A stretch of DNA of 64,000 nucleotides from a virus (lineage: Duplodnaviria; Heunggongvirae; Uroviricota; Caudoviricetes), in IMG/VR virus record IMGVR_UViG_3300049215_000227, positions 39,998-103,997 of that record; one strand, written 5' to 3'. Below are positions 1 to 64,000 of the stretch, piece after piece. The position numbers and the translations under genes were made by a program. The notes beneath the pieces are model-generated. The model made no database searches. It was not told where the DNA came from and was given only the letters and a program-made list of their open reading frames with translations. The first letter of the stretch is position 1; every line of letters begins with the position of its first letter.

Positions 1-369
1 ATCGAATTTAGATAAAGGCTGAATATGGTCGATATGCCAACCAGTACGAGACCAATTGTCCCAAGTCATACCTGATTGAAACTTAGATTCTAAGTAACGC
101 TTAAATTCTTCTACAGAACATCCTAAGTCTCGTACCGCAGAACCCGCGCGATAATTACCGTTTATAGCTCGATTTAAACGATTACGCAACCTAACTGATA
201 ACTTAAAATTTATATCTTGTGCGTGCCTAAGTTTGCGCTTTTCATAAGCACGTTTATTATATTGACTTTGTTTTTCTTTTGTTCTTTTGCGATACGCTCG
301 TTGGTATTCGACAGCCTTTTCACGATTTTTTACATACCACTGACGACTATATTCTGCCGTATTAGCCAT
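1..369 (-). CDS. HNH-type endonuclease, truncated at window edge (not in ORF track)
   Basis: Manual translation from ATG at 369: MANTAEYSRQWYVKNREK...DLGCSVEEFKRYLESKFQSGMTWDNWSRTGWHIDHIQPLSKFD, open to position 1; the GMTW..WHIDHIxP pattern is typical of phage HNH-like nucleases; AT-richer than neighbours. Confidence 0.75.
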   Translation of the reverse strand, partial: MANTAEYSRQWYVKNREKAVEYQRAYRKRTKEKQSQYNKRAYEKRKLRHAQDINFKLSVRLRNRLNRAINGNYRAGSAVRDLGCSVEEFKRYLESKFQSGMTWDNWSRTGWHIDHIQPLSKFD

Positions 370-370
370 A

Positions 371-715
371 TTAACGTTTACTTGGCGGTTTGTTAATTAC
401 TAGTTCACCTTTATCGTTATAGACTAACCATCCTTCTTGGAGACAAGTCTCTAGCGAGTACGTTTGAATGAGCCTAGGAACTTCGACTTCCCAGAAGTAC
501 TCAGTTTTGCGGGCCTTATTCTGCTCCTTCTCGTCAGGAGCAGTCCTTACATTGGTGTAGGGATCAATAACTTCTCTAGCAACCTGAGAACCTTTGCCAG
601 GGAATTGTCGCTTGCTTTTAGCGCCGCACTGGCAGTCGATCTCTTCTACCTTTGGGGAAGCGTAGCGTTCGACTTCAGTCTTACAGTTGTCGCATAGGAA
701 GCGAAACTTTGCCAT
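371..715 (-). CDS. FmdB-like zinc-ribbon protein
   Basis: N-terminal FxCxxC...CxC (FRFLCDNCKT...DCQCG); tightly packed in operon. Confidence 0.55.
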   Translation of the reverse strand: MAKFRFLCDNCKTEVERYASPKVEEIDCQCGAKSKRQFPGKGSQVAREVIDPYTNVRTAPDEKEQNKARKTEYFWEVEVPRLIQTYSLETCLQEGWLVYNDKGELVINKPPSKR

Positions 716-716
716 A

Positions 717-1175
717 TTAGAAACTCAAGCCAACGCTTACACCAGCCATGCCATTTTGAAAGCCAAATACGCCTACCGTGAGAGGTCCAAGGATTGGCTT
801 ACTTACGGAAGCTCCGTAAATAGGCATTCCTGGCTTCGTAACATCAAGAGCAGCAAGTGCGGAAATTGTCACTTTAGAAGTGCTTCGGTCAACTTCCTTA
901 GTTGTGGTCTTATCAATCTCAGTATCAGAATGCGCATCAGAGTGCTTCGTCTGATTATCAGTGATTACAGTAGTCTTTGTCTTGGTGCCATCTGGCTTAG
1001 TGGTCTCAGTGATGGTAGTAGTCTTATCCTTAGTGCTATCGACCTGTTTATCTGTGGTTTTCTTTTCAACCTCAACAGTTTGAATCTTAACCTTTTCAGG
1101 TGCACTCCAACGACCGACAGCGAAGGCGCCCACTAACGCTACAACAGCTACGATAACGATTGTCTTGTTAGTCAT
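717..1175 (-). CDS. membrane-anchored protein with C-terminal beta-strands (possible spanin-like)
   Basis: N-terminal hydrophobic helix, Thr/Lys-rich linker, alternating-pattern C-terminus ending VSVGLSF. Confidence 0.5.
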   Translation of the reverse strand: MTNKTIVIVAVVALVGAFAVGRWSAPEKVKIQTVEVEKKTTDKQVDSTKDKTTTITETTKPDGTKTKTTVITDNQTKHSDAHSDTEIDKTTTKEVDRSTSKVTISALAALDVTKPGMPIYGASVSKPILGPLTVGVFGFQNGMAGVSVGLSF

Positions 1176-1363
1176 TGCTCCTCCTTTTTCTCGTCCTTCT
1201 TGTCTTGACGCTTACGTCTGGTGGACAAGTTCTCATCGATATACTCAACAATCTTGGTAAGCAACTCTTCTTGCTTAGCTGATTGTGGAGCAAGGTCGTT
1301 GATGTTATAAATCTTTCGCATTATGTCCCAGAGATCGTTAGTGATCTCCTTCTTGCGATTCAT
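1172..1363 (-). CDS. hypothetical protein
   Basis: ATGA-coupled to the next gene; 63 aa, charged. Confidence 0.6.
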   Translation of the reverse strand: MNRKKEITNDLWDIMRKIYNINDLAPQSAKQEELLTKIVEYIDENLSTRRKRQDKKDEKKEEQ

Positions 1364-1364
1364 A

Positions 1365-3092
1365 TTACTCCTGGCCGACCAATCCGCTCTCAGGATTCAT
1401 CATGTCGCGGAAGGCCTGCTTGCTCAACGCAAGCTGATTTTCCAAGCCAAAGTCACGAGGGACAACCACGATGCCTCCGAGTGTAATCAACAGAGAAGCA
1501 ACAGAGAGTGCGTTACCCAAGCTAACTCTGCAAACCTTAGCAGGTTCAATGATACCTGCCTCTTCTGGATCTACTATACGATGGGCATTCGCATCAAAGA
1601 TGAACTTAGGCGGCTCTTGCTTGTCAACGACAAACTGTTCCAAGGCGTTCCAGATGTCTCCAAAGTCCTCACCGCAGTTAGAAAGAAGCATCTCAAATGG
1701 AGCTCTGAGAGCCTTAACCATGATGTCCCACGAGAGGACATGATCAGGATGCTTGGCGATGATGTCAGAGAGAACTAGATGAACTCCACAGCCGCCAGGA
1801 ACAATGCCTTCAGCAATAGCGGAGCGAACAGCCTCAACAGCGTCCTCAACGCGAGCTTTCTTCTCGCGAGCCTCAAGCTCAGAGCCGCCGCCGACCCAGA
1901 TGGTCGACACGCCGCCGGTAAGCTTGCTGATGGCGGCCTTCGCGAACATGCGCTCGCGGTCACTAGGAGCTACTTGCATGATTGACTTAAGCTCAGCGAT
2001 ACGAGCCTCGATCTTCTCGTGATCCACGTTGCTGGTCAAGAACGTCTCGAACATGTTCACCTTTGCATTCTCAAAGAATCCAAATGAATCCTCAAGATTC
2101 TCGTCCGTGATGTAATGATCGATCGTTCCAGCATCCACAACGGTAGCGCCGGTGTACGCAGCCATGTCGTATAAGAACATTGAGCGGGAGTTTGCCACGC
2201 CGCCAAGCGGTGTCTTAACTGGAACTACTGAGTATCCGCCCTTCGTGGTCTTAGCAAACTTGTCAAGCACGACGTCAGAGAAGCCGTGAGCAAACACGAT
2301 GATAGGCTTACCGTAGAGTTCAGTGCCCTCAACAGCTTGCTGGATCGCGGCAGGAACCTTGAGGTCATTCACCGTGCCGTCAAACAGAACGACAACGCCA
2401 TTATCCATCTTCGCTTGCTGAGCCGAGCGATCGTTGATGAACGCCAGGCCGATAGAACCAATGTCCTTCAGACCGGTCGTGACGATGCAGCCGTCGATCG
2501 TCTCTACGCGGATGTCCTCTGCGTCTGCTTCCTCAATGAGAACCTGGCCATCTTCGCCAGCAGCGATAACCGCGTCGACAGCTGCGGTAGCAATTGCAGA
2601 GTCTCCGTTGGCAGAAATAGTGGCAACATTAATAAGCTCATGACGCTCCTTCACAGGTTTTGCATGCTGCTTTAGGAATGGGGTGATAACCTTGCTGTAA
2701 CAATCGTTAAGCTCGTTAACCATTCTTTGGGGGTTGTATTTAGGATTTGCCTCTAGAAACGCAAGTCCGTGATTCGTAATTGCTGAAGCAAGAACAATAG
2801 CCGTAGTTGTGCCATCTCCCGCTTGCTTAGCTGTCCTGAGACAAATCTCTTTAGCAGACTCGATAATGATGTTAGCCTCTGCGTTTGCGACTCCGAGAGT
2901 TTTTGCAACTGTAACTCCGTCCTTCGTTACGAGTGGAGACAGACCGTCACGCTCAAGAATGACCGGACGACCACCTGGTCCAAGGGTTGCGCCAACGACG
3001 TTAGCCATCTCGTTGATGGTTTCGCTGACAACCTTGCGGATCTTTGCCCTATCTGCCGTAATGCTCTTTGCTTTGCTCTTCTCGTAAATCAT
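1365..3092 (-). CDS. groEL: phage chaperonin GroEL
   Basis: TLGPGGR, TKDGVTVAK, AGDGTTTA, KARVEDAV, GIVPGG, IIEPAKV motifs; 575 aa; no GGM tail. Confidence 0.97.
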   Translation of the reverse strand: MIYEKSKAKSITADRAKIRKVVSETINEMANVVGATLGPGGRPVILERDGLSPLVTKDGVTVAKTLGVANAEANIIIESAKEICLRTAKQAGDGTTTAIVLASAITNHGLAFLEANPKYNPQRMVNELNDCYSKVITPFLKQHAKPVKERHELINVATISANGDSAIATAAVDAVIAAGEDGQVLIEEADAEDIRVETIDGCIVTTGLKDIGSIGLAFINDRSAQQAKMDNGVVVLFDGTVNDLKVPAAIQQAVEGTELYGKPIIVFAHGFSDVVLDKFAKTTKGGYSVVPVKTPLGGVANSRSMFLYDMAAYTGATVVDAGTIDHYITDENLEDSFGFFENAKVNMFETFLTSNVDHEKIEARIAELKSIMQVAPSDRERMFAKAAISKLTGGVSTIWVGGGSELEAREKKARVEDAVEAVRSAIAEGIVPGGCGVHLVLSDIIAKHPDHVLSWDIMVKALRAPFEMLLSNCGEDFGDIWNALEQFVVDKQEPPKFIFDANAHRIVDPEEAGIIEPAKVCRVSLGNALSVASLLITLGGIVVVPRDFGLENQLALSKQAFRDMMNPESGLVGQE

Positions 3093-3664
3093 TACTCAAT
3101 TCTCTCCGTAATTCCGCCCTCTTCCACGAACACATTCTTCATGTTATTCTTAACATACGTCGATCCCTTTTGGGACAGAGTTACGTAAGAGATAACTAAG
3201 AAGTCAGGTTCCGGTCTATCTGGCGGATATATCTTCAATATACTAAAAGGTACCAATGCAGCTCTAGTAAATCCCATATCTGCCACATGATTTACTGAGT
3301 TAATAACTCTATTGATAGCTACATCTAGCTTCTCTATGCCTGCTCTAGCAACTGCAAAATGAACTAAATCTGCCTTACGAACATAAAGTTGATCAGCATC
3401 GATGTCTTTGTAATACTCGCAGCTTTTTAAGTTCAACTTACCGAGCAAGCGAAGCCACTCTGGAAGCTTCTCGTTGTACTGATGCACTAGATGCTCAGTT
3501 TTGTTTTCAAGCGCCTTGATAGCCTTCTCGTTAAAGTAGCCCTTAAAGATTGGATAGATGTCTGTCATCTCAAAGCCGGGCATAACCGTTACCGGTTGAC
3601 CCTCTTTGTCGGCGTTACCGCTTTTTATTAGTGCGTCGATTGCTAGCGCGATGTCTGACGGCAT
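3092..3664 (-). CDS. hypothetical protein
   Basis: 190-aa ORF whose stop abuts the groEL start. Confidence 0.65.
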   Translation of the reverse strand: MPSDIALAIDALIKSGNADKEGQPVTVMPGFEMTDIYPIFKGYFNEKAIKALENKTEHLVHQYNEKLPEWLRLLGKLNLKSCEYYKDIDADQLYVRKADLVHFAVARAGIEKLDVAINRVINSVNHVADMGFTRAALVPFSILKIYPPDRPEPDFLVISYVTLSQKGSTYVKNNMKNVFVEEGGITERIE

Positions 3665-4361
3665 TGTCCATTTCCTTATTGTATTCTTTTACCACCTTCT
3701 CGTACTTCTTAATCTGCTTCGAGTCGTTGTCAAAGCCAAAGAAGCTGTGACCAAGCTTAAGAGCGGCCTTCAATGAGCCAGTACCTCCGCAATAAGGATC
3801 GAATATGACGGACCCAGGAAGACAGTCAGTCATTCTGATTAAAAGTTCTGCTAACTCAACTGGATATGCTTCATCAAGTGAGCCAGTCTCAACCTCCCAG
3901 GTGTTACCTGGACAAGAGGTCTCGTCGTCAGTATGGAGATACTCGCGGATAGGAAGGCGATCTAATTTCCAGACATCGCCGTTGCAGAAGTGAAGAACAT
4001 ACTCGTGAGAGTTGACTAAGTTAGTTTCAGAGCGCTTGCCAGGAAACCAAGTCTTCTTGATTATGATGTTGTCGACGTGAGTGAAACCAGCGTCAGCCAT
4101 CATCTTGGCTATCTCAAACGGACGCCACTTAGCCTCGATGGGAGCGTAGCAGATGAGAAACACTATCCCGTTGGGGACCATGTGGTTCTTGAGTTTAGCA
4201 GCAAACTCCTTGAACTTAACAGGATCAAAGCCGTCTCGCTTCCTGATTGGAATTCGAGTGATGCAGACTTCAGTATTCTTAGGCCAGATCGCATCAGAAC
4301 TCATGGCATCCATGTTGTTGATGCGTACGTTTGTTTGAAAGATGTTTGAGAGGTTATCCAA
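3615..4361 (-). CDS. beta-class N4C/N6A DNA methyltransferase-like protein, catalytic motif degenerate
   Basis: SAM-binding VIFDPYCGGTGS..FFGFD near C-terminus; IIIKK..SHEYVLHF..GNTWEV..YPVEL family pattern; motif IV position reads CITRIPI instead of (D/S)PPY; GGAG SD before TTG. Confidence 0.8.
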   Translation of the reverse strand: MDNLSNIFQTNVRINNMDAMSSDAIWPKNTEVCITRIPIRKRDGFDPVKFKEFAAKLKNHMVPNGIVFLICYAPIEAKWRPFEIAKMMADAGFTHVDNIIIKKTWFPGKRSETNLVNSHEYVLHFCNGDVWKLDRLPIREYLHTDDETSCPGNTWEVETGSLDEAYPVELAELLIRMTDCLPGSVIFDPYCGGTGSLKAALKLGHSFFGFDNDSKQIKKYEKVVKEYNKEMDNAVRHRASNRRTNKKR

Positions 4362-4390
4362 GTGCCAATGCTCCTAACGGAGCATTATAC

Positions 4391-4846
4391 TTACTCACTC
4401 AACTTTTGATCGATTAGCTCGGTCATGCCGGCACTATATTCTCTCCAGGCATGCTTCTTGAGTTCCACTATAAAGTCATCTAAGTCAAGAAAATAGTACT
4501 CTAGTGTAAAGGTAAAGATAGGTACTGGTCTAGTAGGATCAAGAGTTTGACGTTGCTCGACTCTTTTAGGTCTATACTGCTCGCTGATGGTTGCCTTCCG
4601 CATCATGTCCATGCTAGATAGGTAAAGACTCTTAGTGATACCATCACGATGCAAGGCGACCTCGACAACGAGAGTGTACATCGCAGGTCCTAAGGTAGTT
4701 TGGACTGGACCTGCTGAGCCGACAGACCACATTTGGTCGATATCTTGGTCACGTCGGAGATCAAACGAAACTGCATACCCGTCAAACAGAGTGTGCAGAT
4801 TATCGCCTAATTCTTTAAACTGATTAGCAATATCGCTAGACATCAA
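4391..4846 (-). CDS. hypothetical protein
   Basis: 151-aa ORF coupled to dUTPase. Confidence 0.65.
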   Translation of the reverse strand: MMSSDIANQFKELGDNLHTLFDGYAVSFDLRRDQDIDQMWSVGSAGPVQTTLGPAMYTLVVEVALHRDGITKSLYLSSMDMMRKATISEQYRPKRVEQRQTLDPTRPVPIFTFTLEYYFLDLDDFIVELKKHAWREYSAGMTELIDQKLSE

Positions 4847-5361
4847 GTCTTGCCGGTGCTGCCAAATCCGCCCGCACCGCGAGAAGTATTCGCGTCGACG
4901 GTCTCGACCTGCTCGATGTAAAACTCGGACGAGTAGGGATTCATGATGAACTGGGCAAGCTTCTCGCCCTTCTTGATGACGATCGGATTGACACGCATGA
5001 GAGGATAGCCGTCTGGACCAATCTCCTGCATAACCCAGATGTTAGACATGACGACGTGCGGGATGCCGCGATACTCCTCGTCGATGACGCCAGCATAAAC
5101 AAGCAGACCTTGAGCACCCAACCCAGATTTTGAGGTGATCTCACCCCAAGTTCCCTTAGGGAGCTTCATCTTTATGTTAAGCGGGTGCTTCATCACTTGC
5201 CCTGGGTAGATCGTAATATCTTCCGTTGCAAACAGATCAAAACCGGCGTCAGTCGGATTCTTCTTGGCAGGCAGCTTGCCGCCTTGCAGAACCTCAACCT
5301 CAATCTTGAAGTAGTCTTGTTTAAGTTTATTGAGCAACTCGATCTTCTTGTTTTCGTCCAT
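4843..5361 (-). CDS. dut: trimeric dUTPase
   Basis: Motifs AGFDL, SKSGL, GVIDEEYRG, KLAQ, RGAGGFGSTG; start moved to ATG 5361, which lies 6 nt after TATAAA. Confidence 0.95.
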   Translation of the reverse strand: MDENKKIELLNKLKQDYFKIEVEVLQGGKLPAKKNPTDAGFDLFATEDITIYPGQVMKHPLNIKMKLPKGTWGEITSKSGLGAQGLLVYAGVIDEEYRGIPHVVMSNIWVMQEIGPDGYPLMRVNPIVIKKGEKLAQFIMNPYSSEFYIEQVETVDANTSRGAGGFGSTGKT

Positions 5362-5507
5362 GGTATCTTTATACAAAATGCACAACTTAAGGTCCAGAAA
5401 AAATTTTCAACACTGAGTTAAAAAGTGCATTGTCGCGGGTACTATAGAGATTGTCCTATCCAAACTCGTCTATTCTATCTATTCCCCTAGAAAGTTAAGC
5501 GATCGCT

Positions 5508-5551
5508 CTCGCGCGCAAGCGCGCGGAGTTCGCTCTTCTTCGAAGAGCGAA
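5508..5551. repeat. two adjacent palindromic hairpins in divergent intergenic region
   Basis: CGCGC-GCAA-GCGCG (5510-5523) and perfect TTCGCTCTTC-TTC-GAAGAGCGAA (5529-5551). Confidence 0.7.
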
Positions 5552-5620
5552 GATGAGCCATAGAATTTTTCATTCAGGAGTTTGAAGGGCTGCCTACCAA
5601 ACCCTTGATACAATGGTCTT

Positions 5621-6358
5621 ATGGGAATCAGAGAAGACTTTCAACCTTACGTAGACGGCAACAACTTGATGGCACCGCACCAGGTTGCACCCAACTCTGG
5701 CAGGGGTTCTGACAATGGAACCATGTACACGAGCGAGTACTTCATCATGCTGAAGAAGAACAGCGTGCTCACCGAAGAGGACAAGGAAGACTACGAGGAT
5801 CGAATTGAGCCGTGCATCGACCTAGAAGGAATGCTCAACCGTGCACCGAATGACTCCGATCAAGAAGGACCGGACGACTACTATGGGGTTCTCAACGGCT
5901 GCATGGAGCTGGGAAACGTCTCGATCCCGCGAAGATTCCTGAAGGCCTTGATCCGCAACCTTGGCTTCTTGAACAATAGCCAGCCGGAAAAATGGACGCT
6001 GAACTCGTTCTTGGCTCGCCAGATGCAACTTACTTGCTGCATGGTTAACGCCTCATTCCCTAGTTGGGTAAACCCTCTTCACTGGCTGGTACGAATTTTA
6101 GCCAGCCCACTGTATCTCTACAGCGCAATCTGCTTGCTCGTCAGCTGCATCGGTACGGATACCGGAGACACGGACGCCAGGAGACTCGCTTGGCATCTCG
6201 GAAACAACGTTGGCAAGAGATCGCTCCTGTGCTGGCTGGCGTACAAGGTTTGGCTGCGAAGACTTTACAAGGATTATGCTGGCGGGATGAGCGACGTCGC
6301 GAAGATCTATTACGGACCCGCGGGAGATAACGCTTACAGTAGATGGTGGCGCACCTAG
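5621..6358 (+). CDS. hypothetical protein (predicted alpha-helical)
   Basis: 245-aa ORF; TG-n-TACAAT 6 nt before ATG; TAG stop overlaps the 3' end of a tRNA on the opposite strand. Confidence 0.75.
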   Translation: MGIREDFQPYVDGNNLMAPHQVAPNSGRGSDNGTMYTSEYFIMLKKNSVLTEEDKEDYEDRIEPCIDLEGMLNRAPNDSDQEGPDDYYGVLNGCMELGNVSIPRRFLKALIRNLGFLNNSQPEKWTLNSFLARQMQLTCCMVNASFPSWVNPLHWLVRILASPLYLYSAICLLVSCIGTDTGDTDARRLAWHLGNNVGKRSLLCWLAYKVWLRRLYKDYAGGMSDVAKIYYGPAGDNAYSRWWRT

Positions 6359-6421
6359 AGGGACTCGAACCCCCGTCGCACGATGTTAGAGATCGCCGTT
6401 CTGCCGCTGAACTATAGGTGC
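6347..6421 (-). tRNA. tRNA-Sup (anticodon CUA, amber)
   Basis: Acceptor GCACCTA/TAGGTGC, D stem GTTC/GAAC, anticodon arm GCGAT-CTCTAAC-ATCGT, T arm GGGGG-TTCGAGT-CCCTC, G73, encoded CCA; 75 nt. Confidence 0.92.
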
Positions 6422-6426
6422 AAGAT

Positions 6427-6502
6427 TGGAGATCCCAGCGGGATTCGAACCCGCGACCGTGCGATTTAGAGTTGCCCGCTCTACCAACTGAGCTATGGGA
6501 TC
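6427..6502 (-). tRNA. tRNA-Sup (anticodon CUA, amber), weak anticodon stem
   Basis: Acceptor GATCCCA/TGGGATC, D stem GCTC/GAGC, GGCAA-CTCTAAA-TCGCA (two mismatches), T arm GCGGG-TTCGAAT-CCCGC, U73, CCA; 76 nt. Confidence 0.85.
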
Positions 6503-6638
6503 ATTTAATTTCATGACAATGAGAATTGATGTAATCTAGTTGGCCTTGTAAGAAATCATAATGCTTCGTGAAGAAGTTGAACTCGTAAGACATGAAGCAA
6601 ACAAGACCTAAGATAATCAGCAGATAAAAAGTTCTCAT
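6501..6638 (-). CDS. small membrane protein (45 aa)
   Basis: MRTFYLLIILGLVCFMSYEF...; AAGGA SD before ATG 6638; the longer GTG start in the ORF track lies inside a structured RNA. Confidence 0.55.
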   Translation of the reverse strand: MRTFYLLIILGLVCFMSYEFNFFTKHYDFLQGQLDYINSHCHEIK

Positions 6639-6647
6639 ATAATCCTT

Positions 6648-6868
6648 TGTGCGGGTCGATCGCGAATCGACTATAGTGTTTCCAGATGACCGTTGACGGA
6701 ACCCCACTTAACCCTCAGGGACTCTCACCCTGACACAACCCTTCGCTTTCGCGGATGTTGAAACTCATCTCTTTCTGCGTGTCTCCAGCAAGATCTCCGA
6801 CTCAAACGGATATAGCGTGATCCCATTCGGAATCTCAATCCCTTGCAGCATATCCACGCCGCTCGCAC
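6648..6868 (-). ncRNA. large tRNA-like structured RNA B (221 nt)
   Basis: Closing GTGCG/CGCAC; D-like GCGT-GGAT-ATGC; GCAAG/CTTGC arm; T-like GTCGA-TTCGCGA-TCGAC next to the 3' strand; TATAAA 6 nt upstream; shares CGGCGTGGA and TGCAAGG with the RNA at 10047. Confidence 0.6.
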
Positions 6869-6889
6869 GAGTATTTTATACAATGATGA

Positions 6890-7021
6890 TTTTTGAGGCA
6901 GGCCGGTTTTTGCGGCTCCGTTTAAACCCGGCGTCTACCGACTTCGGCCATAGCGAAAGCACGATCGCGTGAGCGGTTGCCGTCAACTAGGTTGCGGCCG
7001 GACTGTCACCTGCCTCAAAAA
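6890..7021 (+). ncRNA. structured RNA closed by a 13-bp stem
   Basis: TTTTTGAGGCAGG/CCTGCCTCAAAAA; internal GC-GAAA-GC and TCGC-GTGA-GCGG GNRA hairpins; GCCG-T-CAAC-TAG-GTTG-CGGC; TACAAT 6 nt upstream. Confidence 0.55.
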
Positions 7022-7023
7022 AC

Positions 7024-7593
7024 TTATACTAGCTTCCTACTCTTGAGCAGATTCTCTGCGTCAGGACCAAAGCAAGCGTAAGCAGTTACCTTGTTCTCGA
7101 GATCTGGCTCAACAAACTCAGCGTACTGGTGAAGTCCGCCATGCTTGAGAGACCAGTAAGGAAGCATGTCACCCTTGTATCCTGCAGAATCTTTGAGATA
7201 GATTAGGTGCCCGTTGCTCCACTGGGTATTTGGATTCTTTCGCAAGAACTCAGCAACCGCGTGTCCTGCTTGAACTGCTTGTTGAGAAGGATGCAGCTTC
7301 TCGTTCACAACAACGTAAAGCTTCGCGTTGCTGTCGGGATTCATCGACTTGAGGATCCAGTTTACCCAATCCATATTCAGACCAGCAGTACTGTCCATCT
7401 GCTCGACCGTTCGACCCCTTGCGAGACCGTACGCTACGTGCTTATGGCGAAATGCAACTCTGAGCTCGTTCAGGCCTGGAACGTATCCACTTCCGCCCGT
7501 GATCTCTTTGTTCTTGCGTTGACTTTTCTTTTCTTTGATTTGACGAGCCAACTCTTTGAGTTCTAGCTTCATCTTCTTGATTTGTTCTTTCAT
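7024..7593 (-). CDS. Pth2-like peptidyl-tRNA hydrolase domain protein with N-terminal helical domain
   Basis: KLYVVVNEKLHPSQQAVQAGHA...FVEPDLENKVTAYA resembles the PTH2 family; GGAG SD. Confidence 0.75.
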   Translation of the reverse strand: MKEQIKKMKLELKELARQIKEKKSQRKNKEITGGSGYVPGLNELRVAFRHKHVAYGLARGRTVEQMDSTAGLNMDWVNWILKSMNPDSNAKLYVVVNEKLHPSQQAVQAGHAVAEFLRKNPNTQWSNGHLIYLKDSAGYKGDMLPYWSLKHGGLHQYAEFVEPDLENKVTAYACFGPDAENLLKSRKLV

Positions 7594-7652
7594 GTTTATT
7601 CTCCGGTTTAAAGTTTAGTGATTGAAGACTAAGAGGACTTTAATCCAGAGTT

Positions 7653-7679
7653 TTAGGGTGGCTTGCTAACCTACGACAT
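7653..7679 (-). other. amber minigene ATG TCG TAG (reads to TAA as MSxVSKPP if suppressed)
   Basis: AAAGG 5 nt upstream of ATG 7679; lies between the atypical tRNA and the Pth2-like gene. Confidence 0.4.
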
Positions 7680-7696
7680 ATAAACCTTTCTTTAAG

Positions 7697-7783
7697 TGGC
7701 ACCCGAGGATGGATTCGAACCACCGACCGCACGGCCAACGTTTGCGCGTCAACCGCCCGCTCTAACCACTGAGCTACCCGGGT
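7697..7783 (-). tRNA. atypical tRNA with 18-nt anticodon loop region (11-nt expansion)
   Basis: ACCCGGG/CTCGGGT acceptor, G73, CCA, D stem GCTC/GAGC, T arm GGTGG-TTCGAAT-CCATC; anticodon arm GGCGG-TTGACGCGCAAACGTTGG-CCGTG; 87 nt. Confidence 0.75.
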
Positions 7784-7804
7784 ACGTGATGATCTAATTC
7801 TACC

Positions 7805-8338
7805 CTAATTATTATCGAAGTCTGCGATCTTTTTTGCCATCGCTTGAGCCATGAGATCGTTAGGGTCTGAAGGTGCTGCTGGTGCTTGAGGCATAGGCTG
7901 CAAGAATAATGAACGCTCAGCTTCTCTCCTGCGAGTAAGTCCAGGAATGACATTTCCGCCGGCCTTGTTCCATTTGAGGAACTCATCTGCGGCAGCTGAG
8001 TAGTTTCCAGCATTTAGCAGCTTAAGTAGAGTTGACCCTGCAAATCCGCCGCGACCCACATTGTAGGAGAAGCACACTAGAGCATCGAACTGGTTCTGAT
8101 TGATGGGAACGGTGACAAGCTTATTGACGCCTGCGGTCTTCTGGTTCACTTCCCACTCGAGATACTCCAAAGCTTGTTCCTGGGTGATCGGAGGATCATT
8201 TAGAGTGACAGCCTTGCCGTTGGGATACATGATTGTCCCGTAACCAATGGTGGGCACGTGGACGCTGTCTGGATATGGCTTTAGAGACAGGCCTTCGAAG
8301 GAGGTTATGAGATTTAAGCCGTTCTTGCTTATCTGCAT
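7805..8338 (-). CDS. GH24 lysozyme (endolysin)
   Basis: E-x8-D-x5-T (FEGLSLKPYPDSVHVPTIGYG), NQFDALVCFSYNVG, GLTRRREAE; Pro/Ala-rich C-terminal tail; TAG stop. Confidence 0.95.
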   Translation of the reverse strand: MQISKNGLNLITSFEGLSLKPYPDSVHVPTIGYGTIMYPNGKAVTLNDPPITQEQALEYLEWEVNQKTAGVNKLVTVPINQNQFDALVCFSYNVGRGGFAGSTLLKLLNAGNYSAAADEFLKWNKAGGNVIPGLTRRREAERSLFLQPMPQAPAAPSDPNDLMAQAMAKKIADFDNN

Positions 8339-8360
8339 AACCTAAATTATACACTAAGTT

Positions 8361-8627
8361 TTACTTCTTAAGGCCTAAGTCCTCTTCAAACTCAGCATCT
8401 GTGTACACGCTATCTACAACAACCCTTAGGGCGTCCCGAAAAGCCATGCCTAGGGCATTACGCATCACTTCTAAGTTCTGTAACTCTTCTGGACCATAAT
8501 GATGACCATAATGGGTGCGGTTATAGTAACTTTGTTCCAAGTAGTGCCTCATGTTGTAATAAAAGGTCCACTCAGCGGCCTGTGCAGCTTGCTCAATTAC
8601 TTCTTCTTTAGGCTTCTTAAAATTCAT
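8361..8627 (-). CDS. hypothetical protein
   Basis: 88 aa, ATGA-coupled to helicase. Confidence 0.6.
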   Translation of the reverse strand: MNFKKPKEEVIEQAAQAAEWTFYYNMRHYLEQSYYNRTHYGHHYGPEELQNLEVMRNALGMAFRDALRVVVDSVYTDAEFEEDLGLKK

Positions 8628-10015
8628 AGGATCTTTACCTTGTCCGTAATTTCCCTATAGTACTCGACGCGATTGAACCCGTGCCGAGAGAGCATGGTTG
8701 AGCCCATTGGGATGTAATCCAAGACGATGCACTTGGTCTTAGAGTCTTGCTTCCTGAGGCCTCGACCCACGGCCTGAATCACTGGTCCCTTGCTAGCTAC
8801 AAAGTTAGCTAGAACGAGGACGTCAACGTTCTTCGTGTCTGATCCCTCGCCGATCTTTCCGTCTGTCCCAACGAGACCAGGAATCTTCCCGGCATTTAGC
8901 TGCTCGACGTACTCTTGGCTCTTTGAGTCGATGCCGGTCGCAAACGGAATTCCCAGCTCTTTACTTAGTTTTTTTCCGTGCTCCACTTCGTCTACTAGGA
9001 TCAAAACGGATTTTCCAGCGGCCATCATCTTCTGCGCGTCGTCACGGATCTGCGCCTTCATGATGTCGCTGTTGAGAACGTGTTCCTTATAAGACTTGAT
9101 CTTGTCATCCTTGAAATCGCGCCCGATGGTTGGGACTTGACGAACGAAGAAGTATGGCTCCGCAAGCCAGCCGTTATCAACTCCCCACTTGATGTCGCGA
9201 CGAATCAATACCGGACCGCAGCCAGCAGTGATCATTATGTCTTTACCATCCGACCGGTAATCGGTAGCGGTAAGCCCAAAGATCTTTCCAACATTCGCAA
9301 GTCCTTGTGAGATATCAAAGAATGTGGTAGCTGGGGTGTGGTGCGTCTCATCAAGAATAACCACACCCAGTTCTGCGTTCTTGAAGTCGTCGATGTTCTT
9401 AGTAATTGAAGCAGCGATACCAACCGTAATGTCGCCAATGCGTTTCTTTCCGCCGCCAAAGAATCCGACCTTTTGCTTTCCAAAGCACGATTCAAAGAGT
9501 TCATAAAACTGAAGCGCCACAGATTCTGATGGACATACAACGAGAGCCTTCCTCTTGTATTTTTGAATGAAGTGCGTTGCGAGAAGCGTCTTGCCCAACC
9601 CCGTAGCGAGGTTAATAAGACCGCGCGGATTGCGCATCATGAGGTCAACTGCTTCCTCTTGATAGTCTCGCAGAGCGTGAGGCTTGTTGACCCACGGAAG
9701 AGTTACTTTTGCTCCTGTCTGACCGCGAAGATCTAAGGGAGTCAAGCAGTTAAACTTATCCTTCAGCATCTCGACGAAGCACGAGGACACGATTAGCTTG
9801 TCACCATCTTCCTCGTAGAGTTGTCCCTTAACTTCTTTTTGAAGTTGTGCATACGCTGGGGAATTACGAAGGTACATGTTCTTCGCCATGCGCCTAAGTT
9901 GATACTGTTTTGACTTATCGGTGTAAGTCAAGTGCTTCTTCACAAACTCCTGCATCTCGATCGAAGGATCTCTGATGATTAGCTTGTCGTTATAGATTGT
10001 GACATGGCTCAACAT
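8624..10015 (-). CDS. superfamily 2 helicase (UvsW/ERCC3-like)
   Basis: LRDYQ Q-motif, ATGLGKT, ILDETHH, GLTAT, IQAVGRGLR. Confidence 0.93.
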   Translation of the reverse strand: MLSHVTIYNDKLIIRDPSIEMQEFVKKHLTYTDKSKQYQLRRMAKNMYLRNSPAYAQLQKEVKGQLYEEDGDKLIVSSCFVEMLKDKFNCLTPLDLRGQTGAKVTLPWVNKPHALRDYQEEAVDLMMRNPRGLINLATGLGKTLLATHFIQKYKRKALVVCPSESVALQFYELFESCFGKQKVGFFGGGKKRIGDITVGIAASITKNIDDFKNAELGVVILDETHHTPATTFFDISQGLANVGKIFGLTATDYRSDGKDIMITAGCGPVLIRRDIKWGVDNGWLAEPYFFVRQVPTIGRDFKDDKIKSYKEHVLNSDIMKAQIRDDAQKMMAAGKSVLILVDEVEHGKKLSKELGIPFATGIDSKSQEYVEQLNAGKIPGLVGTDGKIGEGSDTKNVDVLVLANFVASKGPVIQAVGRGLRKQDSKTKCIVLDYIPMGSTMLSRHGFNRVEYYREITDKVKIL

Positions 10016-10046
10016 GATCGGATTCTACTCAGTGTATAATTGAGAG

Positions 10047-10232
10047 GTCAGCGCCGGCGTGGAAGGACACGCATGCAAGGTAGACTGGGGAAGGCACGGC
10101 CGGATGAGCTAGGACTAAACTCATCGAACACCCTAGGACGATGCTAGTGCGCAGGATCACTTGCATAGATTTCGCAGAGGCATATCACTAGCGCCCACTG
10201 CGACAGCTGGAATCAAGCCCAGCGCGCTGACT
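10047..10232 (+). ncRNA. large tRNA-like structured RNA A (186 nt)
   Basis: 8-bp GTCAGCGC/GCGCTGAC acceptor, D arm GCGT-GGAAGGAC-ACGC, ATGCAAG/CTTGCAT arm enclosing 80 nt, TCGCAG/CTGCGA variable arm, T arm GCTGG-AATCAAGC-CCAGC; TATAAT 6 nt upstream. Confidence 0.7.
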
Positions 10233-10239
10233 CAATTTT

Positions 10240-10605
10240 ATGCGCTACTCAAGTCATAACGTTTTAGTTAGTGATCCCCACCCCAAGAGTCTAGCCGCTC
10301 TAGTCTTGCTCACCAAGAAACTTGCACCTCGTCCACTCGGATACAAGGAGTGGCTTCGCTATCGTAAGTGGTATCTGCGCGAGCACTGGAGAAAGCACAG
10401 AGATTTCCGCTGCGCCTACTGCGGTAAGAGTGGACTCAAGAAGACTACTGACTACGACGATCAGCTTGCAACTCTAGATCACGTCAAGCCTTTATCTAAA
10501 GGTGGAGAGCGATTTCACTCTTCTAACCTAGTTGTCGCTTGCTATTCCTGCAACAGCAAGAAGAAGGACAAATCCGTAGAAGAGTTTTTAAAACCGATCG
10601 TATAA
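10240..10605 (+). CDS. HNH endonuclease (Zn-binding)
   Basis: CAYCG...TLDHVKPLSKGG...NLVVACYSCNSKK. Confidence 0.92.
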   Translation: MRYSSHNVLVSDPHPKSLAALVLLTKKLAPRPLGYKEWLRYRKWYLREHWRKHRDFRCAYCGKSGLKKTTDYDDQLATLDHVKPLSKGGERFHSSNLVVACYSCNSKKKDKSVEEFLKPIV

Positions 10606-10634
10606 TATCCATCGATAACACTTTTGGAGGTTTT

Positions 10635-10844
10635 ATGGGCGATGTTTCTTACGCCAACAAATTGAAGACGCAACTCTACTGGTGGCTTAGTTCTCATAGG
10701 CCATTTATTCTAAACGACGAGTACAGAATCGAGCTCCTGTTCGTCGACAAGAAGAATAACTCAGCCAAGATTCAAATCACAAACTTAAAGACCGGCGCCG
10801 TGATGACTCAGGAGCAGGAAGGTGTTTCCGATGTCAGCGGATAA
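10635..10844 (+). CDS. hypothetical protein
   Basis: GGAGG SD before ATG 10635; TATAAT upstream. Confidence 0.65.
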   Translation: MGDVSYANKLKTQLYWWLSSHRPFILNDEYRIELLFVDKKNNSAKIQITNLKTGAVMTQEQEGVSDVSG

Positions 10845-11355
10845 TGCCACTCTCATCTTTGAGCGCTGGCGCGCGTCACTGCGTGACCGCGACAGGAGCG
10901 TTGGAGCTGTCTCTGGTAACTTCGACGATCTGTTCGATCAGCTAAGCAGCGCTGGCGTGTCGTTCGAAGACGCTCACAAGCTTCTTCCGCAAGCCATCAA
11001 GGCGCATCAACCTGCTCCGGCGGTTGCTCGCACCATATGGAAGAATGCCAAGAACAATCCTAAGAATGCTGAGTTCACTGAGAAGGAATTCATCGACAAC
11101 TGGAACAAGGATATCGCGGACAGAGCTACAAACAGCTTCTTTGCATTCTTCCAGGTTCCAGAAGAGAACGATGATGACGGTGAACCTAAGATTTACGGCC
11201 AGATGTCCGCTAAGGAGTACAAGCTTCAGCGCAGACATGCTGATTCTTATCCCATCCTCGATACGGAGGAGTTAGAGCGTAGGTTGCAAGCTGGCGCGTA
11301 TAATCCAGCAGTTGATTTGATGAACGACGAGGACGACAGTGGCAACTCTAACTAA
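10831..11355 (+). CDS. hypothetical protein in replication module
   Basis: Overlaps neighbours; directly precedes the replicative helicase. Confidence 0.7.
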   Translation: MSADNATLIFERWRASLRDRDRSVGAVSGNFDDLFDQLSSAGVSFEDAHKLLPQAIKAHQPAPAVARTIWKNAKNNPKNAEFTEKEFIDNWNKDIADRATNSFFAFFQVPEENDDDGEPKIYGQMSAKEYKLQRRHADSYPILDTEELERRLQAGAYNPAVDLMNDEDDSGNSN

Positions 11356-12376
11356 GGAACAACTAGAGAATCAGTTAAGGAAGGCCGGCATTCAGCCAGG
11401 CGAGGACTTAACAGGTAAGTTCGATAACGTCGACGATTTCGGTAACCGCGAGTCCATCCTTGACATGTATCGCAAGGTTGGAAACTACAACAAGATGCTT
11501 GATGAGCGAATGACGCTCATCAATCGATCTCTCACTGCTGCGATCCCGTTCACCCGTGAAAACCTCTACCTGTTCTGCGCGTATACCGGCTCTGGTAAGT
11601 CCACTGTGGCTGCGAACATCTCGTATCCGCTCTGGAAGCAGCAGAAGAAGATTCTCGTGGTCTCCAACGAGGAGACGTCGCAAGACATCTGCTTTCGAAT
11701 TGCGTGCCTAGAGAAGGGCTACAACTTCAACGATTGGAAGAAGGGCTACATGCCCGTGGAGCAGCAGAAGGAGTGTCTCGCGCTCTTCCCAGAGATTACG
11801 AAGTTCGTCAAGATATGCGACGTTGTCTGGGAAGAGGGTCTAACCACCAAGATTGAAGGCATCAAGGGTCTTCTGGAGGCAGTTAAAGGTAAGGGATACT
11901 CTTGCGTTCTCATCGACTACTATCAGCTCATCAAGGATTCCATCAAGGATAAGACGCGCACTCGCTACGACGTTCTAAACGATCTTCGCATCTGGCTTGG
12001 CCAGTACATCAAGAGTTGCGAGATTCCTGTATGCCTATTCGTTCAGCTCTACTCTCAAGGCAAGCGTCCTTCGAAGGACATCGACACGAGAATTAAGGAA
12101 TGTAGTGCTGTGGTTGAGCCTGCTTCAGTCATCATCGAAGTTGTTCCTAACTTTGACGAGCAGACCTCTGACTTTGTGGTCCACAAGGATCGCTTCGGGG
12201 TGGCAGCCGGCTTCCGCATAGTGTGCCCGTTCGAGAAGGGGCGCTTCATGGATCAACTCAGTCAGCGCGAGATGGCCGAGCGTCGCCTAGATAGGATGAC
12301 TGGGCCCGAGAACAACCTATCAGCTGGCGCTGATTACGAAGCGGCTAAGAAGCTGGGCAAGATGAGCGGCACATGA
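11339..12376 (+). CDS. DnaB-like replicative helicase
   Basis: Walker A AYTGSGKST, Walker B VLIDY, FVQL and HKDRFG motifs. Confidence 0.88.
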   Translation: MATLTKEQLENQLRKAGIQPGEDLTGKFDNVDDFGNRESILDMYRKVGNYNKMLDERMTLINRSLTAAIPFTRENLYLFCAYTGSGKSTVAANISYPLWKQQKKILVVSNEETSQDICFRIACLEKGYNFNDWKKGYMPVEQQKECLALFPEITKFVKICDVVWEEGLTTKIEGIKGLLEAVKGKGYSCVLIDYYQLIKDSIKDKTRTRYDVLNDLRIWLGQYIKSCEIPVCLFVQLYSQGKRPSKDIDTRIKECSAVVEPASVIIEVVPNFDEQTSDFVVHKDRFGVAAGFRIVCPFEKGRFMDQLSQREMAERRLDRMTGPENNLSAGADYEAAKKLGKMSGT

Positions 12377-13248
12377 TCAACACCAAGAAGTGCTTAATCT
12401 GCAAGGATGGCAAGAAGAACAACTGCTTGCACTGGCATGTTGATCCGGAAGACGGCTCTATCTGGGTCTGGTGCCAAGGGAAGTGCCAGCGCGGGTACTC
12501 CATCCGCGATTACTGCTGGCACGCAGGCATCGATCTCCCTGAGTTCTTGAAGGGTGACTTTGACTTCAAGGAAGCTCCTCCAAACGAGGTGCAGGCCATG
12601 AACTGGCCAGCGCGCTTCATTCCACTTTCTGATCCACGAGCAGAGGCCGGCGTTGCGTATGTTCGCAGCCGAGGACTCACGCTTGAAGGCGACATGTATT
12701 ATGATTTAGAGAGGAAGGGAATTGTCTTCCCTTACTATTTTGATAACACTTTTTGCGGCGCGCAGACCAGGTTCATAGAACCGCGCGTCCATCCAGACGG
12801 CGAGATTCAAAAGATGGATACGCTTCCTGGAACCCGGTTAGGGTTGCTTTTTTATGGCTGGAATCAGTCGCGCTTCGTTGGAGATGTTAAGGGAGTCATT
12901 GTCACGGAGGGCTCGTTTAACGCAATCGCTATTAACCAAGCGTTCAACTTGGCTAGCGGCGGCGTTGCTCGTAATGCCTGGCGGGCTATTTCTTGTAGCG
13001 GGGCTGGCGCTACGAAGCATCATCAGGAAGCGCTTAAGGAACTTAAGGAACAAGGACTAAAAGTTATCATTGCCCCAGATCTAGACGATGCCGGGATGAA
13101 GATGCTTAAGAAGTTCAAGGAATCTGACTCCTGTACTCACTATGCACTCACCAGCGATACGCGCGACTGGAACGACATGTGTCGAGACCTAGGACACGCT
13201 GAGTTTGCTAAGTGGTTCTGGACCACAGTAAAAAGTATACATGACTAG
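12373..13248 (+). CDS. DNA primase (Zn finger + TOPRIM)
   Basis: CLIC..WCQGKC Zn-binding region; VIVTEGSFNAIA and PDLDDAG TOPRIM motifs. Confidence 0.88.
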   Translation: MINTKKCLICKDGKKNNCLHWHVDPEDGSIWVWCQGKCQRGYSIRDYCWHAGIDLPEFLKGDFDFKEAPPNEVQAMNWPARFIPLSDPRAEAGVAYVRSRGLTLEGDMYYDLERKGIVFPYYFDNTFCGAQTRFIEPRVHPDGEIQKMDTLPGTRLGLLFYGWNQSRFVGDVKGVIVTEGSFNAIAINQAFNLASGGVARNAWRAISCSGAGATKHHQEALKELKEQGLKVIIAPDLDDAGMKMLKKFKESDSCTHYALTSDTRDWNDMCRDLGHAEFAKWFWTTVKSIHD

Positions 13249-13543
13249 CGTAGAGCTCGTTGCGTTCAGCAACGACAATCATATCGACACTCACGGTGCC
13301 TATCGTGGAACTCTTTCGAATCCGCGAGACAGACTTCTATCTACGCTTAAAAAACTGGGTCTAAGATCGCCAAACGTTCTCCCTGAGCACGTGTATACAG
13401 TTCCAATCTCTGGGATCTACATGGTTCAGCACATGAACATGAGCAGTGGTCAAAGAGACATGCAGATGACCAGATTCAACGCTGGTGACATAGTTCAAAT
13501 CGACCCCGCTTGCAAGGTGATGATTCACAGGCTCGGTTCCTGA
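13241..13543 (+). CDS. hypothetical protein carrying LxxLxKLG-like motif
   Basis: DRLLSTLKKLGLR. Confidence 0.6.
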   Translation: MTSVELVAFSNDNHIDTHGAYRGTLSNPRDRLLSTLKKLGLRSPNVLPEHVYTVPISGIYMVQHMNMSSGQRDMQMTRFNAGDIVQIDPACKVMIHRLGS

Positions 13544-13926
13544 TGTCAGTTAAGAAGGCTGTCTGGGATCAGATCAACAAGCGAGTTAAGCGAAAGAAAG
13601 AGCTCGAAGAGAAGATTGCTTCTAGGCGCGACAACGTTGAGTCATTCGTTCTCGAGATGATCGGCGAGGTTGACGAGATGATGGCTTCAACTGTTAATAC
13701 CTCGCTGGCACCTGTACTTGCTGAGTATTACATAGCTTCTGTTCATGAGCGACTTAAGACTCTTGATTCTGGCGTGAAGATTGAGCCTTCGTGGCAGAAT
13801 GACGGTGCCGACGGCACAATGCCTCGTCTAAGTGGCATCTTGTTGAAGTGGTCCAAGAGTTATCAAAAGGAAAACAATTGCGACGCTGAGCTGTTTGTTG
13901 ACGTCGCTAGCTTGCTATTTAAGTGA
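13543..13926 (+). CDS. hypothetical protein
   Basis: TGATG overlap with the upstream gene. Confidence 0.65.
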   Translation: MSVKKAVWDQINKRVKRKKELEEKIASRRDNVESFVLEMIGEVDEMMASTVNTSLAPVLAEYYIASVHERLKTLDSGVKIEPSWQNDGADGTMPRLSGILLKWSKSYQKENNCDAELFVDVASLLFK

Positions 13927-13933
13927 GAACATT

Positions 13934-14500
13934 ATGAAAGATTTAGGCGGACATATCTACCTTTTTGAAGACGCTTTAGCTCCTGAAGTTTGCGACGAGA
14001 TAGTTCGTAGATTTGAGGCGGACGAGCGCAAGGCACCAGGACTAGCATATGGTCCAAACGGACCTTTTATTCATGAGGCCAAGAAGTCGACAGACTTGAG
14101 AATCAGCAGCTTTCAAGACTGGCAAGACTTAGATATGGTGTTATTCACGTCATGCTCTAACGCCATGAATAAGTTTTTGGAGAAGCATCCTGAACTTAAT
14201 ATGGGACAGCTGCGCGATACTGGATATAACATTCAACGTTCTGTTCCTGGAGATCGCTTCACTGCGCACATTGACGCCGCGTTTGGCGCTACTGTTTATA
14301 GGAAAGTTGCCTTCATCTGGTATCTAAACGATGTAGAAGAGGGCGGAGAGACTGTGTTTGAGTTTCAAGGAGTTACGGTTAAGCCTAAGAAGGGAACGAT
14401 GATAATGTTCCCACCATTTTGGACGCATAGACACGAAGGACGAACGCCTTTGTCTGGCACCAAGTACATAATCACGACGTTTGTTGAAGCCGTTAGTTGA
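13934..14500 (+). CDS. 2OG-Fe(II) oxygenase (prolyl-hydroxylase-like)
   Basis: HID...YLNDVEEGGET..KPKKG..FP..WTHRHEG..KYIIT (HxD..H..K/R). Confidence 0.92.
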   Translation: MKDLGGHIYLFEDALAPEVCDEIVRRFEADERKAPGLAYGPNGPFIHEAKKSTDLRISSFQDWQDLDMVLFTSCSNAMNKFLEKHPELNMGQLRDTGYNIQRSVPGDRFTAHIDAAFGATVYRKVAFIWYLNDVEEGGETVFEFQGVTVKPKKGTMIMFPPFWTHRHEGRTPLSGTKYIITTFVEAVS

Positions 14501-14945
14501 TGCGAATGAACCAGTTGATGGTGATGTTCTTGTGACGAGTATCACCAGCAGCGCCAGAGTTATTCTGAATCGTACCGTTGTTGTTGACCCAAATAACGCC
14601 TTGATTGTTGTTACCACCGTTGGTCATCCAGTTGTTGGGACTGGAGTACGTTCCGTGGTTGTGTGTTCCGATACCGTCTGCCTGATATGTTCCAAGTGAC
14701 AGATCGCCGTCAGGGTTTTGATTTCCGTCAGATCGACCGTTATTCTTGCCGCGAAGACCAATGCCTCGAGCATCAGGAACAGTCGTGAAGCCAGTTACTG
14801 TTGCGTAAGCTGATCCTACGCAAGAGCTGCCGTCGGCTAAAACCCAACCAGTCCCGTTGATTGCTTGGAACTGAGCCAGCGTCAGCATCGACGAGTGGAT
14901 GGTTCCAATTGGACTTTGATTTTGAAAAATATTTGTCTTAGGCAT
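14493..14945 (-). CDS. tail-collar domain protein 1
   Basis: PIG..GWVLADGS..VPDARG..LRG..LGTYQ. Confidence 0.8.
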   Translation of the reverse strand: MPKTNIFQNQSPIGTIHSSMLTLAQFQAINGTGWVLADGSSCVGSAYATVTGFTTVPDARGIGLRGKNNGRSDGNQNPDGDLSLGTYQADGIGTHNHGTYSSPNNWMTNGGNNNQGVIWVNNNGTIQNNSGAAGDTRHKNITINWFIRIN

Positions 14946-14948
14946 AAA

Positions 14949-15950
14949 TTATCCCACGTAGTACTCTTCAACTATGATGATGCCGGTCCCACCGTCACCA
15001 CCCGGAGATGAAGCGGTACCGTTAGTACCAACTGAATATGAGTAGGTAGCAGCTGGGCTTGGAATAATCGCTTCAATGTATCCGCCAGAAGCACCACCAG
15101 CACCAGACGTGTTAGCGTTTCTTGAACCAGAACCACCACCACCGGAACCAGAGTTTGCAGCTGCAGAACCACCACCACCGTTACCGTTACCGCCACCGCC
15201 GTTACCACCGAACGGAGATGCGCCACCCTGACCACCTTGAATGAAGGTAGCTGAACCTTGAAGCTCGGAACCACCGCCCTGAGAACCTGTCATGGCCACA
15301 ACAGCGATAGCTGGGGAGTTGACAGTTGCAGTGCCGCCAGTCGACGGACCGCCGCCACCAGAACCACCGCCGCCACCACCGCCACCAGTACAGGTGAGGA
15401 GAGACGTTCCGAAGGTAGTCGTTCCACCAGTATTACCGGTGCCGCCGCCACCACCACCACCGCCACCACCGACCATCTTAACTTTTAACCACACAGCGCC
15501 AGCCGGCGTAGTGTATGTTCCTGAGCCAGATAGGAGCCTAGTTACAGTAGGAGCAGTTATGATCGTGTTTTGGATCGTGATGATCCTGTTGTCCATCTGG
15601 AACGTGATCTCAGGCTTCAAGCCCATCTTCAACGCTTGGATGTTCAAGCCAGAAGGAAGAGCTGAGGTCAAGGTGACCTGATTGCTGTTACCGTCTGAAC
15701 CGATGTTCGTGAACGTGTAGTCGTTGCTCGCGCCAAGATTTAGCTTCTTACCGTCGACAAACAGCCACAAGTTGTCGGTGTAACTAGTAGATGTCGTATT
15801 GATGTAGAAAGGCAACGTGATAACCGTCTGACCAGTTGTCGACGTCGCGTAGTAGCTAGCAATCGTTGGCTGATTTAGCTGCGGCGTCGTATCGTTGTTG
15901 GTAAACTTCTTAACGTTACCCTTGCTGCTTAAGCTTTGTGTAATTGGCAT
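14949..15950 (-). CDS. glycine-rich tail fibre-associated protein
   Basis: SGTYTTPAG..VKMVGGGGGG, poly-Gly runs, GIIIVEEY end. Confidence 0.75.
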   Translation of the reverse strand: MPITQSLSSKGNVKKFTNNDTTPQLNQPTIASYYATSTTGQTVITLPFYINTTSTSYTDNLWLFVDGKKLNLGASNDYTFTNIGSDGNSNQVTLTSALPSGLNIQALKMGLKPEITFQMDNRIITIQNTIITAPTVTRLLSGSGTYTTPAGAVWLKVKMVGGGGGGGGGGTGNTGGTTTFGTSLLTCTGGGGGGGGSGGGGPSTGGTATVNSPAIAVVAMTGSQGGGSELQGSATFIQGGQGGASPFGGNGGGGNGNGGGGSAAANSGSGGGGSGSRNANTSGAGGASGGYIEAIIPSPAATYSYSVGTNGTASSPGGDGGTGIIIVEEYYVG

Positions 15951-15959
15951 ACTCTATCC

Positions 15960-16427
15960 TTAGTTGTTAATCTTTATGAAGTGATTAACGGTAACGTTTA
16001 CCATGCGACTCTCTGTATCTGAGTTTGCTCCGTTAACGCCGTTAGTAAAAACTTGCGCTCCAAAGTGAGTAGCACCGTAACCTTGCATAGTGTTGCCGGG
16101 GTTACTTGGGTTAATGTTGTACCACGTTTCAATGTAGTGGTTGTGGGATTGCATAGCGTGATCTTGGAAGGTACCTAATGCTACATCGCCAGCAGGGTTT
16201 TGATGCCCATCGCTTCTACCGTTATTTTTTCCACGCAGAACCATACCGCGCAAGTCAGGAATCGTACTGTTTCCCGTTACGGAGGCGTATGTAGAGCCAG
16301 CAACTGAACTGCCGTCTGCTAAGACCCAACCACTGCCGTTAATGGCTTGAAACTGAGCAAGAGTAAGCAAGGACGATACGACCATGCCGATCGGATTTCT
16401 ATCTGTTTGCTTAAAAACTTTAGCCAT
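15960..16427 (-). CDS. tail-collar domain protein 2
   Basis: Paralog of 14493-14945; IPDLRGMVLRG. Confidence 0.8.
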   Translation of the reverse strand: MAKVFKQTDRNPIGMVVSSLLTLAQFQAINGSGWVLADGSSVAGSTYASVTGNSTIPDLRGMVLRGKNNGRSDGHQNPAGDVALGTFQDHAMQSHNHYIETWYNINPSNPGNTMQGYGATHFGAQVFTNGVNGANSDTESRMVNVTVNHFIKINN

Positions 16428-16435
16428 AAAACTCC

Positions 16436-19400
16436 TTAGTTGCCAATCCTATGAATAGATATGGATGACGTATACGGAACAGAACTACCTTGAATAGTGT
16501 TTGACGCATCTGGTCTAATGTCAATAAAATCACCAGCATTTAATTGCATCAAGGTAGAACCAGTCAATCTTTGAGAAGACGTGCCGTTTGCTATAGATGA
16601 AAGAAAAGTGTTTGCGCTTCCATTTAAATACGCTGTATAGTCAGTTGTTCCAGGGTTGCTGGTACTGTATATGCAAATGCTCACGTTGTATTTACCTGAA
16701 ACTGGTGCAGTAAACTTCCATGTGCCGTTAGAACCAGCAGTAGTGGTAGTGACTGCTCCATGTGAATCAAACACTTTACTATCAAAGTTAATTTGAGTTC
16801 CAGAGGCACCACTTTGGTTTGTAGATACAAAGTATTTTGCACTAACAGTTTCAGACGCAGCAATAACTGCAGGACCAGAAAGACGCTCAAAAGATACGTA
16901 TGCCGTAGTTTGACCGCCGCTGGCAGTAAACGTTGGAATGCCAGGATCTTTTGAGATGTATACAGCTAATGTATCTCCAGCGTTTGCCTGAATAAGAACG
17001 CTACCAGCAGTCTGAGGTGCGATGTTTCCTGTCGTTTGTGCGGTCCAACGACCTAATTCAGACCAGAATGATCCGTTTTTGTAAGCTCTAACATATATGC
17101 CGTTCGCTAATGTTGCACCAGAAGTTCCAGAAGCAACTGCCAATTCTCCAGTTACACGATATATGCCGGTAACTGGCACAGTGAAGATACCTGTAGAGTT
17201 ATTATAAGCACCATGCGTATCAAACTCTTTAGTAGGTTGAATGTACGCAGCATCAGACGTGGTAATGGTCTGACTTGAACCGTAATACTTAGCCGCAACG
17301 ACGCGAGTGTCCGTGTCATTTGACATTACGCTGTTTGAAGACCAACCAGCGATAGGAAATTTAGCTATAAAGCTAATATAGTCACCACTAGTAAGAACTG
17401 ACGATGCATTGGTTACTTTTTGAAATCCACCTGATGCACCCTGGAACGAAAAGAATAGCTGATTATTGGTAGATCCATCATAGACTAATGAATCGCCGTT
17501 ATTATTTGCAAATAAGCTATTAGGTGAAGCACTTACAGAGATACGGTTTAAATAACCAAGTTGTGTTCCTGCTCCGTAAGATGACACTTTAGACGTATCT
17601 ATAGTGTATCCAGCTGGAAGATTTAGGGTCCAAGCAACGGCAGTTGGAGTTCCACAGGTTGCATTACCAATTACTTCCATGGAATCGCCAACACGTCGCC
17701 AATAAACAGTGCTATTGGTTACGGTACCCATACCACCAAATGTGAAGGCTAGGTTACTGTTCCAATCCGATGTAGCCGATCCTTTTTGAACAGTCTGAGG
17801 ACCAACGACGAAGTCGTCCCAATACATGCTGCAAGCGCCAGCAGAAGAGTTTACTGCAAGTATTGCAAGTCTATATTGTGTGCTATTAGATGTAGACTGA
17901 AAGCTTGCAACCAGTTGTCCTACACCACTATTCTGAACGAAGTTATAAACGCCGGCAGGTTGAATCCATGCAAGGTTTGTTACGTCGTAAAGATATACAG
18001 CAAAAGTGTTAGAACTTGTTCCTGAGAAGTTTAGGTTTGCTGCACCGCTTTGTACTTGGTAGAAGGCGCTGATGGTGAGCATCTTTGATTGATCTTCTGC
18101 GTCGATGTAGAAGGCGTCAGAGATAAAACCTTGTCCAGCGCTCCACGTAATGCTTGCAGATGTTTGCAAGGAGTATTGCTTGCCAAGCGGACTGATGTTG
18201 GTCGTTCCAAAGGTAGAGATTGACGCAGCGCCAGAATTTACTGAGCCAGTAGGAATTACGCCAGTAAGGGTTGTATTAAATAGTGACCAACCAGTAGTTG
18301 TATTGCTCTCAAAGTCACCATTACCTGGGTTAGCCGTACCACCGCCGAATGACGCTTTGTAAGCAGAAAGATAGTTTTTAGCTCCACCGCTCGCCGAGAG
18401 GTTGTTAACCTGAGTTTGAAGTGCCGCAATTTGAGTTGTATTAGTTGTAGACGTATCAACTACAACTGCGCGCTGCAAGATCTCAACAGAGAGGTTCTGT
18501 CCGCTATAATCGCTATCCAACGTGATGACAGAGCCACTAGTTTCTGTATAGCTAGAATCCGGCGTAAGCGTAGGGTTGATGTAGCGAGGAATCAACTGAC
18601 CGTTCAAGTAAACGTCGAGAGATCCGTACGGGCTTCCAGAGTTAACGCCTACTGCGTACTGAAAGTTGGTTAAGGTAATCGTCGTCTTACCGCCGACGAG
18701 AGAGACTGTGCAGTTAACAGGCGTGCCAACGTTGTTAGTGAACGCGTACGCTTGGTTGATGACGCCTCCAGCTCCGTTGGAGACGTACTTCTGCATGAAC
18801 TCCTTGTACATGATGAGGTTGACGATGCCGGTTCCAGATGTCTGAAGGGCAAAGAATCTCAAGTAGGAGTTTGATCCGGCTGCAGGCGTCACTACGCTCG
18901 TGTGCTGCGTGGTGTCAAGAGTAGGTCTAGATGCTACTGCAGACCAACTGGAGTTGTTAGAGGAAGCTGTGTATGCAACGTATGGACCAACATCTGGAGT
19001 GAACAGGTTGCTGTTCGAGACGTTGTTGTCCTTGTAATCAACCATGAACTCCGACATAGTCGTTCCTGGGAACGCCGCGGAGATGGCCGCACCGTCAACA
19101 GCCAAGTTGTAAATATCCTTGGTGTGAACAGCTTGAGAAACTGTAACCTGGGTTCCGTTAGAAGGAACAGGGTTTAGAGTTTCGACAGTGAAGTTGCTTT
19201 GACTGTTTACAGCCGTGATCTTAACAGCCTGAGTGCCAACGATGACCATGTCACCGGCAGCAACAGTGTAGCCAGCAGCGCTGCTCAATACGACGGTCGT
19301 GGAGTTTGTGCCTGCAGCGATGGTCTTAGAAGCATCGTAAGACATCTGCCACATAGTCTTAGCAGCAATATAGGACGCGTTGGTGAATCCTGCGGTGCTG

Positions 19401-19981
19401 TTAACGGAAGTGGTTGAACTTGTAGGAGTATCAGAGAAGAGCTCTGTGAAACTAGCTCTGAAATTTAGCTCATCAAGGTCATCGCCAACGCCGCTGCCGC
19501 CAGAGCCGGTTCCAGGAGCGGAACTCAAGATCCAGCGAGATTGACCGTCGTCGTAGGTGAGCTGAATAACCTGTCCAGAAAGGATGGTGATTGTGCCCTG
19601 ATTGTAAGTAAGAATTCTGTTAGCAGGCGTTGGCTCAGTAGCGTCGTTGTTGTTGATCAACAGAGGCTGAGAGCTCTGGTTGTAGATGACGATGGACTTA
19701 GCGGGGCCAGAAGCCGTTACGCCGTATAGGGTCGAAGTCGTAGAACCTGTAACTCTGATGAGGGAGTTCTGAACTACAGCGGCCGTGAATTGGGCGCTGG
19801 TAAGAGAGGCAGCAGATGGAACGTCAACTCTAGAAGCTAGGTTGATCCAGAATCCGTTCTGATAGAACTCGTAAGTGTTAGCTGTTGAGTCAAAATATAG
19901 GTCGCCGTTTGATGGGCCAGATGGAGCCGCCTGTGGATTGAGGTTGGCACCATTCCTAATTTTCATGAAGTTTAAAGCCAT
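16436..19981 (-). CDS. long tail fibre/receptor-binding protein with C1q-like C-terminal domains
   Basis: 1181 aa, Ser/Thr/Gly-rich; FDTHGAYNNSTGIFTVPVTGIY and FDSHGAV..FTAPVSGKY C1q-like patterns. Confidence 0.75.
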   Translation of the reverse strand: MALNFMKIRNGANLNPQAAPSGPSNGDLYFDSTANTYEFYQNGFWINLASRVDVPSAASLTSAQFTAAVVQNSLIRVTGSTTSTLYGVTASGPAKSIVIYNQSSQPLLINNNDATEPTPANRILTYNQGTITILSGQVIQLTYDDGQSRWILSSAPGTGSGGSGVGDDLDELNFRASFTELFSDTPTSSTTSVNSTAGFTNASYIAAKTMWQMSYDASKTIAAGTNSTTVVLSSAAGYTVAAGDMVIVGTQAVKITAVNSQSNFTVETLNPVPSNGTQVTVSQAVHTKDIYNLAVDGAAISAAFPGTTMSEFMVDYKDNNVSNSNLFTPDVGPYVAYTASSNNSSWSAVASRPTLDTTQHTSVVTPAAGSNSYLRFFALQTSGTGIVNLIMYKEFMQKYVSNGAGGVINQAYAFTNNVGTPVNCTVSLVGGKTTITLTNFQYAVGVNSGSPYGSLDVYLNGQLIPRYINPTLTPDSSYTETSGSVITLDSDYSGQNLSVEILQRAVVVDTSTTNTTQIAALQTQVNNLSASGGAKNYLSAYKASFGGGTANPGNGDFESNTTTGWSLFNTTLTGVIPTGSVNSGAASISTFGTTNISPLGKQYSLQTSASITWSAGQGFISDAFYIDAEDQSKMLTISAFYQVQSGAANLNFSGTSSNTFAVYLYDVTNLAWIQPAGVYNFVQNSGVGQLVASFQSTSNSTQYRLAILAVNSSAGACSMYWDDFVVGPQTVQKGSATSDWNSNLAFTFGGMGTVTNSTVYWRRVGDSMEVIGNATCGTPTAVAWTLNLPAGYTIDTSKVSSYGAGTQLGYLNRISVSASPNSLFANNNGDSLVYDGSTNNQLFFSFQGASGGFQKVTNASSVLTSGDYISFIAKFPIAGWSSNSVMSNDTDTRVVAAKYYGSSQTITTSDAAYIQPTKEFDTHGAYNNSTGIFTVPVTGIYRVTGELAVASGTSGATLANGIYVRAYKNGSFWSELGRWTAQTTGNIAPQTAGSVLIQANAGDTLAVYISKDPGIPTFTASGGQTTAYVSFERLSGPAVIAASETVSAKYFVSTNQSGASGTQINFDSKVFDSHGAVTTTTAGSNGTWKFTAPVSGKYNVSICIYSTSNPGTTDYTAYLNGSANTFLSSIANGTSSQRLTGSTLMQLNAGDFIDIRPDASNTIQGSSVPYTSSISIHRIGN

Positions 19982-20027
19982 GCGATTCCCTTTCCTCGCT
20001 TAGATAGCATTATACCATATTAAGTTT

Positions 20028-22361
20028 TTATCTTCTAAATGACTTAATATCTGCCCTCATTGTGCGAGCTGCGCCTTGATTTGTGGTTGTGTACTGAATT
20101 AGAACGTTAGCACCGCTAACTGTTGCCGACCATTGAACTCCGCAATCGGCCGTTTCGCCGTACTGGTCAGTTTCAGCGGCAACAATGGTTCCAGCGTTGT
20201 TTGAAGTTACTCTTAAGGTACCCACACGACAATCCTTAGTAGCATTACCGCTCTCAATGACATAGCTAATCTCGTAGCCAGCCACAGAGGCGTAGGCAAA
20301 TTGAAAGGCTGTTGTAGGGGTGGACTGATTGTCTGACAACGATATAGAGTCAGTATAGGTTTGAGTTAGGTAATTAGTGCCGTCAGCTGACCTCTGAAAA
20401 GAGGCGCTGTAGATTTGAATATTTGCTGATCCAGAGTTAATCTGCAGCGGCGTGTTAACGGAAAGCAAGCTAGTTGCGTATACGGTGGCCCATCTTAGAG
20501 CAGCGCTACCGAGATTGAGAACGGCATCGGATCCTGCGATGAGGGAGGCATTGATTGCCACTGATGCCAGATTGCTTAACGCAGTGTTGGCCTTGCCATT
20601 TAACTGAGTTTGGATTGCGCTCGTAACACCGCTGACATAGCCAAGTTCAGTTGCTGTTGTTGTAGAAGCCACAGGAAGACCGTTGGCGTCGGTTGCAACA
20701 GCCCTATTGGCCGTGACAGAGGTGTCCTGCATCACTCCGGCAGAGCTATTAGTTACCCAAGCATAGTTTGTTCCAGAAGCAAGCTTGCTCCTAGCGATTG
20801 CAGCAGAAGCAGAAACTTGAGTGTTCGTGATACCGCCAGCTTTAACTTCTAGCTGGTTAGAACCGTTGATGTCGATGGTCGTGTTGTCAAACAGAACGTT
20901 CAGAACAGATGAAACGTATGTTAAGGCGTTTCCAAGCGCAGTGGATGCTGGACCAGAGAATTGTAGCCATGAGCTGCTTGCGCTCGTAAACGTATAGCTT
21001 TGACCAAAGTGATCAGAGTTTGAGTTAATGACAGAGACGGCGTTTGTGTTGGCAGGAACGGTGAAAGAGTACGTCCATGCGCCAGGTACGCCACCAGTAA
21101 CTTGCACGATAGAGTTAGTGTGTCCAGCAAAGCTGCCGCCGACTAAGCTAGTAGGAAAAAGAGCGTCGTGGTTGATGACGAACCTGTCTCCAGCTTGAAT
21201 AGTTCTTGTAGGAAACAAGTCAATCCATTGAGAACTTTCTGCTCTCCACCACACAGCGTGACCAGCACCAAACGAGGTCCAGGCACCCGTTGGAGATGTT
21301 CCAATGATGTACACCACGCTATCTCTTGGAGATACAGGAGGAGTAGATAGGCTGTCATCTGCCAAGCACATGTCGTTGACGGGAGCCAACCAACTTAATC
21401 CTGAACCAACCGAATCAACGTACGCCTTTGTAACTAAGTCATTTGGGTTAACAGGAGCACCACTGTTAGTGATGATGAATCCGCCCAAGGACTGATTAGC
21501 AGTAAAAGCATTTGCGCCGTTGGCTAAAATTACCTGGCCGTAGTTGACAGCATCGCTTGCGCTAGAACCGGCCGTAAGGTTTGTGATCTTGTTCGAGTTT
21601 AGGTTAAAGTTTCCAGTTGCAGAAACAGAACCATCCGCTAAGAACAAGTTGGTTGACAAGATGCTCGAAGGAGCTACAAAGCCTGATCCATCCTGGATTA
21701 ATACGTCGTTTGTAGAGCCACCAAGAGGAGCAAGCTTGCTGTAAGCGATCGCAGCAGCCGTATTGATGTCACTATCAACTATACTATTGCCAAGATTCAA
21801 CTTGGTATACAGAATGTTAGCGGTGTTACTGATGTCGGTGTTTACGATGCTGCCTGACAAGTTAAGCTTGCTGTACGCAATACTTGCGGTCGGGCTAACG
21901 TCACTATTTACGATGCTTGCAGATAGGTTTAACTTGCTGTAAGCGATCGCAGCAGCTGTGTTGATGTCGCTATCAACTATACTGTTGTTTAGATTTAACT
22001 TAGTATAGGCAATGGCTGCAGAAGGCGAAACCATCGCGTTAACAATTATGCCGCTCTTGATTGAGAGACCTAAGGTTGAGTCAGCAAGAATATCGCCAAC
22101 GGAGCTAGTATCTACTGCGTCAGATTGGTTGGTAGAGTTGTCGCCGATGATAACGTTGTGCGCTGCTAGCGGCAACCCAGTAATAAATCCAGCAATGGGT
22201 GCCCAAGCCGATCCGTTGTAGTATCGTACGGTGTTGCTTACTGAGTTGTAGTACAGATCGCCAGCAACCGCCGTTACCGGATCGGTCGCAGCAATAGGTA
22301 GCGTGAACGGCAAGCCGTTCAAGAACACTACCTTATTACCAAATTGTAGCTGGTTAGCCAT
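20028..22361 (-). CDS. tail fibre protein with 22-aa tandem repeats
   Basis: 777 aa; SIVxSDIxxxAAIAYSKLNL x5; DAVNYGQ and DLVTKAYVD fibre motifs. Confidence 0.75.
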   Translation of the reverse strand: MANQLQFGNKVVFLNGLPFTLPIAATDPVTAVAGDLYYNSVSNTVRYYNGSAWAPIAGFITGLPLAAHNVIIGDNSTNQSDAVDTSSVGDILADSTLGLSIKSGIIVNAMVSPSAAIAYTKLNLNNSIVDSDINTAAAIAYSKLNLSASIVNSDVSPTASIAYSKLNLSGSIVNTDISNTANILYTKLNLGNSIVDSDINTAAAIAYSKLAPLGGSTNDVLIQDGSGFVAPSSILSTNLFLADGSVSATGNFNLNSNKITNLTAGSSASDAVNYGQVILANGANAFTANQSLGGFIITNSGAPVNPNDLVTKAYVDSVGSGLSWLAPVNDMCLADDSLSTPPVSPRDSVVYIIGTSPTGAWTSFGAGHAVWWRAESSQWIDLFPTRTIQAGDRFVINHDALFPTSLVGGSFAGHTNSIVQVTGGVPGAWTYSFTVPANTNAVSVINSNSDHFGQSYTFTSASSSWLQFSGPASTALGNALTYVSSVLNVLFDNTTIDINGSNQLEVKAGGITNTQVSASAAIARSKLASGTNYAWVTNSSAGVMQDTSVTANRAVATDANGLPVASTTTATELGYVSGVTSAIQTQLNGKANTALSNLASVAINASLIAGSDAVLNLGSAALRWATVYATSLLSVNTPLQINSGSANIQIYSASFQRSADGTNYLTQTYTDSISLSDNQSTPTTAFQFAYASVAGYEISYVIESGNATKDCRVGTLRVTSNNAGTIVAAETDQYGETADCGVQWSATVSGANVLIQYTTTNQGAARTMRADIKSFRR
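21733..22062 (-). repeat. 66-nt tandem coding repeat, about 5 units
   Basis: GTAAGCGATCGCAGCAGC..TTGATGTC.CTATCAACTATACT near-identical at about 21741 and 21939. Confidence 0.8.
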
Positions 22362-22364
22362 CTG

Positions 22365-25300
22365 TTAACTCCACCTTCTCATGAAGTACTTGAACGTTCC
22401 GTTAAAGCCGGTAGCGGTCGAGGTGTACTGCACAAGCACTTGCGATCCTGAGATTACGCTGCTTAAAACTACGCCGGTGGATGCAGTATTCACGAAGTCA
22501 TAGCTTTGAGCTGTATTGATTGTATCATTTGCGATCATGAGTCGGCCAACTTCATACACGCCGTTTCTCAAGATGGAGAACTCGATCACGGCAAATGGAA
22601 ATGTCGAGGCGTCATAGGCAAACAACGTCTGAGGAACTGCTTCATTGTCTAGAATGGTAGCGCCAGAGGATAGGATCGTTTGCTGTAAGCCACCCAAAAC
22701 TAGAGCTTCGTTGACTGTATCGATTAAGAAGTTAGAGTTGCCGTCTAGCAATCCGCCGTTGTTGTACTGAATAGACTCAGCAGGACCGCCGGCTACCGCT
22801 GGAGTAGAAGTTCCGCTGTAGCTAGGAACGCCGCCTGGACCACCAGAAGCGTTAGACCACCTACGAATCATCAACTTCATGATAGCTGAACTACCCGTTG
22901 CAGTTGTTGTGTACTGCAAGATTAGGTTGCCGCCGGAAATTACTCCGCTAAATGCTACTCCAGAGCTTCCAAGATACGAGTTTTCAGCAGAAACTGCTAC
23001 GCTTGTTCCGTCCGACGTGATGTAAAGCACGCCGGTTTCTCTAGCAGAACTTCTGTTAAGAGAGAACTCCACGACCATGTACTCGCTGCCTAAGGCTGCA
23101 ACGCTAAACACCGTTCCGTTGGTAGTGTTATCTGCCAAGCTGGTAGTGATGATGTTGCTCTGTTCCCAGTAGTCAGAGCCATTGAAGTATCTAACCTTGT
23201 CGTTAAATACCCAAGTCGTGTCGTTAAACTTGCCAATCTGATCTTTGAAGCTGTTGCCTTCTTCAATAATGACTGTGTCTGCTGCCGACGGAGATAGATT
23301 GCCGTTGAAGAGATACTGAGCAGTCCAACTCGTGATGTTGGTGCCAGTACCATTAGCCATGTAGATCTGATTGTTATCGCTGCTCAAGTTAGAGAACAAC
23401 ACTAGATCTCCGGCATTAACGCTGAAGCCATCTTCCGTAACTGGATTACCGGTTGGGAGCGTGGTGCTAACAGGGTCGTAATAGGTTGCCTTAACAAGGG
23501 CGGCGCCACTTGGAATAAGCGGAGACGAACCAAGAACCTCAAGACCATTCCAGAGATAAACAGCTTGTCCACCAAGTCTGCTTGCAACAACGATGACGCT
23601 TTCGCCAACTGGAACCGCACTGTTGTCAACGATGGTTACAGTAGGGGTTGTCGCGTTGTTGCGATCAATCGTCACGTACGCAGATTGGTTAGTTTGAAGT
23701 GACCAACCTGGACTTGAATTAGGAAGCGTAATCACCGCATTTCCTGGGGAGCCAGGCTGCAAGATAGTAAGAGTTGCACCTGAAGCTTGAAACGTAAGTT
23801 CTTGAGCTGATCCGTTCGCTGTATTCACTGCGACAGTGGCAGTAGACAAGTACTTGATAGTTTTGTCTTGAGCCTTATCTGCCATCATGGAGGTAAGTTT
23901 AGCAGCACGCAGCGTGATGTTATCACCGGGTCCAGCGTTGAAGTTAGACTGACCGTTTAAGGTGTTGTATCCCGTTGGAACAAGATAAACAGGCGATGTA
24001 GCTGCAAGCGACGGCATGCCGAGGTATGCTTGAATGTTAGCAGAGTCCTTCTCGCCGATATCGATGATAGAACCTTGAACAATCTTAGTGATGCCCTCTT
24101 CAGTGCGAACATCCATGCGCGCAAGAGTAGCTGTGCCTGTACTTTCAGAAGCGTAAGATGCAGGAAGGGCAAATTGAACTTCAGTTGAAGTGCGGTAGTT
24201 GATTACGTAAGCACCATTGTAGTTAGTGGTACCAGCAATCTGAATAGTTTCACCGGACTCAAATCCATGGTCTGCTGATTCAAGTTGCAAACCATAACCG
24301 TTATTTGTCGTAGTTGTAGTCAACAAACCATAGAAGCTAGTGAAAGCGCCAGTGGTTGTGTTAGATGTATTAAAGGAGAACGTGTCAACGTCTATAACGT
24401 CAACAGAGTATGTTCCTGCTTGCGCTGCTGGGGCAGTAACGGTGATCATGTCGCCGTTTACCAATCCGTGCGCGGTAGAGGTGACGGTAGCAACGCTCCC
24501 GGTAGCCGTAGTTAATGTTCCTGATAGGGTTACACTGCTGATAGCAGAGATTCCCTGGATAATGTCACTGCGAAGAACAAGCCACAAGAAGTTTCCACCA
24601 GTATTAGTGATGGCGTTGTCAGTTCTTGGTTGAATCTCAATGTCTGCTGTGTAATAAACACCGCGATCATAAGCGGCGATAGCGTTTGTTGTCGCGCCTT
24701 GATAGTTTCCACTTAATCTTATCGACTTCGCATTTGCAGGAGTAGTAACAGAACCACCAAGATTAGTAGAGTCATAGAACTGTTCCACTCTTAAGAATAA
24801 CGTAGGATCGTCAGTTTGCTGCTTAATCCAGTCGCCCTGCAGCAGGTTGGCAAAGAAGCCGATAGAACCATTAGGCGTATTGACATACGGCTGACCGTTA
24901 GTCCAAGCGACCGCCTGATTCAAAGCGTTGATAGGTTGATTTCTTACGAGAGGCAAGTACGCGACGTTCTCGTTAGGAACAACGATCGTTCCGTTGCCGG
25001 CACCATACGATTGGCCACGGATCATGTAGCTTCTAGGATCCGAGGTGCTTAGAACTAAGATGTCATCCGTATAAGTGAGTTGTCCTGGGTTAGAGCTACT
25101 ATATTGATACTGACCCTTAGACTTAAAGGTGGTAGCAAGAGCGTCATGAAAGATGCTTACAAGGCCGTACGATGATGTATCTGCGTACCAGTACTGACTG
25201 CCGCCAAGCTCAGCGAGCTTAGTCATGACAGCGTCCATCCATTCCTTCATGGACTGGATGTTCTTATCGCCGCCCTCGAATGGATTCTGTCCGCTGGTAG

Positions 25301-25967
25301 ACGTTAAGGTGATAGGTGTTTCCAAGCGCTCGTATGGAGCAGAAGGAAGAGCGCGCCATGCATACCTGTTGTTTGGGTTCGGAGCGATCCCGCCAGAACC
25401 TAACCTGAACATCATCGGCCTAGCGTCTTCGATAGACGTGATCACGGATGGACCAACGTTAACGATAGCGACAGGAACAGTGTTGTCAGGGAAGGAACCA
25501 GTAGAGACGTTCACTTGAACGATAATCACTGACTCTGTGTTGATTTCTTGAGTAAACTCACTACCAGCGCCACCGTTAGCGTCTGGATCCCAGAATGCTC
25601 TGGTGTCTGCAGAGGTGTTCTCCGTAGAGAAGGTGAGGTAGACGTAGTTCGTTGCGTTCTTTCTAAGCTCTGGAACAAGGGGCTGAGCGTTAGGATTTCC
25701 AGCAGGAAGACCGTAGAAGAAGGAGCCAGCGGATGACCCAGGGTAATACATCGCGGAATCAGCAATGTCAATCGAGCAACTCTGGGTGCCGATAGATTGA
25801 ACTGGATTGATGATGTCGAAGCCCTTGATGATGTATGGAGTATCTTCACCGACAAGGGTCTTCATGAAGAACTGCCAGTCCCCAGCAGAGTAAGAATCAA
25901 TGCTGAGTAGATCTGGTAAGTCTGTGCGCTCGCCTGAGCTGACCACTAAACGGCCAAGTACTGCCAC
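22365..25967 (-). CDS. proximal tail fibre / baseplate-attached fibre
   Basis: 1200 aa following baseplate wedge genes; C-terminal modules similar to the C-terminus of 20028-22361. Confidence 0.7.
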   Translation of the reverse strand: MAVLGRLVVSSGERTDLPDLLSIDSYSAGDWQFFMKTLVGEDTPYIIKGFDIINPVQSIGTQSCSIDIADSAMYYPGSSAGSFFYGLPAGNPNAQPLVPELRKNATNYVYLTFSTENTSADTRAFWDPDANGGAGSEFTQEINTESVIIVQVNVSTGSFPDNTVPVAIVNVGPSVITSIEDARPMMFRLGSGGIAPNPNNRYAWRALPSAPYERLETPITLTSTSGQNPFEGGDKNIQSMKEWMDAVMTKLAELGGSQYWYADTSSYGLVSIFHDALATTFKSKGQYQYSSSNPGQLTYTDDILVLSTSDPRSYMIRGQSYGAGNGTIVVPNENVAYLPLVRNQPINALNQAVAWTNGQPYVNTPNGSIGFFANLLQGDWIKQQTDDPTLFLRVEQFYDSTNLGGSVTTPANAKSIRLSGNYQGATTNAIAAYDRGVYYTADIEIQPRTDNAITNTGGNFLWLVLRSDIIQGISAISSVTLSGTLTTATGSVATVTSTAHGLVNGDMITVTAPAAQAGTYSVDVIDVDTFSFNTSNTTTGAFTSFYGLLTTTTTNNGYGLQLESADHGFESGETIQIAGTTNYNGAYVINYRTSTEVQFALPASYASESTGTATLARMDVRTEEGITKIVQGSIIDIGEKDSANIQAYLGMPSLAATSPVYLVPTGYNTLNGQSNFNAGPGDNITLRAAKLTSMMADKAQDKTIKYLSTATVAVNTANGSAQELTFQASGATLTILQPGSPGNAVITLPNSSPGWSLQTNQSAYVTIDRNNATTPTVTIVDNSAVPVGESVIVVASRLGGQAVYLWNGLEVLGSSPLIPSGAALVKATYYDPVSTTLPTGNPVTEDGFSVNAGDLVLFSNLSSDNNQIYMANGTGTNITSWTAQYLFNGNLSPSAADTVIIEEGNSFKDQIGKFNDTTWVFNDKVRYFNGSDYWEQSNIITTSLADNTTNGTVFSVAALGSEYMVVEFSLNRSSARETGVLYITSDGTSVAVSAENSYLGSSGVAFSGVISGGNLILQYTTTATGSSAIMKLMIRRWSNASGGPGGVPSYSGTSTPAVAGGPAESIQYNNGGLLDGNSNFLIDTVNEALVLGGLQQTILSSGATILDNEAVPQTLFAYDASTFPFAVIEFSILRNGVYEVGRLMIANDTINTAQSYDFVNTASTGVVLSSVISGSQVLVQYTSTATGFNGTFKYFMRRWS

Positions 25968-26015
25968 AATCGTCTCCTTGACTCAAATTATACTATATCC
26001 GAGGTTGGACTTACC

Positions 26016-28514
26016 TCAGGACGTAATCTGATAAACTGGAATGGTTCCATAAAGTTGCTCTGGGTAGCGCACTAAGAAGTTGACAAAGATACCGGCGCTG
26101 GCCACTGATTGAATTAAGTTCTCTAGAGTTAACCTAACGCTTGAAGGGTTAGTGATGTATGGCGGGAACTCTGTTCCTAGCCCACTCATGATGTGCGGCC
26201 CCTTGTTGTTGATGGCTGTTACGGCCGATCCAGAGGCGTGATTAAACTGAAAGATGTAGCTAGGATCCAAGACGATAGAGCTGTCGTTAGGGGTGTATAG
26301 GTAACGAATAGGACCTTCTTGCGTCTCGAGACCGTAGTCAAAGATGACAAAGCCACCGCCCGATGGGATGGTATTCTGAGTTAAGGATAGCAGTGGAACG
26401 ATCTGACCGGCGTGAATGGCTTGCGTTGTCGATGCTGTGTTTGACGATAGCACGAATGGAGCAGCAAGATCCCAGACGTAAGTTCCTGTGAGTCTAGTAA
26501 ATGTGCTAGGAAGAGCGTTGGTGATTATGACGAGCGAAGCGGTGTCAGATAGCCCAATGTTCTCTACCATTGAGTTTCCTGGAATAGTAGCTGTCCCGTC
26601 GATGCCCACAGCGTCAAACGTAAAGGTATTACTGGTTACTGAAGTAATAATAAAGCTACCATTTAAGTTTTCATTGAAAGTGATAGTCTCAGTAGCACTA
26701 CCAGTTGCAGATAATGTCATAGTGACCGTGTTTCCGGAAACGCTCTGCACCTGTGTTCCAGTTGGAATGTTGGCGCCAACAATGAGCTCGCCGGCCGCGA
26801 TAGTGTTGGTTGGCGAGACGCTCGTGATCAGGTTAAGGCCGTTCGTCACCGTTCCTGTGGAAGTTTGACTGACGATGCCGCTCGATCCAAAGATGGATAC
26901 TGGTTGACCGACCTGATAGTTGTGCGTACCTGCTGTTGTAGCTGTAACAACGCCTCCGCTTCTAACGAGGCTAGTTAACACTTGCTGATCTAGTGTAGCA
27001 ACTGGAGGCAAATCTGGAGTGATGCCGTAAAGCGTGTTGCCAGCAAACTGAACTACTAGGTTCGTTCCACCTTGAGTTACAGGAAACGTAAGGGTAACTG
27101 CGTTTCCAACTATGCTAGCGATCCTAGCGTACGAAGGAACGCCGGGCATAAACACGTTCATGCCCACTGCAAGACCTGCAACGGAGCCAAGGTTGGTGAT
27201 CTGATTTCCGCCGGTCACCGTATCGCCAGTGGTTTGAAGTACTAGCCTACTAGTGTAAGAGTACTTTACAGGCGTACCTTGCAAACGCCCATTAAACTTA
27301 TTAGAAGCTAACGTATCTTCGGTTGGCGTGAAATATCTAGTTTGAATCTCATCTACTGGTTGCAACCAGAAGTTGCCAGCCATAGGAAAGCTGGAGGCGT
27401 CTGCCACCGTGAGGGATGTCGAACTGTTGAACGCAGTCATGGCGCTGACGGCGCCGTTGATATGCATGGAGCCAGCTAGCGATCTCTTGACGACTGGAGG
27501 AGTTGCAGGCATCTCAACGATAGCTTCACCTGGCTTAACTTCCCACGTAACAGCCCTACTATCCTGAGTGTAAACCACATACTTATTAGGCGTGAAGAAC
27601 TTAGTCTGTGTGGCGTCAGTTTGAGTGTATGTTCCAGGCGTACCAAATAGATCGGTCACTGTGAAGCTGTTGTTACCTAGATCAACCTTATTAATAGGAA
27701 ATGATCCAGTGTTGCCAGGCAGAAGTGAGATCAAGATGTCACCAGCTTGAACGCTAGATAGCACAGGAGAAGCGCCTGCCACATACTGATAGGTGGTTTG
27801 ATCGCCAACCTTCGTGATCGTCCACTGGGTGTTAACTCCATTACCAGAGATCGTGTTGAAGCCGTTAAACTGCAGCGCGATGTTCGCTCTACCGCCTACG
27901 ATCTGCAAGGACCCTTTGGAGCCGATGGTGTTGGAGAAGATCTTAACGTAAAAGTTTTTGTTTACGTTGTCATAGTAGTTTTCAGCAAAGCTGTGCTGTG
28001 CCTGCCTGTTGATGGCTGCAACAACTTCCTCTGCTGTAGCGGCAGAAATGTTGGTGAAGTCAGAGGTTGTAAACTTGATGAGCTCGTCATACAACCCGTC
28101 GACCTTGTATTCAAGCTCCCAGCCGTCCTGCAGGAGGTATGTTTGAGGTTGACCAGACACGATGAAGGCCGTAGTGGTTTCCTTCTCAAAAAAGATGTTT
28201 AGCAGCTGATCGATGATGAGCTTGACCTGCTTTGGAGTGTAGGCAAGTATAGGAACATACTTCTTGAATGTGGCGTCATCCATCCCAACGCCTAGAGGTC
28301 TAGAGATACCATCGTTGGCTGCTAAGTTGTCTAAGTATGGTCTGTAAGCTGTCTTGAGGAAGAATTGCTTCTTGACCTCGTTCATCAGATCGAATACAGC
28401 CTGGTCCGAACCGCCTAAGGCTTCTACGACAGCCTTCCAGTTAGGATTGTTCCTAGTGTTGAAGTGACTAGGCATCAGGTCATGAATTTGATCTATTTTT
28501 GTCCTGTTGTCCAT
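26016..28514 (-). CDS. baseplate wedge protein (gpI/gp7-like)
   Basis: Follows baseplate J; KTAYRPYLDNLAANDGISRP..DATFKKY pattern. Confidence 0.6.
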   Translation of the reverse strand: MDNRTKIDQIHDLMPSHFNTRNNPNWKAVVEALGGSDQAVFDLMNEVKKQFFLKTAYRPYLDNLAANDGISRPLGVGMDDATFKKYVPILAYTPKQVKLIIDQLLNIFFEKETTTAFIVSGQPQTYLLQDGWELEYKVDGLYDELIKFTTSDFTNISAATAEEVVAAINRQAQHSFAENYYDNVNKNFYVKIFSNTIGSKGSLQIVGGRANIALQFNGFNTISGNGVNTQWTITKVGDQTTYQYVAGASPVLSSVQAGDILISLLPGNTGSFPINKVDLGNNSFTVTDLFGTPGTYTQTDATQTKFFTPNKYVVYTQDSRAVTWEVKPGEAIVEMPATPPVVKRSLAGSMHINGAVSAMTAFNSSTSLTVADASSFPMAGNFWLQPVDEIQTRYFTPTEDTLASNKFNGRLQGTPVKYSYTSRLVLQTTGDTVTGGNQITNLGSVAGLAVGMNVFMPGVPSYARIASIVGNAVTLTFPVTQGGTNLVVQFAGNTLYGITPDLPPVATLDQQVLTSLVRSGGVVTATTAGTHNYQVGQPVSIFGSSGIVSQTSTGTVTNGLNLITSVSPTNTIAAGELIVGANIPTGTQVQSVSGNTVTMTLSATGSATETITFNENLNGSFIITSVTSNTFTFDAVGIDGTATIPGNSMVENIGLSDTASLVIITNALPSTFTRLTGTYVWDLAAPFVLSSNTASTTQAIHAGQIVPLLSLTQNTIPSGGGFVIFDYGLETQEGPIRYLYTPNDSSIVLDPSYIFQFNHASGSAVTAINNKGPHIMSGLGTEFPPYITNPSSVRLTLENLIQSVASAGIFVNFLVRYPEQLYGTIPVYQITS

Positions 28515-28516
28515 AG

Positions 28517-31500
28517 TTACGCGATGCTGATGTTATTAGCCGAAATGATAGCCTTCTCGTTGCTATTCAGAGTTATACTCTGGGTACTTGGTGTAGGATT
28601 CGTGAACGTCACGGACGCCACACCCTTGACCTGCATCACGTTTGCGATGATCTGGGACAAGATGATTGGAGCTCCAACGCCTAGACCCTCAACATAATTG
28701 ATGATGGTTGACTTGATGTTATTGGAGACATCTCCAAGGTTCACACCTTCGTTAGTGATAACGTTCAATCCAAGGTTTACTTGGAATGGAAGTGGAGGTA
28801 GAGTTTCAATCGAGCTACCGACAGCGCGCTGACCTGGGAAGTCAGAGGCATCAGGCTCAAAGCCGTCCACGATTCTCTGCACCTTCTGGAGAAGGCCCGT
28901 GTAGTACGAGTAGCCGTCGATGCCGACGATCGTGTTGTTGCTGTATCCAAGCTTGCCCATGTGGGTGATGCTGGAGTTGTTAGCCGTATTGAACTTGTAG
29001 CTCCTGCTGTACGGATAGACGTAGATCGATCTCAAGCTGCTCGATAGGTCGTCGAGAACGCTGCGAGACACCTGTCTGATCGAGTAGAACTTGTTGGTCA
29101 AACTCTCGATCGTGTAGAAGCCGTTTACGCTTACGGACATCTGAACGCCGGTCTGCGCTACGCCAGAGCTGTTAGCAACCCTAATGAACGGCTTGTAAGT
29201 AGATGGCTCAGTGCCGTACTCGCCGATCGCGAAAGATCCAACGTTGTTAACGTTGAACCAGTTGGAGTCAACGATGTTCTGAATGAACAGCGTGTCGCCC
29301 TCAACAACTGCGTCACCTTCGTACACAGCGATGTCGTCAACGCTCTCAAGGTAAACACCCTTGTCGTAATCTGCAGCCTCGTTGTAGAAAACGCCCACTG
29401 CCGAGTTCGTGGACCCACCGTAGTTACCACCAAGAGTGATGGAGGTAGCAAGCGCTGGATTGACGTTGTTCATGCTGATAACTTGCAGATATAGGTTATC
29501 TGCGTCAGTTTGCTTCTTAACCCAATCACCGACTGCAAGGTACTTAAATGCTCCTGCAACGCCAGTCACCGTGTTGGTGTTAGCGGTGAACGACACCTGT
29601 ATATCTTGATTGTTTAGCAGTCTGATGGTGTTTAGCTGATCTGTTGCCTGCGAGTTCAAGAAGATGATCGAGTCGTTGTCGACTGCAAGCACTCTGAACC
29701 TTCCGTTATTGTTAGAGCTGAAGGTCGTTCCTGCAAGCACCAGGTAGTCATCTACAGCCACGCCGCAACTTAAGAAGCTAGGTGATTGACCATCTTGTCT
29801 GCTCAACCTTACTAGGTTATTGTATCCAAGGCTTTGCAACCTATAACGCGTAGGAGTTAAGGTAGACTTGATGATCGATGCGAAGGTTACAGTTTCGCTG
29901 AAGTCAGATCCTGCGAGAGCAAACGTGAAGGAGGATGCGCTCGTCACGGTGATGCTGGTGTATACGCCATCTGGAACGTTGAAGCTATCGCGAATGCTTA
30001 CGCTGTCGCCGGTGCTCAAGAAGTGAGGGTTGTTGCAGTTGACAGTGACTGTGCCTGACGTTCTGGATAGGCTGTTTGCTGCCACGTAGTTAGCGTGTCC
30101 AAGCGTCCACTTGATGACTGGAGTTGGGCAAATCTGAACTGTTCCTGAGCCCACCGTCGTGGAGGACATAGGCTTACCGAACGGATTCGCAACGTCAAAG
30201 TAGTTTGAGCCAACATTTACGTTGATAATAGGAAGTCCCGAAACCTTAGCATCGCCGGCAAGCTTTACCTGGTTGTTCTGGTCCCAACCTGACAAGCTTC
30301 CGAAAGCGTAGACCAAATCACCAGCATTTACGTTGGTGAAGTTCACTCCAACGCCAGTTGCGGTCCATCTCCACACATAGCCTGATGGCAAGCTGTAAGA
30401 AGCTGACACATCGACGATGGTGAATGACGTAGAAGATGTAATTCCTACAGACTTTGGATTGTAGGTGTACTCGATCACGCCAGCGCTTGGGTTAAGAACG
30501 TTAATGGTATCTGAAGTAGACAAGCGGTTGAGACGCTGGACACCGGCTTCGTTCTGCAGCATGACGATATCGCCGTTGTTGAACGTATCTGGGAACGCAG
30601 GAACTCTAACAGTCAAGAAGCTACCGCTGGAGTCAGTATCAACCTCAGATTCAGCTTGAATAAACATCTTAGATTGATTGCCGGTGCCGCCGATAAACTC
30701 GATAGCTCCTGCAGAACCAAGTTGATTAGACCTAATCTGAACGTTCTTCCTGTCATCTGCAATGTCGACAGTTGCCACGATAGGTAGTTGAGACAAGGCT
30801 TTCTGAGTGAAGTGATGGTAGAGGTTCTGAACCGTCGTTGGGATCAGCTTAAATAGCTCACCGTTCGTTGCGACGTCAAAGTTTGGAGCTGTATCCATCG
30901 AGTAGATGGTCGACACGCCTTGCAGCAAGAACGGAACCTTAGTAGTAAAGTTAGGATTAGCATTCTCGAAGGTCTTAATCCAGTTTTGACCGTCATACAG
31001 AGCTACATAGCCTCTTAGACTTGGACTTGTAGGGTTATGGCCGTATCCTAGGGCCGTAGCATTGCCCGCGTACGAGTAAGATTCTTCTTGCGTAGAAACC
31101 GTGATGAGCAAGCTTGGCGATCCAACTGCTGTTGCAGTCATCGTGGAGCTGTTGTTGATCGTTCCAACGATGCTAGATACTGATGTTCCAGTAAGTGGAA
31201 AGATAACCACTCCAGCAGGGTTTGCGATGAGCTCTGGCGCAGCGTTGCTGCCATCGGTCGACGAAACTCCAAATCCGGACGTTCCTGCGCTAGCGTTAGG
31301 TACGTTTCCGTCGAAGGTGTTAGTGATCGTAACTACGTTGCTGAGAACGCCAGCAGTAAACTTAGTGTCTGTGTTGATTGCTTGCTGAATGGCTAAGGCA
31401 ACTGTGTTAGCGCTTGCACCTGCATTGAAGTTGAAAACTCTGATCGATCTAGTAGCGCCACTAAAAGGCTCTGGAGTTCCTTGATTGCCAACGTCAAACC

Positions 31501-34500
31501 ATACGGATACTGATCCGTTATCGTCATAGATGAGGAAATACTTGCCGTTGAGCGAGGCGTTGTTAGTTCCAGTAGTTGTTGCTACGCCGAATCCGGATGT
31601 GCCAGCAGTTGCGTTAGCTAGAGCGCCATTCTGATTGTTCGTGATGGTGATCTGATTGCCGCTGACGCCAGCCGTGAAAGCGCTGTCTTGATTGAGGGCG
31701 TTGGTAATCTTAGTTGCTACCGTGTTAGCAGAGTCGCCAGAAAGCACCGTACCAACCATGATGTAACGGTTGGTTCCTGCCGAAGGTTGAGCAGCGGTAC
31801 CATTCTCATTGATCCAGACAGCTACTGAGCCAGCGGTATCGTGAATGATAAAGTACGTGCCGTTCAAAGATCCAGAGGAGTCTGCGACAGTTGTGATGGT
31901 GTAATCGGTAGGCGTTCCAAGAACGTCTGCAATCGTCGTGATCGTGTCAATCTCTGGTGATCCTGGTGATGTAGGAGACCCATTAGGATTGAACACACGA
32001 ACCGTGTTGCCGCTAATATTCTTAACGCCAAACTGTCCCTCGTTGGCGTTAGAAACGCCAGATGCATTAGTGATGCTCAGTACATCGCCAACGACAACTG
32101 ATGTGAACGTGCCAGCGGAGAACGTGTAGTCATAGTAGTTGCCAGAAGAAGGCGCACCAGCTGGAAAGTTAGTAGTCGTGTCAGGATATGGGCCGGTGAC
32201 CGTGATGGTGTTACCGCCAGACAGCGCGATAGGTCTTGCAGAACCAGATCCGAAGAAGTACGAGAAGGTTGTGAAGGCTGGCGTGTTGACAAAGCTTGTG
32301 GTTGCGCTCTGATTAGCCTTAGTAGGGTACTGCATGTTGAAGCGGAATGCGTCACCCTGAGGACCGTACTCAGCAGCTCTCAAGATCATTGCGCCTAGAC
32401 CAGAACCAACGCCGCCAGAAGCATACCAGTTATGCGATCTCAGCCAGACAGCGTAGTCATTGAAGTTAGTCTTATTTTGCGTGGTTCCCCAAACCGTTAG
32501 GTTAGAGAAGTCAACGCCAGTCTGATTGTCAAAGTCATTGGCAGAAAACTCAGTAGACGTAGGAATAAACGTTCCAGCATTAGATCCTGAGTTAATTTGA
32601 CCGGTGCGCGCCATGTTGATGTTGATGGTGTTGTTCTGAGGATTATTGTCTAGAACAACTACGACCGTGTCTGTTGCTGAGAGCTGCATAGGCTCAACGA
32701 TCTCAAACTCGTCGCCAACGATGTGATCCAAGCTAGTTCTAGCCAGACCTTGTTGAGTTCCAACTTGATCGCTTCCTAGCAGCGCCGCGATGCTTCTAAT
32801 CTGATCCCTGTTATTGCCTCTGGTGAAAGCAATGATGTTATCTGGATCAACGTACGAGCTGTTGAGCTTGCCAGTTGACGTCAACGTTTCGCTGTAAGGA
32901 GACGAGTACGGAGGAGCATCTGGCACAGCGTCAGATGTTAAAGCACCCTTGGAGTCGACGAACACCTGTCTGTTAAGCCAAGCGTTTGCCTCAGAAGGCT
33001 TAGCAAACTTAAAGTACGTAAGGATGCTCTTGCTAGAGACAATGTTTGCAACTTCTGGCGGATTACCAAGTTGAGCAGCAACTGTTGCGCTGAATAGTGA
33101 GGTTGCGTTACCCATCACAACTGGGATAGCAATGCTGCCGCCTTGCTCAGTGGTAGACGTAATCTTGACAGCATCGGATTGGTAAGCAGTTGCTAAGACG
33201 TTTACGATGTTGTCGTTGATTGAGTTGATGACGTCACTGATAGAAGCTACAGGTGGATTTGGAGTGAAAGTTCCAAGCCACAACTGAGGGTATCCGTTCG
33301 TTGAGAAAGCCTGAATATCTGTTGGATCAGCTACCGTGACAGCTTGAGGAGTAACAGTGGGGTTCAACACGTCGACGTAAGAGTCAACTCCTGGAGTCGT
33401 ATGGCCACCCTTGTCAACGATCTTGAATAGACCGGTGTTGTTGGTTGCAAGCCACGCCGTAGCGCGAGTCGTCATGTAGACAAAATCGCCGGGAAGCAAG
33501 TTTGCAAGTGCTCCAAGCGAATCAGCCATGATCCTCATGACGTTAGTGCTTGGATTGCTGATAGTTAGCGTTGAACCAATGAGAGCTGCGACTGTACGCT
33601 TATTGCAGTAGGTCGAATCTGCAACGATGATCATTTGGGCTGGTCTACCAAAGCCATCAGTTGTTACGCTGTAGTTACCGCTAGGAGTAGCTGTAGAGGT
33701 AACAAAACCCTTAGCGTCAGTGGTGCCTGCCGTGATCGTGTCACCGGGATGAATGGTCGTCAAGATTTCTAGGTTGCCAGTTTGTCTGTTGAGGATGAAC
33801 TGACCAGTTTGACCAACTGAGCTGGTAGCTTGCGTTGGGAATAGCTGCGCAAGCAGGGTGCCGCCTGTTGCAGCCAACGACGAGCTAGAGCCAGTTTGAT
33901 TGGAGTTAATCTGCATTGTCTGATTAGACGTTGCAGTAGCCGTGATACCAGCAAACTGCGAGTTGAACGCTGCAACCCAATCAGCGAGCGTCAAGTTAGC
34001 GAAAGATGTTGCTCCTGGGAAGTTGCTCAAGCTAAAAGATCTGTTCTGCTCTGGAGTTCCGTCGACAGAGAGAATCAAGTTTCCAGCGCCAGTGATATTC
34101 CAGGACGCGAAGCCAGTGGTCTCAATCTGAGCAGTGATGGTTTTCTCTTTCAAGCGAGTGCTGTTTTGATACAGCGAGATGAAGGAGAACTCCGACACTG
34201 GAAACTCCAAGATGGAGTTAGCGTAAAGTGTTGGGTCGTCGCTTGCCTGTAGAGGAGTGACTTGGATTACCTCAGCATCAAAGGCTGTAGGGTAAAGGAG
34301 GATGTTTTGAGAGTTGTTAGTTAAGCGAGCACTAAACGTAGTTGACTGCTTATTGATGGCAACAACAACCTCAGCAACTTGAGCAGCAGTGATATTGACG
34401 AAGTCAGAGGTCGAGAAGAATACTGTCTCTTCCTTGCCGTCGACTGCAACGCGCAAGAAGGAACCGTTGGTGAGCGTGAATGGCCCAACTCCTGCGTTGA

Positions 34501-35608
34501 TAACTTGAGGTCTCGTTACGGGATAGTTGGCAAGTTGCAAGAACTGCTCTTTGCCGGTAGCGTTCGTCAAGAGAACGTCCACTGACTGACCAGCGTACGA
34601 AGGCTGGAAGCCTGTGCCATCATCGATGTATAGAATAGAAGGCTGACCAACGCTAGGCGGCTCCGCGATGACCGCAGAAGCAACCTGCTTGCTGTCATCC
34701 GAGTCAGATACGCCGATAACTGCGGATAAGATTGCCGCCGAAGTTCCTCTAGCAAGAGTATTCGGATACGACTTGATCCTGTTTCTTAGGTCTTGGTCAG
34801 TCTCAACGTCAGTTCCACCAGTGAAGGCAGAAGGGTTGGACACTCCAGCGCCTGGGAAAGGAAGCGTGTCGAACTGAATGATGGTGTTGATCGGAGCGTT
34901 GCTCACTGATCCTGCAACTAGAGCTTGAGCAGCTACGTTAGAAACTTCAGTTTCACCTGCAGGAAGGATTGCGTCACGAAGCGTTACGTAGTCAATCTCT
35001 GGGTTGAGATTGTTCGCTGGGATCTTGATGATAGTTCCAGCAGCAATGATTCTATCTGGCTGACCTTGAGAGTTGACAACGATGTCAGAGATCAAGTGAT
35101 TGTTCTGCAATGCAGAAGCTAAATTGATCTGAGAGAAGGTTGGAAAAACAGTGATAGAGGTGTACGCGATTGGACCTTCAAAGGAAGGCGTGCCGCGACC
35201 GATGTAAAGCGTTCCAGTTGGCGCCCAGCCAGCGGTGTTGTTAACGAACAGTACCGTTTGTCCTGCGATAGGAGCTGGCTTAATGACGTATAGGTTTGTG
35301 CTCTGCTTCGTGATGTTATTGTTGAAGAGAGAGACGTTGCCAGAAGCTTTGGTTGCAGCCTTACGGGATAGACCGTAGTCAGCCGCTCTATTATCAAGGT
35401 CTACACCTTGAACTGTGTCAATGTTAAGAAGGTTTAAGAGACTTAAGATCGCAGCGTTGTTTTCAAAGTCATTAGCAGCCGCTGCCTCAAGAAGAGTGAG
35501 GAGCACTGAGCCCTGATTAACGTCGTTGAGCGGCGTATTGGCGATGATAGTACGAATCATCGCGCCTAGGAGCTGGTTAAAACTTTGGATCTTAATCTGT
35601 GACGCCAT
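28517..35608 (-). CDS. giant baseplate J (gp6-like) protein
   Basis: N-terminal SFNQLLGAMI..QGSVLLTLLEAAA, GGTDVETDQDLRNR; C-terminal IKSTIINYVEGLGVGAPIILSQII..VKGVASV; 2363 aa. Confidence 0.85.
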   Translation of the reverse strand: MASQIKIQSFNQLLGAMIRTIIANTPLNDVNQGSVLLTLLEAAAANDFENNAAILSLLNLLNIDTVQGVDLDNRAADYGLSRKAATKASGNVSLFNNNITKQSTNLYVIKPAPIAGQTVLFVNNTAGWAPTGTLYIGRGTPSFEGPIAYTSITVFPTFSQINLASALQNNHLISDIVVNSQGQPDRIIAAGTIIKIPANNLNPEIDYVTLRDAILPAGETEVSNVAAQALVAGSVSNAPINTIIQFDTLPFPGAGVSNPSAFTGGTDVETDQDLRNRIKSYPNTLARGTSAAILSAVIGVSDSDDSKQVASAVIAEPPSVGQPSILYIDDGTGFQPSYAGQSVDVLLTNATGKEQFLQLANYPVTRPQVINAGVGPFTLTNGSFLRVAVDGKEETVFFSTSDFVNITAAQVAEVVVAINKQSTTFSARLTNNSQNILLYPTAFDAEVIQVTPLQASDDPTLYANSILEFPVSEFSFISLYQNSTRLKEKTITAQIETTGFASWNITGAGNLILSVDGTPEQNRSFSLSNFPGATSFANLTLADWVAAFNSQFAGITATATSNQTMQINSNQTGSSSSLAATGGTLLAQLFPTQATSSVGQTGQFILNRQTGNLEILTTIHPGDTITAGTTDAKGFVTSTATPSGNYSVTTDGFGRPAQMIIVADSTYCNKRTVAALIGSTLTISNPSTNVMRIMADSLGALANLLPGDFVYMTTRATAWLATNNTGLFKIVDKGGHTTPGVDSYVDVLNPTVTPQAVTVADPTDIQAFSTNGYPQLWLGTFTPNPPVASISDVINSINDNIVNVLATAYQSDAVKITSTTEQGGSIAIPVVMGNATSLFSATVAAQLGNPPEVANIVSSKSILTYFKFAKPSEANAWLNRQVFVDSKGALTSDAVPDAPPYSSPYSETLTSTGKLNSSYVDPDNIIAFTRGNNRDQIRSIAALLGSDQVGTQQGLARTSLDHIVGDEFEIVEPMQLSATDTVVVVLDNNPQNNTININMARTGQINSGSNAGTFIPTSTEFSANDFDNQTGVDFSNLTVWGTTQNKTNFNDYAVWLRSHNWYASGGVGSGLGAMILRAAEYGPQGDAFRFNMQYPTKANQSATTSFVNTPAFTTFSYFFGSGSARPIALSGGNTITVTGPYPDTTTNFPAGAPSSGNYYDYTFSAGTFTSVVVGDVLSITNASGVSNANEGQFGVKNISGNTVRVFNPNGSPTSPGSPEIDTITTIADVLGTPTDYTITTVADSSGSLNGTYFIIHDTAGSVAVWINENGTAAQPSAGTNRYIMVGTVLSGDSANTVATKITNALNQDSAFTAGVSGNQITITNNQNGALANATAGTSGFGVATTTGTNNASLNGKYFLIYDDNGSVSVWFDVGNQGTPEPFSGATRSIRVFNFNAGASANTVALAIQQAINTDTKFTAGVLSNVVTITNTFDGNVPNASAGTSGFGVSSTDGSNAAPELIANPAGVVIFPLTGTSVSSIVGTINNSSTMTATAVGSPSLLITVSTQEESYSYAGNATALGYGHNPTSPSLRGYVALYDGQNWIKTFENANPNFTTKVPFLLQGVSTIYSMDTAPNFDVATNGELFKLIPTTVQNLYHHFTQKALSQLPIVATVDIADDRKNVQIRSNQLGSAGAIEFIGGTGNQSKMFIQAESEVDTDSSGSFLTVRVPAFPDTFNNGDIVMLQNEAGVQRLNRLSTSDTINVLNPSAGVIEYTYNPKSVGITSSTSFTIVDVSASYSLPSGYVWRWTATGVGVNFTNVNAGDLVYAFGSLSGWDQNNQVKLAGDAKVSGLPIINVNVGSNYFDVANPFGKPMSSTTVGSGTVQICPTPVIKWTLGHANYVAANSLSRTSGTVTVNCNNPHFLSTGDSVSIRDSFNVPDGVYTSITVTSASSFTFALAGSDFSETVTFASIIKSTLTPTRYRLQSLGYNNLVRLSRQDGQSPSFLSCGVAVDDYLVLAGTTFSSNNNGRFRVLAVDNDSIIFLNSQATDQLNTIRLLNNQDIQVSFTANTNTVTGVAGAFKYLAVGDWVKKQTDADNLYLQVISMNNVNPALATSITLGGNYGGSTNSAVGVFYNEAADYDKGVYLESVDDIAVYEGDAVVEGDTLFIQNIVDSNWFNVNNVGSFAIGEYGTEPSTYKPFIRVANSSGVAQTGVQMSVSVNGFYTIESLTNKFYSIRQVSRSVLDDLSSSLRSIYVYPYSRSYKFNTANNSSITHMGKLGYSNNTIVGIDGYSYYTGLLQKVQRIVDGFEPDASDFPGQRAVGSSIETLPPLPFQVNLGLNVITNEGVNLGDVSNNIKSTIINYVEGLGVGAPIILSQIIANVMQVKGVASVTFTNPTPSTQSITLNSNEKAIISANNISIA

Positions 35609-35635
35609 TTCTACCTTATTTTACTATGAACAACA

Positions 35636-37234
35636 TTACGTGTAGTTGACGCTAAAGCTAATAGGAACAACCCTGTTGCTGCTTCCTGACAACCTTACTT
35701 CCATGTTGATCACTACTGCTGGAGCTTGTCCAGTATTTGACTGGTATAGAACGTTAAGAGACTCGATGCGGTTGAATCGAGGATCCTGGGAGACCTGGGT
35801 GGTTAAGGAGCTAACAATTGCGTTCTTAACTGCTTCTAAATTGTTGTTTTTATTGCCAATTACGTTAACCAGACCAAATCCCTGGTGATATCTAAGTTCA
35901 CCTAACTCAGTAACAACCTTCAGGCGCATGGCCTGGATAGCGTTGTTTAAACCGTAGCTTAGATTGATGTCGTTGTTTGGCGTAAACACCAAGTCGTCAT
36001 TTTGATCAAGCAATAGGTCAATTCCAGCCTGCTTCTCGTCCTCAGCGCTTCCAGCTAGAAACCACGGAACCGTCTCCTGTCTCTGATTTGGCAAGGGTGC
36101 TTGAGACGGAATCAAGATGAACTGCGAGCTGTTGATGGTGTCTGGAGCAAAGATCCTAACGTACGCGCTGGCGGCCGTAGTATATTGACTAAGATTTGCA
36201 GGTCCATTTAAAGTAATAACTAAGTCGCCAGTGGCTGGGATCTGCACGATGTTGGTGACAACGCGTTGGTCTGGAAATGGCTGCGTATTGCTCTGCAGAA
36301 CTACGTGCTGGTTGACGTAGAACTTGGTGCTGTTGTCTACGCCAGACGAGTCAGTTGCTGAGATGTTGATGTCGTTGCCGCTGCCGTTTGTCTGAAGCGG
36401 AACAGCCGAACCAATCTCATCTATGTATGGAGGTTGCAAGCCGTTAGCGATAGCGATGTCTACCCATCTGTTTGGATCGCCAAGGTACCTATAAGCGATG
36501 GATTCCAGGTCATCTCCGTAGTTGAATCTAACTAGTTGCCCAGACGAGTACTGTCCAATGTTGATGTCGGGGTTGTTAGCGTTTGCTCTCGCGATGGCGA
36601 ACGGATCGACTGCCGTATCAACTGGAAATAGGTTTGCTAGGATGAAGTCCACGCTTTGAATTGTAGTCTGTAAAGTTTCTAGATAAAGAATGTCAGAGAC
36701 ATTTGGATTACCTTGAGTTACAGCAACTGCGCTCCTGTTGAACACAGTGTTATATGTAGCATCTGTAAGTCCAAGAGCATCTGCCTGGCGATCACGATAG
36801 TCGATAACATTGCTCTGCAGCTCTAAGAAGTCGTTCTTGGTGTAGTTTTTGACCGTAGTGATCGTAGAATTGATTACACTCTGCTCCTCAACGCTGAGGT
36901 TGATGGAGTTGATCTGAATGTTGTCCCACACTGCGTAGAACCTAAAGAACGTGTCTGAGGAGGACAGCGGGTTAATGACAGAGGTGCTGTTCCTCTGAAT
37001 CTCAACGAAGCTCGTGAAGTCCTTCAACTGCTGAGCAAATAGGTCAGGATTGAAGTAGGAGGAAACTTTAGCTTCCAGCGTAGGAAGAATTATGTTCCAC
37101 GAGGTTTGGAAGTAGCTCCATCTCATTGGGATGATGGAAGGCACGTCTGCGAGAACAAGCTGATCGCCTGTCTGCAGCTTAAACCAGAGGTTTATGTTTG
37201 CAATGCTTTGGTATGCCTGATTAAGCGTTGCCAT
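35636..37234 (-). CDS. baseplate protein: LysM-like + gp25/gpW-like fusion
   Basis: GDDLESIAYRYLGDPNRWVDIAIANGL; C-terminal GLNNAIQAMRLKVVTELGELRYHQGFG..DPRF. Confidence 0.75.
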   Translation of the reverse strand: MATLNQAYQSIANINLWFKLQTGDQLVLADVPSIIPMRWSYFQTSWNIILPTLEAKVSSYFNPDLFAQQLKDFTSFVEIQRNSTSVINPLSSSDTFFRFYAVWDNIQINSINLSVEEQSVINSTITTVKNYTKNDFLELQSNVIDYRDRQADALGLTDATYNTVFNRSAVAVTQGNPNVSDILYLETLQTTIQSVDFILANLFPVDTAVDPFAIARANANNPDINIGQYSSGQLVRFNYGDDLESIAYRYLGDPNRWVDIAIANGLQPPYIDEIGSAVPLQTNGSGNDINISATDSSGVDNSTKFYVNQHVVLQSNTQPFPDQRVVTNIVQIPATGDLVITLNGPANLSQYTTAASAYVRIFAPDTINSSQFILIPSQAPLPNQRQETVPWFLAGSAEDEKQAGIDLLLDQNDDLVFTPNNDINLSYGLNNAIQAMRLKVVTELGELRYHQGFGLVNVIGNKNNNLEAVKNAIVSSLTTQVSQDPRFNRIESLNVLYQSNTGQAPAVVINMEVRLSGSSNRVVPISFSVNYT

Positions 37235-37236
37235 GC

Positions 37237-38247
37237 TTACCTACCAAACAGGTTGATGCCGTTTACCGCAGAACCTACAATTGCCTTAGCAGAACTAGAG
37301 ACATCCTTGATGGTAGACAGCAAGCTAGAAGAATTTACGCCGTTGAGACCAAGATCCGTAAGACGCTGATTGAGATCGTCTGGGTTGATGTTGCTTCCAG
37401 ACGTTCTGATGTTGTAGCCTCTCATAACGATCTGGTAGTAGTAGAGCATTGGGTTCTCTGCTGACCTGCGAAGGACAAAGCTCTTGATGGCAACGTCATA
37501 CTCGTTACCATCCTTGTAGTTGAAGAAGGTAAGTGGATGAGTGGAAGATTCTAAGCCGCTAGGAGTACCGTCATACTTAAGTCCAGCTGCGTCCTGTTTA
37601 TATCTCTTCAAGAAGCGATATAGGTTATGGAATGCTAAGTAGCCAGTTTGATCCGTGTAGACAGCTGTGTTGGGCTCAGCTTGCTTACTGAACGTGTCGG
37701 TGATCTTGTTAACTTGGTTTAAGATATTCGAGATCTGTCCGAGAGTGTTCGAGAAGAATCCGCCCAGGGCTGCACTCGATGCGATGGGGAACTTGGCTCT
37801 TCCAGGCTGTTTTAGAGATTCGTACGCAACCGCGTCGCTGTTCGTTCCGCTGAGACCAGGATTGTTCGTGGTGTTGAGTGGCTGAACAAAGTCTGGCGTC
37901 ATCCCAGTTGTGCCCTCAATGACTATGTCGTAGTACCTTACGTCAGAGTGCTCTTCAACAGTTCCATATAATGTAGGAACAACATTAGTAGCAAAGTTTG
38001 TCGTGATGCTTAGATTGCTAGGACTAATTGGCAAGAACATGACGAACTGGCTACCATACCTAGTGTTCATCCTGAAGCCGTATGGCTTTGCGGAATACCA
38101 ACTAGTAAGTTGAGGCGTGTATACACCGCTGCCGTCCGTAAGGTCAAGAGCTGTCAAACTATTGTCGCCAGCTGGTCCTTTAGGTCCCTGCGATGGAGTA
38201 GGGGAGTTTAGCCCCAAAAGATTCTGTAGTCCGTCAGTTAATCCCAT
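37237..38247 (-). CDS. tube initiator/baseplate centre-type protein
   Basis: FVMFLPISPSNLSITT..PTLYG..IVIEGTTG; position after spike gene. Confidence 0.55.
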   Translation of the reverse strand: MGLTDGLQNLLGLNSPTPSQGPKGPAGDNSLTALDLTDGSGVYTPQLTSWYSAKPYGFRMNTRYGSQFVMFLPISPSNLSITTNFATNVVPTLYGTVEEHSDVRYYDIVIEGTTGMTPDFVQPLNTTNNPGLSGTNSDAVAYESLKQPGRAKFPIASSAALGGFFSNTLGQISNILNQVNKITDTFSKQAEPNTAVYTDQTGYLAFHNLYRFLKRYKQDAAGLKYDGTPSGLESSTHPLTFFNYKDGNEYDVAIKSFVLRRSAENPMLYYYQIVMRGYNIRTSGSNINPDDLNQRLTDLGLNGVNSSSLLSTIKDVSSSAKAIVGSAVNGINLFGR

Positions 38248-38275
38248 AGCTCGATTATAACTCGTTTCGACTCAG

Positions 38276-39277
38276 TTATAGGCTGCCCTTGATTTGATTG
38301 ATCTTTGACTTGATCTGCTCGACAACTGGCCAGTCTGCAACTGCCGATAAAGGCGCGCAGGGTCCAACTGGAGAGATGGTTTGCACTTTACCTAGGGCAT
38401 CAATCAGCTGTGTAAGCTCATCAAGAAGCTCAATGCCTGAAGTACCAATGGCGACTTTAGGAGAGTTAATCTTGACACTTGTCGTTGCGTTCAAGCTAAA
38501 CTCCTTGGTTGACTGAGTAATTGTGTTACTTGAGTTAATAGTCAAATCTACACACGCTAAGTTAACAGCCTGACTACTCTTAGTCATCGATAGGGAGATC
38601 TTACCGGAGTTGATCGTGATAGTTCCAGCAGCCTTATCAATGTGGATAAGCTGTGGATCGCTGGTGGCGTTGTCGTTGACGATCCAACCGCCAGTCTTGT
38701 CGAACTTCATGAAGCTGCTTCCTACAGTCGTATCGTATGTAGGAGCGGGAAGTGCGGCCACTGGAGAGTTGTTTAGAATGCTTGTGTTGGTTGCAAGTCC
38801 TCTAAAGGTAAGAGTCCACTCACCGTCAGCGTTTATGTTAGTGTGTACGCCGTTGAACTCAGCGTCGTACTGAGGACCTTCTTCAGCATCTAAATTGGTG
38901 TGACGAGCAGCGTGCGTTAAGCCGCCAAGAATGACGCCTTCTCTTCCCTGCCCGTTAAGCTGTCCAACTAGAACTGCGTCACCAGCTTTAGCCTCAAAAG
39001 CCTCAACTGGATCTGGAGAGTCGTTAGTCTTGTAGCCTCTGAGAATGTAGTCTTCGTAGTTGAAGATACCGCCGAACCTTCTCATCATTCGGCAGTTCAT
39101 GTTGATCTTCTTGCCGTTGCTTTGAATCTCGACTAGATACCTAAGTTCACCTGTATCAGAGTCATTGAACGCACCCTTAACAATACCTATCCTGATGAGT
39201 CCATCTACTCTATCTAAGGTAGATCGATTGCTAGGATCAACGTATATGGAGCTATCCTTTACGATATTAGTGTCCAT
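38276..39277 (-). CDS. baseplate central spike (gpV/gp5-like)
   Basis: N-terminal OB-like region, Ser/Thr beta-repeats, C-terminal ELLDELTQLIDAL..SPVGP. Confidence 0.7.
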   Translation of the reverse strand: MDTNIVKDSSIYVDPSNRSTLDRVDGLIRIGIVKGAFNDSDTGELRYLVEIQSNGKKINMNCRMMRRFGGIFNYEDYILRGYKTNDSPDPVEAFEAKAGDAVLVGQLNGQGREGVILGGLTHAARHTNLDAEEGPQYDAEFNGVHTNINADGEWTLTFRGLATNTSILNNSPVAALPAPTYDTTVGSSFMKFDKTGGWIVNDNATSDPQLIHIDKAAGTITINSGKISLSMTKSSQAVNLACVDLTINSSNTITQSTKEFSLNATTSVKINSPKVAIGTSGIELLDELTQLIDALGKVQTISPVGPCAPLSAVADWPVVEQIKSKINQIKGSL

Positions 39278-39279
39278 AG

Positions 39280-41013
39280 TTAGTTACCGCGCAACTTCTG
39301 ACTGTCAGGATCTGAAGGATCGGAGGTTCCAAACGTGTTGGCCGCGTTCTTGTATGCGCGACCTTGCAGCGTAGAAGCGAGTTGATCAAGCGAACCACTT
39401 CCGATGTTATTTTTAGCGTTGTTTACGATGATGCCTCTAACAAACTGAATGGTGGTGACGAAGGTTCTAGTACCCTTCTCATCCACGGTAAAACTGTGCT
39501 CCACACTCTCTACGTGACCTAGAACATATGCCTTGTCGGTGCTCGTGTTCTGACCGTCGTTAAGATTGGCAGTTGGATTGATTAAGCCGGCCTCAAACAT
39601 GATGTTGTTGCCGACGCCGATATACTCGGTGCTGCCCTTCATCGTCAGCGTTCCGTTCAACAGCTTATGCGTGTCGAAGTACCACTCCTTAAGAAGAGCG
39701 ATCCACGTGGTGAGTTGATCGGCGCTGAACGTTCCGGTCGTGCTGCTTGGGTCTACAGGAAACTGCTTAGTTCCAAACACCATAGGTCTGAAGCCTTCAC
39801 GATTGAATGCTAACTCATCAAAGCCCTGAGACTTCTGCGCCGTCCAGTTTTGCAAGATGTTGAAGTCTTGGAACTGAGGTCTAACCTCTATGAAGTTGTA
39901 CTTGTCGCGCCAGTTGGTACCTACGTTCACTCCCATCACCATGACGTTGTCGATGGTGTGAGTTTTGAGTAGGTTAAACGGTGATCTGATCTTCTGCTCG
40001 GCCGCTGATGTATCTAAATCTGTTCTATAAGAGAACGGCTTGATCCTGTTAAAGATGGTGAGAGACGGACCAACATTGCCGGAGTTACTCTGAGTCCAAT
40101 CGATCTCGTTATAGAGCTCATTCATCGTGGGATTACTGTTCTCTAGCAAAATCTGCCAAAACGTGTTGGTGCCTTGCAGCGAGAACGGATCGATGTAGCC
40201 GTAGGCTTCATTTGTATCTGTGTACGAGTCGTAACCAGTCAACCTGCCAGTCTGCAATCCTAGGAGGTCAGAGATCTTGGTAGACGTGTTGACGTTACCG
40301 TCCGCATCTACAAAGTTAAAGTATCTAGCCATCTCGTTGGGAATGATGAAGTCGTATACGGACTTACCAAGCCTGTTGATAGCTCCAGCCGCTTGAGTTA
40401 ACTCTGTCGTTGTAGTGCCAAAGATACCGATGAGAGCGACAAGGTTGTCAGACACCTTAAAGCTTTTTGGGGTGTTGCCGTCGCCAAATAGCATTCTCTG
40501 CAATATGAGCGCAAGAGTATTACCTTGATTAACTGGATCTGACGCAGCAGCAATTAAGTTGTCAATGTATAGAACGTTGTTGAAGATGTATCCCCAGTCA
40601 ACGCCGGTCATTACGTATCTGGTGTGCCTTGCGCCTTCGTCGTCAACAGTAACTTCAGCTCTTACGCTCTCCACCTTACCAATCATCTTCACAAAGTTTG
40701 GGTCAGCGTTTTTAAGCTGAGCTTGCGTAATAGGACTGTTAGACATTAAGATAGTGCACCAGCTTCCCGCGGTGATCTCAGAGACCCAATCTCTGGTTGG
40801 AGCTAGATGAACTTCAAACGTTCCAGCTGGCGATCCTTTAGTCTTGGTCGTGTGAATGCCAACGCACGAAACCGTACTTAGGATTCGCTCGTTGACCGTG
40901 TTAAGAGTGCTGCTATCCGTCGGATCAACACCTAGCCTATCGTCGTAGTTCCATACGATGACGGCAGCGTGAGGTGTAGTTATTTTATAGTTGTTAGTTT
41001 GGTTAAGCGCCAT
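39280..41013 (-). CDS. baseplate hub (gp27/gpD-like)
   Basis: Between tape measure and spike; TKTKGSPAGTFEVHL, GTLTMKG..VESVEHSF. Confidence 0.65.
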   Translation of the reverse strand: MALNQTNNYKITTPHAAVIVWNYDDRLGVDPTDSSTLNTVNERILSTVSCVGIHTTKTKGSPAGTFEVHLAPTRDWVSEITAGSWCTILMSNSPITQAQLKNADPNFVKMIGKVESVRAEVTVDDEGARHTRYVMTGVDWGYIFNNVLYIDNLIAAASDPVNQGNTLALILQRMLFGDGNTPKSFKVSDNLVALIGIFGTTTTELTQAAGAINRLGKSVYDFIIPNEMARYFNFVDADGNVNTSTKISDLLGLQTGRLTGYDSYTDTNEAYGYIDPFSLQGTNTFWQILLENSNPTMNELYNEIDWTQSNSGNVGPSLTIFNRIKPFSYRTDLDTSAAEQKIRSPFNLLKTHTIDNVMVMGVNVGTNWRDKYNFIEVRPQFQDFNILQNWTAQKSQGFDELAFNREGFRPMVFGTKQFPVDPSSTTGTFSADQLTTWIALLKEWYFDTHKLLNGTLTMKGSTEYIGVGNNIMFEAGLINPTANLNDGQNTSTDKAYVLGHVESVEHSFTVDEKGTRTFVTTIQFVRGIIVNNAKNNIGSGSLDQLASTLQGRAYKNAANTFGTSDPSDPDSQKLRGN

Positions 41014-41020
41014 CTCTTAC

Positions 41021-43798
41021 TCATTGATGAGGAGCTGCTTGCCTCGTCCTATTGTCTTGACGACTTGGGATCGGTGACCCACCCTGCCTAGAAATCATCT
41101 TGTCAAGAACTGTGTTTAGTTTGTCAACGGCACCGTTGAAGGCATCCGTGTTTATCCCTTTGCCGCCACCTGTTCCAGCAGACCTAGATGCGGCTGTACC
41201 AGCTGATGCTTCGGTTGCAGGTATAGCACTTTCAAGTCCCTTAAACGCAGCTGTTAACTTGTCAACAGCAGAGACTGCGCCACCAAGTTGCTTAGCTGCA
41301 GTTTGCGCTGCTGTACTAAGTTGTACAAAGCCAAGCGTACGTAAGTCATCCATGGATGTTCTAAGTTTATCAGCCTCTGGACCCATACCGCTGATAGCAG
41401 TTCCGGCCTTACCGCGACCTTCTGCACTAGGAGTAGCATAAAGTGACTGAATTGACCTTGCAAACTCTTGACCGCCAGAGAAGCCAGCAAATGAACCGAT
41501 CCTTCCAAGAACCAACTCATCATCCTTGGAGATCTTGCCCGTCTTGATTCTCTCAAGAAGTGCTGCTGAAGCTCCGCCAGTAGCAAACGCCGATCCTTTA
41601 CCTTCGAGGAGCGTCATTGCCTTGGCGTCGATCATCTTGCGAACTACGTCCTCAGCGCTCTTCTCAGAGACGTTGATACCGCGATTCCTCAAGACCTCAG
41701 AGATGTTCCTACCGCCAGTTCCCTGCAGAGAGCGAAGTGTATCTACGTCTAGCTTCTCAGCTAAGATAGATTCCATGCCGCTGACGCCAGTTGTTCTTCT
41801 TAGGCGAGCAGTTGCAACCATACCAGCATAGCTGACATCGGTGTTAGTGGTAATGTCGCGAGTCAACTCTTGAGCGATGCGAGCTCTTTGAACTGCGAAC
41901 TCTTGGTTCTTTCTGTTAGGATCCACGGATCCAGCAAGCATCGCGGCCGTTGCAGCAGTCGTGTCCACGCCCATAGCTGCACCAGCAGTTGACTGAGCCA
42001 TAGCTGCAGTGTTCTCAACTACCGCATTCAATACCTTAGAACCTTCAAGTCCCTTGGAGAAGGCGTTTTCAAGGACACTCTGCAATCCAGCCTGAGGATT
42101 GTTAGCTCCAGCGTTAGCAAGAGTTGCCATGCGCTGCATGTTGTCTTGCATCGTGCCATAACCAGCTCTTTCAAGATTACGAGAAGCAAAGATCTGACTT
42201 TCGTTAAAGGTCGATCCAATGTTGTTTACGCCGAATGCCGCTTGCTGCACGAACTGCTCAGGGCTTAAGCGAGCGTTTCTAATTCTTGCTAAGTTGTCGT
42301 CAGAGAGGTTGCGCTGTAAGAAGCTCTCACCGTTGGTGCCCATCTGGTTAGCGACTCCGCCAAGTCCAACAGCGTAATCTCTAAAACCTTGGAGCTGCTC
42401 AGCGCCTATAGCCTGAACTGCTTGAGCTACCTGCAAGCGAGCCATGCGACCGGCTATATCTGCTTGACGACCGCTAACGCCTCTTGCTATGTCAAATCCG
42501 CCGACTGCCGTATTAGCGATGCCGCCAGCAATGTCGCCAGTTCCAGCCAATCCACCGGTTGCATACGCTTCAATTCCGCCCGCAATACCTTGAGCGGCAG
42601 AAGCAGCAGTATTGGCACCAACAGCGATGTTGGCTGCAGTTTTAAGTTCTCCACCAAAGTCCTCAGCAGCTGCAAACTGCGGCAGCATCATCAAGGATGC
42701 TATGTCTCCGCCAGCTGCTCTCTTGTACGTCTGGTACATCTGATTTTGGAAATCAGCGTATCCAGTGAGGTTTTGCATCTGCGTTAGGCGTTGGTTGACG
42801 CCGATCTGCATAGCAGCGCCACCGATAGCGTTAAAGCCTTGCTGCGCGATTCCTAACCAGTTAGGACCACGTCCGCCTCCGCCACCAGCGGATGCGATAG
42901 CGTCTTGTGTCTTGGTGAGATTCTCGGCAGTCTTCTCGGCCTTCTTCTGAAGGTCGTCTAGATTGGTTGCGCCGTTTCTAGCAGCTTCCTCAAGCTCTTT
43001 AAAAGCTTCAGCTAGTTTTTTAGCTTGTCTTACTTCAAGTTCCTTAAGTTGATCAACGCTTAAACCTGCTAAGCGACCTCCACCCTTGGGACCTTCGGCA
43101 GCAGAGATGATTCCAACTGCCTCTTGCTGCTTAGCAAAAACTCTATCCATCCTGGACTCAGGGTCAAGTCCAGCGGCACGTTGAGCTCTCATTGCAACGT
43201 TGATAGGAGCTAATTCTTTGAGCTTCTGCTGCAGCTCTCTGTCAGCGCCTTGGATCACTGCCATCGACTGAGGGTTGAGACCTCTCTTCGTAAAGAGAGA
43301 TTCGGCAGCCGTTTGGGCTGTTCCTCTTAGCGCTCCAATATCTTGCTTGAGTGCTGCGGCGCGAGCATACAGCGCAGTGTAGTCAGTAGACGCGTACATC
43401 GACGACGCCTGCTGAATGCCAGCTTGCTCAGTTAAAGTTGTAAGTCCCCTGTTTACTGCGCGCTCGCTGAAGGATCGACCGATCTCGTTGACGGCTTGCT
43501 GAGTGATGCGCTCAAGACGAGCTTCAGCGCCGATGCGGATACGCGGCTCAGTGCGAGATAGGGTGTTGACGTCTCGCTTGTAGAATTCTCTGACAGGCTC
43601 ATAGGCGCGCTGCTCTTCGGTCATCTGCTCGAAGAGGTTCACACCCTTCCTAGCGATCTTAGCTCTGCGTCTAAGTTCACGTTCCTCGGCGGGAACGGTA
43701 TATGCAGCCCTACCGATCTCCTCAATTCTTGAGGATAGGCTCTCGCCAACTTCGTTCTGATTGTTGGCGTTGTCGCTCTCGTTAGGTCTTTTAGCCAT
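41021..43798 (-). CDS. tape measure protein
   Basis: 925 aa, Ala/Gly/Gln-rich helical; follows chaperone pair. Confidence 0.8.
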   Translation of the reverse strand: MAKRPNESDNANNQNEVGESLSSRIEEIGRAAYTVPAEERELRRRAKIARKGVNLFEQMTEEQRAYEPVREFYKRDVNTLSRTEPRIRIGAEARLERITQQAVNEIGRSFSERAVNRGLTTLTEQAGIQQASSMYASTDYTALYARAAALKQDIGALRGTAQTAAESLFTKRGLNPQSMAVIQGADRELQQKLKELAPINVAMRAQRAAGLDPESRMDRVFAKQQEAVGIISAAEGPKGGGRLAGLSVDQLKELEVRQAKKLAEAFKELEEAARNGATNLDDLQKKAEKTAENLTKTQDAIASAGGGGGRGPNWLGIAQQGFNAIGGAAMQIGVNQRLTQMQNLTGYADFQNQMYQTYKRAAGGDIASLMMLPQFAAAEDFGGELKTAANIAVGANTAASAAQGIAGGIEAYATGGLAGTGDIAGGIANTAVGGFDIARGVSGRQADIAGRMARLQVAQAVQAIGAEQLQGFRDYAVGLGGVANQMGTNGESFLQRNLSDDNLARIRNARLSPEQFVQQAAFGVNNIGSTFNESQIFASRNLERAGYGTMQDNMQRMATLANAGANNPQAGLQSVLENAFSKGLEGSKVLNAVVENTAAMAQSTAGAAMGVDTTAATAAMLAGSVDPNRKNQEFAVQRARIAQELTRDITTNTDVSYAGMVATARLRRTTGVSGMESILAEKLDVDTLRSLQGTGGRNISEVLRNRGINVSEKSAEDVVRKMIDAKAMTLLEGKGSAFATGGASAALLERIKTGKISKDDELVLGRIGSFAGFSGGQEFARSIQSLYATPSAEGRGKAGTAISGMGPEADKLRTSMDDLRTLGFVQLSTAAQTAAKQLGGAVSAVDKLTAAFKGLESAIPATEASAGTAASRSAGTGGGKGINTDAFNGAVDKLNTVLDKMISRQGGSPIPSRQDNRTRQAAPHQ

Positions 43799-43804
43799 AT
43801 AGGC

Positions 43805-44092
43805 TTATTTTAACCTAAAAAGCTTAAAGACAGTGGGCCCTTTGTAGGTTGGTGGCGTGATAAGAGTATCTACGTCGCTTACGCGCTCGACTTCGTAGAT
43901 TCCGTTGACAATAACCTTAGTGCCGTATGGAGGAGCCATTTGGCCCATCAGTTGAGCCCTAACGTTGTTTACTGGGCTCTGCAGGTCTGCTCCAAAGACG
44001 TCCACGATGCGACCGTTAGCATCCGCTCTAACCTTGATCTTGTAGTTGTTAGAGAATCGGTACTTTGAGTAGGGGTTATTATTTGTCGTCAA
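43805..44092 (-). CDS. hypothetical protein
   Basis: 95 aa, in tail operon. Confidence 0.6.
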   Translation of the reverse strand: MTTNNNPYSKYRFSNNYKIKVRADANGRIVDVFGADLQSPVNNVRAQLMGQMAPPYGTKVIVNGIYEVERVSDVDTLITPPTYKGPTVFKLFRLK

Positions 44093-44588
44093 ACTTTAAC
44101 TCCACATCCTCGCCGAAGGTATCGCCAAACTGCTCCTTAGCGATGCGCATCTGCTCTTCCATCCACTTGACGTTCTCAGGATCTTTTGTTGGGTCGACCT
44201 TCTTAGCTGCTTCTTCAGCTGCCGCCTTAGCCTTCATCTGGGCAAGCTCTTCTTGCTCCATCTTCTCGGCCCAGTCAAGGTCAGCCTTCTCTTTAGCAAC
44301 CTCTTGGTCGATCTCGCCCTGCTTCTGACGCTCTTCTTCTGCAGCTCTACGCTCAATGCGATCGTAGAACTCGTACAGCAGGTCCTCGAGTGTATATTCC
44401 TGCAGAAGCGGATCCTTCAAGGGTCTGTTATACAGACGGGACCACCAGCTTCTCAAGAAGAGTTCGAGCTGCTTCTCGTCGGAGAGCTCAGCGCGAGCGT
44501 TCTTAGCCGCAATCTGTCTTATTGATTCTGCGATTGAGAGTCCGTCGACTCCGCCGGTGTTGCCAGCTTCTTCACGCTCTGACGCCAT
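44079..44588 (-). CDS. tail assembly chaperone, second (T-like) ORF
   Basis: Overlaps upstream chaperone by 70 nt in the -1 frame; LRSWWSRLYNRP..LLQEYTLEDLLYEF. Confidence 0.6.
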   Translation of the reverse strand: MASEREEAGNTGGVDGLSIAESIRQIAAKNARAELSDEKQLELFLRSWWSRLYNRPLKDPLLQEYTLEDLLYEFYDRIERRAAEEERQKQGEIDQEVAKEKADLDWAEKMEQEELAQMKAKAAAEEAAKKVDPTKDPENVKWMEEQMRIAKEQFGDTFGEDVELKFDDK

Positions 44589-44911
44589 TCGTCCTCTGCC
44601 TTCAAAACTTTGTCGTATAGGGCAACAAGAACGTTCTCATCCTTGATGGAGGATCCGCCATTGCTTTGCTTCCACCACTCAGGACCTTCTACGATCTTAT
44701 GTCTGAGATTGGAGAAGATGATGGCGTAGCCAAGTAATTCTTCGGTTGGATTCGTGTAGCTGCCTAGCAAGCGACTCTTTTCGAGCTCCATGGAGTGCTT
44801 CTGACCCATCGTCAAGATGCAGCGAACAGTAAACTGTCCGTCGTAGTGCTTGAATGTCGTGTCGCCGACCACATCAATCTCAAATGTTGCTTCGTTTTTT
44901 GGTAGCTCCAT
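44519..44911 (-). CDS. tail assembly chaperone (G-like)
   Basis: Between tube genes and tape measure; 130 aa. Confidence 0.6.
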   Translation of the reverse strand: MELPKNEATFEIDVVGDTTFKHYDGQFTVRCILTMGQKHSMELEKSRLLGSYTNPTEELLGYAIIFSNLRHKIVEGPEWWKQSNGGSSIKDENVLVALYDKVLKAEDEWRQSVKKLATPAESTDSQSQNQ

Positions 44912-44940
44912 AAACTTCCTTTTTACCGATTATACTCAGC

Positions 44941-45585
44941 TTAGAAGAGTGATGGTGTCTTTATGACGTTCTGTAGACCGGAACCTAAGCTTGGAACCTG
45001 GAGAGGCGGAGCCGCTGGGTTCGTGTTTACTGGGTTAGTTGCTTGCTGCAAGGTATTTTCATAGTTAGTCATCGGAGCTGGAGTCTTCTCGTCCAAGAAG
45101 CCGATAGCTCTCCATCTAAGCGTTACGTTAGCAAGCGAGTCTGTTTTAAGTTCTTCAGAGCGAGTAATAATGACAGCTTTGTCAGTAGCAAAGACAATCT
45201 CATTGTTAGCAGAGTCTCTAACTTCAATGCTGATGTAAGGCGCAAACAAGAAGCTCAATACGTGAGGTTGCCACTGAAGCGTGGTCGCGCTGATGCCTGG
45301 GATGTGCATCGCGGAGATGGTTCCATCAACCGTGATTCTTTGAGGAGCTAGCTCCTTAGGAAGATAGTCATCGATGGTTTGAATCTCAGCGAACTGCGTG
45401 TTGATATTCCACGAGATGCCGAAGGCAAAGCCAACGAGCTTCCCGTTGATCTTGAGAGTGATGCGAGGACCACTAAGAAACTTAGCGTTTGGACGAAGCG
45501 AGAAGATGCCAGCAGCGTTGCCAGCAACGTTGTTGACTAGATTCTCTGCAAAGCCTGGTGAATTATCAAAGCCTGTGCCAGCCAT
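44941..45585 (-). CDS. tail tube-like protein 3
   Basis: FLSGPRITLKINGKLVGFAFGISW..EIQTI..LAP..VDGTIS. Confidence 0.7.
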   Translation of the reverse strand: MAGTGFDNSPGFAENLVNNVAGNAAGIFSLRPNAKFLSGPRITLKINGKLVGFAFGISWNINTQFAEIQTIDDYLPKELAPQRITVDGTISAMHIPGISATTLQWQPHVLSFLFAPYISIEVRDSANNEIVFATDKAVIITRSEELKTDSLANVTLRWRAIGFLDEKTPAPMTNYENTLQQATNPVNTNPAAPPLQVPSLGSGLQNVIKTPSLF

Positions 45586-46193
45586 TAGCTATTCTGTTGT
45601 CCTGTCCCGGAAGGTCTTGCCTGATACGCGTCTCCGTCCACGTACAGAGCGACAAACTCAAATCTATCCATTCCTGGAGATTTCTTGTTGACGCTGAAGT
45701 CGGCTCTCGTGATTCGTGCCGATCTAACTTTTATAACGCCCAGCGGATCACCATTTGGGTTGTGCTGATAAACTTCTATGTCGAAGGTTGTGCCCTGAGA
45801 ATAGGTGCTAGGATCAAGGGCCTCGTTAGCTCTACCGTCAGATCCGCCGGCAAAAGGGTTACCCAACGTAGAGGGTAGATTGGAGAGCACTCCACCGCCC
45901 CACACAGAGCCCCAGTTACCGACTCCGTTACCTGCGTCGTTCAAGGCAACTCCGTTGGGAGAACCTTGGATGTTGGCTTCCGCGTTGTGAACGTACCTGA
46001 TGATCGAGAAACCGCCGCTTACGTTATAGGAGAGAGGCTCAACTGAAACGCCTTCATACATTCCTAAGACCTTAGGAGTCTGGTGAAGAATTTGAACAGA
46101 GCAAGTGAAGTCCGTGCAGAAGGCAAGGGTCTTGCCGTTCAGCTTCAACTTCGCATTTGCTCCTGTTATGAAGAAGGGTTTAACGCCTGACAT
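45585..46193 (-). CDS. tail tube protein 2
   Basis: FITGANAKLKLNGKTLAFC..VLGMYEGVSVEPLSYNVSG. Confidence 0.75.
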   Translation of the reverse strand: MSGVKPFFITGANAKLKLNGKTLAFCTDFTCSVQILHQTPKVLGMYEGVSVEPLSYNVSGGFSIIRYVHNAEANIQGSPNGVALNDAGNGVGNWGSVWGGGVLSNLPSTLGNPFAGGSDGRANEALDPSTYSQGTTFDIEVYQHNPNGDPLGVIKVRSARITRADFSVNKKSPGMDRFEFVALYVDGDAYQARPSGTGQQNS

Positions 46194-46234
46194 ACTCTTA
46201 AATTATAAGTCTTAGAGGGTTAACTCAGGGGAAA

Positions 46235-46263
46235 TAAAAAAGGCAGCCTTTCAGCCGCCTTTT
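46235..46263 (-). terminator. intrinsic terminator after tube gene 1
   Basis: AGGCGGCT-GAAA-GGCTGCCT followed by TTTTT on the minus strand. Confidence 0.85.
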
Positions 46264-46291
46264 CTATTGACTTAACTAGAACTTACTGCCA

Positions 46292-46867
46292 TTAGCTGAG
46301 ATCGACGTCTCCAGAAGTACCAGCCTGGAAGCTGTCGTCGTAAGCCAAGATGCCTACGAAGCTAAGACGGTCAACCAAGATGCCGCGCTTGTTGATGCCC
46401 GCAGTCTTGCGGTTGAAGCGGCAGTCGGTGATCGTGATGACTGCGCCACTGGTAGGAGCGCCAGTGTTCGTCTCAGCAGGAGACGTAGTGGCTGGATTAC
46501 CAGAAGCAATCTTTTGATAGACGTTCAAGTCCCAAGTTTGAGAGGTCAGCATGCGAGATGGGTTGATCTCGTCAGCGCCGTTACCACCAGTCTTGTAGTT
46601 TACGTTTCCGAGACCGTTACCGTTAGCTGCAGCTCCTGCCATGTTGTTGGCGTTAGCGATGCCGGTGTAGCGAACAACTGAGAGCTCACCGCTCACAGAG
46701 TAGTTCACTGGCTCGTTTGACACTGCTTCGTAGCGACCCATCGTTTCGATCGGTACTGTGTCAACCACTACTTGATAAGAGACGTCAGAGGCGTATGCGA
46801 ACGTAACACCACCTGCGGTGATCTTAGCGTTTGCGCCTGTGACAAATGAAGGGACCTTGCCTGCCAT
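46292..46867 (-). CDS. major tail tube protein 1
   Basis: Directly after sheath; FVTGANAKI..ETMGRYEAVSNEPVNYSVSG. Confidence 0.8.
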   Translation of the reverse strand: MAGKVPSFVTGANAKITAGGVTFAYASDVSYQVVVDTVPIETMGRYEAVSNEPVNYSVSGELSVVRYTGIANANNMAGAAANGNGLGNVNYKTGGNGADEINPSRMLTSQTWDLNVYQKIASGNPATTSPAETNTGAPTSGAVITITDCRFNRKTAGINKRGILVDRLSFVGILAYDDSFQAGTSGDVDLS

Positions 46868-46958
46868 ATACTATCCTTTGCCAGTTCGGTTCTGGCTTAC
46901 CTAGAATTTAACCCCACAACATTGTGGATTACTTATAGGATACCATAGTTGAGGTTAA

Positions 46959-46995
46959 GCAAAGGGCCCAGTAGGTTTCCCCACTGAGCCCTTGC
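46959..46995 (-). terminator. strong hairpin between sheath and tube genes
   Basis: GCAAGGGCTCAGTGGG-GAAA-CCTACTGGGCCCTTTGC. Confidence 0.65.
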
Positions 46996-47029
46996 ACTAT
47001 AGCGTCGAAACGATATAGGGAGCGACTTA

Positions 47030-49234
47030 TTAAGCCGTCGATGAAGCCCTTTGAAGGGTGATCGTTGCGAGAACGAAGTCGATACCTTCGACAAGCTTCA
47101 CTACAACAGAGATGTTGATCGTGTTGCCGACAATCTGAACAACGAGCTGCTTGTAGCCGTTAGGAGCGTCACTGGTCGAAACCGTGATGCCCTGAGCCAA
47201 GTAGCTGGTCAAGATAGCGTCGCAAGTAGACTTAACTTCAGCCGCAGAGACCGTGTTCTTCACGCCAACGTAGATGTTCTCAAGTTGGTTACGGAAGTCG
47301 AACGCCAACACGTCGGCAGCGTACATGACAGAGCCGCGGTTGAATACCCAGTTAGCATCCTGACCGTAGGTCGTGTTGTCGACAACCAAGCGGAAGCCAC
47401 CAGTTTGAGGATGCTCCCAGAAGGTGATGCCGTTCTGGATAGCGTCGTCATACTGAGAGTTAGGCTGGAAGTCAGTGATGATCTGCGCGTCTGGCGTAGA
47501 CATAGGCTGAGCCGTCTGACGAATGCCTGACATGTTGAAGTACTTGTGGGTCATTGGCAAACCGACTGGCGAACCGCCGCGAGCGCCAGCGAGCAAGCAA
47601 GCGCCTGCCCAAGGCTGGAACCACTGAACGGCGCCCTGCGAGTTAACCTGGCGAATGTCCTGGATAACAAGCTGGATACGAGCATCAGCGAGGTTCTGAG
47701 ACTCGATCTTGCAGTTCACGTACGTGTCCTTGAGGGACAAGTAACCTTGACGTTCAGAGCGAGCCTTAGTCGTAGCCATCAAGCTCAAGTGAGTCTTAAC
47801 AGCCTGATGAATACCAAGGATCGTGTAGTTCGAGGTTGGATCAGTCAATCCATCGTTAATGTCAGCAGAAGCGTCTCTCGAGAAGAGAGGAATCACTGAG
47901 TTCACGCGAACGTTCTGGAACGCTGCGAGAGCGTTAACTACAGCAGCCGTAGAAGTTCCACCGAGCAATCCACCGGTTAGGTAAGTAACCGCAGAACCAT
48001 CAGGAAGACCAACATCAGACTGAGCGCTCATTGCGACGTTAACAGAGTTAGCGAAGAAGTTAGCAACATCAGCTGCATCCTTCTTGATGCGAGCAGGTTG
48101 ACTTCCGCCAGAGCCAGCAGCACCAACGTTCGAAACCTCGTCAAGAACACTTGGAGAGAGCTGTCCGAAGAGAGCCGACTGAACAGTGCAGCTCCAGTTT
48201 CCACCGGTGCTGTTGTTGATGAAGGTAGCAAGAGCGCTAATCGTTGGGAAGTTAGCCAACGTGATTGCGTACTCAGTTGCTGCGTTGTTGATGAGCGTCA
48301 TCTGCGTGCTGTTGATGTTAACTTTAGGAGCAACGCCGCCGTTACGACCGATGCTGATAACTACGTTTCCGCCAACGGTCGACGACTCTTGAAGAGAAGT
48401 ACCGTTGTTCTTCATCGTGATTACCGCCATATCTTCCGTCGAAGATACGTACAGTGCAGCAGGGATGTTTACGTAAGCAAGCAGCGAGCCGCTAACAAGT
48501 TGGAAATCCATTCCCCAGCCATTACGCTGTGGGTTGGTTCCAAGAGATTGAAGTGCGGTGAGCGTTGCAGCAGTATCTGCAGCACCAGCAACAGTGAAGC
48601 TGATTCCAGAAGGAAGACCGCCAGACCAGTTGCCACCGGCATTCAACGCGCTTTGAAGGGTGGCGCGGCTTACAACCGTGTTAGGAACTGTGAAGGTGTT
48701 GTCTGCAGCAGGATCTCCGCCGTTAAGACGAAGAACCATCGTCTTGCCCTGAATTGCCACGTTAGTGGTATCAAATCCAGCGGACGAAGTAACTTCGGCT
48801 GGAGTTGCAGGAACAAGAACGTTTTGATACGTGATTTGGTTTCCGCTTTGACCCCAAACAAGCGAAGTTAGCGTTCCATAGCTATTTGCTAAGGCGAGAG
48901 AAGCTTTAGCAGATGCGTTCGTCTTGTAAATGTAGACGCTCTGAGCTCCGCCAGGGATTGCGCCGTCAGCGCCTGGTGCAAACAAGAAGTTGCAAGCGTC
49001 AACGATCGGACCGCTGCCGTAGATGCTGCGGATCTGAGGAAGTTGATCGGGCGAGAAGACGTTGTTGGAAATATCTGGAATCTGCGAACCAGGAGGTCCA
49101 GCAGTTGCTTCGCCGAAAATTGCTACGAGACCAGTTGGTCCTACTGGGAAACCGCCACCGAGATCGATGAGCTCCTCAGAGTAAGCACCTGGCTTGTAGA
49201 TTGTGGCTCCATTGAATTGTACGTTGATTGCCAT
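47030..49234 (-). CDS. contractile tail sheath protein
   Basis: IYKPGAYS N-terminus; C-terminal FRLVVDNTTY..SVMYAADVLAFDFRNQLE..FVLATITL. Confidence 0.92.
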   Translation of the reverse strand: MAINVQFNGATIYKPGAYSEELIDLGGGFPVGPTGLVAIFGEATAGPPGSQIPDISNNVFSPDQLPQIRSIYGSGPIVDACNFLFAPGADGAIPGGAQSVYIYKTNASAKASLALANSYGTLTSLVWGQSGNQITYQNVLVPATPAEVTSSAGFDTTNVAIQGKTMVLRLNGGDPAADNTFTVPNTVVSRATLQSALNAGGNWSGGLPSGISFTVAGAADTAATLTALQSLGTNPQRNGWGMDFQLVSGSLLAYVNIPAALYVSSTEDMAVITMKNNGTSLQESSTVGGNVVISIGRNGGVAPKVNINSTQMTLINNAATEYAITLANFPTISALATFINNSTGGNWSCTVQSALFGQLSPSVLDEVSNVGAAGSGGSQPARIKKDAADVANFFANSVNVAMSAQSDVGLPDGSAVTYLTGGLLGGTSTAAVVNALAAFQNVRVNSVIPLFSRDASADINDGLTDPTSNYTILGIHQAVKTHLSLMATTKARSERQGYLSLKDTYVNCKIESQNLADARIQLVIQDIRQVNSQGAVQWFQPWAGACLLAGARGGSPVGLPMTHKYFNMSGIRQTAQPMSTPDAQIITDFQPNSQYDDAIQNGITFWEHPQTGGFRLVVDNTTYGQDANWVFNRGSVMYAADVLAFDFRNQLENIYVGVKNTVSAAEVKSTCDAILTSYLAQGITVSTSDAPNGYKQLVVQIVGNTINISVVVKLVEGIDFVLATITLQRASSTA

Positions 49235-49294
49235 GGCAAATCTCCTAAGTCAGTTAAGTCAAACCTAATTATAACATGACGCTGTAGTTAACGG

Positions 49295-49528
49295 TTACGA
49301 TAACAGGCCATACTCTCTAATAGCAAGATTGTAGGTTTGCATCGTCTCTTGCGAAGACAATCCTCTTGCTTTGAAGTCAGCCCAAATAACGTCTTTGGTG
49401 TGCTGTTTAGGAATCTTCTTCTCGTTAAGAGCCCACCAAGCATCAAAGTCTAGCTTTGGAGCCTGTGATGGTTCTGGCGCGATGATTGGTGCCGCAGACA
49501 CCACTGATTCTTTTGCTTTCTTAGCCAT
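49295..49528 (-). CDS. hypothetical protein
   Basis: AAGGAG SD; 77 aa. Confidence 0.65.
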   Translation of the reverse strand: MAKKAKESVVSAAPIIAPEPSQAPKLDFDAWWALNEKKIPKQHTKDVIWADFKARGLSSQETMQTYNLAIREYGLLS

Positions 49529-49565
49529 ATGTCACTCCTTACTCAATATTAACGCACTTAAGCGG

Positions 49566-50339
49566 TTAAATGTCATCCTCGTCAATGTCCACGACAGGGG
49601 GATCAATGAAGGTCTCGTACTCATCGTCGTCCCCAATCTGCTGCTGAACTATGCCCTTGTTAGCATGCCTATCAACCTTGTGATGAGGCACGTCTAGACT
49701 AGTGGCGATATCGATCGAGCGAGGCTGCCCAATCTTAGCATCAGTATTAACGCACTCAAACTCCTTAAGGGGATCTGCATCCCAGAAGTTTTGAGTCGTG
49801 CATCTGAACCTAATCCACCTAGTCCAAACGTTGTTGGCCATCTTCTCAGCGTCCTTACTGTAGTCAGAGGCGCTGTAAGTGTGTAACCTAAGTCCAAGCT
49901 TCTCAGCTAGCGGCTTGTACTTGAACAGGATGTAAGAGGTTATGTAGTACATCCATAGGACGTGGTCACCGCCCCTAGGAGCGTGAATGCCGATGTCGAC
50001 CATAACCGTGAAAGCGGCCGTGCCACCTTCAGAGTCGTAACCTACTGCACCTAAGTCATCCATAGCTGCCTTAGACTCATCTTCGGTCTCATTGGCTAGG
50101 TGAACGCTGATGCACGGAATCTTCTGGGCGTTGAAGGACCAAGCTTGGATGACAGGAATCTTGGTGGTGCTGAACCACTGCCAGATCTGCTCTCTATACT
50201 CCTCGCCGTAGTCTTCATCTAAGCCCTCTTCAACGAAGGTTAGGAACAGGTCGTCAAAAGCTTCTCTGTCAGCTCTCAATCTCTTGATGCCAACGTCTAG
50301 TACTTTTCTAACTACAATCTCAGGCATTACGAAAGGCAT
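49566..50339 (-). CDS. tail terminator/neck protein
   Basis: Position before sheath; IPCISVHLANETE, acidic C-terminus. Confidence 0.6.
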   Translation of the reverse strand: MPFVMPEIVVRKVLDVGIKRLRADREAFDDLFLTFVEEGLDEDYGEEYREQIWQWFSTTKIPVIQAWSFNAQKIPCISVHLANETEDESKAAMDDLGAVGYDSEGGTAAFTVMVDIGIHAPRGGDHVLWMYYITSYILFKYKPLAEKLGLRLHTYSASDYSKDAEKMANNVWTRWIRFRCTTQNFWDADPLKEFECVNTDAKIGQPRSIDIATSLDVPHHKVDRHANKGIVQQQIGDDDEYETFIDPPVVDIDEDDI

Positions 50340-50971
50340 TAGAATCCCTCCTCGTACGATCTGACGATGTCTCTTACGATGCCTTCCATGGTCTTGGCGA
50401 GCTCAGCGTTGATCGAGCTCACATCTTGAGAGAAATCCTTTGTTTGCGCAGGCTTCACCCACTGAGTGTTGGCGTCTTGCTTGCTAGTTGCTGTCCTAAA
50501 CTTAGATTCCTTCGGAGCAAGCGCCTGATATTGCTTTCTTGCGTTCTCGATGCGCTCAGCGTTGATCTGCTTCCAAGAGTCGTATATGCTCGTAGAAACT
50601 TTTGGTCTATCCTTGCCAGGAGTACCAACTGGAATAACCTTATAAACGCCGGAACCATCTTTCATCGGCTTAGCGTTCTGCAGCAAGCGAGGAAGCATTG
50701 GGAACGGAGGCTCAGTAAACTCCATGTTTCCGCTCTCGGTCGTTAACTCCATGTTGACAGAGTCAAGAGTAAGCTCATTGATGAAGTCTGCAGATCTCTG
50801 CTGAACGCCAGACTCGATGGCAAGCTGCATGGCAGCTTCTGCCTGCTCTTGAAACGCAGAGCTGATCTCGTCGCCAGCCTTCTTCACGATGGATTCGACG
50901 GCTCTGGCATCTAGACCCTTATTGCGGAGAGTGAGGCGAAGTTTCTCTAACTCGAAGATGATGTTAGCCAT
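50339..50971 (-). CDS. virion neck/tail completion-type protein
   Basis: 210 aa in neck cluster. Confidence 0.5.
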   Translation of the reverse strand: MANIIFELEKLRLTLRNKGLDARAVESIVKKAGDEISSAFQEQAEAAMQLAIESGVQQRSADFINELTLDSVNMELTTESGNMEFTEPPFPMLPRLLQNAKPMKDGSGVYKVIPVGTPGKDRPKVSTSIYDSWKQINAERIENARKQYQALAPKESKFRTATSKQDANTQWVKPAQTKDFSQDVSSINAELAKTMEGIVRDIVRSYEEGF

Positions 50972-52523
50972 TGGACTTGCCCGCCTTGTTGATCACTCTG
51001 GCGCGCATGTCTTTAAGAAAGTTTTCTTTTTCCAAGTCTTGCCAATCCTGGGCAAACATGATGGTGATCTTTCCGTTAGGAGAAATCTCAATCTTTGGCT
51101 TGCTCAGGTACGAGTAATACTCGTCGTGAACCCTGTCCTTATTTGCTGGATTAGAAGAATAAGCCTCAACCTTTTGCGGAATCTTGTCTACGCTCTCGAT
51201 CTTGCTCTGAAGCTCTCTAAGCTTCATCTCGAGTTCGTCAATATCTTTGCCAACCATCTCTGCAAGCTGGTTGTGCTTGCCGGTCATGTCGTGCATGGTC
51301 TCTTCAAGCTTGTCGAAGAGTCTCATTATCTTCTGCTCGACCTGCTGAAGGTCTACCGCCATGCCGTTGCGCATCTGCTCGCGGATGGTTTCCATCTCTT
51401 CGTAGATGTTGCCCAAGTTGTGGCGCTTGTAGTTCTCAACTAGCTCGTGCAGTCCGCCGTGGATAGCATCATCTGGGAGATCAGAGTCTTCCAAGAGATG
51501 AAGTTCCTTTTCGTCTTCTGGGAGATACCACTCAAACACGCTCATGAGTGCAGCGGTAAGTTCAGGAAGAGACTTGTTGGTGAACTGATAAACGGTTTTA
51601 TGTCCGTCGTTGACGCGACCAGAGTAGACGTCGCTCATGTGGCGACGGATGCTGATAGTATAAGTGTCCAGCATCACCTCTTTGAAATCTTCGTCCTGCA
51701 TGTCCTTGACGATGTTGCGAAGAGTGCGGAACATGCCGTTACCGACGAGACGAAGAGCGTCACCGTGAGTAACTTCAAATACAGCGTCAGCTTTCTGACG
51801 GATGATGTTCTTCTCGAGCTTCTCCATGGCAATCATGCCCTTGAGAGACTTTCCAAATCTTTTAGAAACGAAGTCAGAGATAGGTTGCTTGCAGCATGGA
51901 CGCAGTTGACTCCAAGGAATTTGGTCAAGTTCGTACCACTTCCATCCAGTCATCTTCTCCTTGCCGCCGTTAGGATCAACCGTGTCCTTAGGCTTTCCGC
52001 GAGCGATCTCGCCAAGGTAGACAACCGTGTTGTTGCCGTTAGTTCTGCCGCGCCAGATCTCAGTACTTATGCGGATCTCGCAGCCAGTTTCTTCTTGAGC
52101 CTCTCTAACAGCGCCCAGCTCGAACGGCTCGTCAGGATGGCAGTGACCGCCTGGAAATGCAAGTCCGCCCTTGTTGTGCTCAGCTAGAAGGATGCGGTTA
52201 TGCTGATCCATAACTAGGACCGCAGCGCAGTTGTTAGTCTTATGCTTCTTCTCGAGGTACTCCTCAAAGGCCTTTTTCAGATCCTTCTTGGACTTCTTCC
52301 TCTTGATGCGCTCTTCCTTAACTTTTTCTTTTGCAGCTGCGTGATGCTTCTCGCCCCACGTGCCGCCTCTGTCGTTGTCCTTGGATTCTGGCGCGTCTTT
52401 ACCGGGATCGGTATACTTAGCGGCCACAGACTTAGGTGGACGACCGCGCGGTCCGTCCTTCACGTTGCCATGAAGGATGGCCATCATCATGCGATATTGT
52501 CTTCTAGAGACCGCTTGCGGCAT
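50964..52523 (-). CDS. Nudix hydrolase domain protein with coiled-coil C-terminus
   Basis: Nudix box GHCHPDEPFELGAVREAQEETG = Gx5Ex7REUxEExG. Confidence 0.85.
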   Translation of the reverse strand: MPQAVSRRQYRMMMAILHGNVKDGPRGRPPKSVAAKYTDPGKDAPESKDNDRGGTWGEKHHAAAKEKVKEERIKRKKSKKDLKKAFEEYLEKKHKTNNCAAVLVMDQHNRILLAEHNKGGLAFPGGHCHPDEPFELGAVREAQEETGCEIRISTEIWRGRTNGNNTVVYLGEIARGKPKDTVDPNGGKEKMTGWKWYELDQIPWSQLRPCCKQPISDFVSKRFGKSLKGMIAMEKLEKNIIRQKADAVFEVTHGDALRLVGNGMFRTLRNIVKDMQDEDFKEVMLDTYTISIRRHMSDVYSGRVNDGHKTVYQFTNKSLPELTAALMSVFEWYLPEDEKELHLLEDSDLPDDAIHGGLHELVENYKRHNLGNIYEEMETIREQMRNGMAVDLQQVEQKIMRLFDKLEETMHDMTGKHNQLAEMVGKDIDELEMKLRELQSKIESVDKIPQKVEAYSSNPANKDRVHDEYYSYLSKPKIEISPNGKITIMFAQDWQDLEKENFLKDMRARVINKAGKSNG

Positions 52524-52582
52524 AGATCAACGTAGCTCCCATCCAGTGCTACAGCTATTATAACTTAAGTCAAGAGTTAACG

Positions 52583-53497
52583 TCATTTAACTATAGATTC
52601 CCCGGCAGTAGGAAGGAAGTCTCTCTTCACAAGAACCTGCTGAGGTAGCTTACGCGGCGACTTCTGACCCTTAATATTCATCTCCTGCGTAACTCTAAGT
52701 TCACGCAGAACCTGAACGACCAAGTAAACTGGCGCAGCATAAAAAGACCAAGTAATAACTTCACCATGACCGGTATGAGGATCATAGTGAGGTTCTCTTC
52801 CAGGCACCCATACTATGTTACCGTCGGCGTTGATATTGAAGTCAACTCCGGCCGTATATTTCTTCTCAGTTTGACCGTCTCTGGAGATAGACGAGGCGTA
52901 ATCCACGCTGACGATCGGGTATCTAAGTTCCTGAACGCCACCTGGTCTTGGCTCGTACTCTTTCAGCTCCCATAAGCGGACTGTAAAGTCTGGCAACACT
53001 AACCTGTCAAAGCCGTTGAAGTCAGCTTCACGGCCGTCTGGATAGTGAGATGGAAGCGTAACGACTGCAGAGCCAATCTCCCACACGCCGTGCGCCTCGA
53101 AAGTTTTTTGGATCGAGTTTCCAGAGAAGACGCCGAATATCTCTTCGCGTCCGTAGTGCAGGAAGCCGTTGTTATCGCAGAACGGGCAGTTAGGCTCGTG
53201 AGCGTTGGTATCTACCGTTAAAATGTTTGGGCACGGAGTCGCCTTCTCGTGGATCATCCTGATGCCGCGCTGCGACAGGAGTTGATCGAAGTTGTTTCCG
53301 TTTATGCTCACATCTGGAGTCCACATCGGCATCTCCGATGGGATTGATGTTGGAGCTAGAGCTGGAGGTGGATAAGCCTGCACAGGCGGAACATTTACCG
53401 CTCTGTTAGCTGTCTGCACTGGATTTGGCTGAGTGACAACGTCCGTGTTTATGAACGGAACATCATCTCCTCCTTGCCCTGACCTGGATGACTTCAT
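52583..53497 (-). CDS. head-tail connector/neck protein
   Basis: FDQLLSQRGIRMIHEKATPCP..CPFCDNNG; position at start of tail operon. Confidence 0.55.
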   Translation of the reverse strand: MKSSRSGQGGDDVPFINTDVVTQPNPVQTANRAVNVPPVQAYPPPALAPTSIPSEMPMWTPDVSINGNNFDQLLSQRGIRMIHEKATPCPNILTVDTNAHEPNCPFCDNNGFLHYGREEIFGVFSGNSIQKTFEAHGVWEIGSAVVTLPSHYPDGREADFNGFDRLVLPDFTVRLWELKEYEPRPGGVQELRYPIVSVDYASSISRDGQTEKKYTAGVDFNINADGNIVWVPGREPHYDPHTGHGEVITWSFYAAPVYLVVQVLRELRVTQEMNIKGQKSPRKLPQQVLVKRDFLPTAGESIVK

Positions 53498-53569
53498 ACT
53501 CTTTCATTATACAGTGAAAAGACACTATATCCTGTTGCCGTATAATAGAAGAACGCAGGATCCGATTCT

Positions 53570-53818
53570 ATGGACGGTATATCAATATTGGAACGTATCG
53601 TAGAGGAGGAAGGATCGTGTTGCTGGGCGACTCCAAAAGTCTGTTCCCGATGTCCGTTAAGTCGGCTAACACGATCTGACAATGGTGGCTATATGAGTTG
53701 CGTAGAAGCACTCAACATAGATGGACTAAGTGAAGAAGAAGCTGATGCAAGGTATAAAAAGGCCGCACTTGACAAGCTCGCTGATCTCGCCATCGAGAAG
53801 GCGATCGAGGCCGACTGA
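53570..53818 (+). CDS. small Cys-rich protein (Fe-S loop-like)
   Basis: ILERIV..G.CCWATPKVCSRCPL. Confidence 0.6.
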   Translation: MDGISILERIVEEEGSCCWATPKVCSRCPLSRLTRSDNGGYMSCVEALNIDGLSEEEADARYKKAALDKLADLAIEKAIEAD

Positions 53819-54070
53819 ATGGCATTAAGCTCAAGTGATAAGAATGTACTAGAAGAGATCGTCAAGACCGACGGTCAGTGCCTTGACTCGTCGCGATGCA
53901 GACGATGTCCCTTTAGAGCCGCGTGCCTCCCAGAGTTTTTAAACCCAATCCCGCCAAGTCCGCCTCAACGATTAAAGATGGCTCAGGACGTTCTGGCGCA
54001 CCACTATCTCATCGACGACGACGTCGAGATAGAGGAATTTCAGAAAGACAAAAGTGGAAAAACCAATTGA
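53819..54070 (+). CDS. small Cys-rich protein, paralog of 53570
   Basis: VLEEIV..GQCLDSSRCRRCPFRAAC. Confidence 0.6.
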   Translation: MALSSSDKNVLEEIVKTDGQCLDSSRCRRCPFRAACLPEFLNPIPPSPPQRLKMAQDVLAHHYLIDDDVEIEEFQKDKSGKTN

Positions 54071-54197
54071 GACAGAGTACTTTGAGAAAGAGTACGACGA
54101 CAAGATAAGGATGCAGCTGTTCATGCTCGTGTTTAAGTTATTAAGCAACGAGCAGGCTCTCCGCGTCTCTAAGTCATGGCAACCTAGACTTATTTAA
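54054..54197 (+). CDS. small protein, LxxLLxKL-like family (47 aa, not in track)
   Basis: MEKPIETEYF..MQLFMLVFKLLSN. Confidence 0.45.
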   Translation: MEKPIETEYFEKEYDDKIRMQLFMLVFKLLSNEQALRVSKSWQPRLI

Positions 54198-54315
54198 GTT
54201 CTCATCTGCTATAATAATCCTATGCCGCATCCCCGCGGTAGATAGGAGGAATCATGCTTAAATCATTAAGAACACTGAGCTTCCTATTCTCTTGCAATCA
54301 ACCAAAGGAAGTAGT

Positions 54316-54435
54316 ATGGACAGCCGCATCGACAAGATTGATGTTAAGCGTGAACACAAAGAGCTCATTGATCTCTTCTACCGCTTGGAGCTCAAACACT
54401 TCCTACAAGTACTCCTATACCGCCGTTCCCGATAG
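54316..54435 (+). CDS. small protein, LxxLLxKL-like family (39 aa, TAG stop in frame with next gene)
   Basis: MDSRIDKIDVKREHKELIDLFYRLELK; AAGGA SD. Confidence 0.45.
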   Translation: MDSRIDKIDVKREHKELIDLFYRLELKHFLQVLLYRRSR

Positions 54436-54450
54436 GGGTACAAGAATCCA

Positions 54451-54744
54451 ATGAGCTTCTACGATCGTTTAAACATGGACCAGGTTGAGAGCACCTATAA
54501 GCTCATCAAGGTCCTAGAACGTCTCAGAGTCATTGGTAGGTTAAAAGCTCACACGGAGAAGGCCATCCCTCTCATAGAGATCTTTGGGCATCAAGACGTG
54601 CTGGAGATTATCGACATGACTGGCAACGACTATTGCATAGTTAAGGATAGCTATTCGTCTGACAAGTCTCAGATGTCTGCCGACGAGATGATCGAGGAGA
54701 TATTTGGGAGACGCGGCGTTGGCTTGAGAGGAATCAACTCTTAG
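54451..54744 (+). CDS. small protein, LxxLLxKL-like family
   Basis: YKLIKVLERLRVI. Confidence 0.6.
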   Translation: MSFYDRLNMDQVESTYKLIKVLERLRVIGRLKAHTEKAIPLIEIFGHQDVLEIIDMTGNDYCIVKDSYSSDKSQMSADEMIEEIFGRRGVGLRGINS

Positions 54745-55009
54745 GCGGTTTGCCTAGTTGCTTCATGAGTCCTTCCATAGCTTGAGAGCTCATGATGAGT
54801 TGGTCAGGCTGTCCGTAGTTTTGATACACCTGCGCCTGCAAGTTTGCCAGCATCTGAGCTAGCACCTCTTCCTTCTTATCCACTGCGGACTTGATGCCGA
54901 GTTTGATAAGAAGATTGCGTAGGTTGTGACGGCACTTTCTGCTCTGCCAGTCCCTATTGTTAAGGCTAGCTTCACTTCCGTACCTTGCAAAGTTATCGTC
55001 GTTGATCAC
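54734..55009 (-). CDS. small protein, LxxLLxKL family
   Basis: HNLRNLLIKLGIK. Confidence 0.6.
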   Translation of the reverse strand: MINDDNFARYGSEASLNNRDWQSRKCRHNLRNLLIKLGIKSAVDKKEEVLAQMLANLQAQVYQNYGQPDQLIMSSQAMEGLMKQLGKPPKS

Positions 55010-55497
55010 CAGGGAATCTCCACGTGTACTAGGATGAAGTCTCGACCTCTGTTTGGGTTGTATATGCCCGCAGAGGATATGTGTTTGTAGTCGAGACCGA
55101 TGATGTGACCCTTGTCGTCCTTCACGCCGATCAAGAAGTCTTGGTTGAACTCAAACCAACCGCCGAGCATGCTGTCTGGAGTTGTGATCGCTCCAATGCC
55201 CCACAGAGATCTAAGAACTAGATAACCTGGATTCGCCTCTACTCCTGCAGAGATGTTGCCGAACCCAGAGGAGCTGCGACCGTTGCCGCCTTGATCCGCG
55301 AAGATGCCGCCTTCGTACTGGTAGATGAACGGACCGAACCACTCGTCCTCGTAACCCAGCGAGAAGCTCTTAGTTTCACCTCTGCCGTAGTCAGCGCTGC
55401 TGAACACTCCCAAGCCGTAGCGACCGAACGTTCCAGCTATCGCTGAGCTCGCAGCTAGCAAGCCCGCTATCATTGCCGCTAAGATAAACTTCTTCAT
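55006..55497 (-). CDS. pagL: PagL-like outer-membrane beta-barrel (lipid A 3-O-deacylase homolog)
   Basis: Signal peptide, alternating beta-strands, FEFNQDFLIG..LDYKHISSAGIYNPNRGRD (H-x-S motif), terminal aromatic residue. Confidence 0.8.
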   Translation of the reverse strand: MKKFILAAMIAGLLAASSAIAGTFGRYGLGVFSSADYGRGETKSFSLGYEDEWFGPFIYQYEGGIFADQGGNGRSSSGFGNISAGVEANPGYLVLRSLWGIGAITTPDSMLGGWFEFNQDFLIGVKDDKGHIIGLDYKHISSAGIYNPNRGRDFILVHVEIPW

Positions 55498-55730
55498 CGC
55501 CTCAAACTCTCCACGCCGTGTCCCGTTGTTCTTACAAATCTGCTAGCGTTAGATTCAAACCGCTTGGTGCGATCGAACCTGCTAAGATGACTGTCGATCA
55601 TCTGCCTTCGATCGTCGCTCACCTCTGACTGACCAATCTGAAACTGGTAGCCAGTTATGTGACCGAAGCGATTGCCATTCTTGTTTCCCCAGGGGTCATG
55701 AAAGCGGCGGCTCCACGCAGAGATCTTCAT
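55494..55730 (-). CDS. hypothetical protein
   Basis: TATAAC 6 nt before ATG; ATGA-coupled to pagL-like gene. Confidence 0.5.
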   Translation of the reverse strand: MKISAWSRRFHDPWGNKNGNRFGHITGYQFQIGQSEVSDDRRQMIDSHLSRFDRTKRFESNASRFVRTTGHGVESLRR

Positions 55731-55742
55731 GCAGTAGTTATA

Positions 55743-55871
55743 CTAAGAACTGATCCCACCGTCGGGCCAGGTGTAGAGCACGGCGCGAAGCCTATGACCC
55801 TCAGTGATGATGTCAAGCTTGTACAGAAGCTCGAACAAGCCTCTGCAAGCTCTGCTGTCCTCATACGTCAT
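55743..55871 (-). CDS. small protein, LxxLLxKL family (42 aa, not in track)
   Basis: RGLFELLYKLDII; TAG stop in frame with next gene. Confidence 0.55.
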   Translation of the reverse strand: MTYEDSRACRGLFELLYKLDIITEGHRLRAVLYTWPDGGISS

Positions 55872-56097
55872 GAGGTCCTTGCCAGGGCTTGTAATCCTTG
55901 TCGGCTTTCTTGATTGGGACGAACTGGATGAAGTCTTTGCTTAGACTCACCATGGCGAGCTCCAAGCACGGTTCTGGCTTTGGACCGTTTGGCTGCAGGA
56001 GCATCTGCGCGTATGACCAGCTCACCTTCCTCATGCCTAGCACTTCGAGCTTGCACAGCAGGATGAGAATGCGAAGTCTTGGGTCGCCAACGTTCAT
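55861..56097 (-). CDS. small protein, LxxLLxKL family
   Basis: LRILILLCKLEVL; TAATG overlap. Confidence 0.55.
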   Translation of the reverse strand: MNVGDPRLRILILLCKLEVLGMRKVSWSYAQMLLQPNGPKPEPCLELAMVSLSKDFIQFVPIKKADKDYKPWQGPHDV

Positions 56098-56237
56098 TAC
56101 CAAGCTCCTGGCAGAGTTGTGTCCGCGAACATGCGAAAGATTTTAGCCTTGCGAACGCCAAGCTTGTGCAATAGGTACAGAAGATCTCTCTTAGCTACCA
56201 TGCCTCTCTTCTGGGAGTACATCAGCTCGTAGTTCAT
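56097..56237 (-). CDS. small protein, LxxLLxKL family (46 aa, not in track)
   Basis: RDLLYLLHKLGVR. Confidence 0.55.
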   Translation of the reverse strand: MNYELMYSQKRGMVAKRDLLYLLHKLGVRKAKIFRMFADTTLPGAW

Positions 56238-56416
56238 ACGACCTCGTAAAGATAAGCAGCACTCTTCAAGCCGAGCTTCTTAAGGATGCTAACTAGGCAG
56301 TCGGCGTGATGGTAGTTGGTTCTGTCTGGAAAGATGCCGGTGGTGCTGATGACGTGATGGGAGATTCTAAGCATGTCGATCTCGCGCTCAAAGTAGTACA
56401 GAATACGTCGCTGCAT
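56234..56416 (-). CDS. small protein, LxxLLxKL family
   Basis: DCLVSILKKLGLK; TATAAC 6 nt before ATG. Confidence 0.55.
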   Translation of the reverse strand: MQRRILYYFEREIDMLRISHHVISTTGIFPDRTNYHHADCLVSILKKLGLKSAAYLYEVV

Positions 56417-56431
56417 TCGGTAGTTATACTC

Positions 56432-56716
56432 TTACTGGCCGACGCCAGGGTTCTGATCCTCGTAGACAGAATCTACTAGATGCGTTGGCTTTCCCCACTT
56501 GCGCCTGCCGACGAGGTGCGCTGGCTTAGGTCGCTTGCCCCCTCCGTGGTCGTGGAGCGCCCCGCGCGTGCCGCGATCTTCCGGAAGTCTTCCCTCTCTG
56601 GTGCTCGCGGAGATGCTCCTGTGAGGCGTGTTGCCCGGCATGTCGGCGTCCTTTGGATCGGTGAGAGCCTTGTGCAAGGTCCACTGACCGTTCTGAGCGA
56701 AGGTGAGATATTCCAT
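56432..56716 (-). CDS. hypothetical low-complexity basic protein
   Basis: MEYLTFAQNGQWTLHK; TAGAAT upstream. Confidence 0.55.
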   Translation of the reverse strand: MEYLTFAQNGQWTLHKALTDPKDADMPGNTPHRSISASTREGRLPEDRGTRGALHDHGGGKRPKPAHLVGRRKWGKPTHLVDSVYEDQNPGVGQ

Positions 56717-56794
56717 AGCTCTCTAGATTCTATCACCCAGCGAAGCTTCTCTTCCTGAGCATCGGCGTGCCCCCACCCCACTCAGTTTTTAACT

Positions 56795-57010
56795 TCAAGG
56801 CAACTTACGTCCAGCGAAGAAGTAGTAGTGGTTCTCGCCGTCCGGCGACATCCTAGCGCTGAGCGCTTGCCTGATGCCGAGCTTGTTGAGAAGCTCGCTG
56901 AGGTTGAACATGGCGATAAACTTGTGCTCGTCGACGCTCGGCACGACCCTGCTGGTCTTCTTGTGGTAGCTGCAGTAAGCGCATGTGCACGCCTGCCCGT
57001 GGTTAGTCAC
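56795..57010 (-). CDS. small Cys-containing protein, LxxLLxKL family
   Basis: CTCAYC..FNLSELLNKLGIR. Confidence 0.55.
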   Translation of the reverse strand: MTNHGQACTCAYCSYHKKTSRVVPSVDEHKFIAMFNLSELLNKLGIRQALSARMSPDGENHYYFFAGRKLP

Positions 57011-57176
57011 CGCACACCTGCACGGTCTCGTACAAGGGCTCGTAAACGCACGAGTTGCTGCTGCAATCGTGTTCCCTCATGCCGACCACCTTCTTAACGT
57101 CGTGGCACATAGTCTGGTTGACAGGTATGGCCCAAAACGTTATCGTCATCGCGAGTATCAAGATGATGTATCTCAT
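57003..57176 (-). CDS. small secreted/membrane Cys-rich protein (57 aa, not in track)
   Basis: MRYIILILAMTITFWAIP..C..C..C..C; overlaps both neighbours. Confidence 0.5.
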   Translation of the reverse strand: MRYIILILAMTITFWAIPVNQTMCHDVKKVVGMREHDCSSNSCVYEPLYETVQVCGD

Positions 57177-57397
57177 TGGTGCCTCTCGTGAAGCAGCTTG
57201 TGCAGCAGCTGAAACAGCCTGTTGCGGGCCACAAACTGGTCAGCGTCATCTATGAGCTGGTAAGTGTTGGGGCACGAGCAGCGCGGCAAGACCGGCCACA
57301 GCTTGAGGTGTTTCGTGTCGAACGTTACGGCCTTAAGTGTGGACTCTAGCGACTCAACGAGTAGGGGACCAGGGCTTGACGTTTTGTTACTCGACAC
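57173..57397 (-). CDS. small protein, LxxLLxKL family
   Basis: NRLFQLLHKLLHE. Confidence 0.5.
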   Translation of the reverse strand: MSSNKTSSPGPLLVESLESTLKAVTFDTKHLKLWPVLPRCSCPNTYQLIDDADQFVARNRLFQLLHKLLHERHQ

Positions 57398-57641
57398 GCA
57401 TGCCTCCGCGGAGACCTAGCTTATGCAGCAACACCATCAAGTAGAGGTGCTGGACGCTTATGAACGGGACCCAGCCCGGGATATGGGTAACTCTGAGTAT
57501 CTCCTGCTTGTACTCCGCGTGGAGCGGCGTGTTAACCAAGAAGCGCATGAGACGGTCGTGGGTGTTGGCCTTCTCGTAAGCGTCCCAGATGTAGGCGCGT
57601 GCGCGGTCGAGGAGTAGGTTTGGTTCTTTGTGAGTTTCCAT
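57387..57641 (-). CDS. small protein, LxxLLxKL family
   Basis: LYLMVLLHKLGLR; TATAAT 6 nt before ATG. Confidence 0.6.
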   Translation of the reverse strand: METHKEPNLLLDRARAYIWDAYEKANTHDRLMRFLVNTPLHAEYKQEILRVTHIPGWVPFISVQHLYLMVLLHKLGLRGGMRVE

Positions 57642-57657
57642 ATTCGTATTATACGAA

Positions 57658-57686
57658 GGGTACAGGGTACCGCGCGAACCTATTAG
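57658..57686 (-). promoter_or_regulatory. conserved 29-nt upstream element, copy 1
   Basis: CTAATAGGTT-N5-GGTACCCnGTACCC, 4 nt upstream of TATAAT. Confidence 0.6.
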
Positions 57687-57837
57687 GGGTGCTTGTATAG
57701 GCCTAGCTTAGTGAGGAGGTTGAGGAGTTTGTATAGTTGGTTTGAGCTGTAAACCACGGTGCCGACGGATTGGCGGGTAACCTTGTGAGGGCGGTTGTTG
57801 GGTGCGGACTTGAAGATGCGGCGGTGCCAGAAGGAGA

Positions 57838-58023
57838 TCATGTGTCGTGAGGAGTGATGGTGAACGGGTTGAGGTAGCTGTTTGGGAAGTTGTGAGCCGC
57901 TGCGAAGAGGGCGAAGGGTACGTCGCGAGTGGTGTTGCTTAGTAGGTAGGTGCGTAGGCTGCTGGGTGTAGTTACCCTGAGCTTAGTGAGTAGAAGCACG
58001 AGGTTGTCGTAATGATCGTACAT
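57838..58023 (-). CDS. small protein, LxxLLxKL family
   Basis: MYDHYDNLVLLLTKLRVT; start moved to ATG 58023, after TATAAA. Confidence 0.55.
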   Translation of the reverse strand: MYDHYDNLVLLLTKLRVTTPSSLRTYLLSNTTRDVPFALFAAAHNFPNSYLNPFTITPHDT

Positions 58024-58044
58024 TTTTATATTTATACCCGCGTG

Positions 58045-58073
58045 GGGTACGGGGTACCTGTGAAACCTATTAG
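58045..58073 (-). promoter_or_regulatory. conserved 29-nt upstream element, copy 2
   Basis: Same motif, 8 nt upstream of TATAAATA. Confidence 0.6.
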
Positions 58074-58120
58074 AAAAGCTCATGTACGCGGCGTCCGCGC
58101 AGTGGGTACCAGTCCCGACT

Positions 58121-58134
58121 CAAGGGATCCCTTG
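58121..58134. repeat. perfect 14-bp palindrome at the divergence point
   Basis: CAAGGGATCCCTTG. Confidence 0.8.
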
Positions 58135-58201
58135 TAAGGCAAGGCCAGCGGGCCCTGTTTCAGCATTAGGCACTTAGCAAACCCGATCCTAAGGAGAACG
58201 T

Positions 58202-58360
58202 ATGAGAATGGGATTCGAGAGGAAAGTTAACTACGTATACTGGAATGCGTCCCTGCTTAACAAGCGGATCAGCTATCCAGAGGCGCTGCGGATCGCCAAC
58301 AAGTTTTCGGAAGAGGAGCTGCGCCGAATCTATCTTAAGTTGAAAGCGAGGAACGTATGA
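58202..58360 (+). CDS. hypothetical protein (52 aa, not in track)
   Basis: AAGGAG SD; ATGA-coupled to next gene. Confidence 0.6.
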   Translation: MRMGFERKVNYVYWNASLLNKRISYPEALRIANKFSEEELRRIYLKLKARNV

Positions 58361-58581
58361 CAGTTCAACAGATCAAGAACCAGATCAGGGACTTACAGGT
58401 CGCGCTTGCCCAGAACAACCTGGAGTTGAAGCGGGAGACGAGAGCGAATCGGACCATGAATCTGCCTCGGCTTATGGAAGCTCGATACCAGATCATGCTC
58501 ACGATCGCCCACAGGCAGGGATTGTTGATCCAGATCCTCGAGACAGAGGTTGCATACCAGACTACGAAGGAGGTCGCATGA
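58357..58581 (+). CDS. hypothetical coiled-coil protein
   Basis: 74 aa, coupled on both sides. Confidence 0.65.
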   Translation: MTVQQIKNQIRDLQVALAQNNLELKRETRANRTMNLPRLMEARYQIMLTIAHRQGLLIQILETEVAYQTTKEVA

Positions 58582-58688
58582 AGGTGTTTGATAGAGCGAT
58601 TGAGTGGACGATGATTGGCATAGCGATCTGGGCAGTGGTTGGCGCTGTCCAGATCCTAGGCGAGATTGGGAGGGTATTCCATGGCTGA
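58578..58688 (+). CDS. small membrane protein (36 aa)
   Basis: GGAGG SD; hydrophobic core WTMIGIAIWAVVGAVQIL. Confidence 0.5.
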   Translation: MKVFDRAIEWTMIGIAIWAVVGAVQILGEIGRVFHG

Positions 58689-58839
58689 TGACAGGAAGGC
58701 GTTCGAGGAGTTCTTGAAGAGAGACGAGAAGGAGCTAACTGTAGCGGACTTAGGTCCGGACGACTTCGAGTGCAACTGCGAGATGTGCACGCTTGGATGG
58801 TCCATCATCCCTGCAGGCACTGACCAGAAGAGCGGATAG
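58681..58839 (+). CDS. hypothetical protein (52 aa, CxCxxC)
   Basis: GGAGG upstream; FECNCEMC; TAG stop. Confidence 0.55.
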   Translation: MADDRKAFEEFLKRDEKELTVADLGPDDFECNCEMCTLGWSIIPAGTDQKSG

Positions 58840-58884
58840 GGCATAGGGCGAGGGACATCCACCTCGCCTACGCCTATTCCCCTA

Positions 58885-58899
58885 CTGACACTGCTACGC
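58885..58899 (+). repeat. CTGACACTGCTACGC intergenic repeat 1
   Basis: Exact 15-mer after GGCGAGG/CCTCGCC hairpin. Confidence 0.85.
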
Positions 58900-59059
58900 C
58901 AGCGCCCCGAGACTATATAACAAATTCCCCACAATATTGGTTTAACGGTGATTACCCGACTCTATATCTAGTTGTAAGCGAAACGGTCGATCGGAAATCA
59001 AAATTGAAATCTGAAACGATCGGTTAGCATAACAAACAGGTCTTAACGGAGGAACGATT

Positions 59060-59533
59060 ATGACCAAGATGACTCAGAAGGAAGCAGTTTTCAGCGCAGT
59101 AACCAACGTCTGCCAACCAGTCGGCGAGAACCACTTCGCACCGACGAAGGAAGAGCGCGCTCAGATCAACCAGATCCTGTTCGAAGGTTTTCGGTCTGGC
59201 AAGATCGAGTTGGAGAAGGAGTACGACGACTCTGGTCTCAAGGCATACGTGAGCGGACTTCAGTCCAACTGGCTTCGCAAGGACAAGCGCCTGAACGGTG
59301 GCGTGGCGTACGTCGCCAAGAACCCTGGTTCTCGCGCTGGATCGACTGATCCGCAAGTCAAGGCGATGCGTCAGCTCTTGGCAACCAAGACTGACCCGAG
59401 CGAGCGCGCTGAGATCCAAGCGTTCATCGACAAGCGCGTCGCTGAGATCAAGCCGACCAAGTCCGTCGAGCTGAGCGCTGAGCAGATCGCCACGCTCGAA
59501 GCCGCTGGTCTCGGTCACCTGATCGCTGGCTAA
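59060..59533 (+). CDS. hypothetical protein (probably highly expressed early)
   Basis: GGAGG SD; strongly C/G-ending codon choice. Confidence 0.8.
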   Translation: MTKMTQKEAVFSAVTNVCQPVGENHFAPTKEERAQINQILFEGFRSGKIELEKEYDDSGLKAYVSGLQSNWLRKDKRLNGGVAYVAKNPGSRAGSTDPQVKAMRQLLATKTDPSERAEIQAFIDKRVAEIKPTKSVELSAEQIATLEAAGLGHLIAG

Positions 59534-59580
59534 GCAACAAGTTAGGTTGGGGACTGGGCGACAAGCCTGGTCCCCACCAA

Positions 59581-59595
59581 CTGACACTGCTACGC
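59581..59595 (+). repeat. CTGACACTGCTACGC intergenic repeat 2
   Basis: Exact 15-mer after GGGGACTGGGC/GCCTGGTCCCC hairpin. Confidence 0.85.
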
Positions 59596-59641
59596 ACGGA
59601 CCCACCCTGTCCCGATCCTACATCTACCTAACGGAGGACAT

Positions 59642-59929
59642 ATGAGAGGACATAAGTTCGTCATCATAGTCGGAGACAGTTACATCCTTGAGGACTACGA
59701 CCTGACTCAAGAAGTCAGCGACCAGATCGAGTGGAACGAAGACCCATACCTCGCCGTGGTTACGCTCCCGCACGAGAACTTCTCCGACAACGTGGTGGTC
59801 CTAACTCACGCTGCCGACGCGGAGGACGAGACGTGGGTCGTGAGGGATGTGAAGGGTCGACTCTGGTATTACATGGACGTAATGTCGAAGATGGACCTGA
59901 TCCTAAACATGGAGCAGACGGAGGATTAA
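59642..59929 (+). CDS. hypothetical acidic protein
   Basis: GGAGG SD. Confidence 0.7.
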   Translation: MRGHKFVIIVGDSYILEDYDLTQEVSDQIEWNEDPYLAVVTLPHENFSDNVVVLTHAADAEDETWVVRDVKGRLWYYMDVMSKMDLILNMEQTED

Positions 59930-59932
59930 GTC

Positions 59933-60331
59933 ATGAACCATCAACTTTGCTACCTAGCGCTGCTCTGCCAGCAGAAGAACGATCTCAACCGGAGGCGCAG
60001 GCGCTTCCACGCGCTGAGACCCAAGACTAAGTGGCTCGGATACGACGCCAACCAGAAGCCGATGTACGCCGAGTATGCCCCTCACCGCGCCTACACGCTG
60101 GAGGAGATCTACGCCGGCTACCAGAAGGCGCAGTCCGACATGAAGGCGATGACCAAGGAGATGCGCCAGGTCCAGAAGCTGGCAGGTGCAACCCTGCACT
60201 GGGGCGACTCAGGTCAGATCCAAGCCATCGTGCTCAACGGCGAGGGTTATTACAGGGATCGCTGCATCTACCCTAAGCAATGGGCAAGACTCATCGACCT
60301 CTACCAAGCTGACGAGATACTTCTCAAGTAG
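59933..60331 (+). CDS. hypothetical protein
   Basis: 132 aa; follows previous stop by 3 nt. Confidence 0.7.
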   Translation: MNHQLCYLALLCQQKNDLNRRRRRFHALRPKTKWLGYDANQKPMYAEYAPHRAYTLEEIYAGYQKAQSDMKAMTKEMRQVQKLAGATLHWGDSGQIQAIVLNGEGYYRDRCIYPKQWARLIDLYQADEILLK

Positions 60332-60426
60332 GGAAACAGCTACCGACTACCAGTCAATAGACCCATAGAAGCTCAGGGGACTAGCCGAATGTCGGGATAG
60401 GCTAGTCCCAACCACCCGATACCCTG

Positions 60427-60441
60427 CTGACACTGCTACGC
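60427..60441 (+). repeat. CTGACACTGCTACGC intergenic repeat 3
   Basis: Exact 15-mer after GGGACTAGCC/GGCTAGTCCC hairpin. Confidence 0.85.
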
Positions 60442-60508
60442 CGATGCCTCAGGGCCAAGTCGGCTACCCTTCAGGTCCACACATACAATCCTGATCCTAA
60501 TTCCCCAC

Positions 60509-60742
60509 ATGGATGTATGGGAGAGGTGGGTGAGACGATCACTCGAGGATTGTCATAGAGCGAGAAAAGATCTTCAGGTCAAACTCCCTTTGATGCCTGA
60601 AGACCACCTGTTCCTCCTGACCCTTAGGAGGATGGACGCTAGGTATCGGCTGATCAGATTATTGCTTAAGCTTAATTCTAAGTCAGCTGATGCTATTCGG
60701 TGGGCGTCGGGGCTCACCCAGCCTCCAGGAGATGTGGCCTAA
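60509..60742 (+). CDS. small protein, LxxLLxKL family
   Basis: YRLIRLLLKLNSK. Confidence 0.55.
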   Translation: MDVWERWVRRSLEDCHRARKDLQVKLPLMPEDHLFLLTLRRMDARYRLIRLLLKLNSKSADAIRWASGLTQPPGDVA

Positions 60743-60945
60743 TGAAATCAGCATGTTACATAGCCAGTCGAGTGTTTGGAGCTAGAGTGGACAGTGCGGA
60801 GGTAGCATCCTTAGGGAGGCTTCTAGGACTATTAGGGAAGCTGGGGATCAGTAGCCAATCAGTGCATATCACGTGGTTCTACAGAGGGGCTCGATTGGAA
60901 GGGCTGGGAGTAGGCAGCAAGTATAGGCAGATGAGCCAGAAGTAG
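60742..60945 (+). CDS. small protein, LxxLLxKL family
   Basis: GRLLGLLGKLGIS; TAATG overlap; TAG stop in frame with next gene. Confidence 0.55.
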   Translation: MKSACYIASRVFGARVDSAEVASLGRLLGLLGKLGISSQSVHITWFYRGARLEGLGVGSKYRQMSQK

Positions 60946-60957
60946 GGGTTATTCAGC

Positions 60958-61119
60958 ATGAACGGGATGCCACAGTTTGAGCCCTTTGACGCAGTCGTCA
61001 AGCTGCTTAATATCCTGGTTCGCCTCAACGTTAAGAGCGCTAGGAGAGATGTCATATTGAAGTCTTACTTAGGCGGCATAGATTCCTACCTAGAGCGAGT
61101 GGGTAAGAGGCGTGACTAA
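60958..61119 (+). CDS. small protein, LxxLLxKL-like family (53 aa, not in track)
   Basis: VKLLNILVRLNVK. Confidence 0.55.
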   Translation: MNGMPQFEPFDAVVKLLNILVRLNVKSARRDVILKSYLGGIDSYLERVGKRRD

Positions 61120-61366
61120 GATTACGAACATTAGGAGTATGGGTTGCGAGGTGTGTAACGGGACTGAGATGTCCTACGCTCGCACTGTTGCTAAAGCCCA
61201 AAATATAGTCTCTAATAAGTGGTTTGCAACCTACAGGGAGAGGTGGCTAGACGAGCTTAGTCCTGGTAGAGATGTTGACTGCATGATGTGCGCTAGGATT
61301 GGGTTCGGTGTTAAGGTCGTTCTCGTTGACCTGCTGGATAAGTTGAGAGTTATGAGACATGAGTAG
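61112..61366 (+). CDS. CxxC..CxxC zinc-finger protein with C-terminal LxxLLxKL motif
   Basis: CEVC..CMMC..VLVDLLDKLRV. Confidence 0.6.
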   Translation: MTKITNIRSMGCEVCNGTEMSYARTVAKAQNIVSNKWFATYRERWLDELSPGRDVDCMMCARIGFGVKVVLVDLLDKLRVMRHE

Positions 61367-61595
61367 AAAAAGACATAGTTGCTCCGTATGTGGTAATAAA
61401 AGCATAAAGCGCTCGCCAAAATTAACTATCGAATATGCTTCACGATTTGTGCGACGTGGGTTAGTAAATTATCACCTTCAGAGAGAATTTCTATGTTTGG
61501 AAAGAAAACCTGGGGAGTGTGTAACTTGTCTCCAGGTAGGAACGGGATCGAAGATAATTCTAGTTAACATGTTAGAACGATTGGATGTTTTATAG
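61359..61595 (+). CDS. CxxC..CxxC zinc-finger protein with C-terminal motif
   Basis: CSVC..CVTC..ILVNMLERLDVL. Confidence 0.6.
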   Translation: MSRKRHSCSVCGNKSIKRSPKLTIEYASRFVRRGLVNYHLQREFLCLERKPGECVTCLQVGTGSKIILVNMLERLDVL

Positions 61596-61732
61596 TGGAT
61601 AAGGACTTGTTAAGGAATAGGGCTGTAGACGATTTACTTTATCTCCTATTCATGCTTGAGGCGATAAGTAACGACGTTTGGGACGATGCTTGCTCGAGAT
61701 TATCCCTCAGCAGATTGAAGAGCAAGCTATGA
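61595..61732 (+). CDS. small protein, motif family (45 aa, not in track)
   Basis: DDLLYLLFMLEAI; TAGTG overlap. Confidence 0.5.
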   Translation: MDKDLLRNRAVDDLLYLLFMLEAISNDVWDDACSRLSLSRLKSKL

Positions 61733-61893
61733 ATTACAGGGTTAGACGATCCGTAGATAAGCTCATCTATGTCCTGTTTCTGCTTGGCATTCAGTCAACT
61801 AAAGATAGGCGACTTCAGGGAACTGAGACCTTGTACTACTGCGAGCGCGTTTACAGAGTTATAGGTCCAAAGCGCTGGCAGTGGGAGCAATGA
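61729..61893 (+). CDS. small protein, motif family
   Basis: DKLIYVLFLLGIQ. Confidence 0.5.
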   Translation: MNYRVRRSVDKLIYVLFLLGIQSTKDRRLQGTETLYYCERVYRVIGPKRWQWEQ

Positions 61894-61896
61894 GAT

Positions 61897-62064
61897 ATGG
61901 GCAGCAAGAGGGGTGCTATAGCTACGTTTGGCTTGCTGAGACTGCTGGCATTGCTGGGCAACAAGGGCGTTAAGGCTAAGTTTGAGAGCAACGGGCACGT
62001 AGACGTGGTTGCTATCGGTTACTACGCGAGGAAGTATGAGCGGAAATCACAAGCGGAAGACTAG
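61897..62064 (+). CDS. small protein, motif family (55 aa, not in track)
   Basis: FGLLRLLALLGNK. Confidence 0.5.
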   Translation: MGSKRGAIATFGLLRLLALLGNKGVKAKFESNGHVDVVAIGYYARKYERKSQAED

Positions 62065-62191
62065 AAAACTGAGGCGCGAGCGAAAGTTTAGGTCGACAAA
62101 CGACTTGATCACTCTGCTTCAGAAGCTGGATATCGTTGAGTCCTGGAAGCTAAGAGGTGTGTGGAAGTTTGTGTATAGGTTTGAATCATGA
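62036..62191 (+). CDS. small basic protein, LxxLLxKL family
   Basis: NDLITLLQKLDIV. Confidence 0.55.
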   Translation: MSGNHKRKTRKLRRERKFRSTNDLITLLQKLDIVESWKLRGVWKFVYRFES

Positions 62192-62334
62192 GTCAAAAAA
62201 GAATAGAAGAGCAACGACAAGTAAGAGCTGTATATTGTTTATTTCGACTTCTTAGTAAGTTTAAGTTGTTAAAAGGAACTGTCTCTGGTATAAGAGTTGA
62301 AATTAACGGTAGCATGTACAACCTTGATTTCTGA
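62188..62334 (+). CDS. small protein, motif family (48 aa, not in track)
   Basis: YCLFRLLSKFKLL; ATGA overlap. Confidence 0.5.
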   Translation: MSQKRIEEQRQVRAVYCLFRLLSKFKLLKGTVSGIRVEINGSMYNLDF

Positions 62335-62361
62335 ACATATCCATGCTTGGAGAAAATCTTT

Positions 62362-62778
62362 ATGAGTCAGATAGTGATGGACAATATTCAGGCTGAGGCA
62401 TATCGCTTCGTCAAGGACGGAACCCCAATGAATGAGCGAGGTCCTCAATGGACTGAGTTCACTCGTTCTGCTATTGCTGAGGCACGCAAGCGAGTAGAGC
62501 ACGAGGAACTTCTTAAGGTTGAGAAGTCTGAACGCAATCTCGCTACTAAGCAAGGATTGTCGTACGACGAGTGGCTTGAGAAAGCTAAGAAGCTTTACTC
62601 TATCGACCAGCAGACAGCTGTCGTCACAAGCATCGCTTTGGGACCAGATCACGGCAAGACTTGGGAATGTGAGAGCTACGTAGACGCTCGCAAGCGCGTT
62701 CTCAAGCTGATGCAATACAAGAAGTACGATCACTTCGTTCGTGGTCACGACTTCGCATACGACCCGGATAAGGCATGA
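62362..62778 (+). CDS. hypothetical protein
   Basis: GGAG SD; about 138 aa. Confidence 0.7.
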   Translation: MSQIVMDNIQAEAYRFVKDGTPMNERGPQWTEFTRSAIAEARKRVEHEELLKVEKSERNLATKQGLSYDEWLEKAKKLYSIDQQTAVVTSIALGPDHGKTWECESYVDARKRVLKLMQYKKYDHFVRGHDFAYDPDKA

Positions 62779-62972
62779 GTGAAGAGAAGATCACTGTCAA
62801 AGACTACACTTCGCACTCTAATCGTGTGCTTAATCGCGCTATTGCATTGCGCAAGAAGCAGATCGAGCGTGCTGAGGCAGGCAACAACAGGACGGATAAG
62901 TCAATAGCTCAACTCAAGTATGAGTTGGAAGCAATGACCAACACTCTCCTAGAAAGGGCGATGACTAAATGA
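62775..62972 (+). CDS. hypothetical protein
   Basis: ATGA-coupled. Confidence 0.65.
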   Translation: MSEEKITVKDYTSHSNRVLNRAIALRKKQIERAEAGNNRTDKSIAQLKYELEAMTNTLLERAMTK

Positions 62973-63262
62973 GAAAGTGCGACAAGAAGCGACTCAAAAA
63001 GATTCGTCACGACCAAAAGATTCAGCGCTGCAAGAGTAGGTTAAGAGCTCGTCTCATCTCTGTTGCTGTCGGCAATAACGTTATGCCTCACACTCCGACT
63101 ATTGAGGTGATAGTTCAACTGGTTCAACTTACTCCATTGAAGGAGCTCAAGATCATTGAGTCTAATCAGTCTCGCTTCCAGAACTTTCCCATGCGAGAGC
63201 ATTTGTTTCGACTGGTTGTAGATGAGATCGCATTAAGATCGTTGAGGATAGATCACGAGTGA
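62969..63262 (+). CDS. hypothetical protein
   Basis: Coupled to neighbours. Confidence 0.6.
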   Translation: MRKCDKKRLKKIRHDQKIQRCKSRLRARLISVAVGNNVMPHTPTIEVIVQLVQLTPLKELKIIESNQSRFQNFPMREHLFRLVVDEIALRSLRIDHE

Positions 63263-63591
63263 TGATGCCATCGCCATTTGCTATCAACGATCTAGTTACT
63301 GGCAAAGATAAGTCTTACCTGAGGTCTGTCTACAAATACATTGGTCACACCGACGATCCTGAGTCAGGCATATTTGAGTTGGTAACGTATAAGCGTCAGT
63401 GCGTGGATTACTTTCGTCATGCGAAGGCGAGATCAACTGTCTACACGTTCAAGAGAAGATACGACGAGTTTGTCTTGGCCAGCAGTGAGGAGATTGCTAA
63501 GTCAAATAAAACGCGTGCAACCTACATGCTTTGCTACGTGCTGGACAAATTAGGTGTTGGGTCAGCTCACGACTACACGACTCCCTTCTGA
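63259..63591 (+). CDS. hypothetical protein with C-terminal LxxLLxKL-like motif
   Basis: YMLCYVLDKLGVG. Confidence 0.6.
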   Translation: MMMPSPFAINDLVTGKDKSYLRSVYKYIGHTDDPESGIFELVTYKRQCVDYFRHAKARSTVYTFKRRYDEFVLASSEEIAKSNKTRATYMLCYVLDKLGVGSAHDYTTPF

Positions 63592-63620
63592 AACAATAAA
63601 CTTGCAGAATCGGAGGAGTT

Positions 63621-63815
63621 ATGGCATTAACTATCAGTTTGCGCATGAATAATCCAGGTCCTGCTAAGTATTTGATCGAGCAGGTCGAACGTCCCACGTT
63701 TAATGAAGCGCTGAAAGCCGCTAGCGATATGGCAGATCGCGCTTCAAGAGACCATTTTGTCGAGATTACCAACGAAGTTGGTGAGACCATGGCAAAGATC
63801 AACGGATCGAACTAA
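63621..63815 (+). CDS. hypothetical protein
   Basis: GGAGGAG SD. Confidence 0.7.
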   Translation: MALTISLRMNNPGPAKYLIEQVERPTFNEALKAASDMADRASRDHFVEITNEVGETMAKINGSN

Positions 63816-63824
63816 GGAGGAACT

Positions 63825-64000
63825 ATGTTTTATTGTCAAGCTACGAAGAAGCTCAGCAAGCCGAACGAACCTGCTCACAAGCTGGTGACGCACGTGCGCA
63901 ACCGCGCTTATACGCGTTGGAACCACAAGAAGAACGACCACGAAGTCATCGGCCACGGAGTTGAGGTTGTTCGTGAGATCCTCGTCTGTCGCGAGTACTA
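63825..64000 (+). CDS. hypothetical protein, truncated at window edge
   Basis: AAGGAGG SD; MFYCQATKK.. open to end. Confidence 0.6.
   Translation, partial: MFYCQATKKLSKPNEPAHKLVTHVRNRAYTRWNHKKNDHEVIGHGVEVVREILVCREY

What the first reader, a model, noticed from the sequence alone, without database searches (positions are those of the whole stretch)
10047..10232. tRNA-like RNA A: 8+5 acceptor/T domain with an 80-nt pseudoknotted anticodon insert
Seen: 8-bp acceptor plus 5-bp T stem (13 bp, the bacterial tRNA-Sec geometry), a 4-bp D stem with GG in the loop, and a 7-bp ATGCAAG/CTTGCAT arm. The insert contains GATGAG/CTCATC (10103-10125), whose loop CTAGG can pair with CCTAG (10132-10136). GCTAGTG (10143-10149) can pair with CACTAGC (10186-10192) in the long variable-arm loop. 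It has its own TATAAT 6 nt upstream. It is not tmRNA (has a D stem, no G3-U70, no evident tag ORF).
Basis: partly seen in the sequence, partly recalled or inferred. Interest (0 to 1): 0.85.

Follow-up and report, generated by a model that had tools for sequence, protein, structure and literature searches.

The report
Anticodon-less tRNA-shaped phage RNA gene
The 187-base stretch is a real RNA gene that keeps the stem ends and "elbow" of a transfer RNA but has a large folded insert instead of an anticodon arm. It belongs to a widespread phage RNA family that I could not find in Rfam or in the papers I searched, and its function is unknown.

Summary
Window 10046-10232 (+) folds into a 9-bp closing stem, a 5-bp D-like arm (loop GAAGGA), a 132-nt insert and a 5-bp T-like arm (8-nt loop AAUCAAGC).

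A covariance model built only from 45 other phages matches it end to end (54 bits, E 9e-12). No Rfam family matches, even at E 10.

The same frame occurs in more than 150 viral contigs, 34 bacterial genomes (mostly Proteobacteria) and cultured phages, including PhiPLPE, AP1 and Caulobacter phage DMCA. It is unannotated in all of them.

The stems covary: 17 of 19 pairs change on both sides. The insert differs completely between relatives.

Syntenic relatives have an empty site or a different element at the same position. Family members often sit inside tRNA gene arrays on the tRNA strand, but they have no anticodon arm and no encoded CCA.

My best reading is a natural "tRNA scaffold" RNA whose frame gives tRNA-style folding and processing, and whose insert is the lineage-specific working part. 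Function is unknown.

This scan has met the same family, or the same design, on other genomes before.

The parts
10035..10040 (+). -10 box TATAAT. The inferred transcription start is at about 10046-10047, the first base of the closing stem.
   Evidence: Read from the sequence. A TAnAAT box is conserved at this place in all syntenic relatives, with or without the RNA. The start site is inferred from spacing and has not been measured.
10046..10054 (+). P1 5' strand (GGUCAGCGC), the acceptor-like closing stem.
   Evidence: In L013, four of its pairs are changed on both sides (GUCGGUAG/CUACCGAC).
10055..10056 (+). Two-nucleotide linker CG. The C is invariant in the family alignment.
10057..10072 (+). 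D-like arm: stem GCGUG/CACGC, loop GAAGGA (the GG of the elbow).
   Evidence: All 5 pairs covary across the family.
10073..10205 (+). Lineage-specific insert (132 nt plus the conserved A10205). It contains helix 10073-79/10160-66, hairpin 10103-10125, hairpin 10174-81/10193-201, and the long-range pairing 10143-49/10186-92.
   Evidence: compensatory pair 10175/10200 against L011; two compensatory pairs in the long-range helix against L013.
10206..10223 (+). T-like arm: stem GCUGG/CCAGC, 8-nt loop AAUCAAGC.
   Evidence: The stem covaries: CCGG/CCGG, CAGG/CCUG, UAAG/CUUA and others.
10224..10232 (+). P1 3' strand (GCGCUGACU). It is followed by CAAUUUU and then the HNH start codon. No CCA is encoded.
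10240..10605 (+). HNH endonuclease gene (121 aa), 7 nt downstream. It is the first gene of the rightward replication operon (DnaB-like 11339-12376, Toprim 12373-13248).
   Evidence: Pfam HNH/HNH_5, E 1e-10. The HNH gene is present in relatives that lack the RNA.
8624..10015 (-). Divergently transcribed SF2 (ResIII/DEAD) helicase gene, used as the synteny anchor.

Best explanation
RNA A is a gene for a non-decoding, tRNA-shaped small RNA. It belongs to a large phage family with one constant frame: a closing stem of at least 8-9 bp, a CG linker, a D-like arm with a GG loop, and a T-like arm with a xWUCRAGY loop. Together these should form a canonical tRNA elbow. Between the D and T arms sits a lineage-specific, exchangeable structured insert.

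Shown:
- Membership in the family.
- RNA-level selection on the stems.
- Purifying selection on the insert within the lineage.
- Gain, loss or replacement at this site among relatives.
- Frequent placement of family members inside tRNA arrays on the tRNA strand.

Inferred:
- The frame works as a natural 'tRNA scaffold'. It gives a compact, nuclease-resistant fold and lets the tRNA-end machinery cut the RNA out of longer transcripts. That machinery would be RNase P, whose RNA this phage also encodes, plus the 3' trimming enzymes.
- The insert, here a roughly 130-nt multi-helix pseudoknotted domain, is the working part. It would bind a lineage-specific partner, either protein or RNA.
- In this phage the RNA is transcribed from the TATAAT at 10035-40, starting at the first base of the stem. 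It is made as the 5' end of the HNH/replication-operon transcript.
For: Membership:
- Model R1, built from 45 members of other phages, hits 10046-10232 at full length (54.3 bits, E 8.8e-12). This is the only copy in the 176-kb genome.
- R1 also hits L013 (E 1e-9) and three cultured phages that were not in the training set: DMCA, phiKX1 and QDWS595 (E 1e-12 to 1e-15).

Covariation:
- 98.4% of cells are paired, 17 of 19 pairs change on both sides, and 0 of 500 shuffles reach this.
- In the 42 members found by the T arm alone, P1 is at least 86% paired out to bp 15-16. G-U outnumbers A-C by 8 to 2, which supports this strand.

Family size:
- 54 contigs by the T-arm word and more than 119 by the D-arm word.
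- 34 bacterial genomes.

Selection on the insert:
- Against L011 there are 3 differences in 187 nt, compared with 5.5% in the helicase gene and 7.9% in the HNH gene (Fisher p 0.011). Two of the three differences form a compensatory pair.
- There are two compensatory pairs in the 10143/10186 helix against L013.

Swappable insert:
- Syntenic phages whose flanks are 65-84% identical and whose P1 is 84-100% identical have unalignable inserts.
- At this site, relatives are empty (L004, L005, L029, L033, L040, L049) or carry a different element (L003/L008, R1 17.7 bits, E 2e-4).
- The distribution is patchy on the helicase tree.

Link to tRNA genes:
- 21 of 91 member loci hold tRNA or tmRNA genes, and in 19 of those 21 the genes are on the element's strand.
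- Six elements lie 3-65 nt from a tRNA gene. In L182 the next tRNA starts 2-3 nt after P1.
- The phage's own RNase P RNA scores 153 bits.
Against: - There are no expression or end-mapping data.
- The start site and the processing steps are inferred.
- No partner for the insert was found. There is no antisense match of 12 nt or more above chance in the phage genome (12 diagonals observed against 10 in shuffles).
- No conserved neighbouring protein was found.
- None of the elements in 44 searched member loci matches an Rfam family.
- Downstream terminators are only weakly enriched: 29 of 86 against 16-23 of about 85 in controls.
- In this phage the RNA is not in a tRNA array and abuts an ORF, so a purely cis role is possible.
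- D- and T-arm invariance in my sets is partly by construction, because members were fished out with those exact words.
Confidence: 0.5

Rival explanations
1. The tRNA frame itself is the effector. The RNA would be an uncharged tRNA look-alike that titrates or distracts something that recognises the tRNA elbow or acceptor stack. Candidates are a host tRNA-targeting defence nuclease, a tRNA-modifying or processing enzyme, or the ribosome. The insert would then be a tolerated, fast-evolving filler.
For: The elbow loops and even the stem sequences of the D and T arms are nearly identical across unrelated phages, while everything else varies. Members cluster with tRNA genes. Phage tRNA sets are widely thought to counter tRNA-directed defences; that point rests on my own knowledge and was not tested here.
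Against: The insert is under purifying selection within the lineage and keeps its helices through compensatory changes, which is unexpected for filler. Inserts of 42-186 nt are always present and are never reduced to a short loop.
Confidence: 0.17
2. In this phage it is mainly a cis-acting 5' leader of the HNH/replication-operon mRNA. It would protect the 5' end or tune translation of the HNH gene, which begins 7 nt downstream and has no Shine-Dalgarno sequence.
For: It lies between the promoter and the HNH ATG with no terminator in between. The stem would start at the inferred transcription start. Both the L013 element and the different element in L003/L008 occupy exactly this leader position.
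Against: Relatives express the same HNH gene from the same promoter without any such leader. Elsewhere, family members are stand-alone, sit inside tRNA arrays, or point against the flanking genes. In L008 a second TATAAT separates the RNA from the HNH gene.
Confidence: 0.2
3. It is a chargeable translational RNA: an unusual tRNA, tRNA-Sec-like or mini-tmRNA-like molecule. This is the direction of the first reader's suggested tests.
For: The 8+5 stack, the 5(+1)-bp D stem with a small loop and the arm preceding the T arm recall tRNA-Sec and the tmRNA tRNA-like domain. One member lies 189 nt from a genuine phage tmRNA gene.
Against: There is no anticodon arm anywhere in the family. No CCA is encoded, although this phage's tRNAs and the tRNA next to the L182 member do encode it. 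The pair at position 3:70 is C-G, not G-U. ARAGORN and the Rfam tRNA, tRNA-Sec and tmRNA models are silent even at E 10. The short frame GCA..UAG is not kept as a peptide in L011 or L013. Most members have 15-16-bp closed stems.
Confidence: 0.05
4. It is a DNA-level element, such as a miniature inverted-repeat mobile element or a replication-origin structure, rather than an RNA.
For: There are terminal inverted repeats, presence/absence polymorphism, and a position at the head of the replication module.
Against: The terminal repeats vary freely while keeping pairing. G-U pairs outnumber A-C (8 to 2 in P1; 5 to 0 in the D and T stems). The conserved parts are loops typical of an RNA elbow. No target-site duplication and no transposase are consistently nearby.
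Confidence: 0.03

Closest known systems
Phage T4 stable RNAs, species 1 and 2 (rnaC, rnaD)
   Same: They are phage-encoded small stable RNAs of about 120-140 nt with tRNA-like ends. They lie in a tRNA cluster, do not decode, and their function is unknown.
   Different: There is no sequence or structure match. R1 gives at most 6.9 bits on T4 70.7-71.3 kb with filters off. T4 rnaC has a canonical 7-nt UUCGAAU T loop. No exchangeable-insert family has been described around them.
tRNA-like domain of tmRNA (with helix 2 leaving at the variable-arm position)
   Same: It has an acceptor-like stem, a T arm and a D-loop/T-loop elbow, and no anticodon arm. A large pseudoknotted domain is inserted between the D region and the T arm.
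   Different: RNA A has no G3-U70, no CCA and no conserved tag frame. It has a true D stem and an 8-nt T loop. No ARAGORN or Rfam tmRNA hit was found. A real tmRNA coexists with a family member in L051.
Bacterial Y-RNA-like YrlA (Rfam RF02553)
   Same: It is a non-decoding tRNA mimic with T and D arms and is found in bacteria and phages.
   Different: The topology is opposite. YrlA's ends are at the anticodon side and its acceptor end is sealed. There is no Rfam match and no Ro60 gene was noted near the elements.
Engineered 'tRNA scaffold' for recombinant RNA expression (Ponchon-Dardel design), and the tRNA-miRNA hybrids (TMERs) of murine gammaherpesvirus 68
   Same: The design principle is the same. 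A tRNA body gives folding, stability and processing to an unrelated RNA cargo placed where the anticodon arm would be (scaffold) or fused to it (TMERs).
   Different: One is man-made and the other is eukaryotic-viral. This comparison rests on my own knowledge, not on a test made here.
Bacterial tRNA-Sec
   Same: It has an 8+5 acceptor/T stack, a long D stem with a small loop, and a long arm before the T arm.
   Different: RNA A has no anticodon stem-loop, an 8-nt T loop and no CCA. RF01852 does not match. The stem length is not fixed across the family.

Membership tests
   54.3 bits, E 8.8e-12, model positions 1-121 of 121.
   Coordinates are given under parts.
   The insert here is 132 nt; the family range is 42-186 nt.
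tRNA (Rfam RF00005) | Cloverleaf with an anticodon arm and 7-nt anticodon loop, a 7-nt T loop, and detection by tRNA models. | tested here: not met
   ARAGORN finds none. cmscan finds none at E <= 10. The T loop has 8 nt, and no conserved 5-bp stem with a 7-nt loop follows the D arm.
tRNA-Sec (RF01852) | UCA anticodon loop and a match to the model. | tested here: not met
   No hit at E <= 10. There is no anticodon stem-loop.
tmRNA (RF00023 and related models; ARAGORN) | G3-U70 pair, 3' CCA, and a resume codon with a tag reading frame after a pseudoknot. | tested here: not met
   The third pair is C10049-G10229. P1 is followed by CAA. ARAGORN -m and Rfam are silent. The candidate frame is not conserved in L011 or L013.
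YrlA / bacterial Y RNA (RF02553) | Match to the model, and termini forming the Ro-binding stem at the anticodon side. | tested here: not met
   No hit. The termini here form the acceptor-like stem.
T4 rnaC / rnaD | Homology to the T4 genes. | tested here: not met
   R1 with filters off on the T4 region gives a best score of 6.9 bits, and that match is a trivial hairpin.
Any tRNA-like RNA that is charged | A 3' CCA end and aminoacylation. | not testable with these tools
   No CCA is encoded. Post-transcriptional addition cannot be excluded without RNA data.

The most novel reading that the evidence does not exclude
Phages maintain a shared, horizontally exchanged 'tRNA chassis' system. One constant tRNA-shaped frame is processed by the tRNA machinery and carries hundreds of interchangeable RNA cargo domains. 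These cargos would act as lineage-specific effectors, for example decoys or inhibitors of host defence or of competing phages. Recombination within the constant frame would swap cargos between phages. RNA A would be one such cargo, installed at the first transcribed position of a replication operon.
Probability: 0.3. Interest if true: 0.85.

Novelty: new variant of a known kind. Interest (0 to 1): 0.6.

Why it matters
Non-decoding tRNA look-alikes are known as isolated cases: tmRNA, YrlA and the T4 species 1 and 2 RNAs. A family found in hundreds of phages and prophages, with one constant tRNA frame and freely exchanged structured inserts, would be a new class of phage small RNA. It would also be a natural counterpart of the engineered tRNA scaffold.

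It would reopen the 50-year-old question of what T4-type stable RNAs are for. It is testable now, because cultured phages with tractable hosts carry confirmed members. Caulobacter phage DMCA on strain CB15 is the best example.

This instance adds three things. It gives a clean evolutionary series at one site (empty, element A, a shortened A, a different element). It shows direct evidence that the insert itself is under selection. And it occurs in a phage that also encodes RNase P RNA.

Tried and rejected
- **Rfam:** searched at gathering threshold and at E <= 10 on the element, and on 44 member loci. Nothing overlaps any element.
- **ARAGORN:** tRNA and tmRNA search on the window and the whole genome found nothing here.
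- **blastn of the region against 50,697 phage records:** no match. Only short-word searches found cultured carriers.
- **Antisense targets in the phage's own genome:** no excess over shuffles. The single 14-nt hit is a same-strand chance match inside a small zinc-ribbon ORF.
- **Similar insert elsewhere in about 2 Mb of fetched loci:** none.
- **Conserved protein neighbour:** none.
- **Terminator enrichment downstream of members:** weak.
- **Coding potential:** there is no ORF of 50 aa or more under table 11. Under TAG=Q a 183-aa frame appears, but only by reading through 8 TAGs. It is out of frame with the Pfam-supported HNH gene, so I rejected it.
- **RNA B (window 6648-6868, minus strand) as a paralogue:** R1 gives only 9.4 bits on a partial alignment. 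It shares GGCGUGGA and UGCAAGG but is not a demonstrable member.
- **T4 rnaC/rnaD as homologues:** rejected.
- **Literature:** four searches, including literal D- and T-arm sequences, found no description. Fremin et al. 2023 (PMC10690425) list 10,006 unnamed candidate RNAs from IMG/VR. I could not check whether this family is among them.

Full report
**Where it lies**

The window is bases 39998-103997 of a complete 176.5-kb phage genome with direct terminal repeats. ARAGORN finds 34 tRNA genes in the genome, and it also encodes a class-A RNase P RNA (153 bits).

RNA A lies at 10046-10232 on the + strand. It sits between a leftward SF2 helicase gene (8624-10015) and a rightward 121-aa HNH gene (10240-10605). 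The HNH gene opens an operon with a DnaB-like helicase and a Toprim primase.

**The observation**

The one correction is that the D-like stem has 5 pairs, not 4.

- The minimum-energy fold recovers the closing stem, the D arm and the T arm. It is more stable than all 200 shuffles (z = -3.7).
- ARAGORN and Rfam find nothing there, even at E <= 10.
- No ORF of 50 aa or more crosses it. A frame that opens only by reading eight TAG codons was rejected.

**Relatives at the same site**

I used the helicase as an anchor to fetch 48 syntenic loci.

- L011 (99% identical helicase) has the same RNA with three substitutions.
- L013 (74%) has a version 47 nt shorter. Its T arm is the same, its D loop is GAUGGA, and its closing stem has four pairs changed on both sides.
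- L003, L008, L012 and L014 carry, at exactly the same place, a differently sequenced element of the same shape. Model R1 scores it at 17.7 bits, E 2e-4 with filters off.
- L004, L005, L029, L033, L040 and L049 have the promoter and the HNH gene with only 10-25 nt between them.
- More distant relatives lack the HNH gene as well.

On a helicase tree, the two A-type lineages are separated by a well-supported node that groups L013 with empty-site phages. The element has therefore been lost several times, or exchanged between lineages.

**The family**

The T-arm word AGCTGGAATCAAGNCCAGC occurs in 54 viral contigs.

Almost all of these show the same architecture:
- a closing stem;
- a CG or CA linker;
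- a 5-bp D arm with loop GAWGGA;
- an insert of 42-186 nt;
- a conserved A;
- a 5-bp T arm with an 8-nt loop (WAUCAAGY, UGUCGAGU or UUUCGAGC);
- the 3' strand of the closing stem, with no spacer.

The loops keep the tRNA elbow positions: GG in the D loop, and U55-C56-R57-A58 in the T loop with one extra 5' nucleotide.

On a 45-sequence alignment that excludes this lineage, 98.4% of cells pair. Seventeen of 19 pairs change on both sides, and no shuffle or slid register comes close.

There is a caveat. Members were collected with exact D- or T-arm words, and for the D-arm set a closable stem was a condition for inclusion. In the 42 members found by the T arm alone, however, the closing stem is still at least 86% paired out to bp 15-16. 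There G-U outnumbers A-C by 8 to 2.

The model built from that alignment (R1) gives these results:
- It hits window 10046-10232 end to end at 54.3 bits, E 8.8e-12. This is the only hit in the genome.
- It confirms unannotated members in Caulobacter phage DMCA, Komagataeibacter phage phiKX1 and Alcaligenes phage QDWS595.
- Iodobacter phage PhiPLPE and Acidovorax phage AP1 are also members and were used in training.

A stricter pattern finds the frame in 34 bacterial genome assemblies. Most are beta-, alpha- and gamma-proteobacteria, often on contigs of about 40 kb.

**What varies and what is kept**

The insert is unalignable between members, even where flanks and closing stem are conserved. For example, L076 and L077 share 65% identity upstream, 100% in the stem and 84% downstream, but only 27% in the insert.

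Inside the window's own lineage the insert is conserved:
- The RNA differs from L011 at 3 of 187 positions. The helicase gene differs by 5.5% and the HNH gene by 7.9% (p 0.011).
- Two of the three changes, C10175U and G10200A, restore a pair in the hairpin 10174-81/10193-201.
- Between the window and L013, the long-range helix GCUAGUG/CACUAGC (10143-49/10186-92) becomes CCUAGUC/GACUAGG at aligned positions. That is two compensatory changes.

The other (CUAGG/CCUAG) and the GAUGAG hairpin have no counterpart in L013 and remain untested.

**Context across the family**

- No protein neighbour is shared.
- Of 91 member loci, 21 contain tRNA or tmRNA genes. In 19 of those 21 the genes are on the element's strand; by my own arithmetic the two-sided binomial p is about 2e-4.
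- Six elements lie 3-65 nt from a tRNA gene, spaced like one more gene of the array (L140, L156, L163, L182).
- In those arrays the closing stem is 8-9 bp, as it is in the window. Stand-alone copies in phages of 40-50 kb usually extend it to 15-16 bp. The outer part is semi-conserved (CCAUCA/UGAUGG), and a 5' hairpin is often present.
- One member lies 189 nt upstream of a genuine permuted tmRNA gene. The family is therefore not a tmRNA substitute.
- No member examined encodes CCA after the stem. The tRNA next to the L182 member and this phage's own tRNAs at 6347-6502 do encode it.
- None of the elements in 44 searched loci matches an Rfam family.

**How it most likely works**

Shown: it is an RNA-level structure under selection, with a tRNA-elbow frame, an exchangeable but locally constrained insert, and a genomic habit of travelling with tRNA genes.

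Inferred: the frame serves as a tRNA-type scaffold, and the insert is the specific effector. The scaffold would provide folding, resistance to nucleases, and excision by RNase P and the 3'-end enzymes.

In this phage the -10 box ends 5-6 nt before the stem. The primary transcript should therefore begin with the stem and continue into the HNH mRNA. Whether the RNA is then cut off is unknown.

I put this reading at about 0.5. The rivals are:
- the frame itself acts as a decoy (0.17);
- a purely cis leader role here (0.2);
- a charged translational RNA (0.05);
- a DNA-level element (0.03).

**Comparison with known RNAs, and novelty**

The closest known things are the T4 species 1 and 2 RNAs, the tmRNA tRNA-like domain, YrlA, and, as a design, the engineered tRNA scaffold. 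Membership in tRNA, tRNA-Sec, tmRNA, YrlA and T4 rnaC/rnaD was tested and failed.

Four literature searches, including the literal arm sequences, found no description.

Earlier notes of this scan report the same family, or the same design, in other genomes. I re-derived membership, covariation and insert swapping independently. I add the site polymorphism, the selection on the insert, the statistics on tRNA arrays, and the CCA contrast.

Noticed in passing
window 6648-6868 (- strand): 'RNA B' is a promoter-driven structured RNA of about 220 nt, upstream of a 45-aa membrane-like ORF and the two CUA tRNAs. It shares GGCGUGGA and UGCAAGG with RNA A and has a canonical-looking T arm (GUCGA-UUCGCGA-UCGAC). 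Model R1 gives only 9.4 bits on a partial alignment, so paralogy is not demonstrated.
   Followed up: partly
window ~6893-7021 (- strand): A third ORF-free structured segment is closed by a 10-bp stem (UUGAGGCAGG/CCUGCCUCAA). R1 scores it weakly (8.2 bits, E 0.065). It is unexplained.
   Followed up: partly
window 6347-6421 and 6427-6502 (- strand): Two tandem tRNA genes carry the anticodon CUA (amber suppressors; ARAGORN labels them Pyl). Both have encoded CCA. This suggests TAG read-through or recoding in this phage, which I did not examine.
   Followed up: no
window 10606-10821: The stretch after the HNH gene diverges by only 1.9% between the window and L011, against 5-8% in neighbouring genes. 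It may hold a conserved small gene or another constrained non-coding element.
   Followed up: no
L002:643-946 (genome 152723-153026): The phage encodes a bacterial class-A RNase P RNA (Rfam 153 bits, E 1e-48) inside its tRNA array. Next to it is a sub-threshold tRNA-Sec-model hit (42.6 bits, below the cut-off of 47) on a gene that ARAGORN calls tRNA-Ser.
   Followed up: partly
L008:2818-2967 (- strand); the same element in L003, L012, L014: A differently sequenced element with the same architecture occupies the same promoter-proximal site in related phages. It has D loop GAUAGGGA and T loop CGCUAAAU, and a second TATAAT lies between it and the HNH gene.
   Followed up: partly
L051:941-1273 (- strand): A viral contig with a family member also encodes a genuine permuted (two-piece) tmRNA with tag ADYNAFELKAA. 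It lies 189 nt downstream of the member, followed by tRNA-Gln and tRNA-Pro.
   Followed up: partly
L137:7856-7891 (- strand): An abiF RNA motif (Rfam RF03085, 41 bits, just above its threshold) lies 12 nt downstream of a family member. Burkholderiales-2 RNA motifs lie divergently, about 130 nt (L054) and about 900 nt (L142) upstream of the member.
   Followed up: no
L104, L102, L094, L105 (downstream of the elements): In many 40-50-kb phages the element is followed by about 100-150 nt of further structured RNA, ending in a hairpin plus CACCAUCAA. This repeats the 5' start of the closing stem and could pair with the stem's 3' strand instead, giving a possible alternative helix or a tandem unit boundary.
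   Followed up: no

Follow-up and report, generated by a model that had tools for sequence, protein, structure and literature searches.

A leucine-rich helical motif, possibly a docking tag, recurs in unrelated small basic proteins of an uncultured phage and its relatives

Small proteins encoded by an uncultured phage share a leucine-rich motif of 14–18 residues, S/A-x3-L-Φ-x-L-L-x-K-L-G-I-K-S-A-R, that is conserved as a peptide, sits on scaffolds of unrelated sequence and has no fixed place within them. The phage genome measures 176.5 kb, of which the window, the whole stretch of DNA analysed, covers 64,000 nucleotides. Relatives carry motif proteins too, and 88 distinct members were collected across five whole genomes and ten loci. 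At a probability of about 0.45, we favour the reading that the motif is a docking tag, free in position, carried by a rapidly evolving set of tiny basic proteins; its helix resembles a shared address label. The original prediction was of an adaptor family in which this helix docks to one hub while the variable parts pick targets. The shared motif on unrelated scaffolds was borne out; the hub was not identified, with nothing found that ties GroEL, the Nudix protein or a protease to the motif, so 'docking' is read from the pattern of conservation.

All 24 strings listed at the outset were located at their positions by six-frame translation, each matching a small ORF in both frame and strand, and one further string, LLNLLTKLGL, was added. 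The 38 small ORFs contain 12 copies of a strict pattern, L..[LIMV]L.KL[GDERN][IVL], compared with a mean of 0.002 and a maximum of 1 in 2,000 residue shuffles, which makes the motif commoner than in composition-matched sequence; a medium pattern occurs 18 times (0.04 in shuffles) and a loose one 26 times (0.95). The region constitutes 5.4% of the genome but holds 12 of the 17 strict matches in all six frames. With a profile built from the motif copies, 18 of the genome's 3,069 ORFs score E<0.01; a genome search yields 28 places at E≤1. The initial figure of more than 20 ORFs was slightly generous, given that about 19 in the region are solid by profile, plus one at 13241-13543, and that five of the strings (LFMLVFKLLS, LIDLFYRLEL, LLYLLFMLEA, LIYVLFLLGI and LLRLLALLGN) lack profile support of their own. 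LIDLFYRLEL is part of a protein conserved in its own right, with ELIALFYRIEL retained in the orthologues. The small ORFs with the motif are packed tightly in two operons, one on the minus strand (58083 to 54734) and one on the plus strand (60509 to 63591).

Table 1 Motif proteins and associated features, in window coordinates.
Feature	Position	Strand	Motif copy	Support and remarks
100-aa ORF, outlying member	13241..13543	+	LLSTLKKLGL-RS, 13334-13363	Profile E 0.07; comes after helicase and primase genes
97-aa member	54451..54744	+	LIKVLERLRV ('RLRVIG' variant), 54502-54531	Profile E 3.7e-3; motif kept by orthologues in at least 8 related loci
91-aa member	54734..55009	-	LRNLLIKLGI-KSA, 54893-54922	Profile E 2e-5; every invariant column is a motif residue (6 orthologues)
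Capsid-like segment, aa 46-87 of the 91-aa member	54749..54874	-		Resembles major capsid protein 232-272
42-aa member	55743..55871	-	LFELLYKLDI, 55809-55838	Profile E 1.7e-5
80-aa member	55861..56103	-	ILILLCKLEV, 56041-56070	Genome profile search E 3.9e-3; second motif copy in L006 orthologue
46-aa member	56097..56237	-	LLYLLHKLGV, 56154-56183	Profile E 1e-5
60-aa member	56234..56416	-	LVSILKKLGL-KSA, 56267-56296	Profile E 5e-5
71-aa member, N-terminal Cys/His cluster	56795..57010	-	LSELLNKLGI, 56873-56902	Profile E 6e-4; orthologues in L002, L005
74-aa member	57173..57397	-	LFQLLHKLLH (C-terminal, degenerate), 57188-57217	Within-genome profile E 2.8e-4; genome search E 0.05
Capsid-like segment, aa 10-50 of the 74-aa member	57248..57370	-		Resembles major capsid protein 52-89
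84-aa member	57387..57641	-	LMVLLHKLGL (close to C-terminus), 57411-57440	Profile searches; LHKLGLRG retained in L006 orthologue
52-aa member	57683..57841	-	LLNLLTKLGL (4 residues before C-terminus), 57698-57727	Six-frame translation, profile
81-aa member	57838..58083	-	LVLLLTKLRV, 57973-58002	Profile E 1.3e-4
157-aa conserved protein without motif, mid-array	59060..59533	+		Two copies per genome; context gene, candidate partner
77-aa member	60509..60742	+	LIRLLLKLNS-KSA, 60650-60679	Genome profile search E 4.3e-3
81-aa member	60700..60945	+	LLGLLGKLGI, 60820-60849	Profile searches; TAG stop, in frame with next member
53-aa member	60958..61119	+	LLNILVRLNV-KSAR, 61003-61032	Profile E 1.3e-4
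84-aa member, two CxxC pairs	61112..61366	+	LVDLLDKLRV (C-terminal), 61322-61351	Profile; paralogue of next member, E 5e-7
78-aa member, CxxC pairs	61359..61595	+	LVNMLERLDV (one residue before C-terminus), 61560-61589	Genome search E 0.014
60-aa member, basic N-terminus	62009..62191	+	LITLLQKLDI, 62105-62134	Profile E 4.7e-5; orthologues in L004, L005, L006
48-aa weak member	62188..62334	+	LFRLLSKFKL, 62239-62268	Genome profile search E 0.048 only
110-aa member	63259..63591	+	LCYVLDKLGV (close to C-terminus), 63529-63558	Profile E 6e-5; C-terminal motif retained in L002, L005 orthologues

Selection acts on the motif peptide. Leucine occupies position 1 in 87 of the 88 members and positions 5 and 8 in all of them; position 7 is Lys/Arg in 94%, position 9 Gly in 60% and position 10 Ile/Val in 91%, and across these members no conservation was found beyond -6 or +14 of the motif. 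Among 75 distinct motif copies, the first and second codon positions of conserved residues carry 1.1–2.0 bits and the third positions 0.02–0.10 bits (the Lys codon excepted, at 0.64), and the Ser of K-S-A is encoded by both TCN and AGY; all six Leu codons are in use. Hence the early observation that the codons vary while the protein is conserved holds. We consider it scarcely credible that the motif is a translated DNA or RNA element (promoter, terminator, recombination or processing site) or a chance product of leucine-rich sequence. AAG-CTN is common at the Lys-Leu step and the dense operons around the motif are the expected place for regulatory sites, but third codon positions are random, the motif lies invariably in the ORF frame on the coding strand, and the repeats are only 26–35 nt long and 63–85% identical, as shared codons would produce. 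To the extent that sequence can decide, codons, frame and shuffles refute both variants.

With the motif masked, the 88 members form 77 BLAST clusters, 71 of them singletons, placing the motif on sequence-unrelated scaffolds, although some common ancestry may be hidden because BLAST has little power on proteins of 60 aa. The ORFs of the region had been called unrelated, and the only detectable paralogue pair there is 61112-61366 and 61359-61595; searches of Pfam and PHROGs gave no recurrent match for the motif proteins. Median member length is 61 aa, and some members of about 35–40 aa consist of little besides the motif. Its variable position also stands: between 1 and about 90 residues separate the motif from either end, 12 or fewer residues follow it in 24 of the 88 members, it is central or N-terminal elsewhere, and three proteins (P0002, P0003 and L006_3_365) have two copies. 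Inside orthologue groups the motif is the best-conserved or invariant stretch. A shared tag, unlike a domain, would be expected to show such independence of scaffold and position.

Some members additionally contain pieces of virion proteins. The sheath and capsid proteins were themselves identified, the major capsid protein being homologous to SPO1 Gp6.1 (9vel, E 2e-60; ~31% identity). The capsid-like segment of the 74-aa member matches the capsid proteins of five genomes at phmmer E 2e-8 to 8e-8, and at a profile E of 3.3e-7 with correction for 88 profiles. It shares 16 of 26 aligned residues with the capsid protein and, at codon positions 1, 2 and 3, is 73%, 81% and 46% identical to the capsid gene, so this copy is held by peptide-level selection. 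For the segment of the 91-aa member, phmmer gives E 3e-3 and the jackhmmer domain E is 2.6e-8, and an orthologue of this member (L003_6630) matches the same capsid piece at E 7.6e-5. Two further members (G001_67066 and G002_161897) carry the 52-89 piece of the capsid protein with the order of piece and motif opposite to that in the 74-aa member, L004_8259 carries tail-sheath residues 1-20, and G003_124723 has a tail-tube-like piece. Some variable parts are diverged, selected copies of major-capsid, tail-sheath and tail-tube-like segments, which lends some plausibility to the idea that variable parts pick targets. Recognisable pieces occur in only about 8 of the 88 members, a point against the tag.

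The same proteins could descend from old paralogues in which only the core helix is still recognisable; that helix would then be a folding or self-association nucleus without a common external partner, each member having a different role. Duplication is evident from the tandem arrays and the paralogue pair, copy number varies widely among relatives (28, 13, 9, 12 and 2 motif places in the five genomes), a sub-type with CxxC, 10–12 residues and then a C-terminal motif recurs in several phages, and a weak helical period shows in the hydrophobic residues that follow the motif (+17, +21 and +24). However, we think this account unlikely, given the range of motif-to-end distances in such short proteins, the paired copies, and a motif that precedes or trails the same capsid-derived segment depending on the member. 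Moreover, the leucines are invariant, whereas Ile, Val, Met or Phe would usually be accepted in a buried core, and AF2 gives the full-length protein no confident tertiary fold (pTM 0.29), in keeping with a need for a partner in folding.

Members have a median pI of 9.56 and a net charge of +5.6 per 100 aa, compared with -0.3 for long proteins, and are basic outside the motif also (+3.1 per 100 aa). Of the Zn fingers and basic tails noted originally, Zn-finger-like CxxC pairs are confined to a minority; the basic character of the proteins is strong. AF2 places the motif (pLDDT 79–91) at a helix end, a 3-residue Gly turn and the start of a second helix. In the 53-aa member, modelled with the family alignment, helices 7-21 and 25-39 flank the turn (pLDDT 79); in the 91-aa member helix 18-36 ends in the motif and the turn comes next.

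This basicity and predicted shape leave room for nucleic-acid binding. The module would then be a minimal helix-turn-helix corner through which these proteins, small and basic, coat DNA or RNA or regulate it, with Lys 7, Lys/Arg 11, Ser 12, Arg 14 and the N-terminus of the second helix contacting phosphates. The spacing L..LL.KLG[IV] is that of helix 2 and the turn in helix-turn-helix motifs. Also in its favour, the nearest Protein Data Bank matches include the helix-turn-helix domain of an Rgg regulator (4yv6, 'LLNLLDKLNI', E 0.007). Nevertheless, we hold this reading to be improbable: 69 members have no Pfam helix-turn-helix, ribbon-helix-helix or helix-extension-helix match even at E≤10, and Leu stands in 88/88 where helix-turn-helix motifs have Ala or Gly. 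A third helix or strand completing a DNA-binding domain is not conserved, and nothing conserved within the protein is available for the four invariant leucines of one face to pack against. In 24/88 members no more than 12 residues follow the turn, and in 6/88 no more than 4, so the second helix there is missing or too short.

On the docking-tag reading, the motif would be a self-contained module, an amphipathic leucine-rich helix with a Gly cap and then I-K-S-A-R, that most likely brings every carrier protein to one common partner, the variable remainder acting as cargo or specificity part. The invariant Leu face (positions 1, 4, 5, 8 and Ile 10) would be buried in that partner and not in the protein's own core, and a single partner would serve all members. 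The most concrete version would be loading into the procapsid, as for T4 internal proteins; an equally open one has adaptors converging on a hub of the host or the phage. Several features speak against a tag. A terminal address tag is expected at a fixed end, whereas the motif has no fixed position, and no protease site lies beside it, unlike in T4. The divergent small-gene operons resemble an early host-takeover region more than a head-gene cluster, and the very basic proteins and helix-turn-helix corner spacing fit nucleic-acid binding equally.

Among known systems, the capsid targeting sequence (CTS) of T4-type internal proteins (IPI, IPII, IPIII, Alt and the variable T-even loci) comes closest. 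In T4, a shared short peptide docks the internal proteins to the scaffolding core, and they are packed and injected (PMC3012670). Both groups consist of diverse, fast-evolving, small, basic phage proteins with one short peptide in common. The T4 CTS is N-terminal and is removed by the prohead protease, whereas the motif, of unrelated sequence, occurs anywhere, is sometimes doubled and has no known cleavage site. The coat-protein-binding helix-turn-helix of P22 scaffolding protein (2gp8) is likewise a small basic helical hairpin of ~40 residues and resembles the model in structure (Z 3.8, rmsd 2.7 Å over 38 residues), a lead only, because its Z-score does not exceed that of hundreds of unrelated hairpins. 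Helix-turn-helix, ribbon-helix-helix and helix-extension-helix corners (XRE/Rgg, 4yv6) share the predicted shape and the order hydrophobic-x2-hydrophobic-x3-L-G-[IV] with a Ser/Thr N-cap; the motif differs in giving no profile match, in its Leu for a small residue at position 5, in a turn one residue longer, and in an unconserved third element, with many members stopping at the turn. LxxLL boxes and F-box/BC-box adaptors also place a leucine-rich amphipathic helix, independently of position, on otherwise unrelated proteins. The comparison is by analogy only, without homology, the present motif being longer (14–18 residues), capped by a fixed Gly, ending in a basic tail and coming from bacterial viruses. 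The host-takeover modules of SPO1-like phages resemble the present region in capsid homology and in dense arrays of tiny genes in divergent operons. To our knowledge, no motif common to SPO1 takeover proteins has been reported; the proteins described here do share one, and their host, judging from a PagL-like outer-membrane protein, is Gram-negative.

All 24 of the leucine-rich strings listed in the original prediction are present, each in the frame of a local ORF, and an extra one at 57698-57727 had been overlooked. Five of the strings in that list match the motif too poorly to count on their own, among them LIDLFYRLEL, which is part of a separately conserved protein. The motif, L-Φ-x-L-L-x-K-L-G-I-K-S-A-R, is much more frequent than composition would produce: among 38 ORFs, a strict pattern turns up 12 times where 2000 residue shuffles lead one to expect 0.002, and with looser patterns the figures are 18 against 0.04 and 26 against 0.95. 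Across the six frames of the whole genome there are 17 strict matches, 12 of them in the array region, which makes up 5.4% of the genome. An iterated profile search of the genome finds 18 ORFs at E<0.01, and a genome-level search finds 28 places at E<=1. The codons of the motif had been noted to vary, and selection at the protein level is borne out by 75 distinct copies aligned from this genome and 16 related IMG/VR loci, which were gathered via a conserved 157-aa neighbour protein. Third codon positions carry 0.02-0.10 bits against 1.1-2.0 for the first and second positions of conserved residues, all six leucine codons are in use, and the serine of K-S-A is encoded by TCN in some copies and by AGY in others. 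Direct-repeat finding gives no more than the shared codons would produce. Together, codon statistics and repeat finding rule out a DNA-level repeat, and we see next to no chance that the motif is a DNA element or a chance product.

An iterated profile over five whole genomes and ten loci yielded 88 non-identical members, in which conservation is confined to positions -6 to +14, counted from the first leucine (L1). L1 is present in 87/88, and L5 and L8 in 88/88; position 2 is hydrophobic in 80%, and position 4 is always hydrophobic (Leu in 75%). K/R7 follows in 94%, G9 in 60% (otherwise N, D or R) and I/V10 in 91%, with weaker conservation thereafter (K/R11 52%, S12 42%, A13 47%, R14 19%). Ahead of the motif, positions -6 and -2 are aromatic and position -4 is S/A, likely the helix N-cap. 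The consensus of the relatives is L-L-x-K-L-G-I-K-S-A-R, and within orthologue groups at approximately 30% identity the invariant columns are those of the motif. On the anchored family alignment, AlphaFold2 predicts a helix (7-21), the three residues L8-G9-I10 and a second helix (25-39), with a pLDDT of 79, rising to 91 in the first helix; the turn residues of this family model are L-G/N-I/V. The full 91-aa protein 54734-55009 shows the same local shape without a confident fold (pLDDT 63, pTM 0.29), and a complex prediction of two copies of the family window, run without controls, scored 0.01, which speaks neither for nor against self-association.

The members have a median length of 61 aa and a median pI of 9.56, with a net charge per 100 aa of +5.6, compared with -0.3 for the long proteins of the phage and +0.3 for nearby motif-less small genes. 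That the motif is attached to unrelated sequences, as originally proposed, agrees with the clustering of the 88 members after motif masking, which gives 77 BLAST clusters including 71 singletons, although BLAST and phmmer are weak at 40-80 aa. This low search power matters for the view that the members are a diverged paralogue family in which the helix serves as a core or self-association helix; we consider that view unlikely. One pair of paralogues is recognisable in the window (61112-61366 and 61359-61595). The variable position of the motif is also upheld: between 1 and approximately 100 residues separate its start from the N-terminus, and roughly one member in four has it at the C-terminus, with four or fewer residues following it in 6/88, 5-12 in 18/88 and more in 64/88. 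The number of motif places per relative varies as well (28, 13, 9, 12 and 2). A 40-column profile run against 1.84 billion library representatives matched only two proteins at E<0.001, each with two motif copies, as also seen in an orthologue of 55861-56103; one of the two lies on a 24.7-kb contig with an array of >20 genes of 45-65 aa, approximately ten of them motif-bearing.

Four invariant leucines on one side of the helix, the lack of a conserved intramolecular partner and the small size of the shortest members (35-40 aa) argue that the leucine face is buried in something outside the protein itself. The same residues recur on approximately 77 unrelated scaffolds, which argues that this partner is shared by all members. 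The reading we favour, at a probability of roughly 0.45, is that the motif is an address tag. The charge of the proteins and the predicted shape would also suit a minimal nucleic-acid-binding corner, but profile matches failed to support this and the truncated members speak against it, making it a rather doubtful alternative. Most members with a C-terminal motif end in TGA or TAA, and the truncated forms are thus genuine. A TAG stop is found in 8/39 small genes, and the window encodes, at 6347-6502, two tRNAs whose anticodon, CUA, makes them amber suppressors. Read-through of TAG would join 60700-60945 in frame to 60958-61119, giving a predicted two-motif protein, and would join 55743-55871 to 55494-55730.

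The viral record is complete (176.5 kb with direct terminal repeats, of which the window covers bases 39998-103997), and its major capsid protein is homologous to SPO1 Gp6.1 (9vel, E 2e-60). A search of GenBank phages with the region at the DNA level gave no match. The small genes form two diverging operons separated by a 118-bp gap (see table). The outer-membrane barrel with a signal peptide encoded within one of them points to a Gram-negative host. Among the array genes, the motif-less 157-aa protein is the most conserved (55-72% identity, all relatives), and searches of Pfam, PHROGs and GenBank phages gave no match to it; it is an obvious candidate for a partner of the motif, for which the sequence data single out no one protein. 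Next to the array, the adjacent genes 53570-53818 and 53819-54070 (82-83 aa) each contain one Cys cluster, CSRCP and CRRCP, and are strongly kept in all relatives (E ~1e-40), unlike the adjoining motif genes. The 3' end of a 195-aa gene, itself downstream of the capsid gene, is overlapped by the further member listed in the table, whose start codon is thus tentative. A 190-aa ORF at 3092-3664, which overlaps the start of a cpn60-like gene and has no Pfam match, contains WLRLLGKLNLKS, a weak resemblance to the motif (profile E 0.17).

Coordinates of the array operons, motif-related genes and marker genes
Feature	Coordinates	Strand	Remarks
Operon of overlapping small genes	window 58083 down to 54734	minus	
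Small-gene operon	window 58202 to beyond 63815	plus	
PagL-like or cyanophage-OMP-like outer-membrane beta-barrel	window 55006-55497		signal peptide; within minus-strand small-gene operon
157-aa protein, motif-less	window 59060-59533; genome 106803-107330	plus (59060-59533)	two copies in whole genomes G000, G002 and G003
Further member, LRNLLVNLGIKSAR	genome 11520-11999 (related locus L018, 1018-1485)	minus	poly-Gly stretch after motif
Major capsid protein gene	genome 14508-15968	minus	~31% identical to SPO1-like Bacillus phage capsid proteins

Several short sequence elements accompany these genes. The 21-nt repeat CCCTRCTGACACTGCTACGCC is found at 58880-58900, 59576-59596 and 60422-60442, upstream of three plus-strand genes, and GATCCTA lies 10-25 nt ahead of the starts at 58202, 59642 and 60509; this may represent a promoter or operator specific to the phage. 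On the minus strand, a -10-like box is placed 6 nt ahead of the ATG, as AGTATAACTAC for the starts at 55730 and 56416 (55731-55744 and 56417-56430) and as CGTATAATACGAAT for the start at 57641 (57642-57655), and these three genes may be transcribed as leaderless mRNAs. A 29-nt repeat, GGGTACNGGGTACC...AACCTATTAG (79% identical), occurs at 57658-57686 and 58045-58073. One copy is intergenic and the other is within the annotated 5' end of 57838-58083, hence the true start of this gene may be further downstream.

Some members also contain segments resembling virion proteins. Residues 10-50 of the 74-aa protein 57173-57397 match residues 52-89 of the capsid protein with E-values of 2e-8 to 8e-8 (five capsid proteins), or 3.3e-7 once corrected for 88 profiles. 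Across the match, 16/26 aligned residues are identical and codon positions 1, 2 and 3 are 73%, 81% and 46% identical, which indicates an old copy selected as a peptide. The same capsid segment is present in the members at position 67066 of genome G001 and 161897 of G002, where it comes after the motif, unlike in 57173-57397, where it comes before. In the former (67066-67371), the capsid-like piece spans 17 residues, too few for a conclusion; it shares 82% identity with the capsid proteins of G002-G004 but only 71% with the one encoded in G001. Residues 46-87 of 54734-55009 match capsid residues 232-272, as does its orthologue in the related locus L003. Furthermore, the member at 8259 of locus L004 starts with tail-sheath residues 1-20, and that at 124723 of genome G003 contains a piece of a 214-aa protein whose gene lies downstream of that for the sheath. 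All clean matches are to virion proteins, and they are seen in only approximately 8/88 members. A derivation of the motif itself from the capsid helix MSGLLKQLQKG is unsupported, since the profile has no match to the capsid protein, though the order is collinear in the 54734-55009 family. The motif was also looked for in the scaffolding-like protein encoded ahead of the capsid gene, and none was found.

A more specific and quite improbable extension of the address-tag reading is that this phage clade keeps tagged mimics, in which a constant address helix would bring variable peptides to one machine or compartment. The peptides would include selected interface copies, namely the capsid N-terminal segment, the tail-sheath N-terminus and a tail-tube-like piece. 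Their destination could be the procapsid interior, followed by injection into the next host, or a hub neutralising binders of the peptide. Such binders could be host immune sensors of capsid or tail proteins, or intermediates in the assembly of competing phages.

If the motif is an address tag, identifying its receptor would reveal a shared mode of action for 10-30 orphan genes in each genome of a clade of large uncultured phages, and would provide a portable tag for sending proteins there. It is unusual for such a tag to be fused to copies of capsid, tail-sheath and tail-tube-like segments that have diverged but are kept by selection, and this suggests either co-assembly or molecular mimicry, for instance as decoys for virion-protein sensors; whichever it is, the strategy would be new among phages. 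Even read modestly, the more than 88 members make up an undescribed family missing from Pfam, PHROGs and GenBank phages, and our literature searches brought up no account of one like it.

Pfam scans of ten full-length members (E<=1) and 69 forty-residue windows (E<=10) gave no helix-turn-helix (HTH) family and no recurrent family, and PHROGs scans of 10 full-length members and 69 windows gave nothing recurrent. Against Protein Data Bank sequences, the best profile match was a local 'LLAKLGI' in a LAGLIDADG intein (7qsu/7qss; 7qsu, E 0.004), with another, 'LLNLLDKLNI', in the HTH domain of an Rgg regulator (4yv6, E 0.007). A LAGLIDADG homing endonuclease was rejected, given that this stretch alone aligns and the Pfam scans contain no LAGLIDADG family. 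These matches are local look-alikes only, which argues for a generic supersecondary element; judged from sequence, the motif is an amphipathic helix with a glycine C-cap leading into the next element, outside Pfam, PHROGs and the look-alike families. With the 40-residue model, Foldseek found no match in the Protein Data Bank, and the wide VIA-align search found generic helical hairpins only (best Z 4.9). For 54734-55009, ESM Atlas features scored at best 0.89, below the trust level and to unrelated eukaryotic families, and a word-indexed homologue search returned the protein itself alone. The two-motif library protein P0002 has no match in GenBank phages.

HTH domains (Pfam HTH clan, for example HTH_3/XRE) resemble the motif in having two helices, here predicted, around a tight glycine-containing turn. 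HTH motifs have a small residue (Ala/Gly) at position 5 and a third helix completing the bundle. However, position 5 is Leu in 88/88 members here, nothing is conserved outside -6 to +14, and 24/88 end 12 or fewer residues past the turn. The internal proteins of T4-type phages with a capsid targeting sequence are likewise diverse, small and basic with one short peptide in common, but their tag is N-terminal and cut by the prohead protease, whereas the motif here varies in position and has no known cleavage site, and the members differ in genomic setting. Short linear docking motifs or address tags are a functional class and not a homology family, and with them the present motif shares its occurrence on unrelated scaffolds, its independence of position and its ability to be duplicated.
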